Below are positions 1 through 64,000 of a stretch of 64,000 nucleotides of DNA, one piece after another. The translations under genes and the position numbers were made by a program. Below the pieces are notes generated by a model. It saw only the letters and a list, made by a program, of their open reading frames with translations, was not told the DNA's origin and made no database searches. Every line of letters starts with the position of its first letter. Position 1 is the first letter of the stretch. This DNA comes from Raillietiella orientalis (lineage: Eukaryota), in NCBI GenBank assembly GCA_036172245.1, contig JAYWIR010000004.1:496001-560000 (forward strand). Reading direction: 5' to 3'.

Positions 1-3000
1 CTTCTGTCTGCTGGACAGACTCCCACCCAGAGGCTGATCCAGCTGGGAAGGGGGCGACAACGGGATCCAACCCTGCGAATGCTGACGTGGCTTCAGTTTC
101 TCCTCTCTTTTTTTTCGCCTTGAGCGACGTGAAGTCTCCGGTGCCAGTCCTCCCGCGCTGGCTGCCTGGTTCAGCACCCGCGCTCCGGGCAAAGGGAGAT
201 GCGGGGAGGCGGTTCTCTCCGTAAGCCGGTAGCACCTTCCGCCCTCTACGGAGGGTGGAGCGACCGCGGCGCGCCGCGAATTTCGGCGCGCCCTTCATCG
301 GAAGCCGCCGAAGAGCGGCGATGCCGCGTGGCCTCCCACCGCAAACGACGGTTCTCCGCGTTGCTCTAAGCGGGAGCGCTCCAGGGAGGAAGCGCCAGAG
401 GCGGGTTCCTCCGTAAAAGCGCCAAGGAGCTCCCCGCCAGCAGCAGCGCGACTCGTAAAGCGCGACCCCGCGGCCGAGGTCGCGTTGCAGCACGGAGGCA
501 GTGCCGCCGCCGGGCGTGCCGCTAGTGGTGGTGGCGGGAAAGAAATTCCTGCAGCGTCTTCCCCCCCCCGCCTCTACCCGAGAAGGGCAGAAACGAGGTG
601 GCTGTGCGCGGAATGCCCACCTGCGGATGGACCGGCGTCTGGGAGCCGCTCTCGCTCGGCCCCGCTGGGATGTTCCGCCTTCAGGGAGGAGGGTAAGGGA
701 GTCATCGCGAGCGCGCGTCGAGGTCGGTGGGGGGTCGATCCTGATTTCCGGTTTCCACTGGTCCACACAGGAAGGAGGAAGAGGATCCACCCGCTCCAGA
801 GCGGAGCAGCCGGCGTCTCCTTCCGCTCCACCCCCATTCTCTCTGCCCAGCGCGGGAGGGTCTGCGGACCTTTTCTCCCTCCCGCGAAGCGATCGAAGGG
901 ACCTTGTGGAAATGTAGGAATCAAGGAGAGAGGACGTCGCCGTTGCCCCCCCCCCCCCAACAAACCGAAAGCGCCGTGCGCCCGATGCGTGACTTAGCAC
1001 TTCCGGTTCGCTCCCTTCGGAAGCGCGCGAAGGGAGCGGGGATCCTCTCGGTTTGGGAGGGGATCGTTCCCGCGGGAAGTGGAGGTTGCGGGATGCGAGA
1101 AGAAGCGGCAAGGCCTTACTTGAGCGAATGGGGAATGAGGGGTGTGGCGGCTGTGCTCTTCCCCCGCCCGGTGGTTTGTCGCCGTAGTCTGTCGGAGGAG
1201 ATGGAGGCGAAGAGCGTCTGGACCGTCTGAGCGATGGAGGTCTCATCTCGCTGTTCGCGTGATGCGCGCCCGCGAGACGGCACGCGACGGACGCCGGGAA
1301 CGGCGAATGCACCCGCCTTGCACGCAGCTCAGCTGCGGGAAGCTCCTCCCGTCCGCCGGCTCTGCCAGCGAGGGTCGTGCGGGGAACAGGAGATCGTCGG
1401 CGGGCACGGGTGGGTTCGGCGCTGGCGCCGGGCCCTTCTCTCCCCTCCCTTTTCCTTCCCTTCCCTTCCTCGGTCCTCCCCTCCCGGAGACCTCGAGGAG
1501 CTGCAGCGCCGAAAGAGGAAGCGACCCGCCCCGTCCTCCGAACGGAGTGTGTGCGCGCGCGCGCGCCTTGGCTCGGGGTGCGGCAGAGGGGGGCGCAGGA
1601 GGAGAGTGCTCGTTGCCGAGGGAACCTCACGTGATCCTTCGCTTCGTCAGGGAGATGGCGACAGCTTCTGCAAGGCGAGTCTCTCTGCTGGGAGGGGAGG
1701 GAAGGTGTAGGTGGGTCGGAAGACCATGCGGTCGCCGCTTCCCAGCGGCTTCCGAGGGCGGAGGGCATAAGGGGAAGGGGGAAGGGGTAGCGCTACTTTC
1801 CCACCCCCTACCAGGGCGCGCGTGCGGGAGCCGAACGCGTGTCTCGGCGCGGGCTGGCGCCGGCGATCCCAACTCCGCTGCCACCCATGGAGAAAGAAAC
1901 AAAGAAAGAAAAAAAAAAAAACAAGGGGAAGAGCAAGAAAACAAACACACAAAAACGAAAACGAAACTGAGGTGGCGGCACTATTCGGAGAATCTCTGCT
2001 GCCATTTCGTCTCCTCTCCTGCTGGACCGGCTCCGCAACTGCATCCAAGATGCGTGTGATCGATCATTGGTCCCGGCGAATTATTGATCAGATGTCTAGC
2101 ATCGATGAACTCTTGAACATACCCGCCTCCGTTTCCTGTTCTTCGCTGAGAGACGCTGGCCGTATTCTTAGCATGCCAGCTCCACGTGAGGCTGATTAGA
2201 GATTGAGGATGACACGGGGAGGAGCAAAAAAAAAAAAAAAAGAAAGTCACAGCTCGTCTTTCATGGTATCCGTGTGTGTTGGGTGTTTATTTGGTGTCGC
2301 TTCTGTCGTCCTCATCCTCCTCCTTCCAACGATCTTTCTGGTTCCGGTGTGGTCGGCGTCGACGGCTTCACGCAGCAGCGGAAATGGAAATCTCCGTGGA
2401 GACCTCAAAAGGGAAAGCCGCGGATCCGCTGCGACCCCGCTCCCAGGAGACACGAGCCGTCCCGAAGGAACTCTCCGACTTCCCGGCCTTCCTCGGGAAG
2501 GGAGGGGAGGGAGTGCGTCCGTTCTTTCCCTTGACCTCGCAACAATAGGGTCGTTCCCCCCTCGGCGCCACTCTTCCGCCTGCCAACCCGCCGGACGCGG
2601 TGTCTCGGCGGGCACAGGGCTGTCTCACGGCGTCCACGCTCCGGCAGCGGGAAGGGCGCGTGGACTCCCGCCGAAAAAAGGGAGTGAGGTGAACCGACCG
2701 ACGACCGCTCCCCTCGCGTCTGCTGCGCTTCCCGCGAAAACCGCTCGGCACTTCCTGGCCCCGTAAAACAGGCTTGCCACTGGCCGTTTTTCGTGCCGGA
2801 CGGCGCTGAACAACGCGGCGTGGCAGCGCGCGAATGCACGCTAGGTAAGAGTTCTCTTGGCAACGTTCGTGGGGGTGGGCGAGCAATCAAGAAAGAGTAG
2901 GAGCTGCAGGGATCCTCAACGCAAGGAGTTGCGATACAGAGTTTCCACGGCCAGGCGGAGATGCTTGAGTGTGGGGGGGGGGGGGGTGACGTGCAGCGGG

Positions 3001-3228
3001 TTCCCCATCCTCGTAGTCAGCGCGGTTCACCTAAAATCGGAGTCACGCGGCGGAGTGACACCAAGCGTGCACTTCACGCAGGCGAACCCTCAACTACCGT
3101 TGCTCCGTGTCTCCACGTTTCTCTTTTTGGTTTCGCTGACTCCCGTTGCCCAAAGGGTGGGAAGTTAACCTAAGCACCCGCCATGCGAACCAATCCGGAC
3201 CGTTGCGCACGCCTGAAGGGATGCTCGC

Positions 3229-3263
3229 CGCGTACGTGTGCGCGCGCGCGCGCGTGCGTGCAC
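3229..3263. repeat. Alternating purine-pyrimidine (CG/TG) tract
   Basis: 35 nt of CGCGTACGTGTG(CG)7TGCGTGCAC; a similar 20-nt tract lies at 1547-1566. Confidence 0.8.
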
Positions 3264-5399
3264 CCACCCGCGCATCCCGGTCTGTCCCTCCGTGAGCGCA
3301 GCTGCGCACTCTTACCTTTCAAAGCGGAACCGCAAACAACGCGTGTCCTCACGTCCTACCTCGCGCGCGCGCCTTCGCTTCGGACCAGGGAGATCGACCT
3401 TCCCGAAAAGGATCGATCGCACCAGTCGGACGCTGGTTTCCGGGCAACGCGAAATTGAAAAATTATGGCAAATTAGATCGGGATGGGTGCAGCGAAGGTG
3501 AAGTGCGAACCCGCGGCATGCTCGCCAAGGGTGTGTGTGGACGCCGCTCCGCCGCCTGGAATTTGCACATGGAATGGAATCTCCCGAGTTTGCCTTTCGG
3601 AGCTTCCGTGGTGCTCCCGAAGAAGGATCGGGCGGATGACTCGGAATTTATGGCTCCGCGCAGACGAGGATTTTTCGATTCCGCTTTTATGTGTCGGGGG
3701 CGAAGCGCGGACCCGCGCGCACTTGCGGAAATTACGGTCCGCATACGAAACGAGCCGGGGTTTCCCCGGTCCTATTAGCAGGCACCGCGCCTCGGGATCA
3801 GGGAGCGCGGTCCTGGATCAGGAGAGACACCACCCTCTCTGGATCTTGCACGGGTCTCTTCTTCCGCGGGAAGTACCGAGGGGAACTGCAGCCGCGGTGC
3901 GGCAGCAGCAGCAGCAGCAGCCAAGGGTGCGGATCACGGTGACAGTCTCCTCAGGGGTTTCCCAAAACGGGTTGGCGGCAGGCAGAGCGTTTCCATGACC
4001 AGCGTAACGAGTGCCCCCCCCCCCTCCCTTCGCTTTGCACGCAAGGACGATAACCAGCACGAGAGCGATCAGCTGACAGCTCGCTCGCTCGGGCTGACGC
4101 AAGCATCCAGTTCGGTCTCGGCGTCCTACCGTCTGGTGTACTTCAATGCGAGCGGAGAGGCAGGCCTACACGCATGCCGCGTGAAGCGGAGACGGAAGAT
4201 TTTCTTCTAGAATTCGGAAGCAACGGATCGACTCAGGCAAGTGGCACGAGCTCTCTCCTCCCTCTCCTGCCTTTCTGAGTTTGGGGGGGAGGGGGGTAAT
4301 GCGAGGAGACGGGTGGTGGCGGATGACTCCTGTGGATGGGCGCTGGCCTCCGGATGGTAGGCGTGCAGACGATGTTCCTCCTTCCGACAGTCCGCCGCCG
4401 CTTGCGGACCGGCCTCGGCTGGACGCTCCGCCGAGGCGGGAACAGTGGTGCTCATCCTCTTCCCCCCCCCTCACCCCCCCCCAACCCCCGCCACCCTTCC
4501 CTTTCATCCTTTCGGAGACGTCGGTGGGCTATTTCTTGAGAACCAGCAATCTGTCGCTCACGGCGGAAGGTGGCAACGGTGACGGGCGGGAATCTCCCCT
4601 CTCCTCTTTCTTGCCTTCGATGGCTGCCCTCCTCCGCCACCACCGCCGGTTGCGTGCGAAGATACCCTTGCGGAGGGAGGGACGAACGCAGCCTCCCGAG
4701 GAAAACAAAGTCGTTAATGCCTCGCGCGTACTCGGGGGAGAAGAGGTGCCAGTCAGATCGTCCGGGCGAGAAGAGACTGCGAGAAGGGAGGGCGCGCTCG
4801 GGAGGCAGAGGTGCATATGCCGCGGGTTGCCGCAGCAACCTCCACGCGGAGCAGGAGGAGGACCAAGGTTCAGAGAGGCGGCGGGAGAGAAGGAGGGAAG
4901 CGTGCGGGACCGTGCTGCTGCCCCGCAGCACTCCCCTCTCCTCCTCCTCTTCTGTGAGCACCCGCTGGACAAGCGCGGTGCACTTGTCGGAATGCCACGG
5001 CTTGGGCCTTCCTCTCCCGCGTCTGCTCCGGAATGGCAGTCTTCGAAGGCGTCCTCGTCCAAGGTGGACGAACCAAGGGAAAAGGTTCGCCTGACGGGAG
5101 AGACGGTGCGTCCTGGTCGCAAGAAGGCGGCCGTACGCACGCTGCTTGGAGCGGCGACCGTGAAAGACGCTTTGGGGACGAACCGCCTTCGTTGCCAGGG
5201 TATCCTCAGGGTGGATCCAACATTGGTTTCTTTCCTCCTCATCCGACCCGGGGGAGTCTCTGCATCCGTAACTTCTTATCTGCGCATCTTGGTCGAATTT
5301 GCAGCGAGTTGAGAGCGAAGAGCAACAAGGGCTCTGCCTTTAGGAGTTTCCCCGGTCCTTCCTCGAGGAACCGATAGCACACGGCTCTTGTTCCTGCGT

Positions 5400-7100
5400 T
5401 CTCCTTCGGCAAGTGTCGCAAGGGTATCACGTGCACCGCACACTGCGCCCGGTGCTTGAAAGGCTTCTGACGAGCAGGGTGCTTCGGGCAAAGGCAAGAC
5501 GAAGGAGGCACCGGAAGATGTGGAGCGCAGCCCTTGTACAAGAACGGGAAACCTCGACCGAGAATTCGGTCATGCCGACCGGTCCGTGAGGCTGCAGTTC
5601 TGGACCAGATGGGCAGAGTGTAAGGAGAAGTCGACGACGAAAGCGCTCCGTGGGTCCGCCGGCTCCAGAGAACTGCGAGGACCTTCTCGCAGGGAAGTCC
5701 ATCGAGATGTTTTGGTGGGGACGAGAAAAAAAATTCGTCTAGAGTCCTTCGTCGTCGGTCTTCGGATACCCATTCGGACAAGAAGACTCTTCTGCTCTTC
5801 TGCTTTTACCGAGTCGCACGCTGCACGGGTCGGCACTTGTGAACTCGAGGTCATGTGTTCCTGAAAGAACTGCAAGAGTCCCTTTCGGGAAGAGAGGAGG
5901 CAGTGGGCAATTCAGGGACGGAACTGTATGAAAGTGGCGCTGGCTCGGGCAGGTTGGCGCGGCGTGCCGCCGCGGGCAAGAAACCGTTTCGCTCGCCCGG
6001 CAAAGACCTCATTTTTGCGAAGATGCCTCAGGATTTTGTCAACGCCCGTCGTTGCAGCTAAGACGACAGGCCAGCCTGATTTTGTGGAACCTGGATGACC
6101 GCCTACGGTTCCTTTACGAGTCGTTGAAGAGAGGGCATCCCGAGCATCTCAAGGATGCCAGTCGGCAGCAACAGATCGGTCTGACGATTCCTCAGTGCAT
6201 CAGCTTTAACCGAGATGGTGCGAGCCGGGACGGCGTGCTATGCAGCAGCCGACTTCGCCACCCCAGCTGCTCCAGTGGTGACGACGTGCGTTCCATGGGA
6301 CAGCCCCATGCAACAGTCACAAGCGCGGTCTTGCCACTTCAAGGAAATGCCACGGATGCCTCCTTTCCTCCTCCCCCTACCCTAACGTCTTCAAGACGCG
6401 CGTTCCCTCTGGTCATTTTCGCGCTTCCTTCGCAGCAGCTTCGGCCGTAGCCGCTTCTGTTTGGCACGTTCCGGCTCCCGGAGTTCCCTAGACTCATCGA
6501 AACAAAGTCGCTGCTGACACCTTTCGCAGAGTCGCTATGGGAACCGTCGCTGGGCTCCCCGGAGGCGGGTTCGGAGAGTGACGAAGGTGCTCATCTGCCC
6601 GCATCAGCTCTTGATCGGGCCACGAGCGCATAGGGACTCCCTCCTCCCGTAGTGGGCATGTGAGGGAGCGAAGGCGGAACAGTGCGCGATGCAGCAGCCG
6701 ACTTCGCCACCCCAGCGGCATGCCCATTCCTTTCCTCGCCACCGAGTCGCTTCTCCGTGGTCCGAAAGTCGAAAACTTTCTCCGGTTGCTCCTCTTCCTG
6801 TCGAGGGCGTTCCGCCTTTTTGTCGCTTTGCTCCAGGTTTTCCCTGCTTCCTGGCTGTCAAAGAAAGCATGCTGAGGTTCACTTCCGTGTTCTCAGCCCT
6901 TCTTCAACCTCTCCTGTACCTGTTTTCCCGCTCTTGCGGGATGTCCCTCAACCCGGAGGGAACGCGCGTGCCTCACCTTGTTTACTCTTCCTCCGGGCTC
7001 TTCGGGCATCTCACTGGGATACGTGCCCTGACAGGAAACATTCGTGGAGCTCGCAGGAAGCTCTCCTCCTTTCACATAATGTGGTTTCGCATCTACTGCA
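5400..7100 (+). pseudogene. Decayed IR-like sequence, possibly with internal duplication
   Basis: SGRLARRAAAGKKPF (~5950), ILWNLDDRLRFLYE (~6080), AADFATP (6240 and 6690) and SLLTPFAESLW (~6510). Boundaries approximate. Confidence 0.5.
6240..6716 (+). repeat. 28-bp direct repeat (6240-6267, 6689-6716)
   Basis: ATGCAGCAGCCGACTTCGCCACCCCAGC occurs twice, 449 bp apart. Confidence 0.9.
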
Positions 7101-7799
7101 TCCCTGGGGAAGTCTAGAAAAGTGTGTTTTTTTTTTTCTTTTCTTTTTCCCTTCGGATTGCTGACAAATTCGAACCGACCAATTGCATTCAAACGCGGCT
7201 GGACCAATCATAAAGCTTATTCGTACGCGGAGGGTCGCTCCGTGCAGTCGAGTCATGTGGACAACAATGAGACACGTGGGAAGTGACGCACCGACTCATG
7301 AAAAATCCGTTGAAGGAAGTCGCCATCCTCTCAACCGAAGCTATCGTTCCAGGAAAGGGAGGAAGAAGGTGGGGAGAGAGGGGGTACACGTGTGAGCGAA
7401 CAAACCTCCTCACACCACCGCTGCGAAGACCGACAGGTAGGGCCGCAAACCAAAGTGGAGCAATGGGGTTCCCCTGCGGCAAACCCTTAACTCAGACGCC
7501 CAAGGGTGGATCCTGGCCTTCGGGACAATCTCCGTGAAGGGTCGGAGCTCAGCCCGGCCGACCGGCAGTGGTGGCCTCTCTCCATGGGACCCGTACGTGC
7601 CTGTACTTTCTCGCATGCATCTGCCATCTCTCTCTGTCTCTCTCTTTCGCCGCCGTCGCAGCCTAGTCCGAGCGCGTGCCTTCCGTCTTCTCCTCCCCTC
7701 TCCCAGCTTCCTCTCTCGGATCCTCTCCACGAGCCGCGTCTCCCCACATGACAATCTCCGGTCGGGTTTACCACTTCCGTGGCGCCTCCTCCCTGTGGA

Positions 7800-9850
7800 C
7801 GTCGAATTTCCCGACCTTGGAGCTCGGGATCGATGAGACACCGGGAAGCGGGACTCTGGCCACCTTCGCGTCTCCTCACATGTCCTGCCCCCGAATCCTT
7901 CGGCATGACTGGGAGGCGTGCTGCCACCGCCGCTGCACCGAGAAATTATCCAGGACGCGATCAGGATGGTTGGCGGCCACCGCGCAGCGCTTCATCTTGC
8001 TCCCAGCATTCTTGCAGCGGAGCCGTGCCGTTGAGGTCTGGTCCTACGGGACCAGTCCTACGGTCTTTGCACTCACGAAGGTCCGCGAACGTTGCACAAG
8101 ATGGTGGGTGGTCGATCAGATGGACGTTGCCAGGACCATCCGAGACTGAGGTCAGCTGCCCAAATCCCCTGCAGTTTCCCCTGATAGCCGGTCATCGAGA
8201 GGCGGAATTTTCGGGAAGGCTGAAAAGGGCGCAAGAAGCTTCGGGGAATCACGAAAGCTTCATTTGGCGACCGGACTGTGCAAGGACGCCGTCCGGAAAG
8301 AAGCAGAGCAGGGATCACCAGCATGGGCTTGAACACCTCTCGAGGGAAGAGAGATGAGGGATGGAGAGCAGACGTTCGGATGAGCCCGGCGTCGCCGAAC
8401 CAGAGTACCTTAGAGAATGGTCAGGGATCAGGAACGCTCCCTTCGAACCGTCACATGGAGCGGGACAGGAGGCGAGCCACAAATCTCCAGCAGAACGACG
8501 AATCGGAGCGTGCTTCGGGAAACAGCCATCGTCAACCAATCAGAACTCTGGCACGTGCTTCCCCCCCCTTTCCCCCCTTATCTCCAAGCTCTCCTTCTCC
8601 TGGATCACGTCCGGACGGTTGAGAAAACCTCTCGCCATGGGGTGATGGGTGCGGAATCGCACAGGCACGCGCTGCCTGGACCGCTCGTCCGGGATGGCGC
8701 GCCCAGCCTGCTTCCGCCGCCGGAACCGCCGCGACAATGGCAGGGATACCAGGTCCATTCGTCTCTGTCCGGCAGTCGCTTCGCCGGCGGAGGGAAGACG
8801 CGCGCACAGGCGACTGGATCGCGGAGCTCAAAGGGGGTTTCTCGCGACGTGCTCTCCGAGACCGGCTGAGATGCTCTAAAGGAGAGTGCGTGAGCATGTG
8901 TGTGGAAGGGGGGAGGAGGTCTCCTCCCTCCCCTTTTCCTCGTTTCGCCGATCGCACTTTCGCGGTCCGACCTCGCCGCCGCCTCATCGATCGCGTCTCC
9001 GCTGCCGCCGCCGGGACGCTGCGACAGACCTTTCTTCCGTCTCCCCCTTTTCTGGACACGACGGCGACGGGGCGCTCGCCGCTCATATGTCTCCTCCCCC
9101 TCTTCCCCTCTTTTTCTCCGACTGCTGGTACCGGTGAAGCTGCTGGTCGCGGTCGCGCCAGCTGGGCTACACACAAGCTGCGGAATAGAGGTGCGTTCTG
9201 TTTCATCCCCGAGAACCTTGTACACGTGCGACTCCCATGTCGCCTGTACGAATTTTATACAGAGATGCAAGGGGCTGTCACAGCAACCGGAAACGAAAGG
9301 GGAAAGAATCCGACCTCTGGGAGATCCCGTGGGTCCTAGCAGGACGTCGCACGGACCAAAGAAGGGCCCCGAGAGCGATCGGCCGTGGTCTCCGAGTTTC
9401 CAAGCAGCCTGGAAGCACCGAGAGCTCGGTCCTCGGTGAAGGCCTGCTGCATTGTCTGAAGTGCCTGCGCGGGAAGTAGACGGATCCCAGGCCTTGAGCT
9501 TTCCCGGTGAAGTGATACCGCACTGCCGTGGACCACCGCGAGTTCTCAAGGGAAGAGGAGAAAGACGAGGGTTCGCCTCCCAAGAAGCTTGAAGACAATG
9601 GTGGCTTCCCATCCAGCGCAGACAGGGGCGGCAGGGAATCATCTGCTCTGGTCCTCCTCGGATCGGAGGCGCTCCCTGGGGTGATGTGTGCCCCCGTTGC
9701 TCCCGGAAATCGGAAGACTGAGGGGGCAGATAGGGTCCTGCAGCAACGTCGGCAGGGAGCGCCCTGCTTGCTCCTCGCGTTCGCGTTGCTGCGGCATCGA
9801 AGTAGAGAGGTCTTCTGCCGATCTGCTCCATCAGCCCTGTAGGGCAGGTC
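7800..9850 (+). pseudogene. Decayed IR-like gene
   Basis: PGPFV (~8750), RSDLAAA (~8965), and PSSPLFLRLLVPVKLLVAVAPAGLHT...PR....DS (M3 spacing, ~9100-9235). Confidence 0.45.
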
Positions 9851-10299
9851 GCAGGGTTCCGCAGAGATAGGGGAGTACGTGAGCTGCATCGGGGCTTCGT
9901 CCGCAGGAGAGCAGCGGCGCGGAGTGTCTCGGCGAAAGACTCTGCCCCGAGGCATTGCTTGGGGAAGGCGCCCTTTCTCTGCCCCACTTCCTGTCTCCGC
10001 TGCCTCAAAAAACCCTTCTAGAAGTAATTCCCAGGAATGAACACCTTGCTGGAGTTGCAAGGGTGACGGCAGCCGGAAGACGAAGGGCTCGGGGCAGCGT
10101 TCCCGCGGACGCGCCTCCCCCGCTCAAGAGGCGGTTCGTCTTGGAACCGCGAAGGTGAGGCGGGAAGCCGCTGTTCTTCGAGGGCGTTTTGCATTTGTCC
10201 TTCCGCCCGGCGTCCCTCTGCGCCCGGCGCCAAGAGGACGCCCAGAGCGGAAGGACAGACACGCCGGTGTCTGCTGCACTACATCCAAGGGACGGCGCG

Positions 10300-12350
10300 C
10301 TTCCGAGGCCAGCGAAAGGAGCATCATGGAAGGAGCGGCGACCCTTCGCTGGAATTGCGAAGCAATGGGGACTCGGTTGCCTCGGCCGTCCCGCGCGACG
10401 AACGAACGCGCGTGTGCGCCCTCGTTGCAAATGGCGGAAATGACGTGCTCCTGGCAAGGCGACGGCACGTGGCCTCCGCGGCCGGGGGAGGGGCAGTGTC
10501 TCCCCAAGACATCGAGAAAGGGGAGGCCTCGAGTGCCAGGCGTTTCGAGAAATTTCGGGACGAAAAGATTTCCCTTCCTCTTTCTCTTCTTCCGGGTTTC
10601 AGTGGCGGGCCATCGCAAAGGGCGCTGACTTGAACGTCCCGCCGACCCCGACCTACCTTTCCAAATACTCGACGGAGAGCTGACGGATGCAAAGACGCTC
10701 CTGCTGGTTCCGATCGTTCGAAAGCAGCGGGGCGACCGGCAGTTCCCACGTGCGTCATTCCGTGACGTCTCTTCTTTCCGCCTGACGGAGTCACGCTCCT
10801 CCAAGCGGGGACGTCGGTGGCGCCCGGAGCAGCGCACACATGGCGGCTCCCGTTTTTCGCCTGCCTGGAGCCGAACCCGCAATCGGCTCTCATCGACTGG
10901 CCGGCCGGCCGGCCGTCGCCGTCGACGCGGGAGTGCGCACTCAGAGTCTCAGGCAGCAGCGGTTTGAGGGGAGAGCCTGCCTCCTTTTCGACGGTGCGGT
11001 GACGCCCACGCGTCCCCTTCGTTGCGGCAGTCTCTCCACCTGGAAACGTGTGCGCTTTTGGAAAGGTTACCAAAGAGGTGTACGCTGTCCTTCCCGCGCG
11101 AGGTCATCATTGCGACTCTGCATACATTCACCTCCCCGAGGATTTATTGCCGCTTACTCGGGGCGCCCATTAATCACGTGGTCAATGCAGGGAGAGAATC
11201 CCACCTTTCCCCTGCCGTCGACGCTTCTTAATTTACGGTTCGTCCGGCTGCAGCGCGCCATGAGGAAACCACCGGACGATGGCCACGGCTGGGAGTTCTT
11301 CGCCGCTCGACTTCCAGTGGGCTGCTTCTTCAAACCCGCTCACGGCATTTCCCGGTCTCCTGCTCCGCGTTTCCGATTTTCCTCCAAAATCGGGACCGAG
11401 GTCTTCTCGCGGTCTTCAGACTCTCGCGCCAGTGCGTCCGAACCGCGGGCGCAGCTCTCCAGCATCGCCAGGATCCCTAAAGAGCTCGTGGCCGCTTCGT
11501 GCCTCGCTCTTTTGCAGAGGCCACGGAACTCTCGTTCTTTTTGTTTTTTTTTCCTTTTCCTTTTCAGCATATTGGTGACTCTTTGGAGGATGCTTCCGAG
11601 GTAGTCTCTGCGTCATACTCCCAAAGTCCATTGCTTCAGCTGCGAAGGGGCGCTTGGTGCGAGCTTCCATTCGGTATCCGAAGTGTTGTCGAGGGAGCGC
11701 CGCCGGTTTCCCCCGCGCGTCATCGTCTGCTCGTGATCCTTCCCAGATCCATCCTGGTGGCTCCATCCCCAAGAGCGCTCCACTCAGCTGTGCTACTGCT
11801 TCTCCGTCTTGCCGCCAAACTTCTTCGGTGTCCACTTCGCTTCGTCGCTTGCGTTAAGGTCAAGTTGGCAGCATAGCGGCATCTTGGCTGCTTGATCTTG
11901 CGGTCCCCTGCGGAGACATCTGCAGTCTGTACCAGGATCAGGCCGGTCTCTGTCCCCTCGAAATGGAGATGGGCCCTGTGTTCGCATATTTGGTTGCTGG
12001 GTGCTCTCAGTGTTGCAGTTGGACATTAGAGCTCTCAGTCAGTCTCTCCCTTTGGGTGGCAGCCACTCCTCCAGAAAGACTCAGGATGGCAAGCAGGGAG
12101 AATGGAGATCGCGGATCGTTTGTAGGGTGTTTCCCCCTACGTTCTCTTCGTCCGGCGTTCTTTCTTGCCAGCGCACGGTTCAGTTCCTCTTTGGGCGCGC
12201 GCACCTCAGGAGCGCATCTTGGTGTCTTCGTGGCCTCCGGTCGACTGGCTGCTAGGGAACCGCTCCTTGGGCATTTCTGATTTCCTCTCGGAAGTCCATT
12301 GCTTCCTCTTGGGAGGACGCGAAGGTCTGATGCACGGTCAAGCGACCCTT
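10300..12350 (+). pseudogene. Decayed IR-like gene
   Basis: LLERLPKRCTLSF (~11055), AWCELPFG...EGAP..P...RLLVIL...HSAVL (M2-M3, ~11650-11800), CFPLRS (~12128) and SLGISDFL..VHCFLLGG (M4, ~12265-12315). Confidence 0.55.
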
Positions 12351-12399
12351 GCTTCTCCTACTGATCGTCTGCATCTGCCGCGATCTGGCTGGTCACTGC

Positions 12400-14400
12400 G
12401 AGGTTTCGCCTACAGAACTCGGTTTGCCCACGTCATCAATCATGTCCCCTTTCGGCCAAAGGACGACATACAGATGAGAGATGCGTTGCGTTGTCGACCA
12501 TTCGGAATTGGCGCTCCAACGGTAAACTCGCGACACTCAGAACGAAGCGCGCGTTTCTGCCCAGAAATTTGCTTTCGATCTCAAACTGCTTGAAACGATC
12601 CGATGTGAAAGCTGCCCCTGGGGAACGGGGGCACGAGGGGCGAGGCCTTGTGAGTCGGTGGGCTTGGGTGCCCGCGCTACAGGAATTCAAGGCTAGCGGC
12701 ATCAGGAAAGGACGCTAAGAGGAGTCTCTCCCGACGCTGCCTGGAAAAGAAACCAGCACGGGACTCACATGGAGGAGTCCTGTGCCGGTTTCTTTCACAG
12801 GAACCTCAACAAAATGTCCACCTCCGACAGGTATGGGGTTTCCTCAAACCAGTTCTCCCCAAGCAGCGCATCCTCCTTGGCTGAAATCAGATCCTCTCCT
12901 GTTTTCTTGCCTGTTCGCACTTGTCTGGGGATTCGTCGGACGGCGTCGTCGTCGATGGCTGCTCATCACTTCGAGCACACCATCGAATGGAAGGGCATTG
13001 CTCTACCTTCCCTTCTCCCTCTCCCTTCCCTCTTTCTCCATCTTCCTTCGGCTTGGCATGCACTCTACTCAGCAGGTATCAAAATCAGAATGCAGCTGTA
13101 GAGCAGAGCGATCAACACGAGCGCCCCTAATTGGACCCATTTGTGTGAAAAGACAAGTATGACGATGACGGAGCGCAAACAAAGTACCTCTTTATGCATT
13201 CCTCGAAGGCAGAAAGAGGTTCGTCTGGACAGCAAAACGCTCCTCATTAGCAAATGGGTTCCCCATGCTCTTTTCACGTGCTCTTTTCTCCACGGACTTG
13301 TTATTTTCTTCCCCAGCCAGGTCGTGGAAGGTCTTTTTTCTTTCTTTTTTTTTCCCCTTCCGAGTTGCGGGGTAATCGATTTGAGCAGCTGTCGAAATGT
13401 TGCTGTTTCGGTTACCGATAGGTGTTGCCGAGGGATCGGTCCCTGTGAAGACGTTCCATTCCGGGGCAGGTGCAGAGCGATAATTGGAGGAGCGAAGTGG
13501 CAAGAGAAGAGCGCCTCCGCCAGGGCGCGTGCTCTCCCCTTTGCCTCCTGCTGAGGTGGGTGGAGTCTGGTGGCGAGAGGACCTTCCGTCAACAAGGGAG
13601 CAAAACGTTCCAGCCAATTTTGTAACAATCAATTCCAGTGATTGTTCCACTTGACCTTCGCTGCCGCCAAGGTCCGTCGGGAAATTCGGTTCGCAGCCTT
13701 GAGGGCTCGAGAACCATCGAGAGCCTTCAGTCTCTCCGCTGCGTTTGCCCGCTGCAGTCGGAAGAATTCAGCGAAGCGCTAGGGTGTGCCGGAGGGTAGG
13801 GGGGCGAAGAGAACACCCATCCCACCTGGTTGTCAAGGACGTAGGAAAGGCAACTTCACGAACCGAGTCAGACAGCTCCGCTGTCAGCTCGGATCGAAGT
13901 GGGGACGGAAGAGGGGCAGGCTGACCTCTCCCCCTCGTCCAGGAAGGGGAGCCTTTCGCGAAGGGATTCGCTTCCCTCCGAGGGGCGGAGGCGAATCCCT
14001 TCAGAGAGACGGCTGCGTCTCTCCCCAACCCAACCTCCGGTGCCCTGCAGTGGACGGCCGAGGCCGCAACCGGGCACGAGATGCAGGCGAGCGATGTTCG
14101 CGGCAGAGAAGAGCGCGGTCGGACACCCAAGCACCCTTAGGTCGCACCGTGATCTGCCCTCTACTGCTTGAGACCGAGCGGCTGCTTCCTCTTCCGCTTG
14201 CGTCACGTCGCCAAGGTAGGGCGCGCTGAGTCTTCGGAGTTTGGATGCTCCCCTTTGCGCTTGCTCCGTCATGGAAGGAATGTTGAGTTTCCTGCGGCGG
14301 CGGTGCTGCCCCTTGGGGCCAGCCGGCGGGCGAATTTGGGTTCTTGGGACAGAGGACTGAAGCATCTGTTCCGACGAGAAGGCAGACGGGCGACAAAAAG
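12400..14400 (-). pseudogene. Decayed IR-like gene
   Basis: SLELIVTKLAG (~13640), QLLKSITPQLG (~13380) and W..LGALVLIALLYSCIL (M3-like, ~13140-13085). Confidence 0.45.
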
Positions 14401-14514
14401 CGACGTGGCGCTTCCTAGAGTGAGACTGCGCGTGACTTTCTGGAGAGACCTCAGCCGAAAGCGCGCCGCCCTGCGTGCCTTAGGGAGCGCCGCTGCTTGC
14501 CCGCGAGCTCCCGG

Positions 14515-14912
14515 ATGGACGACGGCGGCTCCCAACGGGACGCACCTTGCCGTGCGGAGAGCGTCTCTGACGAGACTTGCGACCACGTGCCCTCCCCCTC
14601 CCCCTCCACTCACGTGGAGCATCCCGGTAGGGGCGCACCTTGTGTTCGCTGCACGGAGACATCCGCGCTCACCGGAGGCTCTTTCAGTACGCGTCGGGGT
14701 TGCGAGGGGGGACAGGACAAGACGACGCGTCCTCATTCTCTCTTTGCGTTTCAGATCTCAGATGACTTCCCTGTCGGAAGCGCCTACGAAAGTTTGATCG
14801 CCACTGCCGTTTCCTTCTTCGTCATCCTCATCTTCTTCTTAGCCACAGCGGGGAATGTATGCTTCTTGGTCATTTTCCTGAGGCGTCCTTCCGTGAGGTC
14901 GCGGTCGAACCA
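14515..14912 (+). CDS. Class A GPCR (GPR161-like), coding exon with TM1/ICL1
   Basis: Encodes ...SLIATAVSFFVILIFFLATAGNVCFLVIFLRRPSVRSRSN (TM1 with GN motif) and ends at donor CA|GTAAGT (phase 2). The 5' end is uncertain: either the in-frame ATG at 14515 or the pyrimidine-rich acceptor tttcag| giving an exon start at 14755. Confidence 0.85.
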
Positions 14913-14949
14913 GTAAGTCTGCTCTCTCCTCCGCTGCCCCCCGGTCTCG

Positions 14950-16950
14950 CCGTCCTCCTCCGCTGCTTCGAAGCAGCCGCGGTCGAGCGAGGGGCCTGAC
15001 AAGGCTCCACGCGGCGTGTCGAGACCGCCGCCCTTCCCTGCGCTCCTTCCTCGGAGGTCGCAGGCGGCCTAAGAGCTTCTCCTCTCCTTCTCCCCGGTCC
15101 TCCTTGCTTCTCGCCGGTGGCAGGTCCTGGCGCCTTCCGGAAGGGTGGGTCGTGGGAAATGACCTGCGATTCCTCATCTGCCTTCTTCTGGAAGATCCTT
15201 TTACCTCCGGAGCATCTTGGAGGCGCGCCGTGCTCGTCAGGGGGGCGGGAACGCATGACACCTCGGTCTCTGACGGCAGCAATCCCCAACTCTCTGCCCT
15301 GACCGCAAGTAGGGCGCCCCTTACCAGAGGATCCCGATCAGTCCATCACTCGGAACCTTTCTCCAGAGCAAGCCTCGTTCCTTTGGGAGAGAAGCCGCTG
15401 GGAGACTTGGGCGGAGAGAATCTTTCCGCGCGGGATCGCGAAGCCGCCGCCGGGCTTGGACGCTCTTCGAAGGTCATGCTCGAGTCCTGACACGAGTGGG
15501 AAGGATCTTTTCTTTGGCAGAGGTCGTCTTCGGACGCGTCGTAGACTCCTTGGCTTGGCACACGGCCGTCTGGTTTGCTCCCCCCCTCTTCGCCCAATGG
15601 TGGACATGCCGCAACTGTCCGTCTTCTCCGGGTCGTCCAAGCTTGCAGGTGACCGACACGACCGGGAGAGACCCTTCTGCGGACAGCGCGGTGCGCTGCG
15701 GTCCATTTGTTACGTTCCCGTGGCTCCTCTTGAGCACCGGCCACCTTGAGGGTGGGCACGCGCACCTTCTTCTTACCTGCGTTCGGAATCCACTCGCGTC
15801 CCGGCCGGAAAGACCCTTCCGCTCCCTCCTCCGTGCCTTCCTTCCAGCTCGCGTTGCGATGGAAACGTCCGTCTGAGGATGTCCTCTCTCCAGGTCGCGT
15901 CGAGGGGAGGCCGAAGAGACGCCTCCGCAAGCACCTCACGGCGCCGTCCCTCTCGCTCGCTGGCATCCTTTGGAAACTGGGAGTCACCCGAGAGCCAGAA
16001 CTCGGCATCGGCCGCTCTCCCTGACCCATGGTCCATCCCGGGACCCCCATGCACCATCTTTCCTCGCTCTGGATGGAAGGCGTGCCGACCTCTCGGCCTG
16101 CCCTCGTCCGAAGAGGCACGCGACTCCTGCGTGCCTATTCCGACGAGGGGCTGGACTCGGTTGCCATGGTTACGGTCATGGTGAAGGGAGGAGGTGCGTA
16201 AGGTGGTGGCCTGGCCGACTTTCCCGGACGCCAGCTTGCACCCCCCCTTCACCTTCCTCTTGGAAAGGAGAGACCGGCACGTGCCCACTCCCAAGCCAGG
16301 CAGTGTTGCCAGGATCTTTCTTTTGCTTTTTGCTTACGAAAATCAACCACATCATTTGCTGATCACCCTAATCACCGGAAGCGCAATAGGCTCTGTGTAC
16401 TTCAATGCCAGCTGGTTGCCATGCTAGGTGACCTCCACTGTGTTTTGTCTCGCTTCAAGAAGTCTCCCTGAGGCTGATTCGAGACTCCCGAGCGAAGAGA
16501 CGGAATCGAAGCTCCGTCAGTCGGGGAGCCAAAGGCCTCATAGATGCTCCTCTTGTTTCCTCCCCTGGTAACGAGGGAGGCAAGGACGTTGCTTCCGGTG
16601 GGGGAGCACATAAGAATCGCGTAGGCATGCTACTGCCGGCTCTCAGGCCGACCTCGTGTCCCTTAAGAAGTTTCTTTTACCCTTTTCTTTCGCTCCAGCA
16701 GGTGGTAGTGCTCGAGTTTCTCGCCTCCCGTCCACGAACTATCCTGAATTTTTCCGGAGGAACGTCCACTTCGAGGCCAAGTACTCTGGGAGTGCTCAGC
16801 GGCTGGTCCGCTAGACGGCAGATGCGTCAAGGAGCCCCGAAAGGGTCAAAGCGGCATGCAGCAGCTTAAGAGTCTTCTCTTTGCGAGTTCATGGCACAAG
16901 AAGTTATGAAATGGAAACGAGAGTGCAGCAGATACGAATGAGGAAAGCTC
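14950..16950 (+). pseudogene. Decayed IR-like gene inside the GPCR intron
   Basis: GRVVDSLA (~15530), GHLEGGHAHL (~15740), RSLLRAF (~15820), MEGVP...GTRLL (~16075-16130) and SCPLRSFF..FLSLQQVVVL (~16655). Confidence 0.5.
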
Positions 16951-19463
16951 TATGAATCTTCAATCCTCTCCATGGGGGGTGCAGAGGACCGCGAGACTCC
17001 ATCCCCCTCGGGTCCATCAAAACTCGCCGAGGAGTGCAGCGCCTCTCCAAGAGGTCGGTTGTCCTAGGCGCCGACCTCGCCTTCACAAAAGAAGGCTGTT
17101 TCTCCCCCCGGAAGGGGGGAGCAACAGCACAGCATGTGCAACCAGGAAACTTTTTGAGCATCTTCCACCGGTGATGTTGCGAAAGCCTCGGTCTCCACAG
17201 AAACATCGAAGGGAATTTCGTGGGATCTGCGCCACCAGAAGACCTGTCCTGACTCCGAACGCCACTCATTTCGCGAGTTTCATCTTCCCGATCCTCGGGC
17301 AACGATCTCGAAGGAATCCTTCGGGAGAACTGCAGGCGCGATCCCACCATCTGAATTCTGCAGCCTCGCAGCCCAGTGAAAGATGTTTCCATCAGTGGTG
17401 CGATCGACGCCACCGTCATACGACCGCACGACGTTCCCTGCTTTCATCACCTGAACCTCCCTGTCGTTGCCATCATCGAACGCGATGGCGTTTTGGTGAT
17501 TCGCATCGCCGGTGCCATCGTCCTTCGAACGGATGGCTTCTCCACTATTCGCACCGGAGGGAATCGCCCTTGATGATTCCGATGGGGCGTCCACGCCCTA
17601 GCGTTGCTTCCTCCCGCGGCAGCTTCCGTCTGCACCAGGCTGGACCGGCAGCGGCTCCACCTCAATACTCTCATTTTCCGATGGGAAGCGCACAGACCCT
17701 GCTTAAGGCACCAGACGGGAGAGCAGCGGTCGCAGGAGAGGCACGTCCCTTTCCCCGAACCGGACGCTTCCTTCTTCCCTCTCCGCGGGGCGCGTGCACA
17801 AGAAGATGCACAAGAAGGAGGAAACGCTTCCAAGTTCGAAGGGACAGCTGGACGCTGGTTCGGAAAGGGTAACCAATCCTTCGCTTTCCTCCCTTCCCCT
17901 GCAGAACGGTAGAGCCCTGCCAAAGGATATGCCAAGAGAATGGGAGCAGGAGACCTGTCTGGTACTGACAGGTCCGGGGAGAACATGAAATCACCCCCTG
18001 AAGCACACCTCGAAGGTCTGGTAACCCTCAAACTCGAATCTCCAGAACCTCCTTGATGAACTTTGGACGTCCTAGGGTCTCCCTCCCTTCTGCGACCCTT
18101 GCCTAGTCTGCCGCGACCTTGTTCCTGCAAATGGCGCGAAAAGAGGAGGAAGTCATGCAGAGGGAAGGTTATCCCTAACCTCCCACCTTCGACTTCTTCG
18201 CGAAGATCCTGACCCTTTGACCTTTCCTATGACTTTGTCCTGTGCACTGCCTCCCCTCCCCAGCTCTTCTCCCCTTCGATCTTTCGCTGTCAGCGCTAGC
18301 GAGTGCACTACTTCCGGAAGAGAGCGAGCGGTCGGAAATGTCCTCGACTTTTCTTTGCGTGGGGGGGCGCGACTGGCAAAGAGTGGAAGAGCGCGCCCTC
18401 TGTTATAGCAGGTCGACATCTGGCAGCACTTTTCCGTCTCTCTCTCCTTTCCTTCTTTCCTCCGGGAAAGGCCTTGCCTTGCCCACAGTCTTTCGTCCTG
18501 CCCTTCTAGTGTCAGTGAGGGCAGGAGGGTAGAGGAAAGGCTACCTCGAAAAGAAACAGAAGGATCACTCTCTTAGCCCTCGAGACCCCGCCTCTTTTTC
18601 TCCTTCTTTTCCCTTTCGGCTCCCAGTTTCAATGGCTGCCGCGCAGAGCAAGCCTCATCAGCCTACGGCGAGACCCCGCAGCTCCTTCAAATCCTGTGCT
18701 CCGCCCTGTTATTCGCTCTGGAGCCATCTGGAGCCCATCTCATGCCGAGCTTTTCCTTTTCGTTTTTGCCCGGTTTCCGGAGGGACTCGCACGCACGCGT
18801 CACGTGCCCTTCTTCCCGTTCCCTGGAATTTTTGCCTCGCGAATCAGGTGGCGCGCATCGTCCGTCCTCTCGTGCGCATATGCAAATGGAAGCAGCCCTC
18901 CGCAGGAGGCGGCAAACGGTCCCTGCAGGGTTCTGACTGAGGAATAGGAGTGATCAGCCGTCATCCCCTCGGGCTTCGCTCTATCTTGGCCGATCACGTC
19001 GCGCGTGTCGGTTGCGCATCCTCATGCTCTCATACTCCCAGGCCCTTTCTGCGGAAGAACGGAAAGACGTGAGCAAGCGAAGGAAGGACGGCGGCGAGAG
19101 AACCGTGATGTCAGAACCGTCCGCCTTGTTCCCCTCTCGCACTATCAAAGAGAGGAAAGGGCGTTTAGGGGGCCAGGTTAGAGAGAGGCCGTCCGTCCAT
19201 CTGCCGTCCATCTGATGGGATCCCGATTGAAGAAGGGACCAGCAGAGCCTCCGCAGAGCTTCTCGCCTGAGTCGGGAGGGGTCATTTCCGGCAAAGTAAG
19301 GGTGGACAGAGAGAGAGACAGTGGTCCTTCAGGAGAAGGAAGCGGGAAGCGTCCCTGGCGATCTTCGGGAATCCCTGTCCCGAAGATACGGCTCTGTAGT
19401 CATTCTCCTCCCCGTGCCCTTTCTCCTGCCGGATGAGATCACGGAAGTCTTGCTGAATTCCAG

Positions 19464-20460
19464 ATTCGTCTGCAGCCTGGCCGTGTCCAACCTGCTGTCG
19501 TGCCTGCTGCTCCCGCCCATCGTGTTCGTGGACAACACGGCCGAGGCGGGGCACTTCGGCCCGGCCCTGTGCCACGTGCTGAATGCGTTCACGGTACTGG
19601 TCGTGACCGCCTCCTCCTTGTCGACCATCTGCATCAGCGTCGACCGCTATCTGGCTGTCACGAAGCCGCTGAGATACCACTCCGTGATGACCAAGTTCCG
19701 AATCCGCGCCATGCTGGGCACCAAGTGGATCTTATCCTCCGCGAGTGGGTTCATCGAAGGGTCCATGGAACCCTGGAGGAGCGGCTGGTACTCCTGCTCC
19801 AGCAGCAGGCGGGAAGACTTCAGCGTCTACCACTACTACTACGTGTGGTCCCACACTCTCCTCCTCTTCGTGCTGCCCCTGCTCCTGCACACGTTCATCT
19901 ACCTGAGGATATACCGGGAGGCTTGCGGAAACTGCGCCCGGGCCAGGAACAGCATACCCAGTGGGTGCGACATCAGCCTCCCCCTTGCGGCGTTCCGTGA
20001 CGCAGAAAGTGATATTGTCCAGGGCACGAGATGGCGCTGCTCCTTTACCTCTCCCTTTCCGTACCACAAGGAGGATGTCCGCAACGCAACTCTCCCCGCC
20101 CTGATCATCCTGAACTTCATCATATCCTGGTCTCCCTATTTCGTCGAGGGCGTCTTGCACGTCTACAAGGTTGACTTGAGGCTGAGGATCCACCATCACG
20201 TCAGTGTTCTGGGCGTGCTGAGCAATTCCGTGGTGTCCCTGTTCCTCTACCTCTTCCACACCGAGAGGATGAAGTACGAACTAAAGCTCCTCTGGAGCTG
20301 CGACATGAACGACCCCCTGCAGACCATCGTCCCTTCCAGGATCCTGGCGGTGCAGAACAGTTCCGATGTTCTGACCATGAACGAGAGAATCATCGCGTCG
20401 ACCAATCACGTGCTGGCTCTGGACGATAACAACACGCTCCTGATGGCGGACACCATTTAA
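19464..20460 (+). CDS. Class A GPCR (GPR161-like), terminal exon TM2-TM7 and C-tail
   Basis: Acceptor ttccag|A completes CAA and gives ...SNQFVCSLAVSNLL. The exon has C3.25, DRY (ISVDRYLAV..PLRY), TM5 F.LP...Y, TM6 FIISWSPYF and stop TAA at 20458-20460. The TM2 'SL..SN' pattern resembles GPR161 (NKFVFSLTLSNFL). Confidence 0.93.
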
Positions 20461-20482
20461 AGACGAAACAGAGGGGGGGCCA

Positions 20483-20488
20483 AATAAA
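20483..20488 (+). promoter_or_regulatory. Candidate polyadenylation signal of the GPCR
   Basis: AATAAA 23 nt after the stop codon. Confidence 0.45.
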
Positions 20489-20599
20489 GGTTGCGAAAGG
20501 AGGGGTTCAGGAGCTCCGCGTGTGCCCCCCGTGTCGGGAGACAAGGCGTTGTTAAAGGGGACCGACGTCGACCAGAGGCGCTCTGAATTCGCCGCGGTC

Positions 20600-22200
20600 T
20601 CCCGTTTCGTTTTCGTTATTGGCGGCCATCCGATTGGCTGGTGAAGATTTCGGAACGAAAGAGAAGGAGGAACCTGGAGAGGACCGCCTTCTTCCCCGTT
20701 CCTGTCCTGCCTCCGTGGTGGAACCGTCGGGTCCAAGGTCATGCACTGTTCGAAGAAGGCGTGCTCCAGGATCGCTCGCTACCGATTCCCATCTTGCTCC
20801 CTTGGCCGACGGAGACTGCGGCCGCCATGGAGTTCTCCACCACTGCCTTTCTCATAATGAGCTGCGGATTCAGCGCCTGATCCGAGCAGGAGGGTCTCCA
20901 TTCCTGAAAATTATGTGTATTTCCCCCCCCCCCCCTTCTCTTTCCTCCCGATTGGTCTCAACGTGAAATTTCTTGTCTTTCCTGAGATGGAATCGAAACG
21001 AGACTCCTGCTAAAGCATCCGTTTTCTCTTGGATTCCCGAGTGTTCCTTCCAATTCTGGAGACAAGTAAGTGATGCTTCCTCGTGCAGTGTCGTTGGTCG
21101 GACACTCTGCAGTCTCATCCCACCGTATGCGACTCCTGCGGATGAGGAAAAAGGAGCGTTCATTTTCCCTTTTGTTGCTTTTTGTTGGTGTTTCTGTGGA
21201 AACGATGTGGACATGATCCGTGGTGCATTTTTTGGCGTTTTTTCCCCCAAGTGCCCGTGCGGAACGGATCGGAGATGGTCACGGAGATGTAGGGTCTTCC
21301 CTTGGCTTGGGGACAACCTGCAAGAAAAATAGATTTTTTTTTTTCCTAAGGTGAAGGCTCGGTCTACTGTTCCCAGGCGCAATGGAGAAGCCTAAACCGG
21401 AGCGGCAGCACTTTTCCGAGTTTGGACAGCAAGCTGAATTACTTAGGCAGGAAGAAAAGCAGAGGAATTCAACGGATGCAGCAGAGAAGCAAAGAAAGGA
21501 AATCTCAGCTTCTCTTTTGCTTCTCAGCCATGAACCCAGGAAACCTATGAATTGGCGATTGATGGTGCAAGAAAGAAACAAACGACGGAAAGGACACTGG
21601 CTATCTATGGTGGTCATTCTGTCGAAGGTGGCTCTCGACTTAGCCAGTCTCTTGGAAAACTGCCGGACCTTGGATTGGGTGCCTCTTTCCAAATGGCGTT
21701 TCCAGTACCCATTTTGAAGACCGTCCGCACAAGATCAGTTAACTGCTGCAAGATGGGGCTTCCACGGCATGAAAGATTCAACTCTTCGTCGGTGGGTCTC
21801 CACGTAAAGACGGCTGTCCAGAATCCAAAGCCCGAGTAACGGGAACAGATTACAATTTTCCTCAATAGAGGCCACTGCTTAGCTTTGCGCTGGTAGAAAC
21901 CTCTATCTGCGCATAACGAACGGTATGCACGTCGGCATTCCGTTCTCTGATGACCTTCGCGTGGAGAGGCATCGTTTGCATCCGAATTACACATTTCCTC
22001 CACAAGTTTGCATCTTTCCGAATGGCAAAGAAGAGAAATTCCGCCGACAATGGAATCATAACGGGATGCATGCTCTGGAAGTCAATAAAAAGGTCGCTGA
22101 AATAGCTCCCCCGGAAAGGTCTCCCGGAAAGGTCGCTGAAATAGCTCCAGCGTGAAGTCGGGCAAACGGCTCTAATGCATTGTCATTTTGATCACAAAAG
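20600..22200 (+). pseudogene. Decayed IR-like gene
   Basis: GRTLCSLIPPY (~21096), GNDVDMI (~21198) and HEPRKPMNWRLMV...HWLSMVVIL (pre-M1/M1, ~21530-21620). Confidence 0.5.
22089..22148 (+). repeat. Short complex tandem duplication
   Basis: AAAGGTCGCTGAAATAGCTCC occurs twice, with CCCGGAAAGGTC repeated across the junction. Confidence 0.85.
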
Positions 22201-24000
22201 CCCCCCCCCCACCAAAAGCTCACACGCATAAAGGAAATTATAAGAATGTAGGGCTTCCTGACGCTTTGTTCGCCCATTTATTGGAAGCAACCAATTGAAC
22301 TGACAAGGAAACGGAAACCAAGTCAGGGCACCCAAAAAAACGATGCCACTTATCCGTACACAAACTCAGTAGTGGAGGGAGCAGTGGCAGAAGAGAGGAG
22401 TGCATTTCCCCCCGTGCTTCCAGGAGTTGTGCAGCCAAAGTCTCAAGCAGCGCGAAGAGATCAACAGAGGAGTCTCAATGAAGGCCTGTAGGAATTCCCC
22501 GCCGAAAGGCGGTCTTCTGTTGCTACTCCGAAAAGGCCTTCCTCGAGGAATGTCTTTCTCTGGACGGACTGCTAAACTCTCTAAAAAATCCTTCAAGGCA
22601 TTCGATAGGAGAATATCCTGCTTGCCAAGCTTATCCTGCGCTTTCGAAGCGACTCGGGGCTCCCCCTTCCGTGGTGGTGGAGCAGCTCCGTCACTGCTAC
22701 GGGAGCCACGAGGAGCACACTCTGTCCACGGTAACCCCTGGCATGTTTGAGGAAGTCGATCCAGCCGTGAGGGTCGAGGATCAAGCACGCGCGGATGAGA
22801 CCGCAGCAAAATCGAGCGTCCGTACGGCTCTAACAAGCTCAAGCCTCGGAAAACAGCTTATTCGCACTGCCAGCTTAGCAGTGGTCCCGTTCGCAGTGAC
22901 TCCGAAATCAGCTGGTTACCGTCAGAGCCCAGACCGGAGCATTCCTCGTGCTTCCCATAAAGGGACAGAAAGCAAGAGTGCCAGAAGTCGGTTCTGATCC
23001 CAGCGCGGGTGCAACAATCTCCACCGCGTGAGTGCAGTTGTCCGAGTTGGGCACCGAATGCAACCTTTGGCAACTCCAGAACGAGGGGGGCTTCTTTTGT
23101 TCGTGCCAGTGATCTCATGGCAAACACTGAAGATTCAGTCTCTTGAACGTAACCGTGGACTCTGGCAAGGTGATGCCCACTCGTGAGGGAGTGTCTGAAA
23201 AGATACTTCAAAAGGGCCTTTGCCTACACAAAAGTCTCGTGAAGAAAACCTCTGGCTGTTGTGAAACTCCTGCCGTTCTCGCCTGAAAAAAGCTTGCGGC
23301 ATCTGCACACACACACAGGGACATTGCGGATGCAGTGAGAGAGAGGGGAAACGAAGTTACAATTCTCCCGTTCACCTCAAGGACTCCAGTGTTGTTTTCG
23401 CCTTGATTGCAGATAACTCGACAGAATCAGCGGTAATGGAGGGCGAAGCCCACGGGCTTCAGATCACAAAGAAACGCTCTTGAAGGAATCATCGGCGAGA
23501 AGCTCGTGAACGCCCTCTTCCCCCGCCCAGTACCGAGAGCACGCAGAGTGTTGTGGATTTCGTCGTGGTCAGAAATTCAGTATGAGCCATCCTAGCGTCT
23601 TGATACGGCAGTTGCAAAACGATGGCCTTCTATGCTAAAACGGGGTCACATGTCGGCAGGGATTCTAGTCACATGACCGCGATCTTTCTTTGCCTCAACC
23701 TCTCTGGAACGTGGCATTCGGCAAAAAATGGGAGTCAGTCAAACGCTGAAACTCTTCCCTCTCGAATGTGCTCAGCTTTCAGAGAAAGAAGGTGGAAAGA
23801 CAGTCTGTGAACATCGATTCTTTTCTTTTCTTTTTTTGCCTCTGTGCTTCCTAGAAAGATGATTTCATCGATAAGATCACCAGGGATCAGCACAGTTTTC
23901 TCAGCCATTTTTTTCCATTACAGGCGGACTTCCACACGTGCCAACGTTCCATCTGACGCGTTCGCCTCTCCTCGACGAAGACCGAGAGAACACGCAAACT
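22200..24000 (-). pseudogene. Decayed IR-like gene
   Basis: YLFRHSLTSGHHLARV (~23200), FGAQLGQLHSRGGDC (~23050), SLLEPYG (~22835) and PRGRPF...AFIETPLL (S2 end, ~22548-22462). Confidence 0.55.
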
Positions 24001-24299
24001 TATTTTGAGCAGAGAGATCGGATTCGAACCTCAGATAACACACGGAGTATTCGTGTTGCACCACCAAAAGACCTCCGGTTCCCATAAAGAAGATGGTTTT
24101 CGGAGACTGGCAAACCGCAAGTAGCCAGAGCAATGGCTTCGAAGGTAGAGCGAGAGAAGGAAACACCTTCCAGAAAGGGTCTATGCTCGGACTTCCGAGG
24201 TCTCTCGGAAAAAAGGCAGGCAGGGAGACTGAAACGGACGGCAGATATGCCATCGCCTTTCTTAAGCTCCTTGCTCTTCGTGTGGAGTTTTCTAGATAA

Positions 24300-26300
24300 G
24301 GGCGAGCGGGGGTGGAAGGGTGGCTCTCTCATCTTTCATCCCAACTGGAAAGCCTTCTCTCCAAAATACATGCACACATGAAATAATAGTCCTTCTTGTA
24401 AAATAGGGAGATGAAGGAGGGGATGGAAGGAAACTCACAGGTGTCGCCACCGGAACCATGGCTACAAGGTGTGCCTCCTTACTCGCTGTGGCTTTGTCCT
24501 TGTCGGTTTGCGAGCCAGGAGCGACTGTGCATGCGCGGCTCTTTCCCTAGGAAGTCTTGGTCAGACTGCTGCGGTCTGCAACCTACGAAATGAGCCTCTG
24601 GTCTTCCGTTCGTTCCTTCTTAACTCTCTCCGGCGATCTCGAGACTGATCGCCTGAGAAAGGTCGTCCGCAATTTCCCTCTCCATTTAGCAACGCGTTCC
24701 TGTCGGCATCCACTCCAAGATCTGCCATCGCTGTAGCCATTGCTGGCTCCACTGGTCTCTTGATAGCTTCTCTTTCCTCCTAGGTTCCATGAAGAGCTCT
24801 CCTCGGGAAAGTCTCAGCCGCATGCTTACCGCGCGCTCAGGTGGAACCGCCCTCAGGAGGATGAGCTCTTCTGCGAGCAGTTTCCTCCCCAGAACCTCTA
24901 ATCTTCATTCTCTCTCAGCGAGATGCGAAAGGTTGATCACAATCCCCCAGAACTGTCACAACTTCGGCGCCTTTCATGGACTTCGAGCTCTCCAGGGACT
25001 CCAGAGCTCGCGTCCTTCCTTCAACTCTGAAAAAAGGCGTCCCGGCAGCGTCTTTTCAGGATCCTTTAAGGCAGAGAGGATGGCCACTTCTAACGGTTAC
25101 CATGAGAGGTGAGCATAGAGCACCCAATTCTCATTTCCCTGCTTCATCCCTTCCGGTATCCCTTAGAAGTGACACTGATTCGGAGGGAATCAACTCCCTC
25201 AGCAACTTTTTTTTCGAAAGGGAATCTCACCTCTTGGACGCCTTGAGATCACAGAGCCCTACAGTCAGCCGCACCCCCACCGAGGTCTGGGGAACCTGCA
25301 GCGTCGACTCGTCTCCCCCTTTACGCAGGAAGAAACTCCAGGGACAGTTGAAGGGACTCTCTCTTCCCCCTTCCAGGTTTCCGAGAGTTTTGGCGCTTCC
25401 CTTCTGTTCACAAAAACGTCCTGGGTCCTTCGGCGGTTCTTACCAGATAGAGCCATCTGCAAGGAGGGACTTAGTCGTTTCCGTGCTGCTCGTTCCTCGA
25501 GTCGCCGCTTCCCCATGGGATAGACAGAGTCCTATGGATCCGAGACTTCTCTGAGGAGTCCGTGGATCCTTAGCACCCTCTTCCGCTACTCTTGCAAACC
25601 TCGATCCTGCCTCTCGTGGGCGGCTTCCGCGAGGTCACATGGTCCCGTGACCAGGAATCATTCCCAAGTGTTCCCAAGGCTCACTGACGGACCGGGTCTT
25701 GCGAATCGCTCTTGCAGCCGCAGAAGGGTGAAACGAGAGCTCTTTTCCGCCCCTGGCTCGCTTCTGTAGCTTCCTTCTCCCCTTTCCGAGGCAACGCATT
25801 CTTCCCCCTCTCTTCCTCGTGTCTCCTTCTCCTCTTCTCATCCCTTCCTCTCCTCCCTTTCCCGACGGTAAAACCCGTCGCAAGGTTTTGCCGTCTACGC
25901 TCCTTAAGCGAAGAGAATCAGGGAATGGTGGAGTTGGCAGTTGTCCAGACTCCTTCCGAGGCTCCATGTGGCTACAAACTACAACAGCAGCCAGGAAAAA
26001 GATCGGGCGATGGCGCAAGCAGCTCTGAAACGCCAATTTTTTCTTCTTCGTGATTCTCTTCCTGTACCAAGAGAGATGCACATTTGCCCTCGCAGCACAG
26101 ATGCTGCTGGAGACAGATGAGTTCCAAAAAGGATACGGCTGCTGCAGCAGATTCCGTTCCAGATAAGGGAAGCTGCCGAGGGGCTGCTCAACTCATCAGG
26201 CTAGAAGCAGGAGCAGATAGGGAACGTGCAAATCGGATGACTCGAGGGTGAGGATCCCTCTGCAGAAGAAAGAGGAGAAGGAATCCGCTCTAGGATATGC
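24300..26300 (+). pseudogene. Decayed IR-like gene
   Basis: RGWPLLTVT (~25075), FERESHLLDAL (~25213), PTEVWG (~25276), LLVPR...PW...PMDPRLL (~25486-25551) and SQG...LRI (~25675). Confidence 0.5.
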
Positions 26301-26399
26301 ACTGTGGTCCTGCACAACTCACGAAATGAGGACGCGGCATGATGCAAAGGAAGGAACAGGAGCAAAGATGAATCTAGGAAATTCTGAGTAGGAGAGGGC

Positions 26400-28420
26400 T
26401 GCAGAACATTCACGAGGTCCAGCTTCCAGGACCCGAATAGTCCGCCAGAGTCCTGGTTGCTCCAGCGGCGAATGATGTCTCGGTTGACAATCCACCCACA
26501 ACCTGACTTCCGAGATACTTCCGTTCCGAGCTCCTTCGTCTTGCTCCCTCACGGAGCACCGCTCCAAAGACCGGCACCGTCTGGCGCTTGGACGCCATTA
26601 AGTGACGCATTTTGACCTCCGAAAGCCTCTGTTCGTGATCTGGAAAGCGACAGGACCTCAGACGAATTTCTTTCTTACATACCCTCCTTTTTCTGCTTCC
26701 GCCCCTTTGCTTGGCCCCCTGCCGTTTCTGGAGATTTGCACGCAGCACAGAACAATAGGCGCGCGTGAACGCGGGCCTATGGCGCGAGACAGTCTGAAGC
26801 TGCATCTTCCCTCCCTCCATCGCTGCTGGTTTCTCTCCCAAGTCGCCGATCACGGTTTCGGCTCCTCGCCCCAAGCGCCCTCTCTTTTCCCGAGCATTCG
26901 GTCGTGAATACCAGGTCAGATCAAGTGAGCAGTTGTGTCGATTAGCCCTTCCATCGGGCTCCGCGTCACTACTTCCTCCCGAATTCAAATAAACATCCAC
27001 AGGTGGAGACCCATGACCCCTAGTGGTCCTCTTAGTTCAGGAGGGAAGCTTTGGCATGCAGTTTAACGTCAGTTGCGCGTCCAGTTGGGAAAGGGGGAAG
27101 GAGCCTTTCATCTGACATCTAACATCTTTTTATTGTTGGGAGCGGGGGCGGAACCACCGGATAGTGGTCTGCACTATCTGGGAAACTTGATTGAGATGTG
27201 GGCGACGCCCTCCATCACTTGCCAATCCGGTCCTCAGCCGCCTCCACACCCCCTAAGAGGTTAGAAAGGAAGCTCTTACAAGGTGGTAAGAAAAGGTTGT
27301 AGCCCTCATGGGCTGCAGAATGAAGAGAGTCTCGAGTAGACGATCCTTCTCCAGCTATTCTTGCACCTATCGCCGAGTCTCTGGAAGATCCACTGTCCGT
27401 TTGAGACATAACGGCTCCCATCAATTCCAGAGTTCCATACAAAGCTGCAGTCCCAGAAACCTCTCCAGGGAAAAAGACGATTCTTTGGAAAATCAGCTTT
27501 ACGGAAAAGCCCCAACTTCTTCAGCAGAAGAGGTGTGGGTCAGTTCAAAGTGAAAACTGAGTCCAAAAGCAGAATGCATCTGGGTTTAAGAGTTGAAAAG
27601 TTGTTCATAATCAGTGACTCAGGAAGGGTTTTCCTCTTCCTCTTCTTCCGCTTTCTGATAAACCGCTTCCAGTGTTGAAGCGGATGGTGTAGCTGAGTCT
27701 AGTTCACACCCCCTTGGAGTAGAGAGGTCAGTGCGTCGTCCTACATGGAGGTTGAAGAGAATAGGCGGCTGAGACTTCGAATCTTCTGTGCAAACCCATC
27801 AAAAAAACCATCAAAAACGTGTCCTCTCCAAGGTCGGGAGAGCTTGACCTTCACAGGAGATGAAATCATGGCAACCAGCAAGCCGGCAAGCAGGAAATGG
27901 ATCCATCTCGATAGCTGGAATGCTATGCTGAACACAGAAAGGATGTAAGCCATCGTTCTATTAAACGCCACTTAACGAGCACCCACTCTGCTCTTTATAC
28001 CATACTTGGAGAGAAGTTTTCAGCGTCCATTTCCTTTTCTTGGTGCTTGCACGAGCGTGAAACTCTGCAATTTTGCTTGTAGGACATTCTATGAGATTTA
28101 GGATGATTGTCTATCCTAGAAGGCCGGCAAGCCTCAGAGAAACCAGCGACTTACTCGCTTCTCGATGGAGGTCTTCAAATCAGCTGAATTTCTTCTTCGG
28201 TCGGAAGTCCTTGAGAAAAGTGTTCGTTGGCCTGTCGAACGCCTTGCGCTCACTCGACTTCATGGGGATTTCTCACAGACTTTGATAGGCTGCACACAAC
28301 TGTTTCCTTCTTGTCCTCCCTGACCTCAGATCTACTACTTGTTTTTGGCCCCCCAATTCACGTTCTTCAGACGTTCCTTCTGGGGACTGACCGAAGTTCG
28401 AGCCATCAGCTGTGCCCCTC
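26400..28420 (+). pseudogene. Decayed IR-like gene
   Basis: TYPPF (~26677), QLGKGEGAF (~27082) and FFFGRKS...LSNALRSLDFMGI (S2 end, ~28190-28270), followed by a hydrophobic M4-like stretch. Confidence 0.5.
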
Positions 28421-28699
28421 GTTGGGAGGGTCAAAATGATTCTGCATCTCAGCTGCAGATTTCGGGGCAGTCATTAGGTCCACCGATACTTCACCAAGCC
28501 TTTGCCAAGACACCGTCTCGATTTACATGATGACAGACAGACGTGCAACCAGAAATGAGGAGGTACTATCTACTAAGGAAGGAACACCCCTCTTCCTGAC
28601 TCCATCGAATCTTGCTTCGTTCACGACTGCTGGACTTGCCTGAGATGCATAGGAAAGCTATAATTCTGTGAGATTTGGGGGTCATCTTTGCGTCTTAGA

Positions 28700-30400
28700 T
28701 CATGGGGCATGAACTTTCTTTCAGCGCTTTAAAATTCAAAGTCATCAAGGGCGTGGCAGTCGTCGATCTAAAGGAAGACTGGAGAAGAATTGTCGCGTCA
28801 GAGACCAGAGAGAGTCTTCTGCTTGAAAAGTTAGCTACTGAGCTACTACCCTTTGGTGAGGTCCGAAGACAAGTTCAAGAATGCATCCGGGTGCGAGAAG
28901 CGAGGAGTTCTTCCTTGAATGCTCCGTCTGGTCCACTCAGAAATAAGAGGATTCGGACAATTTTTGCATCCCCTTTTTCATGCATTCTTTCGCTAACTTT
29001 CCTCTTCTTCATCCTGATATCATGGCCTGCACTATCCGTTCTCCTGTTTCTCCAGGATGAGGAAATGGATGACCAGGTATGATGGAAGGAAGTGTGAGGT
29101 TCTAAGAGTGCAACGCTGTTGACTTATTACGTGCAGCCTGGATCATTTCAACACACCGATCATCATGTTCCTCAAGGCTAAGATGAAAATATCGCTGCTA
29201 GTGGGAAGGGATGGAAATAGCGGCCTCTAGAGGAGTGGTCTGTGTCTATAAAGCTAGCTAACCTGATGAAAGAGGGATTCATGAGGAGAGAATTGTAGTC
29301 ACTTTGACCTGCCTTGCCCTTGAAACAAACGTCATCGGCTCACGGTTGTAACCGGAGGAGTTCAGATGGCTCAGATCAACGTTAAGCCAAGCATAGAAAA
29401 TACCTTGGGAAATGACCTCAGCAGACGAAGTTTGCTCATTCTCGTGCGTTTCAGAAAATGGATCAGAGGTTCCATCGAAACCTCGGTTTCGGTTCGGGTC
29501 TCTTCAGCCAGTGATGCCACGGCCTTTATTTCCTACCGAAAATGAGCACACAGAAATGGACTCGCATCCCTGTGACACAGTTGGTTCGTGACGGAAACGC
29601 GGAGACACGCAGGTCATCCACTTGCGGCCCCACATTCGGAGATGGTAGAGGAGAATAAATGAAATAAAATAGATAAATACAAGGGAAGCGTGATTAAGTG
29701 GCTGCAGCTTTGGTAGCCTTCATGAGATGCAGACAACGTCCTTCATCACTTAGTGATCCAGCTGTGAGACCATTTTCTCACTCTACGATTCCGGGATGCG
29801 AGGATCAGAGTGGCTCGCCTCTGGCATTTGTTCCACTCCGCAACCAAGAGTGCTTCCACCGCGTTGCTGCGTGAGCCAACTCAAGACTTTTGCTTAGTGC
29901 AGCTGGCGAGAGACCAAACTTCCAGGCGTCTGGTGCTCGGCGGCAGCTGGTCGACTAGACGGCGAAGACGCTCCCCCCAGCGTTTCCGCGTCCAAGGACT
30001 ACTCCGGCGTGCGGAGTTCTTAGAACTTTCCTCGTAAGCCACTTCAGTGCCCCTACGATGCACACACAGTTCCGCACTCTTCCTTCAGGTGGCAGCACGT
30101 TGCGGTACCTTTCTTGTGCTGGTGAACAATTGGTGTTGCAGAGTTCTTGGATCTTCATCCGGGTGACACGTAGAACAGCACGTAGGCGTCTAGATGGAGC
30201 GCTGCATGATCCACAACCAGGCGCAGGAACTATCCTGAGACCTGGCGAGTTGGAGGGTGACTCCATCCCTGCTCCTCGTAGATGGGTGTTTCGGCGTTCG
30301 TTGTGAGGAGAATTCCAGTGCGAGAAGCGCATCGAAGTGCTGCCACTGAAATAAGTCAAGAAGCAGGATAGGATAAGCGGTTACATTGGGTGATTGAGGG
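28700..30400 (+). pseudogene. Decayed IR-like gene
   Basis: WEGMEI (~29202), GGVQMAQINV (~29355), LWHLF...RLVLGGSW (M2-M3, ~29820-29950) and GGSTLRYL (S2, ~30088). Confidence 0.5.
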
Positions 30401-30439
30401 AGGGAGGGGAGAGGTTGGATAGGAGTAGGCTTATATCTG

Positions 30440-32250
30440 CTTTTGTTGTTGTTGCTGTTGTTCCTCCAGCCTCCAAATTCTTGCAGTGATGGAAGACAAC
30501 GGCTAGAGCTTGTGTCTATTATCCAGGACAGCTCTGCCTTCCGAAAGTGTCCTGTCTCACATCTTTTTCTCTTCCTGTCTTCACCGCACTGCGTCTTCGA
30601 AAGCCAGTTCTCAAGGATGCAATCCCACTGATTCCCGAAGGAGCTGGCAGCACGAGCAATCCAGCCTGCTCTCAGACACCCCCATACTCATTTTCATCCC
30701 ATCTGTCGGAAACCAGTCAAGAGTTCTTCGTGGATTCTTTCTCTTCTTCCTTGTTCTCTTCATGATGCCGCAGCTGGGGACGGTTCCGAGTTCCAGACAG
30801 CGAGCTTGCGGAGCATCTGCAAGCAGACGGAATCCAGAAGCGTTCCTCGCCCTTGTGGATGTCCCTCTGGAAGGAGTGCGCCATCAGGAGCGCCCATTCT
30901 CCCCTCTTGGCCTGTTCCAACCTCAGTTTTCGGAAAATTCCCAGGAACCCGGGGCTCTCTCGCATCACACAGAGCATGCAATGGCTCCGAAGAGTTGCTG
31001 CACCCTGCCATTCACTACTGGAGGCTGCCCTTGAGAGTCGCGCGAGAGCTGCTCTGAGAGAATCGCTCCAGACCGCCGAAGACGGCGAGGCAGCAGAATT
31101 CTACGTGCCAGCGCCTTCCCTGACGCTGTGGAACCGGCTGCAGCCAGCTGTCGCTTCCTAGGGCTCTCTTGAAAAAGAACGCGTGTCTGGCAGCTCTCCT
31201 CAGTTCTGAAAGTGTCTTGCGCCCTGCCGATGCCTTCATAGCGAATGCACCGACTCGGTTCTCGAGAGCATTCTCCTTCCCCTCATTGCTCCCGGGAGAT
31301 GCGTCCTCGACGTAAAAACAAGCAAAAAAAAAAAAGAAAATCAAAATCGTTTTTCTGGGAGTGCGTCTTGAGCGCGATGGATGTGGGGATCATCTTGACA
31401 AATGCAGCTCCCCTCGTCGAGGAAACCGGTTCGGGAATGTTCCGATAATCCCACCTGATCCCCGCTCCTTGCGATCCGAAGAGTAAAGGCTGCAGGGAAT
31501 CCCAGCGGACGGCCGTCCGCCCTGCTGAGAACCTCCGCCACGCTGGAGACCAGCGCGCCGACGTCGGGAGCTGCCCGATGAAGAAAGGCAGGCGTCTCGC
31601 CGGGCTTGGCAATCGATTCTCGCCTGCAGCCCTAAATTGACCTTGACGAATGGCGCCCAAAGCAGCTCATGAAAAGTCATCTTCACGCGACGGTAGGAGA
31701 CGACGCGGAAGCCCGAGAGGCAATGGCTCCCACGGATTCGGGGAGGAGTTCCCTCACCGAAAAGCACCTCGTCGTGACGTGCTTCTTCCATCGCTCCGGT
31801 TTTCTCGGGCGATGCCCAAAGGCCGCGGGGGGTTCAGTGCGACAGACGCCTCCCTCCGCGCTTCCCGATCCACGCCTCCCACGAATGGAAGGCCTCCCGG
31901 CTCACGAACCCCTATCGATCCCCTGATCAGCGGCTCCTGCTTTCTTCTGGGGTCTGTTTTCCTCCCGGTTTCTTCACGGAATGGGATTTCGCGAGACCCA
32001 TCCCTGTCAAGCCGCGCGAACTTTTGTCATCCCGAAGGAAGAAACAAAGCAGGGAATCGCCATCGCAGCTTAAGGCAGCTGTTGTTGCTGAAAAAACAAA
32101 CAACAAAAGAAGGCAAATGAGAGTTTTAGGGACTCTTGTATATCTGGCTTGCTTGCGCGCTCGTGTGTTTATATTTCCAATTCTCCCTTCGTTTTTTTGC
32201 ATGTCCTTCCGTTTCCATAGCTGCGCGCTCTTGCTGCCTTCTTGGCATGA
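30440..32250 (+). pseudogene. Possible decayed IR-like gene
   Basis: Hydrophobic start, LLACSNLSF (~30905), FYVPAPSLTLWNRLQP (~31100) and an M4-like hydrophobic stretch at ~32120-32190. Confidence 0.35.
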
Positions 32251-32799
32251 TGACTCGAAGATTTCGGATGGTCCCCGACGATTCGTCCAGCGAGAGAGGA
32301 AGGGGGGAAGGACGGATTGGAGAGGAGATCCAGTATCTGCTCATTTTCAAGCCTGAGACACAGTGACTGCGTCTATGAATGAGACGCCTCTCTAGCACCC
32401 GAGTGCAATGCACCTGAGCTCTCCCAGCTTCTGCCGTTCCGAAGGAAAGCAAACTGAGCCCAGGAAGACAAATCTTTTTTGTTTACAGGAAGGCTTGGCG
32501 GCTCCGACTGCTCTGCCAGCAGAGGGCTCTCCAGTCTAGCTGGCACTCTGACACATGTGAGAAATACGTGAGGAATTTCCAAAATAGACTCGGACGGAAG
32601 GAGCTCTCAAGTTTATCCATCGATTTCACAGTTTACTCCTCTTTGGAAGGGGAAACGCATGGTTTCCATTGGATACTGCTTACCCCCAAGAAGAAATGTT
32701 TATGGAGGAAAGGTTTCTTAAAAAACCCTTTCTCCATATAAGGTCTCCTCGCAAAGCCACCACTGCAGCTAATGAAAAGCAGTAGAACTGACTTGAATC

Positions 32800-34700
32800 T
32801 ACCTGTGGAGGACTTCTTCCTAGAGGATGTGAAGGTCGAGTATTCCCGAATGAATTCGAAAAGAGTAGAACAGTGGCATTGCTACGCCGTCCAGGATCCT
32901 CACCTGGCATCTCTGAAACGCAAAGGATGCTCCCCCAAACCCTTGTTATCGATACAAGTTAGTACCAAACACATTCTTGACCACAAGCTGTAGCCAACAA
33001 CTTCAGTTCTCATTTCCTCCACACTTCTTTTAATAGAGTAACAGCCGATTTCTGGATCCCTTACAGATCACATTTGTTCTCACCCCGTCGATCTTATGCA
33101 CAGAACCATGTCGGTTCACGTACGTCTCTCTCAAAAGACTGATGGATGATTTAACAAGCTCAGTAACATAAGCATTCTTCTCATACTTCGCACTCCTGGA
33201 ACCTACCCACTGCCCAAATGAGCAGATCGCTTCCTGCTGCCACGAAACCAAAGCGGAAGACAGGTGGCGTGGTCCGTAACCTATCATGAAACGGAATGGA
33301 ATTCACCCCATCATCTGCCACCTCGTCTCCAGAAACTCCCTTCATGAGACCCCACTTCGTGGCGACCGCAGCAGCTCAGGACCGTCAAGACAGAGTGCCC
33401 AAAGGGTGCAGTTCATCCGCAGTAATGCTGAGTTTTCCAAGTGCGCCAGGATCCAAAGGCTTGAGCAGGGAAGCAGCATTTTCGCCTTGCATGAGGATGA
33501 TCTCGCCTTCTGTGCACAGGAGGAGTCGCCGCAACAGACTCATGTGAGAAAATGCGGCGCTCGAGTGCCGGATCTACTCCCCATCACCACGGAAGAGAGA
33601 GTTCTTCCATCTTGCGTTCCTGCCCGGCTTGCGCTCCACATCCATCTTCCATCTGTAACTCGAGATGGGTAGAATACCGAGTTTGCGGACAAACCGGGTA
33701 ACTCGACTCCTGACAGATAAATCAATCCGACACGATCGGCCTCCCCTGCCTCCAGAAATCCGTGAATGTCTGCACTTACCGTTTGGAGAATTCTCCCTGT
33801 AGATCGCTCCGCGAGGAACACCATGAACACATATGAGTCAAGCATGCACTTGTGCGTGCTCGCCTGCGATGGCGCTAATGCGGGAAACGAGGAGAGCACA
33901 CTTCGAGTCCTTCTCAGTTCTCCAGTGACTCCTTTGCCTGCCTTCCTCCTCCTTTCTCTATGGTTCGTCCACCTCCTGAGCAAAGGAGAATCCACGCCGC
34001 AGCAGTGTCCGCTTCCTCGCCATCACTTGGAAGAAGGGGACGTGTGGCATCCTGAATGCCTCCTGGGAAGGCGTCGAATATCTTGCCAAGTAAAAGAAAT
34101 CAAGAGGCTAGTGACATTGCTGTCGGGGAAAGTTGGTCTTTCCAGGCGCTTCCACGTGCTCCTGTTCAGTGGACGGCACTCATGATGCTCCAGCAGCGTC
34201 TCAGTAGAGCGGAGTGGACGACCTTCCCCTTGCTTGCAGTTGCGTGATAAGGTGAACGCACGAGTCCTCCACAGTTCACCGCATCCTTCACGAAGGTAGA
34301 TACCGCGAGAGCCAGCTTCCGGAACGGCGCTTGCATCTTCATTGGCACGCAGGAAAACAAGTTCAGACGCACGGAAAGGCGAGGGTAAACCGAGTCCTTC
34401 AGAAACACCTTGGATCTGGAAGAGTGCTACGAGACTTGCTGTAAGTCACATCTGGTGAGGCACCTGGAAGCCACCGGAGGAAATGAAAAAAAGGGACCGG
34501 AAATTGGGTGCTGCAAAGATGTTTCGCGCGGCCGTTCTTTGCTGGGAGCGAAAGCAAGCTGTCGCGAAAGGAGTCGGGACATGTTGCTCCTCCTCCAAGC
34601 AGGAGGGATCAGACCTCCCTCAAAGTGTATCCCCCAGGCACCTGGAAGACCCGCCCACTCATTCAAGAGAGACTAGTATTCGCCCAGAGTCCAACCAAAT
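32800..34700 (-). pseudogene. Decayed IR-like gene
   Basis: In order: FLAERST and IHGFLEAGEADRVG (S1, ~33760), IILMQG (M2, ~33495), KNAYVTE and ICKGS (S2, ~33170-33055), HPLRFRDAR...STLFEF (M4, ~32930-32850). Boundaries approximate. Confidence 0.65.
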
Positions 34701-34859
34701 CACCATCATCCTCGATTTTTGCCTTCTGACCTGTGCCCTGCAGATAACCTCGAAGGACGTTTCGAGTGAGGTGGCCTTCATGCCATGAGCGCGCAAGCCC
34801 TGGAAAGGATGGAAATTGACACTTTCTGCCACAGCGAGCGCAGGTAGTTAAGAAAGATG

Positions 34860-36300
34860 GCTGTCAAGCCCAGTCGTTACAGAAGCTTGCGAATGAGCTC
34901 CAGGATGACTAGCCAAATCCAGGGACAGGTTCGTTTATGGAAAGAAAGGGTTTCGGTGGAACCATGCAAGCAGTTTCTCCATGAGGCTGGTAAAGGGGAG
35001 GTGCTCTTCCTACCAATAAAGGAGGGCGTTGTTTTTGGGTGCGATGGCAGCGGTGCGAGTAGGCAGAAGCAGCTCTGTACGAAGGAAGATACGAAGGGTT
35101 TCCCATGAGGAAGGAGGGAAAACACCAATTTGAGATTTCTTGAATGTTCCGGAGGAGTTGTCCATCATCTTCGCTCGCCCTCTCGATGGCTAGTGGCCTA
35201 CACCGAGCCGCATTCTCTCCTACATTGTACTCGCTGGTGACTACATGGTCGTGTCCCATTCACGCGGTACGCGTTTGCCCCAGCATCTCTTCATGATGAT
35301 TTTGACCGGGTCGCCTGGAGGTGGCACCTGGAAGTGCATCTGATATCAGAGAGCATTCCGCACAGGTTCGTAGGTGTGCGGAGGATTCGAGTCTTCGGCT
35401 GTGGTCCAGGAAAAGGCAGCCGGGATTTGCAACCACGACCCGTCAGCACCAAGGAAGACAAGGAGGAGAGTGAGGTGATCGTAGGGGAACCTTGGTCGGC
35501 CGACACTGAGAGCTGCCAGGCAGCAGAGGAAAAACGGGAAAGAGGAGCGGAAATCTCAGAATGTCTTTCTCCGTTTCCTTGGCATTTCCCATGGCTATCA
35601 GCCTTTTTCACAGGGATTCCGCTGTGCATCCAGGGTAATCTCCACGAACAGTAGTCATTAATTCTGGAACAGGTGCAGGAAATCAGGACATACCTCATAT
35701 GAATTGCCAAACGATAAGTTTCGAAAAATCGACCTTCCGGAGATAAACGTGGAGCAGCATGCGCACGTCCACAGCAGCAGACTGTTTGCGTTCTGATGTA
35801 ATCTAATGGATGGTGATAAGTTCTTGATAATGGTGATTTCTTCTGTCTTAAGAATGTCTCCTTCCTCCCCCCCCCTCCAAAAAAAAAAAAAAATCGATCT
35901 CTCATCTGGAAGGATCTCTTTATTTAAGGCATGGAGAAAGAAGACGGTTAAATACGTATGTTCATATTATCTTTCCAACGAGAGTAGCCCGAACCCTTAA
36001 AGATAAGACCGTCAGGAAGTAACGTCAGGAGTACAGCAGATCCCCCCGTACTAATTATGGGGGGATCTGCTGATTGGAAATCGACAACTGAAGCTGTTTC
36101 ACCAAGAGGTCGGAACAAATCGAAACACAAATGGCATGGAAATAACCTTCTTTGTGTAAAGCGGCTTTCAAGAGGATCACTAGGACACCACCAGCCAATC
36201 TGTAAGGAATTGTCACAGGCTAGGGAAGCGAACAAAAAATGCTTGCAAATGAATTCGCACAAGCAAATTGATGACATCTGTCATGAGAGGAGATGAGGTC
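34860..36300 (-). pseudogene. Decayed IR-like gene (3' part)
   Basis: AAWQLSVSADQGSP..TSLSSLSSLVL (M2-M3, ~35525-35445), LLPHGKPFVSSF (S2 end, ~35115) and WLVILELI (M4 end, ~34910). Confidence 0.5.
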
Positions 36301-36356
36301 CCATTTACGAGTGTCTCGTTGTGAGCATCCCTCTGTTATCTCGAATGGATGCAAGG

Positions 36357-38320
36357 ATGATGAACCTTTTACTGTCAATAGTGTTGCTTATAGCAACAGC
36401 ACTGTCGCAGAGCTGCAAAATTTTCACGCGCTCAGGTGCTCCGTGGAACGTTTCTACGGACATGGTCGCCTGCACATTTAACAGGAGACCTAGGATGGGG
36501 CAACCCAAAGTGAACTGGAATCTTGCGATGTCTGCAAAGTCCCAGGTCCTTCGGCGAGACGACTTGCACTTCCAATCATTTTCCATTATGGAATCACCAT
36601 TTTGATCACGAATGTGTCTGGATCTGATACCCAGATTCGACCTTTTAGAGCGGTGTGCACAACATTAAGGACATCCGTGATTTGTCTTCATCTGGGGGCG
36701 CAGCTTACGTTTGCTGGAAGGCGAATAGTCACACAGGGCGCACACGCCTCCGGAGAAGCCATTCACGACTATCAACCACACGTTGATGTGTTGGTCCAAC
36801 AGCAGTTTCTTCTTCTCCAATTCAAGTTCTGTCTGATCTGCCTTTACGAAGGCAGAAGTTTTTCCAGCGCAAATGCTTCACCCCTTCAAAGAACGCTGCT
36901 TCTCAATCTGGATTTCCGGCAAAGGTTGTTGCATAAGCAGGCGTAGCGATCTCATAGACAGAAAGCAGGAAAGTTGTTGCAGCTCGGCAGAGCTTGCTTC
37001 TGAACAGAACCACCTAGATACATCGCGCAGAGACTCTCAAAGAGTTGGCCTTTTAACATCCACTGAAATCGAAAGTGCATCTTGCCGACCAAGAACACTT
37101 CTCGTCTACTGCCCCGAAGAAACTGCGCAGAGAATCTTCGAGGTGCTCTATACTTGGTGGGGAGAATGAATCACATTTTCCAGAGGAGCCTTCGATCAGG
37201 ACAGTGGAAGTAGAATCCAGGTATGGGCGCACCGAGTTAGTGAGAAGCAGCAGTCACAGTCCGCATGGCAGAGTGGACTGACGCAGTCGCACGCAAGCTC
37301 GCGCTCATCTGACGGAATTTTACTTATATTGCCACACTCTTGAGGACGGCACGGTCCGGTCTTGCTCTCAAGTGAGCCACACGTGGCCTGAACACACCAA
37401 ATAGGGTTCACACACGGGTAGTTCGCTAATGAACCACAAGAAACGCAAATGGTGTGCTTCGAAACCAATCTCATAGACCGGTAAAGAAGACTAGAACAGG
37501 ACACATAGTGCACAGTATCTAGAACAGCTGTCAACAGTTTGTTTGTATCAATGACCCGCATGCCCCTTGAAGGTATGCATTTCCGGCTCAAGTAGTAAAA
37601 ATTTCTGTGAGTTTGAAATTTGTAATTCTGTTTCAAGTTTCATGGAAGAGTTTTCCTTAGTTGTGAATGCGCTCGAACCCCAACCAGCCGGACGAAATGC
37701 GTTCTTCGAGTCGGCAGCACTGGGCATGCGCTCCAAGCAAAATGGGTGAAAGAGATGTGCAAGGAGGAATTTCTTCAGCTGCATACATAAAGCGGGAAAC
37801 AAAACTGTTGTAGAGAGTAAGGAGGAAGGCTGCAACTCGAAAGGAAACCTCCAAGTTCTTGTGGTGGTAAAATCTTCTCCGTGCTTCCTTGCAGCTGCTG
37901 AGACAGATTCACTCCAAGGCAAATGAATGCCGAGAAGCTTTCCCCATTTGCTGCTGTGAAGCAAACTTCCTTGTTACGAGACGGAATTCAGCTTACGGCG
38001 CTCGTCGAGCAGGTGCATTCCTTCTGTCCACCCCACTTCTCCGTCCCAGCATTTGCGCGGACTTCCCACATCACCTGCGGATTCCAGAAGGAATCAAAAA
38101 GGTCAGCCGATTCACTGGCTACGCACACTGCACGAATTTCATTGTGCTTCCTTGTATGTGCCTTCAAACTTGTAGCTCCCCCAGATGTGAGCTCCTCTCC
38201 CACCCCTGTGTGGTGACACACACCTCTCTACACGACAGAAGTCATAACCGGAAGTTACTGACGACGAATTCTTGCTGTCAACTTTTCCACGTGAGGAGTA
38301 CTGGATTTTTATAGGCGAGT
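36357..38320 (+). pseudogene. Decayed IR-like gene
   Basis: Signal-like MMNLLLSIVLLIATALS (36357), RNFTYI (37313), FANEP...VCF (~37422), VESKEE, GFQKES (~38080) and LTTNSCCQLFHVRSTGFL (M4-like, ~38260). Span is ~2 kb. Confidence 0.6.
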
Positions 38321-38399
38321 CGAACAGTGGGAAGGGATCCACTGCAATTTGGAAGCAGCCTCGCGGGCCACGCAGACACATCCCGCGAGGGAACATGCG

Positions 38400-40450
38400 G
38401 TCCTCAGTTTGCCCTCTGCTGGTTTCGTCATGTCCTTTATTCAGAGCTCTGTAGGTGCCAGACTAATGGAGGGCGAGAAGACGCAGGGAGATCGATTCTC
38501 CGATGCTGTGAACAGCCTCCTTGAGAGACTGTGCCACAAGCGACACTTCGGATCAGCTGCAGGGTCCACCACATCCATGGGCCTTGAGTTTCGAAAGTAA
38601 ACGATCGACATCAGGAAAGGATTCGAAGCTGGATCTCCAAGATCGAGTCGGTCGAATCCCGCGGTTTTGGCGACATAGTGGGGAGGAAGTGAGCGATTCT
38701 TTTCCCGAATTCTTTTCCATCCCACATGCACCCAGAGAGAGGGCTCGACATTTTGAGATTCTGCAGCCTAGCTGGTTTGCGTGACTCTGCCCCTCTTCTT
38801 GTCGCATTCTTGCGCAGGTTGCATTCATCGTGATGGTCATTGTATGAATTTACCATCGTCGCATCATTATCGTGCACCATGATGCTTCATCGCATCTTGG
38901 CAACAGGTGGATGGATATTGGCGCGGCATGGAGTCGTTGTGGTGGAAGATCGTCTTTCTGTGAGCATCCTGTGTTGCACAGACAGATGGGAGGGGAGGGG
39001 AAAGAAGAAGAGTAGTTGCACTGGAAAGCGAAAGCAACAGCAGACCACTGATAACTTGATTATCCCTGCAGGACCGAGTGTTCCCTTGACTTGTTGCCTG
39101 TCGGCAGAACGGCGACTTCGGGCTGCTCCCTGGGACAAGAGTGAGCAAGAGCACCCGTTGGGAGAGGATGCGGAATCCCCGTTCTGCCGCGTACCGGAGC
39201 GCTGCGGCAAGACAGCGAAAGCGGATGCTTGCAAATGGCGGTGACCTCGCAAGGATTTTTTCCAGACGTTCCATCCGGCGTTGGCAACGAGTTAATTTTA
39301 CGGTTTGTGATCCAGAACCGGGTCCCAGACGCAGCGGCCTGGTCAACATGCTCGGTTCCTTTTCCCAATCCCGACACCCAAGAAATTTTTGCATCCCGCA
39401 CAGAAGCAGGTGGTGGTTGAAGGAATGGGAAAGAATGCTGCAGTTAGTACGGGATTCCTCAACTGTGTTTTTTTTTCCACTCCCCGTCAGGATCAGATGC
39501 CTCCATCGTGCTGGGATCCGGATTTCAGCTCAAGGGAATAAGGAAAGACCAAACGGGAGGAGAGACCGAAAGCTCCGAAGGCTTGTTAGTTATTAAGGCG
39601 GCGGTTGCGAGGAATCTTGCAGAAGTTGCGATCCGCTCGGAAGAAATACGCTGCCGGACTCATCCAAGGCCTCTCGGCTTGCTGGAATGGCAGTCGTCAG
39701 GGCCATCGGCGGGAATTTTTTCAGGAATAAGTCGAGAATGCGTAAGGATGCAACGCCACCGCCACAGACCGTCTCCGGCTTTGTTCCCTCGGCTACCCTG
39801 CGCATGCACCATCATCCGAGGGGAACCTTTCGGCTTAGGCAAAGTCTCTCAAGTGGGAGGGACTAAGTCGAAAGCACTCCCGCCACCGCAGAACTGGGAA
39901 GCGAAGGAAGTACCGGCTCCAAGAGGAGAGCCTCTGTGGGATGACCCGCATGCTCGGATCACTCCTTCGTTGCACAGAGGACCGCACGTCGATGCCCCCT
40001 CCAGCCTCCTGCAACTCTCCAGCTCATCCTTATCCCCCCTCCTTCTCTCAGTGGGTGCTCTCAGATCTTCTCCTTTACGTCAACCGTATCTCTGCAAAAG
40101 TCATTCCCTCCGGAAGTGCACCAAGGTCCAGCATCCTCTGGTGTTCAAGCTGATGGTCCTCTCAATAGGAAGCCACGGACCTGACGCTGGTGATCTTCCG
40201 CTCCGTAAGAGACGGTCACCAACTGCTGCACCAAGTTGTAAGCATGCTCGAACTCCACCCACGTTCAGCTCCAGGTGGCTGAGTTCGGTGGTCTGTGCTG
40301 TTCGCACAGACCACAGACCGGTTTCGCCGCGCTCGAGGAAGGCGGACCTCGTCGTCACCATCGAGAATGACCACCCATGTCACTTCAAGTCTCTGCCTGA
40401 AAGGCCTTAGAGGTCACACAATTGGTCACAGCTGAAGGGACGCCTAGGAG
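38400..40450 (+). pseudogene. Decayed IR-like gene
   Basis: QRVNFTVCDPEPG..SGLVNML (S1, ~39285-39353) and VFFFPLP (~39465). Confidence 0.45.
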
Positions 40451-40965
40451 TAAAACTCGCATCAAACTGCCGCCTCTGAAAAGCGGCCGGATCTTTTCGT
40501 CTTATCTTCCCGAATAAATTCCAGGGAAAGGAGTGATCCCACTGCACACAGTTCTCCTGATGCCCTCGACCTAGACTCTGGATAGGAGCTTAATCATCTG
40601 GAAGTCCCCTTAGCCTTTCCCCAGCAGCGGCTGGGCAATCCACATCGAACGGTGAGGCTACTCTTCTTTCGAGGCCCCTGCGCTGGTGTGAGCTGCTGGG
40701 AATTCCTCGGGAAGACCTCAAATGTCCCCAGTGCTGAAAAACTCGTTCACTCTCCCTCCCAAGTGCCAGGAGTCGGCGACACTGGTGTTGCATTGAGGCC
40801 ACCCGTGCCTCCAGGCCTTCCTGGAAGACGGTTCCGGAGCAGGGACGACGACACGTGCACGCCAATGGAGCAGGACATCGAGAAATGAAGGACTCCCCGT
40901 TGTAGGGTTGCAGCATCGCATCCATCACCGAGTTGTATATTGACCTACCCTGAGGCACACGCCGA

Positions 40966-41612
40966 TCACGGAGTTTCTACTTTGGGACAATCAGAAGAAA
41001 GATGGAGAGATTCTCGTTTCTGGGGCTGACATTTCCCTGGGCGAACAAACAGGTTTTCGATATCATCTATGGATAGATCCTTGGTCTCTGGCAGCAGAAG
41101 AAGAATAACGGGCACCGTCACTGCGGTCAGGGAAGCGAGGCACCAGAACACCCCGTAATTCGCGATGACGCTCTTCAACGGGTAGTACACCATCAGAGAC
41201 ACAAACCCAGAGAACTGCATGAAGGCGCCTCCCAGTCCGGCGGCCGCGCCCCGAATGCGTAGGGGATATAGCTCGGCGTTCAGCATCCAGGGTATCACTG
41301 TCATTCCCGAGCTACAGGACACCATGTACAGGCTCAGGAGGGCGAACGGAATCCACGACTTGCGTCCGACGTTCCAGCCGCCGACATCGTTCAGGTAGAA
41401 GGCCAGAGCGAGTAAGAACAGGCAAATGGTGGTGAGGGCACAAGACGTAGCGAAGATGGGTTTGCGACCAAAGCGGTTGTTGAGAAAGAGGCTGGCAAGT
41501 CCGATGGTGAGGAACTGCTCGACTCCCAGGATCACGGTGCCGAAGGAGGGATCCACGGAGCTGCGGGAATCCTCCAGGATCTCGTACGAGAAGTAGACGA
41601 CCAGAGAGTAAC
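40966..41612 (-). CDS. Sugar porter (Tret1-like) gene B, terminal exon
   Basis: Acceptor tgtttcag|GT. Motifs RFGRKP, PWMLNAELYPLRIRG and PETKD, then stop TGA. Confidence 0.95.
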
Positions 41613-42644
41613 CTGAAACAGGAGTCTCTCTGGATGCTGAGGAATGGCGAACGTCAGCGATCCCCACTGGGGGCGTCTCTAAGCCCGGCGTATCACTCCA
41701 GAGTTCCCTCGCGAAAAGTGAGTAAACCTTCTGTCTCTCCCCAGCTATTCCCGATTCCCATTCGCTTTCCAGCTTTTCTTTTCTTGTTGCTCTTGATTCT
41801 CCAAACAAAGAACTACAACCTGACCTAACACGAAGCTGATACCTTAATCTGACTCAAACTGACCCATTCTACCAGACATAAACCCGCTATACAGCCAGTC
41901 TAATTCTCCAATCTGACCTGATGTATTCCTCACACACAAAATAGTACTGGGATGATCGACTCTCGACTCCGACAAGCACAGGAGGGAAGAAAGGAAGGAA
42001 GAAAGTTCTTCTTTTCCTTGGAGACAACGCTGTGAATAGAATCTGCTCATCTCAAAAGCAGAGGATGCCACTCAGGCACGCTTGCAGCATTTTGTTGCCT
42101 GCGTGCCGTGAAGATCAGCCGGCCCTCCGCTGCCCTTTTTAGCTTTCCTACGGCGCGCCTGAAGAAGTGCGCAGAAAAAGCCAAGCCATGTCGTAGAACG
42201 AGCCTGAGTTCTTACGCGTCCCCCCCTCGTCCACCGAGAAAAGAGCGCCGCCCTTCCCACTTTTTCGCTCCAGTGATAACTCTGCAAGGCGTTGGTGCTA
42301 GCGAAAATGGCCATCGCCCTGAGCAAGTCCGATGATGGGTCACTGCACCGTCAAGCCGAATAACGCGGACGTCGGCTTCAAGGCCCATATTCTGGGGTCC
42401 AGAGCTCCAAACAGCATGCTCCCCGATCCCACCCGCCCTTCCTGCAGAGCGGGTGTACTCTGCCGGGTGCGGCAACCGCAATAAGTTCTTCCCCTTCCTT
42501 CCTGGAGCAGGGAAGTGCCATAATTCCCTGCATTTCGTCCGCAGCCGTTCCTCGACTCCAGTCGAGCGACGGAAGCAAGAGGAACTGTTCCACACACAGA
42601 ACAAGAGGAAGTGACCCACAAACCAAGAAGCATCTCTTGCATAC

Positions 42645-43268
42645 CTGCCAGCTGAACGGATCCGAGGAGATAGAGGCAGAGAACCACCGGGACGACGTAC
42701 TCTCGACGAAGGAGTTCTCTATAGGAGGTCTTCTGGGTCTGGTAGCTCTTGGCGGTTTTCTGCATGATCTCGAACTCGCCATCCACGGAGCTCGACCTGG
42801 GCCTCAGCCACTGTAGGCTTCTCTTCGCCGCCTCCGTGTTCTCCTCCCCTGCTCTCAGCAGCCAGAGCGGCGACTCTGGAGACGCTAGCAGAAGGAAGAA
42901 CTGGATCAAGGAGACCGCCGCGCTCCCGGCGGCAGTCAGGCGCCAACTCAGGAAGCTCCCCATGAGGTATTCGAGCAGGATGCCTATCGTGATGGCGACC
43001 CCTGGTATAGACGTCAGGAATTTCCTGTTCTTGCAGTCAGACGTCTCCACGATGTACACCCTGCAGCAAGGAGCGAGAATGCCCGAGCAGATGCCGGTGC
43101 ACATCCGGCCGGTGTAGATGAGGTAGATGTTCTGCGCGACGGCAATGATCACCCAGCCCAGCACGAAGGGGATCGTCGTCAGCAGCATGGACTTTCGTCT
43201 GCCGAGTCTCTCTGCTCCCAATCCTCCCATGAGCATGCCCACCGTGGCGCCGATGTTGAACATGCTAC
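42645..43268 (-). CDS. Sugar porter (Tret1-like) gene B, central exon
   Basis: Acceptor ttccag|GT and donor G|GTATGC, 624 nt as in gene A. Motifs ERLGRRK, VYIVE, PESPLW and LQWLR. Confidence 0.95.
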
Positions 43269-45000
43269 CTGGAATCAGAGTTCCCGTTTCAGAAGGTGCC
43301 TTTCTTGGCGCGATTTGGAGGTCAGGGCAGGTCGGATCGGCGTGCCTCGACTTCGCGTCAGATCACGCAAGTATCGAGGTTGTCCTGGGTCAGATTGAAG
43401 CGTGCCGTGTCTCATAGGGGATGCCCCAGGGGCGGCGGATTCTAGTGAACTTTGCGACCGCGCTTCCCTCTGACACGCAGGGAAGAAGGAGGTGGGGGGT
43501 TCTACGTCAGTGTTTGGCCGACCCAAGCCGTGCTTTGAGCCAAGCATCTTAGTCATGCGCGCGCTGTTCTTCCCGTAGGAGAAATGGCAGCGACGCACTA
43601 AGGGGGCAAGGTGCGGAGGACACCGCGCAAGAAGCTGGAATATGCTACCGGAAACGGTCCCTCCGGCAAACTGCTCAGCATATTGAATTTTCCTTCCCTG
43701 TTTCTCCTCTGTTTCACCTCGTCAGGACTTGCCCATCCACCGTTCCTAGCAACCTTACCGCAGACGCTGCCTTCTCTGGAGCCCCACCAGTAAGGGATAT
43801 TTCTGGTGCAAAAGAGTGAGGGAAGAGCTTTCGGAAGATGTATCAGAGGCTGCCGGTGACATCGGAGAAGTGTCGCCGGAGGCACCACTGATGTTTCCAG
43901 GCGAGGACGGCGGCAGGCAGGCGTGGAGGTGGCGGCGCGCGGAGCTTGACGGAGGTCTCCACTGGCCGCTTCAGAAGGTCAGGGGGACGAGGTAAAGATC
44001 CGGGAAGAGACCCCAGAGGGAAGTCACGCTTGGATATGTACGCTTCCGCAACTGACCGCTTCTAGCTGGAGGCTTGTTGCGCGCAGGTGTGCTTGCCCAG
44101 AGTAGGAAGGAGGGGGAAATGCAGCGGAATCATGGGCGGGACATCCCCTCAGGACAGCCAGAAAGGAAGTGTTCCCGGAGGACGTTCTTAGGGAGGAGGA
44201 GTGACGAAGGCGTTACCGGAAATCGGAGGAGGTGGTGAGAAGGATACAGCGCGGCAGGTGGACCTTTGGACCATCCCGAGCCCGGGAGAGTGCGTGCCAG
44301 ATGGAGCTGCCATCCCACAACTGAGACAAGTCCCCGCACAGAAAGAATCCACTACAACCCTTACCCCTTCCCCTTCCCCTTTCCTTCTTTTCTTTCTTCC
44401 CGTAGGGCGAAGAGGGGAAGAAGGCCAGTCGCACGCGGGGGAGCGGTCACGCAGTCATCAATAAGTCAAAGCGCCATTTCTGACGGGGCCACTAATGAGC
44501 AAGCTGGAAGGAGGAACATCCTGTGCTCCTTCGCTGGAGGGAAGGTTCGGAACTTCCTCAGTCGTGCCGGATCCCAGTGCCGGGCGCTGCAGCGGGAACG
44601 TCGGGGATGCGAGCAGCGGAGGCACCGACGGAGAAAGAGAGTTCGGGCTGCCGCCAGCGCTCGGAATGATGCCCTTCGAAAGGCGTCGTCCCAGGGCCTC
44701 CGGTCGAGCAGCGGGGCCTTCGCGGGAAGGGTTCAGTCACCCTTCGGTTGGGCGGTGGGGGAGGCAGCTTTTTCGCCGAGGCGGCGCTTCAAGGGCTGAG
44801 GCGACCCGCTGCTGCTCTGTTGCGGCTGCGGTCCCAAGATGGCGGCGGCGGGTGGGAATCCCCAGGGAGTTTCGCGGGAAAGCCTCGCCTGTCCACCGCT
44901 CCATCTGCAAGCGGAAATCCGGCAGGGTGGGCTCGGGAACGGTGGTCATCGGGCAGAGCGCCCCGTCGCGAAGCCCCCTCCTCCGGAAGCCCTCGCTCAC

Positions 45001-45136
45001 CGATGAGTGACGCCTGGTTGTCGGTGAGGTCCTTGAACGCGGCTTCCTTCTTCATGGAGGGAATGGCCAGGGAGGTGTACCCGTAGCAGGAGCCGAATGC
45101 CATTTGACCCAGGGACGCCGTAATCGCCACCAGCCA
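45001..45136 (-). CDS. Sugar porter (Tret1-like) gene B, TM1 exon
   Basis: Acceptor tttccag| after a (CCT)n tract; WLVAITASLGQMAFGSCYGYTSLAIPSM...SLIG; donor G|GTGAGC. Aligns without gaps to the gene A TM1 exon. Confidence 0.9.
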
Positions 45137-45203
45137 CTGGAAATGGAGAGGAGGAGGAGGAGGAGGTGACGCAGGACATCAGGGGCCCGAGGGGTCTCAG
45201 TAC

Positions 45204-45287
45204 CTGGGTCCAGTCCTTGCAGAAGAGAATCTTGCGGGAAGGCTTGCCACCCTCTTCGGCAGCGGCGGCGGGATGGACATGGTTCCC
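45204..45287 (-). CDS. Sugar porter gene B, probable N-terminal coding exon
   Basis: Acceptor ttctcacttccag| and donor CAG|GTACTG. The 84-nt exon (GNHVHPAAAAEEGGKPSRKILFCKDWTQ) is in frame with the next exon across a 67-nt intron. The exon carrying the start codon was not identified. Confidence 0.5.
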
Positions 45288-46700
45288 CTGGAAGTGAGAA
45301 AAGATCTCCGGAAGGTATCCGGAAAAACGGGGGAGGGAGAGGAATCCTGATCTTCCCGAGTTTCCTCGGGGACGTCAAGAAAGAGGAGAGGGGGAAGGAA
45401 CTCCAGAAATGGAAATGAGCTTTGCCTATCGGGATATCGGCCGCAGCGAGCCCCGGTCCTCATGCAGGGAAAGCAGCGCATTGCCGGGTCAGCCGCTGCT
45501 GCCCCCAAGCGGCCGTGCGCTGAGGTGGGCGCTGCGTGCGGGGACTCGAAGACAGAGCCCTCTGGAATTGACGCCTCCGGGGTGATGGGGGGATGAAGGA
45601 GCCTCTGGACCCTCCTTTCTCCCTATCCGAGTCTTTCGCCCTTCTCGTGACCCCTAAGGCCCACAGGCGACTCTTCTCTGCTCGAGGAGAGCCGGAAGCT
45701 GGTCGAGGGCTTTCCCGGGAGCTAGTCAAGGGTTTGCGGGATGCTGGCAATTGTCCTGTCTCCCCTGAGAGGCAACAGGGGGGATCGCTCGCACCCACCC
45801 TCCTGCCCGCCCATTTTGTTCCGGAAACGTCGTTCCTTGCGGTGCGCAGTCCGCGGAAGGGCGCGCGGCCCACTCGCGACACCCAGCCCTTCCCTCCGAT
45901 TGCTCTTCCGGCGAGAACACCACACCACTAGCACGCACCTTCTTGTTCCTCCTGGCCGCAGCAGGAAGGGTAATCGATCCCCTTCCGGTGCCCTCCAACG
46001 CAGCCTCCGACCCCTCCTGCATCCGAACGGCGTCTGCGCCGGGACCGTCCGGAAGAATCGCCAGCACCGCGGTGTGTTTGGAGCAGAGCGAGACTGCAGA
46101 CTGCAAGGACGGGGAGAGGACCACTGCCTGCTCACCCAGAGACCGAGCGGTCTGCAGAGAGATTCCACGGGAGAGAGGGCGAACCGAGTGGAGACGGCGC
46201 GATAAGCTGCGGCGGGCGAGGAGGCACGCAAGGAGGGAAGCGGGGGGCACGGGAGAGAAGGGACGTGAAGGCGATGACGACAACGACGACGACTCCCGTC
46301 GCGCGCGCAAGAGGACGCTGCCGCTTTTCCCGCCCTCCGCGGCTACTGCCCCCGTCGACTCTTCCCGCCGCCGCTGCCGATAGCCTCCGGCGCTCCTTTC
46401 TGCGCGCACCCCGTTCCTCCCTTTTCTCCCCCCCCCCCCCACGCCGGCATGCTGGTCGCCTGAGGAAAAGGAGCTCTGCGATCCCATCGCACTTCAACTT
46501 TGCGCGGGCCGACTTTTCCCCTCCTACAGCCCGAGAGGGATACCTGGCTCTCTACGGGGAACTCCTTCCTCCCAGCGCCCCTCCGACGTGATCGAGGGGG
46601 TGCCCCTCGCTGGATAGTTGAAGAGTTCTGGGGAGCCGCTCCTGACCACGTGGAGGAAGTTTTAGCAGTGGACGTGGGCGTCCGGAGAGAAGCCGAGACT

Positions 46701-46706
46701 TTTATT
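46701..46706 (-). promoter_or_regulatory. Candidate polyadenylation signal of transporter gene A
   Basis: AATAAA on the - strand, ~207 nt downstream of the stop. Confidence 0.45.
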
Positions 46707-46912
46707 TCTTTCAGAGTGGGGGCACGTGCGCGCCGGGTGCCGCTGCCGTCGTGAGTTTGGGACCTCCCAAAGCCCCTGGGACGTGAATAACTTAAATAGC
46801 ACGAGGCAGGAGGCGGGGCCAGGCATGAGGGAGGGGAGGGGGAGAGAGAGAAAGGGAGCGACAGGTGAGTAGAGTTCGGGCGGCAAGATAGCTGCGGCCG
46901 GCTCTGGGCGCC

Positions 46913-47571
46913 TCACTTGGCGGTGATGACCTCAGGGTCGTTACCGCCGGAGAACGCATCGTTGGAGTAAGCAGACACTTCCTTGGGTTTGCCCTTCTTG
47001 GTGCCCATCATGAGCTCGATCTCTTCAAGGGTGGTACCCTTCGTCTCCGGGACGACGTACATGGTGAAAGGGACAACGACTGCTGTCATCAGGCTGAAGA
47101 ACCAGAACGCCCCGTAGATCCCGATTCGGTCGCTGAGGGGGAAGTAGACCAACAGGACGAGGAATCCGCTCAGCATCATGACGGAGCCCCCGAACCCTGC
47201 GGCGATTGCGCGGATCCGGAACGGGTACAGCTCCGCGTTGAGGATCCAGGGCACGGACACCAACCCGGGGGTGGAAGCCACGCTGTAGAGGATCAGGATG
47301 GCCACGGGCATCCAGGATATGGCGGACATGTCCCTGTCGAGGACGTCCTTCAGGTAGGAGTAGAAGCCGAAGAGGAACAGCGAGGCGGACGTGATGGCGC
47401 AGGAGATGGCTAGGACCGGCTTGCGCCCACAGCGGTCGTAGAGGAACTTGCTTCCGGAGGCGGCGCTGATGAACTGGACAGCGCCCAGAAGAACCGTGGA
47501 CATGCCCGGATCGATGCTGCTCTCGGCTGCGACCAGGAGCTCGTAGGAAAAGTAGACGATCACTCCATAGC
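46913..47571 (-). CDS. Sugar porter (Tret1-like) gene A, terminal exon
   Basis: Acceptor ttccccag|GC. Motifs DRCGRKP, PWILNAELYPFRIR and PETKGTTLEEIE, then stop TGA. The three exons join in frame to 488 aa when read from ATG 59941. Confidence 0.95.
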
Positions 47572-49942
47572 CTGGGGAAAAGTGGAAGTGAGTCGTCGCT
47601 GGTCTGGCTCCCCTCCTGTCGCGGGGCGCAGCTGGGCTCGCAAGCGAGCACCTAACATTCCCTCTTTCCCTCCTTGCTTGTCCCGTTCTGATACCACCAC
47701 CCCCGTTTCACTCCTGGGAGGTCGCCGTCGGTCGGCCAAACCTTCACACGCAATTGCCTTTGGCCCCTAACGAGTCAGTGCCACCTCCCGAGAGGTGGAA
47801 CGTTCCTTCGAGACAGCGGAGGCGCCGTGAGACATCCACCAGCTGGGACGGTGGCTGAGGCGCGGCTGAGCCTACGGGAGACGGGGCAAAAGACAGACGT
47901 TCCATCCCGCCGGAGTCCAAGCAAGCAGACTGAATGCATCGCAGGGCAGAAGGCATGGGATCCGTCGGTGGACCTCAGCAAGGAATCACTTTCGAGCATC
48001 CCGAGGGCGCCAGAGCCCCTTTTCTCAGTAGAGGCAGGCTGGGGCGATCCCACTGTCTCCTTGTCCGAGCGCCTCTCTGCGCACATGAGAACAGCTGGTG
48101 TCGCGGTCGCCATTTTCCCTTTTCTTTCACCGTGCTGCACCCATAGTCGTTCTTGGTCGCTGTTTCGACCCTTCCTCCAGGAGCTTTTTCGCGGCTTCCG
48201 TGATGCTTGGACCGTTTACAGAATTCGCCGGGACCCCCTGTTAGATCCTGGTATTTTGAGAACAGAGAAGACGCTGCTCCAGGGTGCTTGAACATAAACA
48301 TTACGGTCAGGCCGGCATCACCGGCCTGATCAGGTCACATAAAATCCCAGGTCATGCAAAGCAATCATTTGTGGCACTTGAAGAGAGGGAGCCTGCTGGA
48401 TCGGTCGGCAAGGGTCAGGTTTTCGGTAGTCGAAGGTGGACAGCAGCTGGGACAGTTCCTGAGAAGGTCCACTCGGAGGATGCTGCCGAAAATGTGAGAA
48501 AGGAAATCCTCCACCGAGACTGTCTCAGTAGCTTGGTGGGTGTGATGACCGCCGTGCCTAAGGACCAAGATGCACCTCCAAGGTGTTCAAAGATGCGGTG
48601 TCGCTCTTGAGAGAAACGTAGCGGCTGGAGGCTCATCTTCTCACCTTCACCCCTCCATTCCGATGCATCAGTCCGGCTGCATGGTTTGCATCCTCCGGAA
48701 AGATACACGCTCCTTGCAGTCGGCTTCCAGACTAACCTTTGAGCTCATCTCCCTCTCCTGCGTGCTCTCTTTCAGATCACGAGGCGCCAAGTCTACGTGC
48801 ACTCCAGAATGCGCAAGGTCCGCTCCGTCGAGAACCAGGCATTCCGTAAGAAGTTGCAACGGAGGTTGGGTAGTGGGGAGTGAGTACGGATGGCCTTGAG
48901 AGCTGCAACTGGTCGGTCAAAAGCTTGGGGGCGTGTCGGCCGCCTCGTGGACGCATCAAAGTGACCAGAAAAGATTCATCGCCACCAGCTTCACCAGAAG
49001 ACGTCTGCTGCACGTCTCATGCATATGCTGTAGCAAGGAAGGGGAGCGACCGCTAGCCCATCTCCTCAACACTTCCCCGCTTAGCCTGCCTGCGCGTTCA
49101 GAGGCGCATTATCTCTGCTTTCGCTTATCTCTGCCTCCTGCCACTCTTGCATTCTGCTCAAATTGAATCACGCGATGAGGAGAGGCCAGTATATCCGTGA
49201 CCCGGGTCAGCAAGCACATCAGAGAGTATAAAGGATAACCGGTGGGTTTGCGACGAAGGGCACAGTTCGGTTCTCCGGCGTGACCACTTCGCCCCAGCAC
49301 AAGAGCAGCTCCAGGAGCACCCGCGCTCCGCAATCAAGGAGGCCTCCCCAGTGCCCATCCTCACGCGTAGACCTTGATCGCCTGTTTAAAAGCTTCGAAC
49401 GGGAAAGTAGGAGCCTATCTCCGTTTTGTTTCTCATTCCAGATGAGGCCCCTCACAGGCGTCAGCATTTAATGCGAACTACCGGCTCGGCGCCTATGGAC
49501 AAACATCCTCAGCCGTTCGCAGTCCGACTGCCATCGCGGATTTACCGTTCGCGCCTTGACGCAGATTGGCGGAATTGCCTTGACCTTGGATTCACGTCAT
49601 GGACCGAACTGCACGTGAAGATATTGAGGATGTGGGTAACCACAGCTCTTACTGACCGCGCCATTTTACGAGAGAGACTTCTCTCACCGGATGATAGGTG
49701 CACACGCGGAGACGCTGAACCTGGCGTGCACCGTTTCCCGTTACAATGAACATCGACATCGGCACACCACGAAATACAGTATTCCGTAAACAGGATAGGG
49801 ACAACGGGGCTGATAAGGAAACTTTACCGTAAGTTTGCCAGAGACCCGTGAACGCGGTTTTTTACTCTTTTTTCCACTTTTTTCTGTTTCAGAGAGAACA
49901 GAAATCACATTGGTTGCTTAGCAAGGTGATGCCGGTCTGAAC

Positions 49943-50788
49943 CTCTAAGCCGGCGGTGGGCAACTCGTTCGTCCCCGCAGAGCGGTCGAAACACTTCGCA
50001 ACTCTCACCAATGGCGACACTCACGGCTTGCATCAGTTTGCTGGCCCTCCTTACGTCATCCCCATTAGCCAATGACGATGCAACCTCTCACGCTCCCGCT
50101 GACGTAATTGTTCTTCCAACTTCTCTTCCAGAAGGCTCGCCAGAGTGGCTCCGGCAAGCGCCGTCCCGCTGCGGAAGCAGCCGCCTACGCGCGAACTCTC
50201 GAGGGGTCGCCGGACAGACGGCGAGATCCATTCGAGATTGCGAGCGGGAGCTTTTGAATCTGTCACATGCAAAAATCCTCACGTCAATTATCGGCACCAT
50301 GTGAATAACGACATGGAAAGACACTCGAGATCACGGACTTGTCTTGGAGCAAGCGAAACGAGCGCCATCGTAAACCAAAGCTGGAAACTGAACATTCAAT
50401 CATGAACGCACATTATCTCCGGACGCATGGATTCCCTTGGAAATGTTTGGCTGCACAGGAATGCAGGCATGCGCGTGCGATGTTTGGATCCGGATCGGTT
50501 TCCTCATCACGCGACGTTCCCGATCAAGAGAGATATCCCTGTCTGCCGGGACCGCGTTCTCCGAATCAGCGCAAATAGGCACCGTGCCGAAACCAGGGCG
50601 TACGAGGTTTGGAATGGGCGCTTGCACGACAGGAGGACTACCGTGTGGGAGTACCCCTTTGCTTGTTTGTTTTTGCCACCCGTCCGGATCAGGGTGTCTT
50701 CGATGAAGAAGGGGCTGCCATCCTACGAAGGCTGGGAGACACTGCTCGCCCTGGATGCTGGAGGGCGGGGGAACGTTTGGAACGTGGG
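49943..50788 (+). repeat. Inverted repeat, left arm (846 bp)
   Basis: Reverse complement of 55232-56077. ORF translations are identical in several frames; one C/T difference was seen near 50774. Confidence 0.97.
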
Positions 50789-51299
50789 TTGGGCCCACCT
50801 CTTCTTTAAACCAGGTGCTCATGTAGAATGACCAAGTGCCTTCCTGTGTCCTGCTCTGGCCAATTTTGATGTTATGTGAGAAACACACTGCAGAGTGCCA
50901 CTACAGAAGTGCTAAAGAGATCAATTGACAGCGGAGCATTCTATTTTTCTAGGTTCCCGATCGTTATGGGATCAGGAGGTCTTATTCGTGTGCAGCTAAT
51001 GTTGGTGGACCGGTGCAGAAGATTTCTCGAATCCCTGTTCATCTTCTATGTAGGTCAACCCCCGCATAGGCTACACTCACTTTCGTCATGAGATCCCAGC
51101 TGCTTTCTCCACGGTGGAAGCAGCGTAATACAAAATTCCACATCATTTCTTGCCAGCCTTCTCTTCCGGAACGTGACCCCTGGGCACTTCATCCTGAGTC
51201 TCAACTCTTCTTCCTGGAAACTCAGCTTGCAGAGTCGTCCTTTTGCGTTCTTCGACTTCTTGGGTTCCAATTGAATTTTGCGGCTTCTTCCTGGAGTTC

Positions 51300-53150
51300 A
51301 TTCCTACTCGAGGAGGTCTCCTTGGGGATATCTTCCGCCTCTTTACCATTCTCACATTCTCTCCGAAAAACCAACACGTGCACATCAGTCGCCTCTTCCG
51401 GAAAACACTTCACTCTGGTTCCTTAATCTGCCGCTCCTCCGTTATTCATCAATGGGGATGACAAGCCATCCACCGGGTATCCCAGCGATGGCTCAGCTTG
51501 CGAGCGCGTCTCCTCCCCAGAAGGGAGATCAGCCCCGTAGTTGTTAATGTTGACGGTCAGCATCATCGTCAGGCTGTTTTGAGCAGATTTCTTTCACTGT
51601 GATTTAACAGAAACATCCTCTCCCTGCAATGGACTTTCTGAGGTTTCTTGTCGACTCGGCGTCCTCAAACTTCTGATTTCCGTAATGAACGCCTTCCCTG
51701 GAAACACCGCCCTTAGCAACAGGGAGTTTCTCATTTTGGGGCGGGAGAGCTTGCTGAGTGCATGCAGTTTTCCTTCATGAGGAAACTCTCGTCCTTGGAG
51801 AAGACAGTCGAGAGCTCTCTCCAGCACGCCTCCTCGTGCTGCAGGACCGGACCCGTTGCTTTTCCATGCACGGAATAGTCCTCGTTCGTTTCGGAACGGA
51901 GGTCATTCTCGTTCGAGTGAACAGAGTTGCTCACTCAAACCGAGAACACTTGGTGAGTGGATCGAATCGTTGTCTAGGTGACTTCATGAACAGCCGAATC
52001 CAGAACTTCCACAGTGACGCTTATCGAAGTATCTGATTGAGCATGGACCAAAGCTTGATAAAGTGAGGGACTTTTGAAGTCTCGTGCTCGAAATTCATCG
52101 TCTGGTCCAGGATGGATGACAGAGATGAACTTGCAGAGAAGCAAAACCGACGCGGGAATAGGGGATCGAGCTCCCCGACTTCCATAGCTGGGTCAATCGA
52201 GTTGTGAAAATGAGATGAGAGAACAACGCACAGCAGCGGGGAGGGAACACAAAGAAAGGGATCCAGGCAATCGTTGGAACTCTTACGGAGGATATTGTAG
52301 AGCAGGGGTGGTAAACGTGGAAATCGCGAGCTGATGCTCGTGCCAGCATCAGAAACAGAACACCCGACTCTGGGAGAGAAGAATTCGTGCATCCAAGTCG
52401 GTCGAATCGAATCCACCGCTAAAAGAATGAGCTCCATCTAAAACGGTCACGTCAAATGCCCAATTCCAATCAAATTTTCCTCTGCCTCGACAGTGAGGAA
52501 CAGGGAAATGTTGCTATAGTAACCGGACAATATAAATTCATTCCCGAATCTCCTCGATTCTTTCGGCATCTGCAGCGGGACACGAGTGGCTCGCTCGGTT
52601 CTTCGAGAAAAGCAGGACGGGATGTTCTGCAGGAAACTCTTGAGCGAAATCGGCAACACGCGAGCGCTCGACGTCTCTGGTGGAGGAGCTGCGGGTAAGA
52701 AGGGTGATGCTAAACGGTGAGCCATGCAAAATGCTGCTTTTCACTCAGTACGGCACTGATGAAAGCAAGGTGGTTGGCGGAGACGCAATCTCAACTTGTT
52801 GGGAAGCCTCGTCAAGAATCTTTCGCCACTGCTTTGAGAGTTTGGCTATCCCTACCACTTTCATCTGTTACGGAGCTGCGATCTTTTCAGGAGTGCGTGC
52901 GTTCTGAATCTTCACGCGTGAAGCTTTGCTGAATTCGTTTTCGTCTGAAGAAATGCAGCTCAGAGCAAATGAAAAAGACAGGTCGCAGACGATTCGAACT
53001 GTTTTCTACGACCGATGTGAGGCGGCAACACCTTAGCAACAAGAATACCCGAGTGCCAAGTTTCGTGTGGATCTTCCTCGACAAGAAAGCAGAACGATGA
53101 GAGTTTCGGGACCGGATGCATGATGGCGCCTCGACCTGTCTCCGAGGAGG
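51300..53150 (-). pseudogene. Decayed IR-like gene in intron 2 of transporter A
   Basis: FFSP...FPRLPPLLYNIL (~52380-52290), LWSMLNQ...IRLF (M2-M3, ~52050-51990) and EEACW...ESFLMKE (S2, ~51835-51775). Confidence 0.4.
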
Positions 53151-53233
53151 AAAAAACGGACTGAGAGGTGCCGCCGTGTCAGAAAGCATGAAAGACGGAA
53201 TCTGGAGGAAGCCCACGGCCCAGGTCCACTTAC

Positions 53234-53857
53234 CAGAGAGGTGAATTGATCCCATGAGAAACAAAACGATAAACAGGGGCTTGATGTACTTATGTTGGAA
53301 CAGGGCTTTGATACCGTGTGGTTGAGAAAGGATGTTCCTGACGTTCGTTTCCATTGCTTGATATTCGTTCTGGATGTTAAAGCGCTTCCCTCTTAGCCAC
53401 TGCAAACTCTTTTTTGCTTTTTCTTGATTCTGTTCTCCCGCTTTCAGAAACCACACTGGAGACTCGGGAATTGCAATCACTAAGAAGAACATCGCTAAAG
53501 GTACAGCCGCATTGCAAGCTGCTAATATTCGCCAGCTCACGAAATTTCCAATGAAATAGCAGAGCAGGATCCCGATCGTGATACTGATCCCCGGGATGGA
53601 AGCAAGGAATCCTCTGAGCTCCGCTTGCGCCACCTCTACAATGTACACGCGGCAGGCTGGAGTGACAACTCCAGCCAAGATGCCTTTGAAGAAACGTCCG
53701 GAGTAAACCATCTCCACGTTCTGCGCCAGTGCGATCGTTGCCCAGCTCAACACGAGGGGGATTCCCGAAAAAAACAGGGTCCTCTTCCTTCCGAATTTCT
53801 CCGAACACATCCCTCCGATTATCGTGCCGACTATGGCGCCAACATTGAACAAGCTTC
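53234..53857 (-). CDS. Sugar porter (Tret1-like) gene A, central exon (TM2-TM7)
   Basis: Acceptor ttcttccag|GA and donor G|GTAAGT, 624 nt, phase 1-1. Motifs EKFGRKR, GR...G, VYIVE...RG, PESPVW and L.WLRG. Confidence 0.95.
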
Positions 53858-53899
53858 CTGGAAGAATAAACCGTCAGGGGGCATCCCAGCGCACCCCTT

Positions 53900-56009
53900 C
53901 GCATTTGCAGGTGCTGCACGCGCGCCAGCGCACGCGCAGGTCCCCTCTCGGGAGCGACGCTTCTCTGGAGGCTTCGAAAAAGACGAGACCGCTGCTTCCG
54001 AGCGATCGGGTTCCAGAGGGAAGGAGCCGCTCCGGCTCCCGGAGCGGCAGCCGGGTGACTTCGTTGGCGGGCCACGAGAGCGCAAGCCAAGCAGTGAGCA
54101 TCTCAGCTGACCTGGAACGAGGAGCACGCAAACCGGGAGTGCTCGCGAATTTATTATTCCGGATGTCGGCGAAACGAAAAGAAACGGGATGTCACCCGCT
54201 GGAACTGCAGCATCCGCCGCTGCGCCTGCATTGTTGACGTATCGATCCTAACTGTGGCGCCAACGCATCCGCCATGGCTGCAGTAGGGGGGAAGACGTTT
54301 GGCGAGAGCAAGCGCTTCGCAGACAAGGCAGAGAGAGCATCTTCTTGGATGGCAACCATCTGCGAGAAGTTCAAGCGTCACGCGGGGCAGAGGGAACATC
54401 GCTGGAAGGCCGCGAGTGGCAGATGGTTGACGAAAGCGGGAATGGAAGTCTGGTGGTGGGCTTCGTAGTCTGAGGCAGCCGTGGTTCCTCCCTCTGTGTT
54501 CCGATTTCGGGGGTGTTTGATCTCAGAGACAGGGGAAAATCCCAGAAAGGTGGTCAAGCTGGTCAGTCCAAGAGTTTCCGGAAGCAGGAAAATCCGCAAA
54601 GATTGGAATCTGAGATCACTCAAGGGGAGTCAGATGCTTCCGAGAGTGAACTGAGCAGCCGGTAAGAAATCCGTAGATCCTCAAGGCGCAGCCACACGCG
54701 GAGGAACCTGGCTCTCGGAACTCGATTTCGAATCACCGGTAATAAGAAGGGACAGCAGGAGTAGTTGGTGAAAGAAGGAAGAAAGGAGGAAAACTGCGCT
54801 GTCAACGTCCTGGAGGCAGAAGGGCAGAAATTGCTCTCGAGGGAAAACAGAGCCTCCGGGGATTACGCATGGAGCCCAACAAATGCAAGCAGTCGTTTCT
54901 AAGGCATCAAACATACCTATTGTGAATTCAGAAGAAGATGGAAAGCCTCATTCGAACCCTTCCACATCCGCACCACCCTTTCTTGCAAAACTCCAGACAC
55001 GGAAGCTTCATCTCCTCTTTGACATGCGATTACGAGTTTCGCGTCGCTCGAAGGAATCAGGATTGCAGCTTCCTAAGCTCTTATAAAACAGAAACGAGGC
55101 ACTGCTGTGATCCCTGTCCCATCGTTCCAAATAATGAGGAACTTCTTGGGAAACGAGGAAGATTTTCATGTCGGTATTCCTCCACTTCGTGAACGATGCA
55201 TCGATCTGCCCCATAGAAAAGCGGCGGGCAGCCCACGTTCCAAACATTCCCCCGCCCTCCAGCATCCAGGGCGAGCAGTGTCTCCCAGCCTTCGTAGGAT
55301 GGCAGCCCCTTCTTCATCGAAGACACCCTGATCCGGACGGGTGGCAAAAACAAACAAGCAAAGGGGTACTCCCACACGGTAGTCCTCCTGTCGTGCAAGC
55401 GCCCATTCCAAACCTCGTACGCCCTGGTTTCGGCACGGTGCCTATTTGCGCTGATTCGGAGAACGCGGTCCCGGCAGACAGGGATATCTCTCTTGATCGG
55501 GAACGTCGCGTGATGAGGAAACCGATCCGGATCCAAACATCGCACGCGCATGCCTGCATTCCTGTGCAGCCAAACATTTCCAAGGGAATCCATGCGTCCG
55601 GAGATAATGTGCGTTCATGATTGAATGTTCAGTTTCCAGCTTTGGTTTACGATGGCGCTCGTTTCGCTTGCTCCAAGACAAGTCCGTGATCTCGAGTGTC
55701 TTTCCATGTCGTTATTCACATGGTGCCGATAATTGACGTGAGGATTTTTGCATGTGACAGATTCAAAAGCTCCCGCTCGCAATCTCGAATGGATCTCGCC
55801 GTCTGTCCGGCGACCCCTCGAGAGTTCGCGCGTAGGCGGCTGCTTCCGCAGCGGGACGGCGCTTGCCGGAGCCACTCTGGCGAGCCTTCTGGAAGAGAAG
55901 TTGGAAGAACAATTACGTCAGCGGGAGCGTGAGAGGTTGCATCGTCATTGGCTAATGGGGATGACGTAAGGAGGGCCAGCAAACTGATGCAAGCCGTGAG
56001 TGTCGCCAT
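53900..56009 (-). pseudogene. Decayed ionotropic receptor (IR)-like gene in intron 1 of transporter A
   Basis: Signal-peptide-like start MATLTACISLLALLTSS (ATG 56009). Then, in order across frameshifts: WNGR..TVWEYPF, YEGWETLL, GGGMFG...GQIDASF (S1), FPREQFLPF (pre-M1), and SLRIFLL-x8-LTT-x4-S.VS-x4-PR (exact IR M3 spacing, ~54602-54507). The 3' boundary is approximate. Confidence 0.7.
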
Positions 56010-56077
56010 TGGTGAGAGTTGCGAAGTGTTTCGACCGCTCTGCGGGGACGAACGAGTTGCCCACCGCCGGCTTAGAG
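55232..56077 (-). repeat. Inverted repeat, right arm (846 bp)
   Basis: Reverse complement of 49943-50788. Confidence 0.97.
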
Positions 56078-56149
56078 AGGCTGCTTCAGTTGCCATCCGT
56101 GGATTCATGTGAATTTGTTTCTCTATCCTTCCTTCCAGTCTTTTCATTT

Positions 56150-57600
56150 GACTCTCCTGGCGGCGCTACCTGCGAACCGCCTTGTTGGTCTTCAAGTGGA
56201 AACGATTGAGGCTGCGATGATGGCCATTCTTTCTTATTCTATCATTTTGATTGTTGTGTGATCGCATTCTAATGGATCATCCGGATGGGTAAGTGAAATC
56301 ACAAGAGATCTGCGAAGTACCAACAAGGAACAGCTTTACCCCATCCTGCATTTCAGTCAAGAGAGCTCCACATCAAGCAGCACCCTGCGTGATCATGAAA
56401 CTGAGGCAGTTTTAAACGTTTCGGGCCTCTTCAAGCAGCGAAATGGTGCGAAGTGCCCCTGTCCTCAAGCTGCAGAAAAATAAAGCTCGATTTCCTCACT
56501 GGTTGACTTTTCGGAAACTGCGACCCTCGTACTTCAACTCCCAGAAGACAGCCTATCTTTTTCTACTAGCTCGCATCCCTAAACGCTGAACAAAGATGTA
56601 GGGATACTGGATCCGACTTGGCTCTGGGAGATAGATGGCTTCATGGTACTTGGGCAATTTGTTGCTTTCATCCACAAGAGTCGGAGTCACAACAGGCGGT
56701 GAATCCGAAGACAGGGATAAAAGCGATCTTATGCCTCGATGCTGGCTGACGCGTTCCAAAAGGTGCCTTGTAGGTGGGGACAGGCGATGACCCCCTTGCG
56801 CGCGAAGCAATGAATCCTCGCAACAGCCGCGGAACAAGTCGACGAATTGCGGCGCTTTTTGCCATGTCAAAAAAGTGCATACGGCCGCTCCAGATGCACT
56901 CGTCATCGGATAATCCAACCCAAGAAAACTCATTTTCTGTTACCATCGACCCATGGTGGATGTGCGTACGCATGCACAGCGTGCTGCATTACAACGGTTT
57001 CATTCAGACTCGGATCAGGACGAGTCTGAATGAAAAATCGAGCAAACATCAAAGGAAAACCCCGCGAAACCATCTGATGTGTACGCTCCGTACTTGGGTA
57101 ACAAATTTCTCCCATCCATGGCTGCTGGATCTTCTCACTGTGCGGGTTCGTACGTGATTTGCGTACCACTCACGAGGACCCACTCGATCAACATATTAAG
57201 ATCACCAGCTTCCGGAGCATGAGATCTCCATGCGTATCATCGACGCACATGTGAGAAAGCCTTTGCGGTCTCAACAGCCCATCCTTCCACGAGTCAAGAA
57301 AAATGTGTTCGTGGCGGTGAAGGGAAGGGAAAGAGAAAGGAACGAAGTAACAAACTGATCTGCTTCTGGAAGACGGCCTTCTTTCCCTGCACTTCTCCTA
57401 ACCACCCTTACATAGGATGTAACCTTGAAATGTTGACCAACCAATGTGCATTAAGAAGATGATGCAAGACTGACTTTCCATTAAATGGGTGCTGAATTGC
57501 GAGCTCTGATTATGGATGTTGCGGAGTAAGGAAATCCGAGCGTCGGCGTAGATATCAGCTAAAGATGCCGTGTGTTCAGGAGAGGCAGCGAGTTACGTCC
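56150..57600 (-). pseudogene. Possible decayed IR-like gene in intron 1 of transporter A
   Basis: LDYPMT....VCTFLT...PQFVDLFRG (S1 end/pre-M1, ~56915-56825). Confidence 0.35.
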
Positions 57601-59757
57601 CTTTCATTCATTCGAATCGCGATTTGGGGTGTTGCCTTTTCACTTTCCCCCACCCCACCCTTTCTATCATAAAAAAAAAAAAACGTTCGAATGATGGGTG
57701 GCCGGAGTAGAGAACCGGAGAAATTTGGATGTGCAACGCTTGCATGAGGGTCCTCCACTTCGTCACGAAAGGGCTCTGGAATGCCGAATGTGCGCTAGAG
57801 CCCTCTCGCGAAAAGGGATCCAATGCAGCCGAAAATGGGGGGTCTTGACCCTGAAGCTTTCTCATTGTCTCCACCAGTCGCGCCGCCTTTTGGTGTCTGC
57901 CCTTTGGCACTGAGTAAACGAGCAATCCGCGCGGCACAGGGAGACTCGGCGAGGAGGAGTTCCCGCCTGCTCACAGGAAGACGATGTCCGAGTTCAAATT
58001 CGAGATCCGGGACGAGAAGAGACGTCTATGGGTGGAGGAGGAAGGGATCAGGGGCAGGAGAGACGGCGGCACCAGCTGCCTTCTGACTCCGATCTCTCTT
58101 GGACATGCGCTTGGGGGAAAAGGGGTTGAAGGGGCAGGGCAGGGGTAGGGAGCAAACTCATTGCTCGACGGCGAGGAAGAGGGACTGAAGTGGACTGTGG
58201 CGCTCCGTTCGAAGGGACGCCGACATCCAACGTGCGGCTCTGGGAGATGGTCTAGCATACGTTTTCGGTCCGTCCTAAGGACTTCGCTTGTCTCCAGTCA
58301 CAGCAAGGTTTCCGAGGATGAGAAGGAGCTTAAGGAAGTTCCTCCTTAGGTGGAGGAAACTCTGCTTCCCGTCTTCCTCTGCAGACTCCGACAGCCGTTC
58401 CTTGGCTCCCCGACAGAGCGGCAGCAGCGAGGTCGCGTGCTACCACCTCGCTGCAGAAACTCGGAGGCTCATCGGGATGGGGCGGAGTGGAGTGCCCCCC
58501 CCCTCTTTAACCACCCGACCTAAGAGGACCGCAGTGGAAGGAGGCTGAAGATAACTCGTCGGAGAATGTGGTTCCAGATGCTTCGAGAAAACGGAGAACA
58601 AGGATCTAGCGGGTGCCGCAAAAGGAACCAAATACCGGGTTCGGGAGGAGCAAGGCTTTCTTCTCGCCCTTAGGGAATCCTGGAGGACCGGTTTCTCGAG
58701 AATGGAGCCCTTCGATGACACAAGATATAGAGGAGCAAGAAGGTGGGAGTGTTCGAATAAGGGAACCTATGGATGCTCGTCATGGTGATCACAGTTCTTC
58801 GACGGGATCCTCACGGATCATTCTTTTGAGACCTTCTCCGCACACCGCATGCAGCCTGAGTGTGGAGAACCTCGCCAACTAGACGTAGGACTTTCGTCCC
58901 AAACTGACAGTGACAGAAAAATGACGATTTTTGGTTCTCCAGGAGTCAGCTGTGCAGAGTACGCAGTTCAGGACCACAATGTCGTTTTAGGGGAAGCATG
59001 GATGCTGCAGGAAGCCAGCTCTTTCAAGAGTCTGCTCTGAGGGACTGCGCAGGCATCGGAAAACGCAACTTCGCTTCTTCGTCCGACGTCATCGCTGCCT
59101 CCGCATTAAACAGGCCTCGGCTTCGGGACAGCGGCTTAGGGTGAGGCAGAGCAGCAGCTGAAGGAATCAACGCCGGGGAACAACCTCGCAAGTGAGAGGC
59201 TGCAAGGAGCATGTCCACGCACGTGAAGAGTAAAGACTCTCCCCTACTCTTCAGCCCAAGATCAGGGCGAAAGGAAAGCGGCGAGCCTGCCCTTCGACGG
59301 CAAGGCTTCGTAAACGTAACGAGCGGGTGCGTAGCACCATCTCCGTGAATCCGTTGAAGTGCGAGTTTTTTGGCAACTTGTGCTCAGTGCACGTGGTCTA
59401 CAAACTGGAATGTCATCCACGCTTTTTGACCTCTGCCACGCGATGATTTTTGCTGATGGGCCCCGTTTCACCCCTAGGATTCACGACCCCTTTTCCTTTT
59501 CTTTTCTTCGGGAAAAACCGAACCTGAGGGAGGAGACTGAGAGAAAGGTTGAAAGAGACAGCGACTCTTCCCAGGAGGGCTATCTCTTTGAAGGGACACA
59601 GGAGACTGTGGCAGATTCAGTGTGTGGGTGCAGAATTGCAGGTCCGGAAAAGAGACCAGAAAGAGAAAAAGAGGAGATAAATAGAAGTTCAGGGGAGGGA
59701 AGGACTCTGGTCCCCTAGCTTGCAAGAACCCAAGCACCAGTAATGCTCCACACTTGC

Positions 59758-59941
59758 CGATCAGCGAGATTTCTGTCTCTCCGATCTTCGAGAAGTCCTT
59801 CTCGCTCTTCATCGACGGCAGGGCGAGGGCCGTGTAAGCGTAGCAGGTCCCAATGCTCAGCTGCGCAAGAGATGCTACGAAGGTGGCAAAATACTGGAAC
59901 ATACGTGATGTTTTAGCAAAGAACGTTCCCACCACATGCAT
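59758..59941 (-). CDS. Sugar porter (Tret1-like) gene A, TM1 exon
   Basis: MHVVG...FQYFATFVASLAQLSIGTCYAYTALALPSM...ISLIG, ending at a phase-1 GC donor (G|GCAAGT). The exon may instead start at acceptor ttccag|59893, which would make it 136 nt like the paralogous exon. Confidence 0.85.
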
Positions 59942-60399
59942 TCTCTTCCTACTCGCACGCTCCCCCCCCCATGTGCTCCAGCCTAATCACCTGAGCTGCA
60001 GCACTTGCACAGCTTTCCTCAGATGCTTCTGATTTCTCCCAGAGCGCTCAACAAGCTCGGGAGTGTCGCTTCTCCTCTTGGAACTTAAAATTATCCTCCC
60101 CTTCTTCCCCCCTCATGCATTCGCCATTATATGCCTCATGCGGTTGCTTTGCAACCGGCCTCCTACTGACCTGACGTGAGCGCTGTGCTTTCGAGTCAAC
60201 TGCCGCATGACTCAGAGAATCCGTTAGATATACCATTTAATCCAGACTTCTGATCACAGACTCAACTTTGAAATTCATGCACTGCAGTATGAGACAGTGT
60301 CACTGGGTCCGATGGTGCAAAAGGGCGTATAAATCATTGCGATCACTGTGGCGAAGGGAAAACAGATTTGGTCCATTTATATCTCTTCGCGATGCTTTG

Positions 60400-61700
60400 C
60401 ATATCAGCGTTGCAAATTGAATTGATGATCTTTAGCAAAGGAGCGTGCCATTCGAGCGATAAGATGATTTATTCGAATTTGCGTGTTAACTGCGTATCAT
60501 CTTTTGGTTTCTCGCGCCCAATTAACGTCTGGTTTTCCCCAGAGCCCTAGTGCCAGGGTTAGAATCCGGAATCCAGATTTTCCTTCAGATCACGACGAAG
60601 ATTGGTTGAGGGAAAGCCTCATAGAGAATTCTTAACTAACTTCAACGAACAGTCAGGTCAACGAACAGTCACGAAGCATGACGCATGGCTTCTTCCTCAC
60701 AGGTGTAGTATCCTGCTGGTTACTGACGGAGATGAATGCATTCACCAGCCATAGACTCCTTGAGCCTCGCACAGCTGCCCAGGCCCAAGCATGCCTGCGA
60801 CAACCCCTGAATGGCTCTCGAGAACTCTCAACTAGGGAAGCAGATGGTCTTTCCGCCGACATTTGCCAGAAACTTGGAAACGTCAGTCGCTGAAGTGAAG
60901 GGCTACTTGTTGGGCAATTAGAGAACCGAAGATGTGATTCGTTCGGTCTTCTCGGCCTGTTGGCTAAGATCAAAGTGCCTCCCTCAAGAGACCTGCTCGT
61001 TTCACACCTTCTGGACATCTTCCTCGCGCAATACCCACTAATGAAGTAGGACGCTTGGACTCGGGAATAAAACACACCTTTTATCGTCTGTTCGCTGAAG
61101 AAGTATCCAAGGTCTTTCTCTCCTTGCGAACTCTGATCTGCGTCGATAGACTCGGTCAGCTTCTCTGATCTGTAAAAGCAACTCAGTTCTCTTTGCAAAG
61201 GGGTCCCACTTACTGTTGATTAGAAAAGAAAAGTGCAGTTTTCCTAAGATTCATTCTGATTCAAGGAATCCACTTTTGCCTTGCAGCTCATGAACGATTG
61301 TGGGGGATACGGAGACCACCCTGCACTCGGATGCCAGTGCGAAAACTGATAGCACGGGTGAAGAGGGGAAAAAAAATACCTGAGAAGTACCAGCCCATTT
61401 CTCAGAAGAACGCCCTGATCAGTAAGGGTATGACGCCTTACTTGGTGGACTTGGGAATGAACACATTCAGCCAATTATGAGAGCAATCAGATATTCTGTG
61501 TCCTTATGTTTCATATGATCAGCGATTTGTAATGATAAGCAAATATCATGAGTTGCCTACAAACAGGCATATCTCAGGAGTACAAGGAATGGCAAATGCC
61601 ATCCTGAACTTTTGCCTTGCTTTCATTTGACCAGATTTTCCAATCATGGCTAGATTTCGAGGGGTCTAAAAGAGAGGACATGGCGTGATAAAGGTTTTCC
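60400..61700 (-). pseudogene. Possible decayed IR-like gene
   Basis: LLRYFFSPL (~61380) and SSQG...SEQTIKGVF...YFISGYCARKMS (M2-M3-like, ~61130-61015). Confidence 0.4.
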
Positions 61701-62799
61701 AAGGAAGTGGGAAAGAGTTCCCATGGTTTTGCCTCGCTGGAGATGTGTATTCGTGTACAACCCTGTCTCTCGCCCTAAGCAGGAGAGGATCCCAAGTTAC
61801 CATCCTGTCGAACAGCGAGGATGCAAACCGGTTCGATGACTCATTTCTGCTTGCTCCTGCGGCAGCTCCCACGCCCATGACAAAGCATAGCAGCTGTTGT
61901 CACCTTACGAATTCCGTTTTAATCATCTTTCGCTCCCCATATCAAATTACTGAATGTCATATACAGTATTTTGTACACTTTCAGTGTGCTCATAAATTAC
62001 ATGTTATCACATCATTTTCGTACGAATATGCATCTGTGTGTGTATTCACATATATATATGCACCATGCAGCATTCATCTTCAATTAAATGGTATGATATC
62101 CTCATTACCCATCTATACATAAATCTGTAATCAGATTCGTACTGATATCTAGACTATAATGACTAATGCTATCTGATGTGTGATAAGAGAGCCCATGAAA
62201 CGATGGCTCCTGCTTGACCACCACCTTCCTCTCATCCTTTGCAGCAACGAATATCCTCTCAGGCCGGATGCAAGAGTTTTTTCTTCTTTTTTTTTTGAAT
62301 TTTTATCCTGATCGAGGCTGCCCGAACGTGGCATGCAGAAAGCCTTATCTCCACGAAGCCTTTCCTTCAGAATCGCTGGAGCAACTCATTTAAAAGAGAA
62401 AGTTACTGAGGAAGTACGGATGCCCAAGTTTGATTCGCCCCTCACATGCACTGAAAGCCTTCCTAAACTGCGTAGATTCATTTCCAGAGGACGGACCAAG
62501 AGATATTCACCTGTGATATGCCATGAGCAAGAACCAGTCAGTCATCTCTTTACCCGCTCGTCTTGCCATCAACGATCACCTTCCAGTTCGGGTTGACCTG
62601 TTAGGTGCTACTGAGAGCTCATGCATACTTCCGTTGATGTTGAAACACGGAAGTCCAGATGAGTAGTACTTATCCTGACTCCTCTAATGAAAGTATCCAT
62701 CTTGGAAGAAAGGGACTTTTTTCAAGAACCTCTCGTGATGGGTAGGAGGAAGGCAGGTTGTTTCCTAGGAGACGCACCTCCATGTTCGTTCCAGTTCCA

Positions 62800-64000
62800 G
62801 TTACTCTCGAAACAGGGGATGAGGTGTGCCGGTAGGAAGACTGCAAGAGAGTTTTCCTCATTTTGGAGAAGGTGGTTCTGACTAGTGGACTCGAACACCA
62901 CCGTCTTGAGCCCCTTTCCCCTTTTCCATGCCTAGGAAACCCACTAGGGGATTTCCTAGGCATGGAGGGCTCCTCCTCCCCGAATTCTCGGAAAGCATCA
63001 CCATCTTTATGAGTAGGAGTATCATTTCTGCATCCGGTTTACTCTTCCATGCTCATGCTTGGAATTCATATGTTTGAACATGTCGGCGCGAGGCAAGTTC
63101 TTTGCTTCCAGACCAGGACGCCCGCACACCTGAAAGGAGCCATGCCTTTCTTTTTGCAGACGAGCACGTGGCTGTGCTCGAATGCAGGGCTCTCCAGAGC
63201 AGATGGGGACTGCGTCGGCGGGATAGAGCGAACTTCCGCCCCCTGGACGCTTAGGGAAGTAGGCGAAACTTCACTGCAGCGCTTACGGGGACCGGAAAGC
63301 ACGGCGGCCGTCGAGGAACCGGGCATGCGAGAACGAGGTGATGCCAAAGGTGCGCACCTGCCGATGCATGGAAAGGGGAGAGGATGGAAACTTCACACCA
63401 CCGGAAGCAAACACACTCTGAAAGCAAGTCCTTCTTCGGTGAGCAGTTAAGGCCTGCATCCGATGCTAACGGCAAATTTATCTTATCTGAACGAGTATAA
63501 TATTTATGCCTCTCTGTAGTAAAGGTTTTTCTTCTCATGGTTCCTTTGTTTATCTTATTTTAATCAAGATTGTACCATCGTCACGATTTCCAGCCACGCG
63601 ATCGGTGCTGTGCGGAATACTCTGGCTTGAAGGGTATGACCATTCCAAGATTAAGATTTGAAGGCTATCCCTGCATCAAACTGCTCTTCCGTATTCTAGT
63701 CTCCAGGATTTTGGAAAACAGGAAGGAAGGAACGCGTCCGGATGGCAGCCGCAGCGTGCGTCGCCTTCCTTCATTCGCTCGCTGGGATCATGCCCCGAGC
63801 GCTGAGCTGTTTCCATGGTTCCGTGTTGCCAAGGAGCACAAACAAGAATGGGTGGGGTCTCATGTCACCCAGCGGCTCAGCCGAACCGGATGGCTCCAGT
63901 AGATGCCTGATGAGTCCGAGAAATGTCCCCACTAGCGCGGTCTCTTATGGGCCCCACCGAGTCCCAGTTATTCCGTACCTTCGATTCTCCGTTCTCTCCC
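62800..64000 (+). pseudogene. Possible decayed IR-like gene (5' half, runs off the window)
   Basis: RFEGYPCIKLLFRILVSRI...RPDGS (S1-like, ~63655-63750). Confidence 0.35.
62925..62966. repeat. Perfect 15-bp stem hairpin
   Basis: TCCATGCCTAGGAAA, a 12-nt loop, then TTTCCTAGGCATGGA. Confidence 0.85.

Follow-up and report, generated by a model that had tools for sequence, protein, structure and literature searches.

An 846-bp inverted repeat around exon 2 of a sugar transporter gene of Raillietiella orientalis, a candidate locus for circular RNA formation and exon skipping

Two tandem transporter genes and an inverted repeat

The sequence analyzed here, referred to as the window, is a 64-kb stretch of Raillietiella orientalis DNA that is free of N. 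It carries gene A, a Tret1-like MFS sugar transporter gene on the minus strand, whose three exons give a single open frame of 488 aa when spliced. A paralogue, gene B, lies in tandem to it at 41017-45142 on the same strand. The features that concern us are listed below, with a slash marking each splice boundary here and in the text.

59758..59941, minus strand: exon 1 of A, 184 nt, with the ATG at 59941-59939, ending in phase 1
53858..59757, minus strand: intron 1 of A, 5900 nt, GC-AG with the donor ATCG/GCAAGT, holding the right arm
55232..56077: right repeat arm, 846 nt, within intron 1 of A and lying upstream in the pre-mRNA
53234..53857, minus strand: exon 2 of A, 624 nt, phase 1-1, TM2-TM6 region
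47572..53233, minus strand: intron 2 of A, 5662 nt, GTAAGT...CAG, holding the left arm
49943..50788: left repeat arm, 846 nt, within intron 2 of A and lying downstream in the pre-mRNA read from the minus strand
46913..47571, minus strand: exon 3 of A, 659 nt including the TGA
42645..43268, minus strand: homologous exon of B, 624 nt, phase 1-1, the control without arms
50008..50107: CCAAT motifs and CRE-like motifs (TGACGTAA and TTACGTCA), clustered toward the left arm's outer end

The Pfam search matched exon 2 of A to Sugar_tr (PF00083) at profile positions 53-263 (E 1.5e-37, 130 bits) and exon 3 at positions 268-451 (E 2.5e-26, 93 bits), while exon 1 by itself gave no Pfam match. Exons 2 and 3 together span positions 53-451 of the 452 in the profile, and protein A scored above the curated cut-off of 22.3 across the 12-TM core. 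Its translation contains the motifs GRKR, PESP, WLRGK and PETKG. The nearest protein found for A showed only 39% identity. The splice sites bounding exon 2 were read from the sequence as an acceptor ...TTATTCTTCCAG/GA (region CTGAC...TTTATTCTTCCAG/G) and a donor CTG/GTAAGT, and both look functional. Judged by its sequence, exon 2 is a central, indispensable core exon. The gene model also agreed with the first-pass annotation that this exon is symmetric (624 nt, phase 1-1), such that skipping it would keep the frame.

Genes A and B showed 46-47% identity in each of the three exons (47% at the amino acid level over 51 aa for exon 1, and 46% between exon 2 of A and the homologous exon of B). The introns beside the 624-nt exon of B measure 1732 and 1032 nt. 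They hold no arms like those of A, as had been claimed before, and the best inverted pairs in B were only 21 and 16 nt long.

A base-by-base comparison of the two arms (49943-50788 and 55232-56077) showed that 845 of 846 positions were complementary, with the sole mismatch at 50774 versus 55246, and identity collapsed beyond position 846. The earlier description of the repeat as 846 bp with one difference was therefore exact, and the gene model bore out its placement in both introns flanking exon 2. The repeat search in a 10-kb region reported the inverted pair as 49943-50805 and 55215-56077 (863 nt, 99%). Across the full 64-kb window this pair was the only repeat of at least 60 nt, and low-stringency blastn (word 7) found no third copy in the window, even a diverged one. 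A repeat of such length and identity cannot be attributed to chance in 64 kb. The edges of the arms were sharp. Similarity between the inner flanks was no better than that of shuffles, and the outer flanks gave one weak 20-nt match whose significance was lost in longer windows. The sharp edges and the divergence of 1 in 846 are consistent with a young duplication.

The arms gave no match to Rfam, to tRNA or to E. coli genomes and plasmids. No Pfam family passed its curated cut-off in the 89 intronic ORFs or in the three arm ORFs, and the longest arm ORF (166 aa) had no phmmer match among 1.84 billion representatives. Coding GC3 periodicity was absent from the arms. By these searches, neither arm looks like a transposon, a coding sequence, a member of a known RNA family or contaminating bacterial DNA.

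Pairing of the arms in the pre-mRNA

If gene A is transcribed at all, both arms are contained in one pre-mRNA. The single difference between the arms becomes a U·G wobble in the sense RNA, so all 846 positions can pair (845 Watson-Crick pairs and one U·G). The global minimum-free-energy fold of the 6335-nt sense RNA contained all 846 arm-to-arm pairs, in register, which lends thermodynamic support to the duplex of about 850 bp proposed in the first-pass annotation. The energy of the duplex was -1901 kcal/mol, compared with -301 and -307 kcal/mol for the separate arms. Rival pairing within gene A was limited to 11 other inverted pairs of merely 16-23 nt.

Pairing between the arms dominated the predicted fold and closed a 4.4-kb loop that contains exon 2 and both its splice sites. 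Between the right arm and the exon-2 acceptor there are 1374 nt of intron 1, and between the exon-2 donor and the left arm 2445 nt of intron 2, with 3.1 kb of transcription between the acceptor and the start of the downstream arm. Each flanking intron of exon 2 carries complementary sequence (the arms in introns 1 and 2), and in the predicted fold pairing across the exon outcompeted pairing within the introns.

Predicted splicing outcome and related systems

Inverted repeats on both sides of an exon are known to promote its circularisation and its skipping, and the mechanism is not new, being well established for intronic repeats around circularising exons. We put the probability at about 0.55 that 846 bp of non-coding sequence were recently duplicated in inverted orientation within gene A and that the repeat diverts some transcripts to a circle or to skipping. 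The predicted splicing effect is regarded as a by-product of the recent duplication and not as an evolved device.

Such an outcome would require intron 1, with its weaker GC donor, to be still unspliced once the downstream arm has been transcribed. The stem would then juxtapose the donor and acceptor of exon 2, and likewise the donor of exon 1 and the acceptor of exon 3. A fraction of transcripts would be diverted to a 624-nt circle of exon 2, to an in-frame mRNA joining exon 1 to exon 3, or to both. The shortened mRNA would encode a protein of 280 aa without TM2-6, presumably inactive, so that functional transporter output would drop. The 846-bp dsRNA would also be a substrate for ADAR or Dicer. 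Since the arms are distant from the exon and the downstream arm begins 3.1 kb after the acceptor, intron 1 may often be removed before the stem forms.

The predicted junction of the exon-2 circle (...TCT G/GA AGC...) had no stop in frame, and the stop-free frame of the circle contained five in-frame AUGs. The endless ORF noted earlier was thus present. It was not special, however, because a stop-free circle comes automatically with a coding exon that is symmetric in phase and divisible by 3 in length, and the 624-nt counterpart in the armless gene B shares the property.

We compared the locus with published systems. Mouse Sry is circularised via flanking inverted repeats; there, as at gene A, consensus splice sites and long near-perfect inverted repeats flank one exon, and the stem-loop juxtaposes donor and acceptor, as is predicted at gene A (Capel 1993; Dubin 1995; PMC4201285, PMC4288412). 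However, the repeats of Sry exceed 15 kb and lie around an entire gene that has one exon and is transcribed from a distal promoter. The arms of A are 846 nt long and are separated by 1.4 and 2.4 kb from the coding exon they enclose, which is the internal one of three, and the circle at A is a prediction. In the fly laccase2 gene, exon 2 circularises co-transcriptionally, driven by repeats of about 400 nt (Kramer et al. 2015, PMC4617980). Like gene A (introns of 5.9 and 5.7 kb), laccase2 has an invertebrate exon 2 between unusually long introns (more than 9 kb), and its inverted intronic repeats of a few hundred nucleotides are described as necessary for back-splicing and as lineage-specific, not conserved (PMC4617980). 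Those repeats are DNAREP1_DM transposons, 69-75% identical and close to the exon (PMC4617980), while the arms of A share 99.9% identity, lie farther from the exon and bear no recognisable mark of a transposon.

In C. elegans zip-2, reverse-complementary matches between both flanking introns promote back-splicing as well as skipping, the same pair of outcomes that is predicted at gene A (Cao 2021, PMC8330042). The zip-2 match is 13 nt long, conserved across nematodes and deletion-tested (PMC8330042), whereas that of A is 846 nt long and apparently young, and its outcome is a prediction. Nearly equal to the arms of A in repeat length and perfection are artificial circRNA cassettes, in which perfect flanking repeats of about 800 nt enclose a single exon and suffice for circularisation of ciRS-7 (Hansen 2013, cited in PMC4201285; PMC4288412). 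The cassettes are engineered and their repeats adjoin the splice sites (PMC4201285), in contrast to the natural locus of A with its kilobase spacers between arms and splice sites.

Because the geometry of the locus resembles that of the tested cases of mouse Sry, fly laccase2 and worm zip-2, it is reasonable to predict both circularisation and skipping of exon 2. Back-splicing, skipping and editing at gene A are all predicted by analogy with these cases, and everything past the DNA structure is still prediction. The locus is a real and tidy candidate of a known kind. If A is expressed, it would offer an unusually clean natural test of back-splicing by complementary sequences in a poorly sampled animal lineage, having one perfect, competitor-free 846-bp stem, one symmetric coding exon and an armless tandem paralogue as internal control. 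It could also show a new duplication altering the splicing output of a gene at once, which bears on how circRNA loci arise.

Alternative origins and consequences

An origin by duplication rather than from a mobile element is the best reading of the negative evidence in this one 64-kb window. Assemblers tend to err at near-perfect repeats, and one arm could in principle be a mis-joined or duplicated segment. Against this, the window has no N, and the 4.4 kb between the arms is unique sequence in which exon 2 stands as it should in order, orientation and phase, in agreement with B. Artefacts from reads that fold back usually appear as palindromes with no spacer, at the ends of contigs. The arms have no match to E. 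coli genomes (including any insertion sequences there) or plasmids, and the two copies differ at one base and were therefore resolved as separate loci, which together make an artefact very unlikely. We also tried a single foldback or long-TIR element spanning 49943-56077 and rejected it: the outer flanks (...GTCTGAAC and AGGCTGCT...) were not duplicated, the interior ORFs held no Pfam domain, and the interior holds exon 2 of the host gene, placed correctly as to order, strand and phase. Two insertions of an uncharacterised non-autonomous element in opposite orientation, for example by local hopping, would explain the identical boundaries and near identity of the copies, and inverted transposon pairs are described as the usual source of circularising repeats in flies and mammals (PMC4617980, PMC4201285). 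This origin is nonetheless unlikely, as reading the ends of both copies revealed no terminal inverted repeats, no duplicated target site, no tail of poly(A) or of simple repeats, and no Helitron-type TC...CTRR ends. The window had no third copy and was otherwise without repeats, and no transposase or RT domain appeared in the 89 + 150 ORFs scanned. An origin from two insertions would leave the RNA-level consequences unchanged.

As to consequence, the repeat may be real and yet functionally silent, a neutral recent duplication in a gene that is spliced normally. Intron 1 could be removed co-transcriptionally, the stem could be dissolved by helicases or ADAR, or the gene could be barely expressed. 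The 3.1 kb of transcription between acceptor and downstream arm would fit this. So would the even identity of A to B across three exons and the intact 488-aa frame, which argue that exon 2 is still under constraint. We regard silence as possible though doubtful: the donor of intron 1 is GC, which is weaker than GT, and the arm stem has no competitor in gene A. The stem is also far longer and more perfect than the repeats described as sufficient, which measured 30-40 nt, about 400 nt and about 800 nt (PMC4201285, PMC4617980). Repeat-flanked exons are nevertheless often not circular in the published cases: Kramer et al. describe numerous such fly exons that do not circularise (PMC4617980), and Liang and Wilusz describe repeats that fail to support circularisation and stronger, very stable hairpins that can inhibit it (PMC4201285). 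ADAR is reported to antagonise repeat stems (PMC5168830).

Alternatively, the locus might chiefly be a hairpin-RNA source of endo-siRNAs, or a hyper-edited dsRNA, that feeds back on A in the nucleus. Drosophila hpRNA loci and nematode long hairpins are diced into endo-siRNAs, and the predicted perfect intramolecular duplex of 846 bp supplies the structural half of the hpRNA definition. However, the loop at A is 4.4 kb where known hpRNAs have short loops, and siRNAs would match only intronic sequence of A, with no other target in the window; this role is distinctly improbable. Still less credible is a main effect at the DNA level, in which recombination between the arms inverts the 4.4-kb exon-2 segment as a recurrent null or an on/off switch and gene conversion keeps the arms identical. 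Arms of 846 bp with 99.9% identity, inverted and 4.4 kb apart, would suit such recombination; in humans, comparable inverted repeats mediate inversions at F8 (intron 22) and at FLNA/EMD, and gene conversion homogenises the arms of palindromes. Yet the assembly shows only the functional orientation, and the flanks (inner ones like shuffles, one weak 20-nt outer match) lack the decay expected around an old conversion-maintained repeat. No programmed switch of this sort is known in animals.

The young duplication with a splicing by-product thus stays our preferred reading. Alternatively, the arms might be older, kept identical by gene conversion and recruited as a regulator of A once A and B had duplicated. 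The stem would then toggle the pre-mRNA between functional mRNA and a circle that could be translated endlessly, and the CCAAT/CRE-rich outer modules of the arms might also drive convergent transcription across the exon; we give this very little credence.

The CCAAT/CRE-like cluster at 50008-50107 was the densest of its type in the 64-kb window, and TGACGTAA occurred twice against 0.01 expected per 846 nt. The motifs were picked after viewing the sequence, so the cluster is only a lead. Its mirror image in the right arm lies at 55913-56012, and the CCAAT/CRE-rich modules sit at the outer parts of both arms.

The arms, transporter A and paralogue B

The two arms of the inverted repeat were compared base by base. 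Positions 49943-50788 (left arm, intron 2 of A) matched the reverse complement of 55232-56077 (right arm, intron 1 of A) at 845/846 positions, with one mismatch (50774 vs 55246), so the length of 846 bp and the single difference given in the first-pass annotation are exact. Identity between the arms dropped away at once beyond position 846. The repeat search returned a single inverted pair in 48-58 kb (49943-50805 / 55215-56077), and this pair was the sole direct or inverted repeat of at least 60 nt in the 64-kb window. Low-stringency blastn (word size 7) found no third copy of the arm in the 64-kb window, diverged copies included, and an exact search with an arm 25-mer gave 0 matches among metagenome contigs. 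With one repeat pair of at least 60 nt, the window is strikingly poor in repeats and transposons.

The arms bracket exon 2 of transporter A, a Tret1-like MFS sugar transporter gene, which has a tandem copy, paralogue B.

Features of transporter A and paralogue B
59941-59758, minus strand: exon 1 of A, 184 nt (from sequence and script)
between exons 1 and 2, minus strand: intron 1 of A, 5900 nt, GC-AG
53234-53857, minus strand: exon 2 of A, 624 nt, phase 1-1; Pfam Sugar_tr, profile 53-263, E 1.5e-37
between exons 2 and 3, minus strand: intron 2 of A, 5662 nt
47571-46913, minus strand: exon 3 of A, 659 nt; Pfam Sugar_tr, profile 268-451, E 2.5e-26
41017-45142, minus strand: paralogue B, tandem copy, 46-47% identical to A in each of three exons
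43268-42645, minus strand: homologous exon of B, 624 nt, phase 1-1

The coding total of A (184 + 624 + 659 = 1467 nt) gave a single open frame of 488 aa, and exon 2 was symmetric in the spliced model, as had been proposed. With slashes marking the splice junctions, the exon-2 acceptor reads TTATTCTTCCAG/GA, the exon-2 donor CTG/GTAAGT and the exon-3 acceptor TTTTCCCCAG/GC, while the intron-1 donor is a GC donor (ATCG/GCAAGT; 59752-59757, minus strand). A search of 5.8 billion proteins gave 3 proteins at E <=1e-10 among 2111 candidates. The best relative was only 39% identical, which indicates sparse sampling of the lineage. In metagenome contigs, 117 pattern stretches matched the exon-2 protein, with 0 relatives among them.

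The introns of B measured 1732 and 1032 nt, the first with a GT donor. This donor (ATCG/GTGAGC, 44995-45000) is canonical and lies in the same codon phase as the GC donor of A. The best inverted pairs in B were 21 and 16 nt, and B therefore stands as the gene without comparable arms that the earlier reading had taken it to be. We also observed an additional upstream coding exon in B (45137-45210, minus strand), with donor ...ACCCAG/GTACTG followed by acceptor TTTCCAG/TGG at 45137. The translation start of A appears to fall inside the exon homologous to the second exon of B, and upstream of the A start codon lies a short out-of-frame ATG (59973).

Predicted pairing of the arms and its effect on splicing

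In the sense (minus-strand) pre-mRNA the lone difference between the arms becomes a U·G wobble, so that 846/846 positions are able to pair; in a plus-strand transcript the same difference is a C·A mismatch. The computed energy of the full arm duplex was -1901 kcal/mol; the single arms, folded by themselves, came to -301 and -307 kcal/mol. The global minimum-energy fold of a 6335-nt sense RNA (the arm-to-arm span plus 100 nt on each side) held 846/846 arm-to-arm pairs in the expected register, and the duplex of ~850 bp put forward from the sequence is thus supported in computed folding. Gene A held 11 further inverted pairs, with lengths of 16-23 nt and complementarity of 74-94%. Within the 4443-nt loop closed by the stem lie 1374 nt of intron 1, the whole of exon 2 and 2445 nt of intron 2; outside the stem, the distances are 3680 nt to the exon-1 donor and 2371 nt to the exon-3 acceptor.

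This layout agrees with experimentally tested cases. According to passages of PMC4201285 (Liang and Wilusz 2014), the circularising exon of mouse Sry is flanked by inverted repeats of >15 kb and deletion of either one abolishes the circle, while for ciRS-7 ~800 nt of perfect artificial repeats are enough and 30-40 nt can suffice. For fly laccase2 exon 2, with introns of >9 kb, passages of PMC4617980 (Kramer et al. 2015) describe inverted DNAREP1_DM repeats as required, and long repeats of ~400 nt as acting co-transcriptionally.

Altered splicing of A is a sound prediction from this known mechanism. The downstream arm begins 3.1 kb past the exon-2 acceptor, and some A pre-mRNAs may keep intron 1 until then; the GC donor may delay its removal. 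Pre-mRNAs still holding intron 1 should form the arm-to-arm stem, with a 624-nt circle of exon 2, an in-frame mRNA joining exon 1 to exon 3, or both as the predicted products. The predicted back-splice would join 53234 to 53857 and read ...CTCTCTG/GAAGCTTG..., and the predicted exon 1-3 mRNA would encode a 280-aa protein without TM2-6.

An endless open reading frame had been ascribed to the circle. The gene frame of the exon-2 circle indeed contained 0 stops and 5 in-frame AUGs (11 and 2 stops in the other frames), and part of PMC4639774 describes circles with an infinite ORF as translatable in rolling fashion. As a distinctive feature the claim did not hold, since the armless 624-nt exon of B, drawn as a circle, likewise had 0 stops (7 Met). 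A stop-free circle is the automatic outcome for any coding exon that is phase-symmetric and has a length divisible by three; being present in B as well, it adds nothing specific to the A locus.

Identity and origin of the arms

We searched the arms and their surroundings for known elements. Pfam gave no match for three arm ORFs and 0 above the curated cut-off for 89 ORFs of at least 70 aa across both introns of A, where two sub-threshold matches were seen (CUB-like, 18.4 bits, cut-off 32; HA2_C, 15.4 bits, cut-off 21.3). Among ORFs of at least 110 aa outside gene A, 150/189 were scanned and none matched at E <=1e-4. No transposase or RT domain was found in these 89 intronic and 150/189 outside ORFs. 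The longest arm ORF (166 aa) gave 0 phmmer hits among 1.84 billion representatives, in a search confined to this single ORF, which lies outside the outer half of the arm. Real exons showed GC3 of 0.59-0.86 and GC2 near 0.42; arm ORFs, with GC2 of 0.49-0.64 and GC3 of 0.49-0.65, lacked the marked GC3 excess of the exons and showed no GC3 periodicity of the coding kind. The arm was rejected as coding sequence. Rfam gave 0 matches at E <=0.1 over 46000-61000 and the window contained 0 tRNAs, which disfavoured a structured RNA. No blastn match to E. coli genomes or plasmids was obtained, which excludes a cloning-host insertion sequence, and the arm was likewise rejected as vector.

Read by eye, the arm ends lacked terminal inverted repeats within the arm, a poly(A) tail and Helitron-type termini, and neither the single arms nor the 6.1-kb unit as a whole was flanked by a target-site duplication. 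A single long-TIR transposon or integrated ITR-bearing virus was rejected, as the interior is host exon 2 in the right order, strand and phase and element genes are absent. Exon 2 is collinear with its two neighbouring exons, as also seen in B, which makes a by-product of inversion with staggered breaks unlikely. Both arms had sharp edges, and the inner flanks aligned at shuffle level. The outer flanks shared one 20-nt match at equal offset, reached by 1/500 shuffles with 60-nt, 16/500 with 150-nt and 97/500 with 400-nt windows; its significance is confined to the shortest window tested. The arms differ by one substitution in 846 bp and are most simply read as non-coding DNA that was recently duplicated, in inverted orientation, within the gene.

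We put at roughly 0.55 the probability of a genuine repeat of recent origin that, in the expressed gene, alters splicing to a measurable degree. A functionally silent repeat is rather unlikely but deserves weight: in the passages cited, some repeats fail and a stronger hairpin can inhibit circularisation (PMC4201285), and numerous repeat-flanked fly exons fail to circularise (PMC4617980). A role as siRNA or editing substrate is considerably more doubtful. Part of a review describes ADAR1 as an editor and antagonist of such stems (PMC5168830). Our literature search on siRNAs and inverted repeats in introns yielded nothing of use.

The arms could also descend from a low-copy mobile element, an unlikely origin given the ends and domains described here, yet one compatible with the RNA consequences. 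An assembly artefact we consider very improbable; the count of N in the window is 0. That the near-identical arms act as a substrate for DNA inversion is the most improbable of these readings.

The outer ~100 nt of each arm (50008-50107; mirror 55913-56012) carry the densest CCAAT and CRE-like cluster of the window. There TGACGTAA/TTACGTCA was seen twice vs 0.01 expected per 846 nt, for motifs picked after inspection. This block looks promoter- or enhancer-like.

Other genes and composition of the window

Besides the two transporters, the sole recognisable gene in the window was a GPCR, whose presence identifies the window as animal.

Further features of the window
19300-20457, plus strand: rhodopsin-type GPCR, intronless; 7tm_1, E 1.1e-34
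2-1792, minus strand: long open frame, 597 aa, continues off the window; no Pfam match
8608-10017, minus strand: long open frame, 470 aa; no Pfam match

In the Atlas, the neighbours of the GPCR were assorted animal GPCR clusters of mixed phyla, and a clear orthologue was not found. The two long frames sit in a part of the window with 60-66% GC and may be lineage-specific genes or merely stop-poor GC-rich sequence. CpG observed/expected was ~0.5-1.3, with general depletion absent. GC3 was uneven across the exons of A (0.69 in exon 1, 0.59 in exon 2 and 0.86 in exon 3) and was 0.80 and 0.73 in exons of B. The differences among the A exons track a composition step near 48 kb, from ~63% to ~50% GC.
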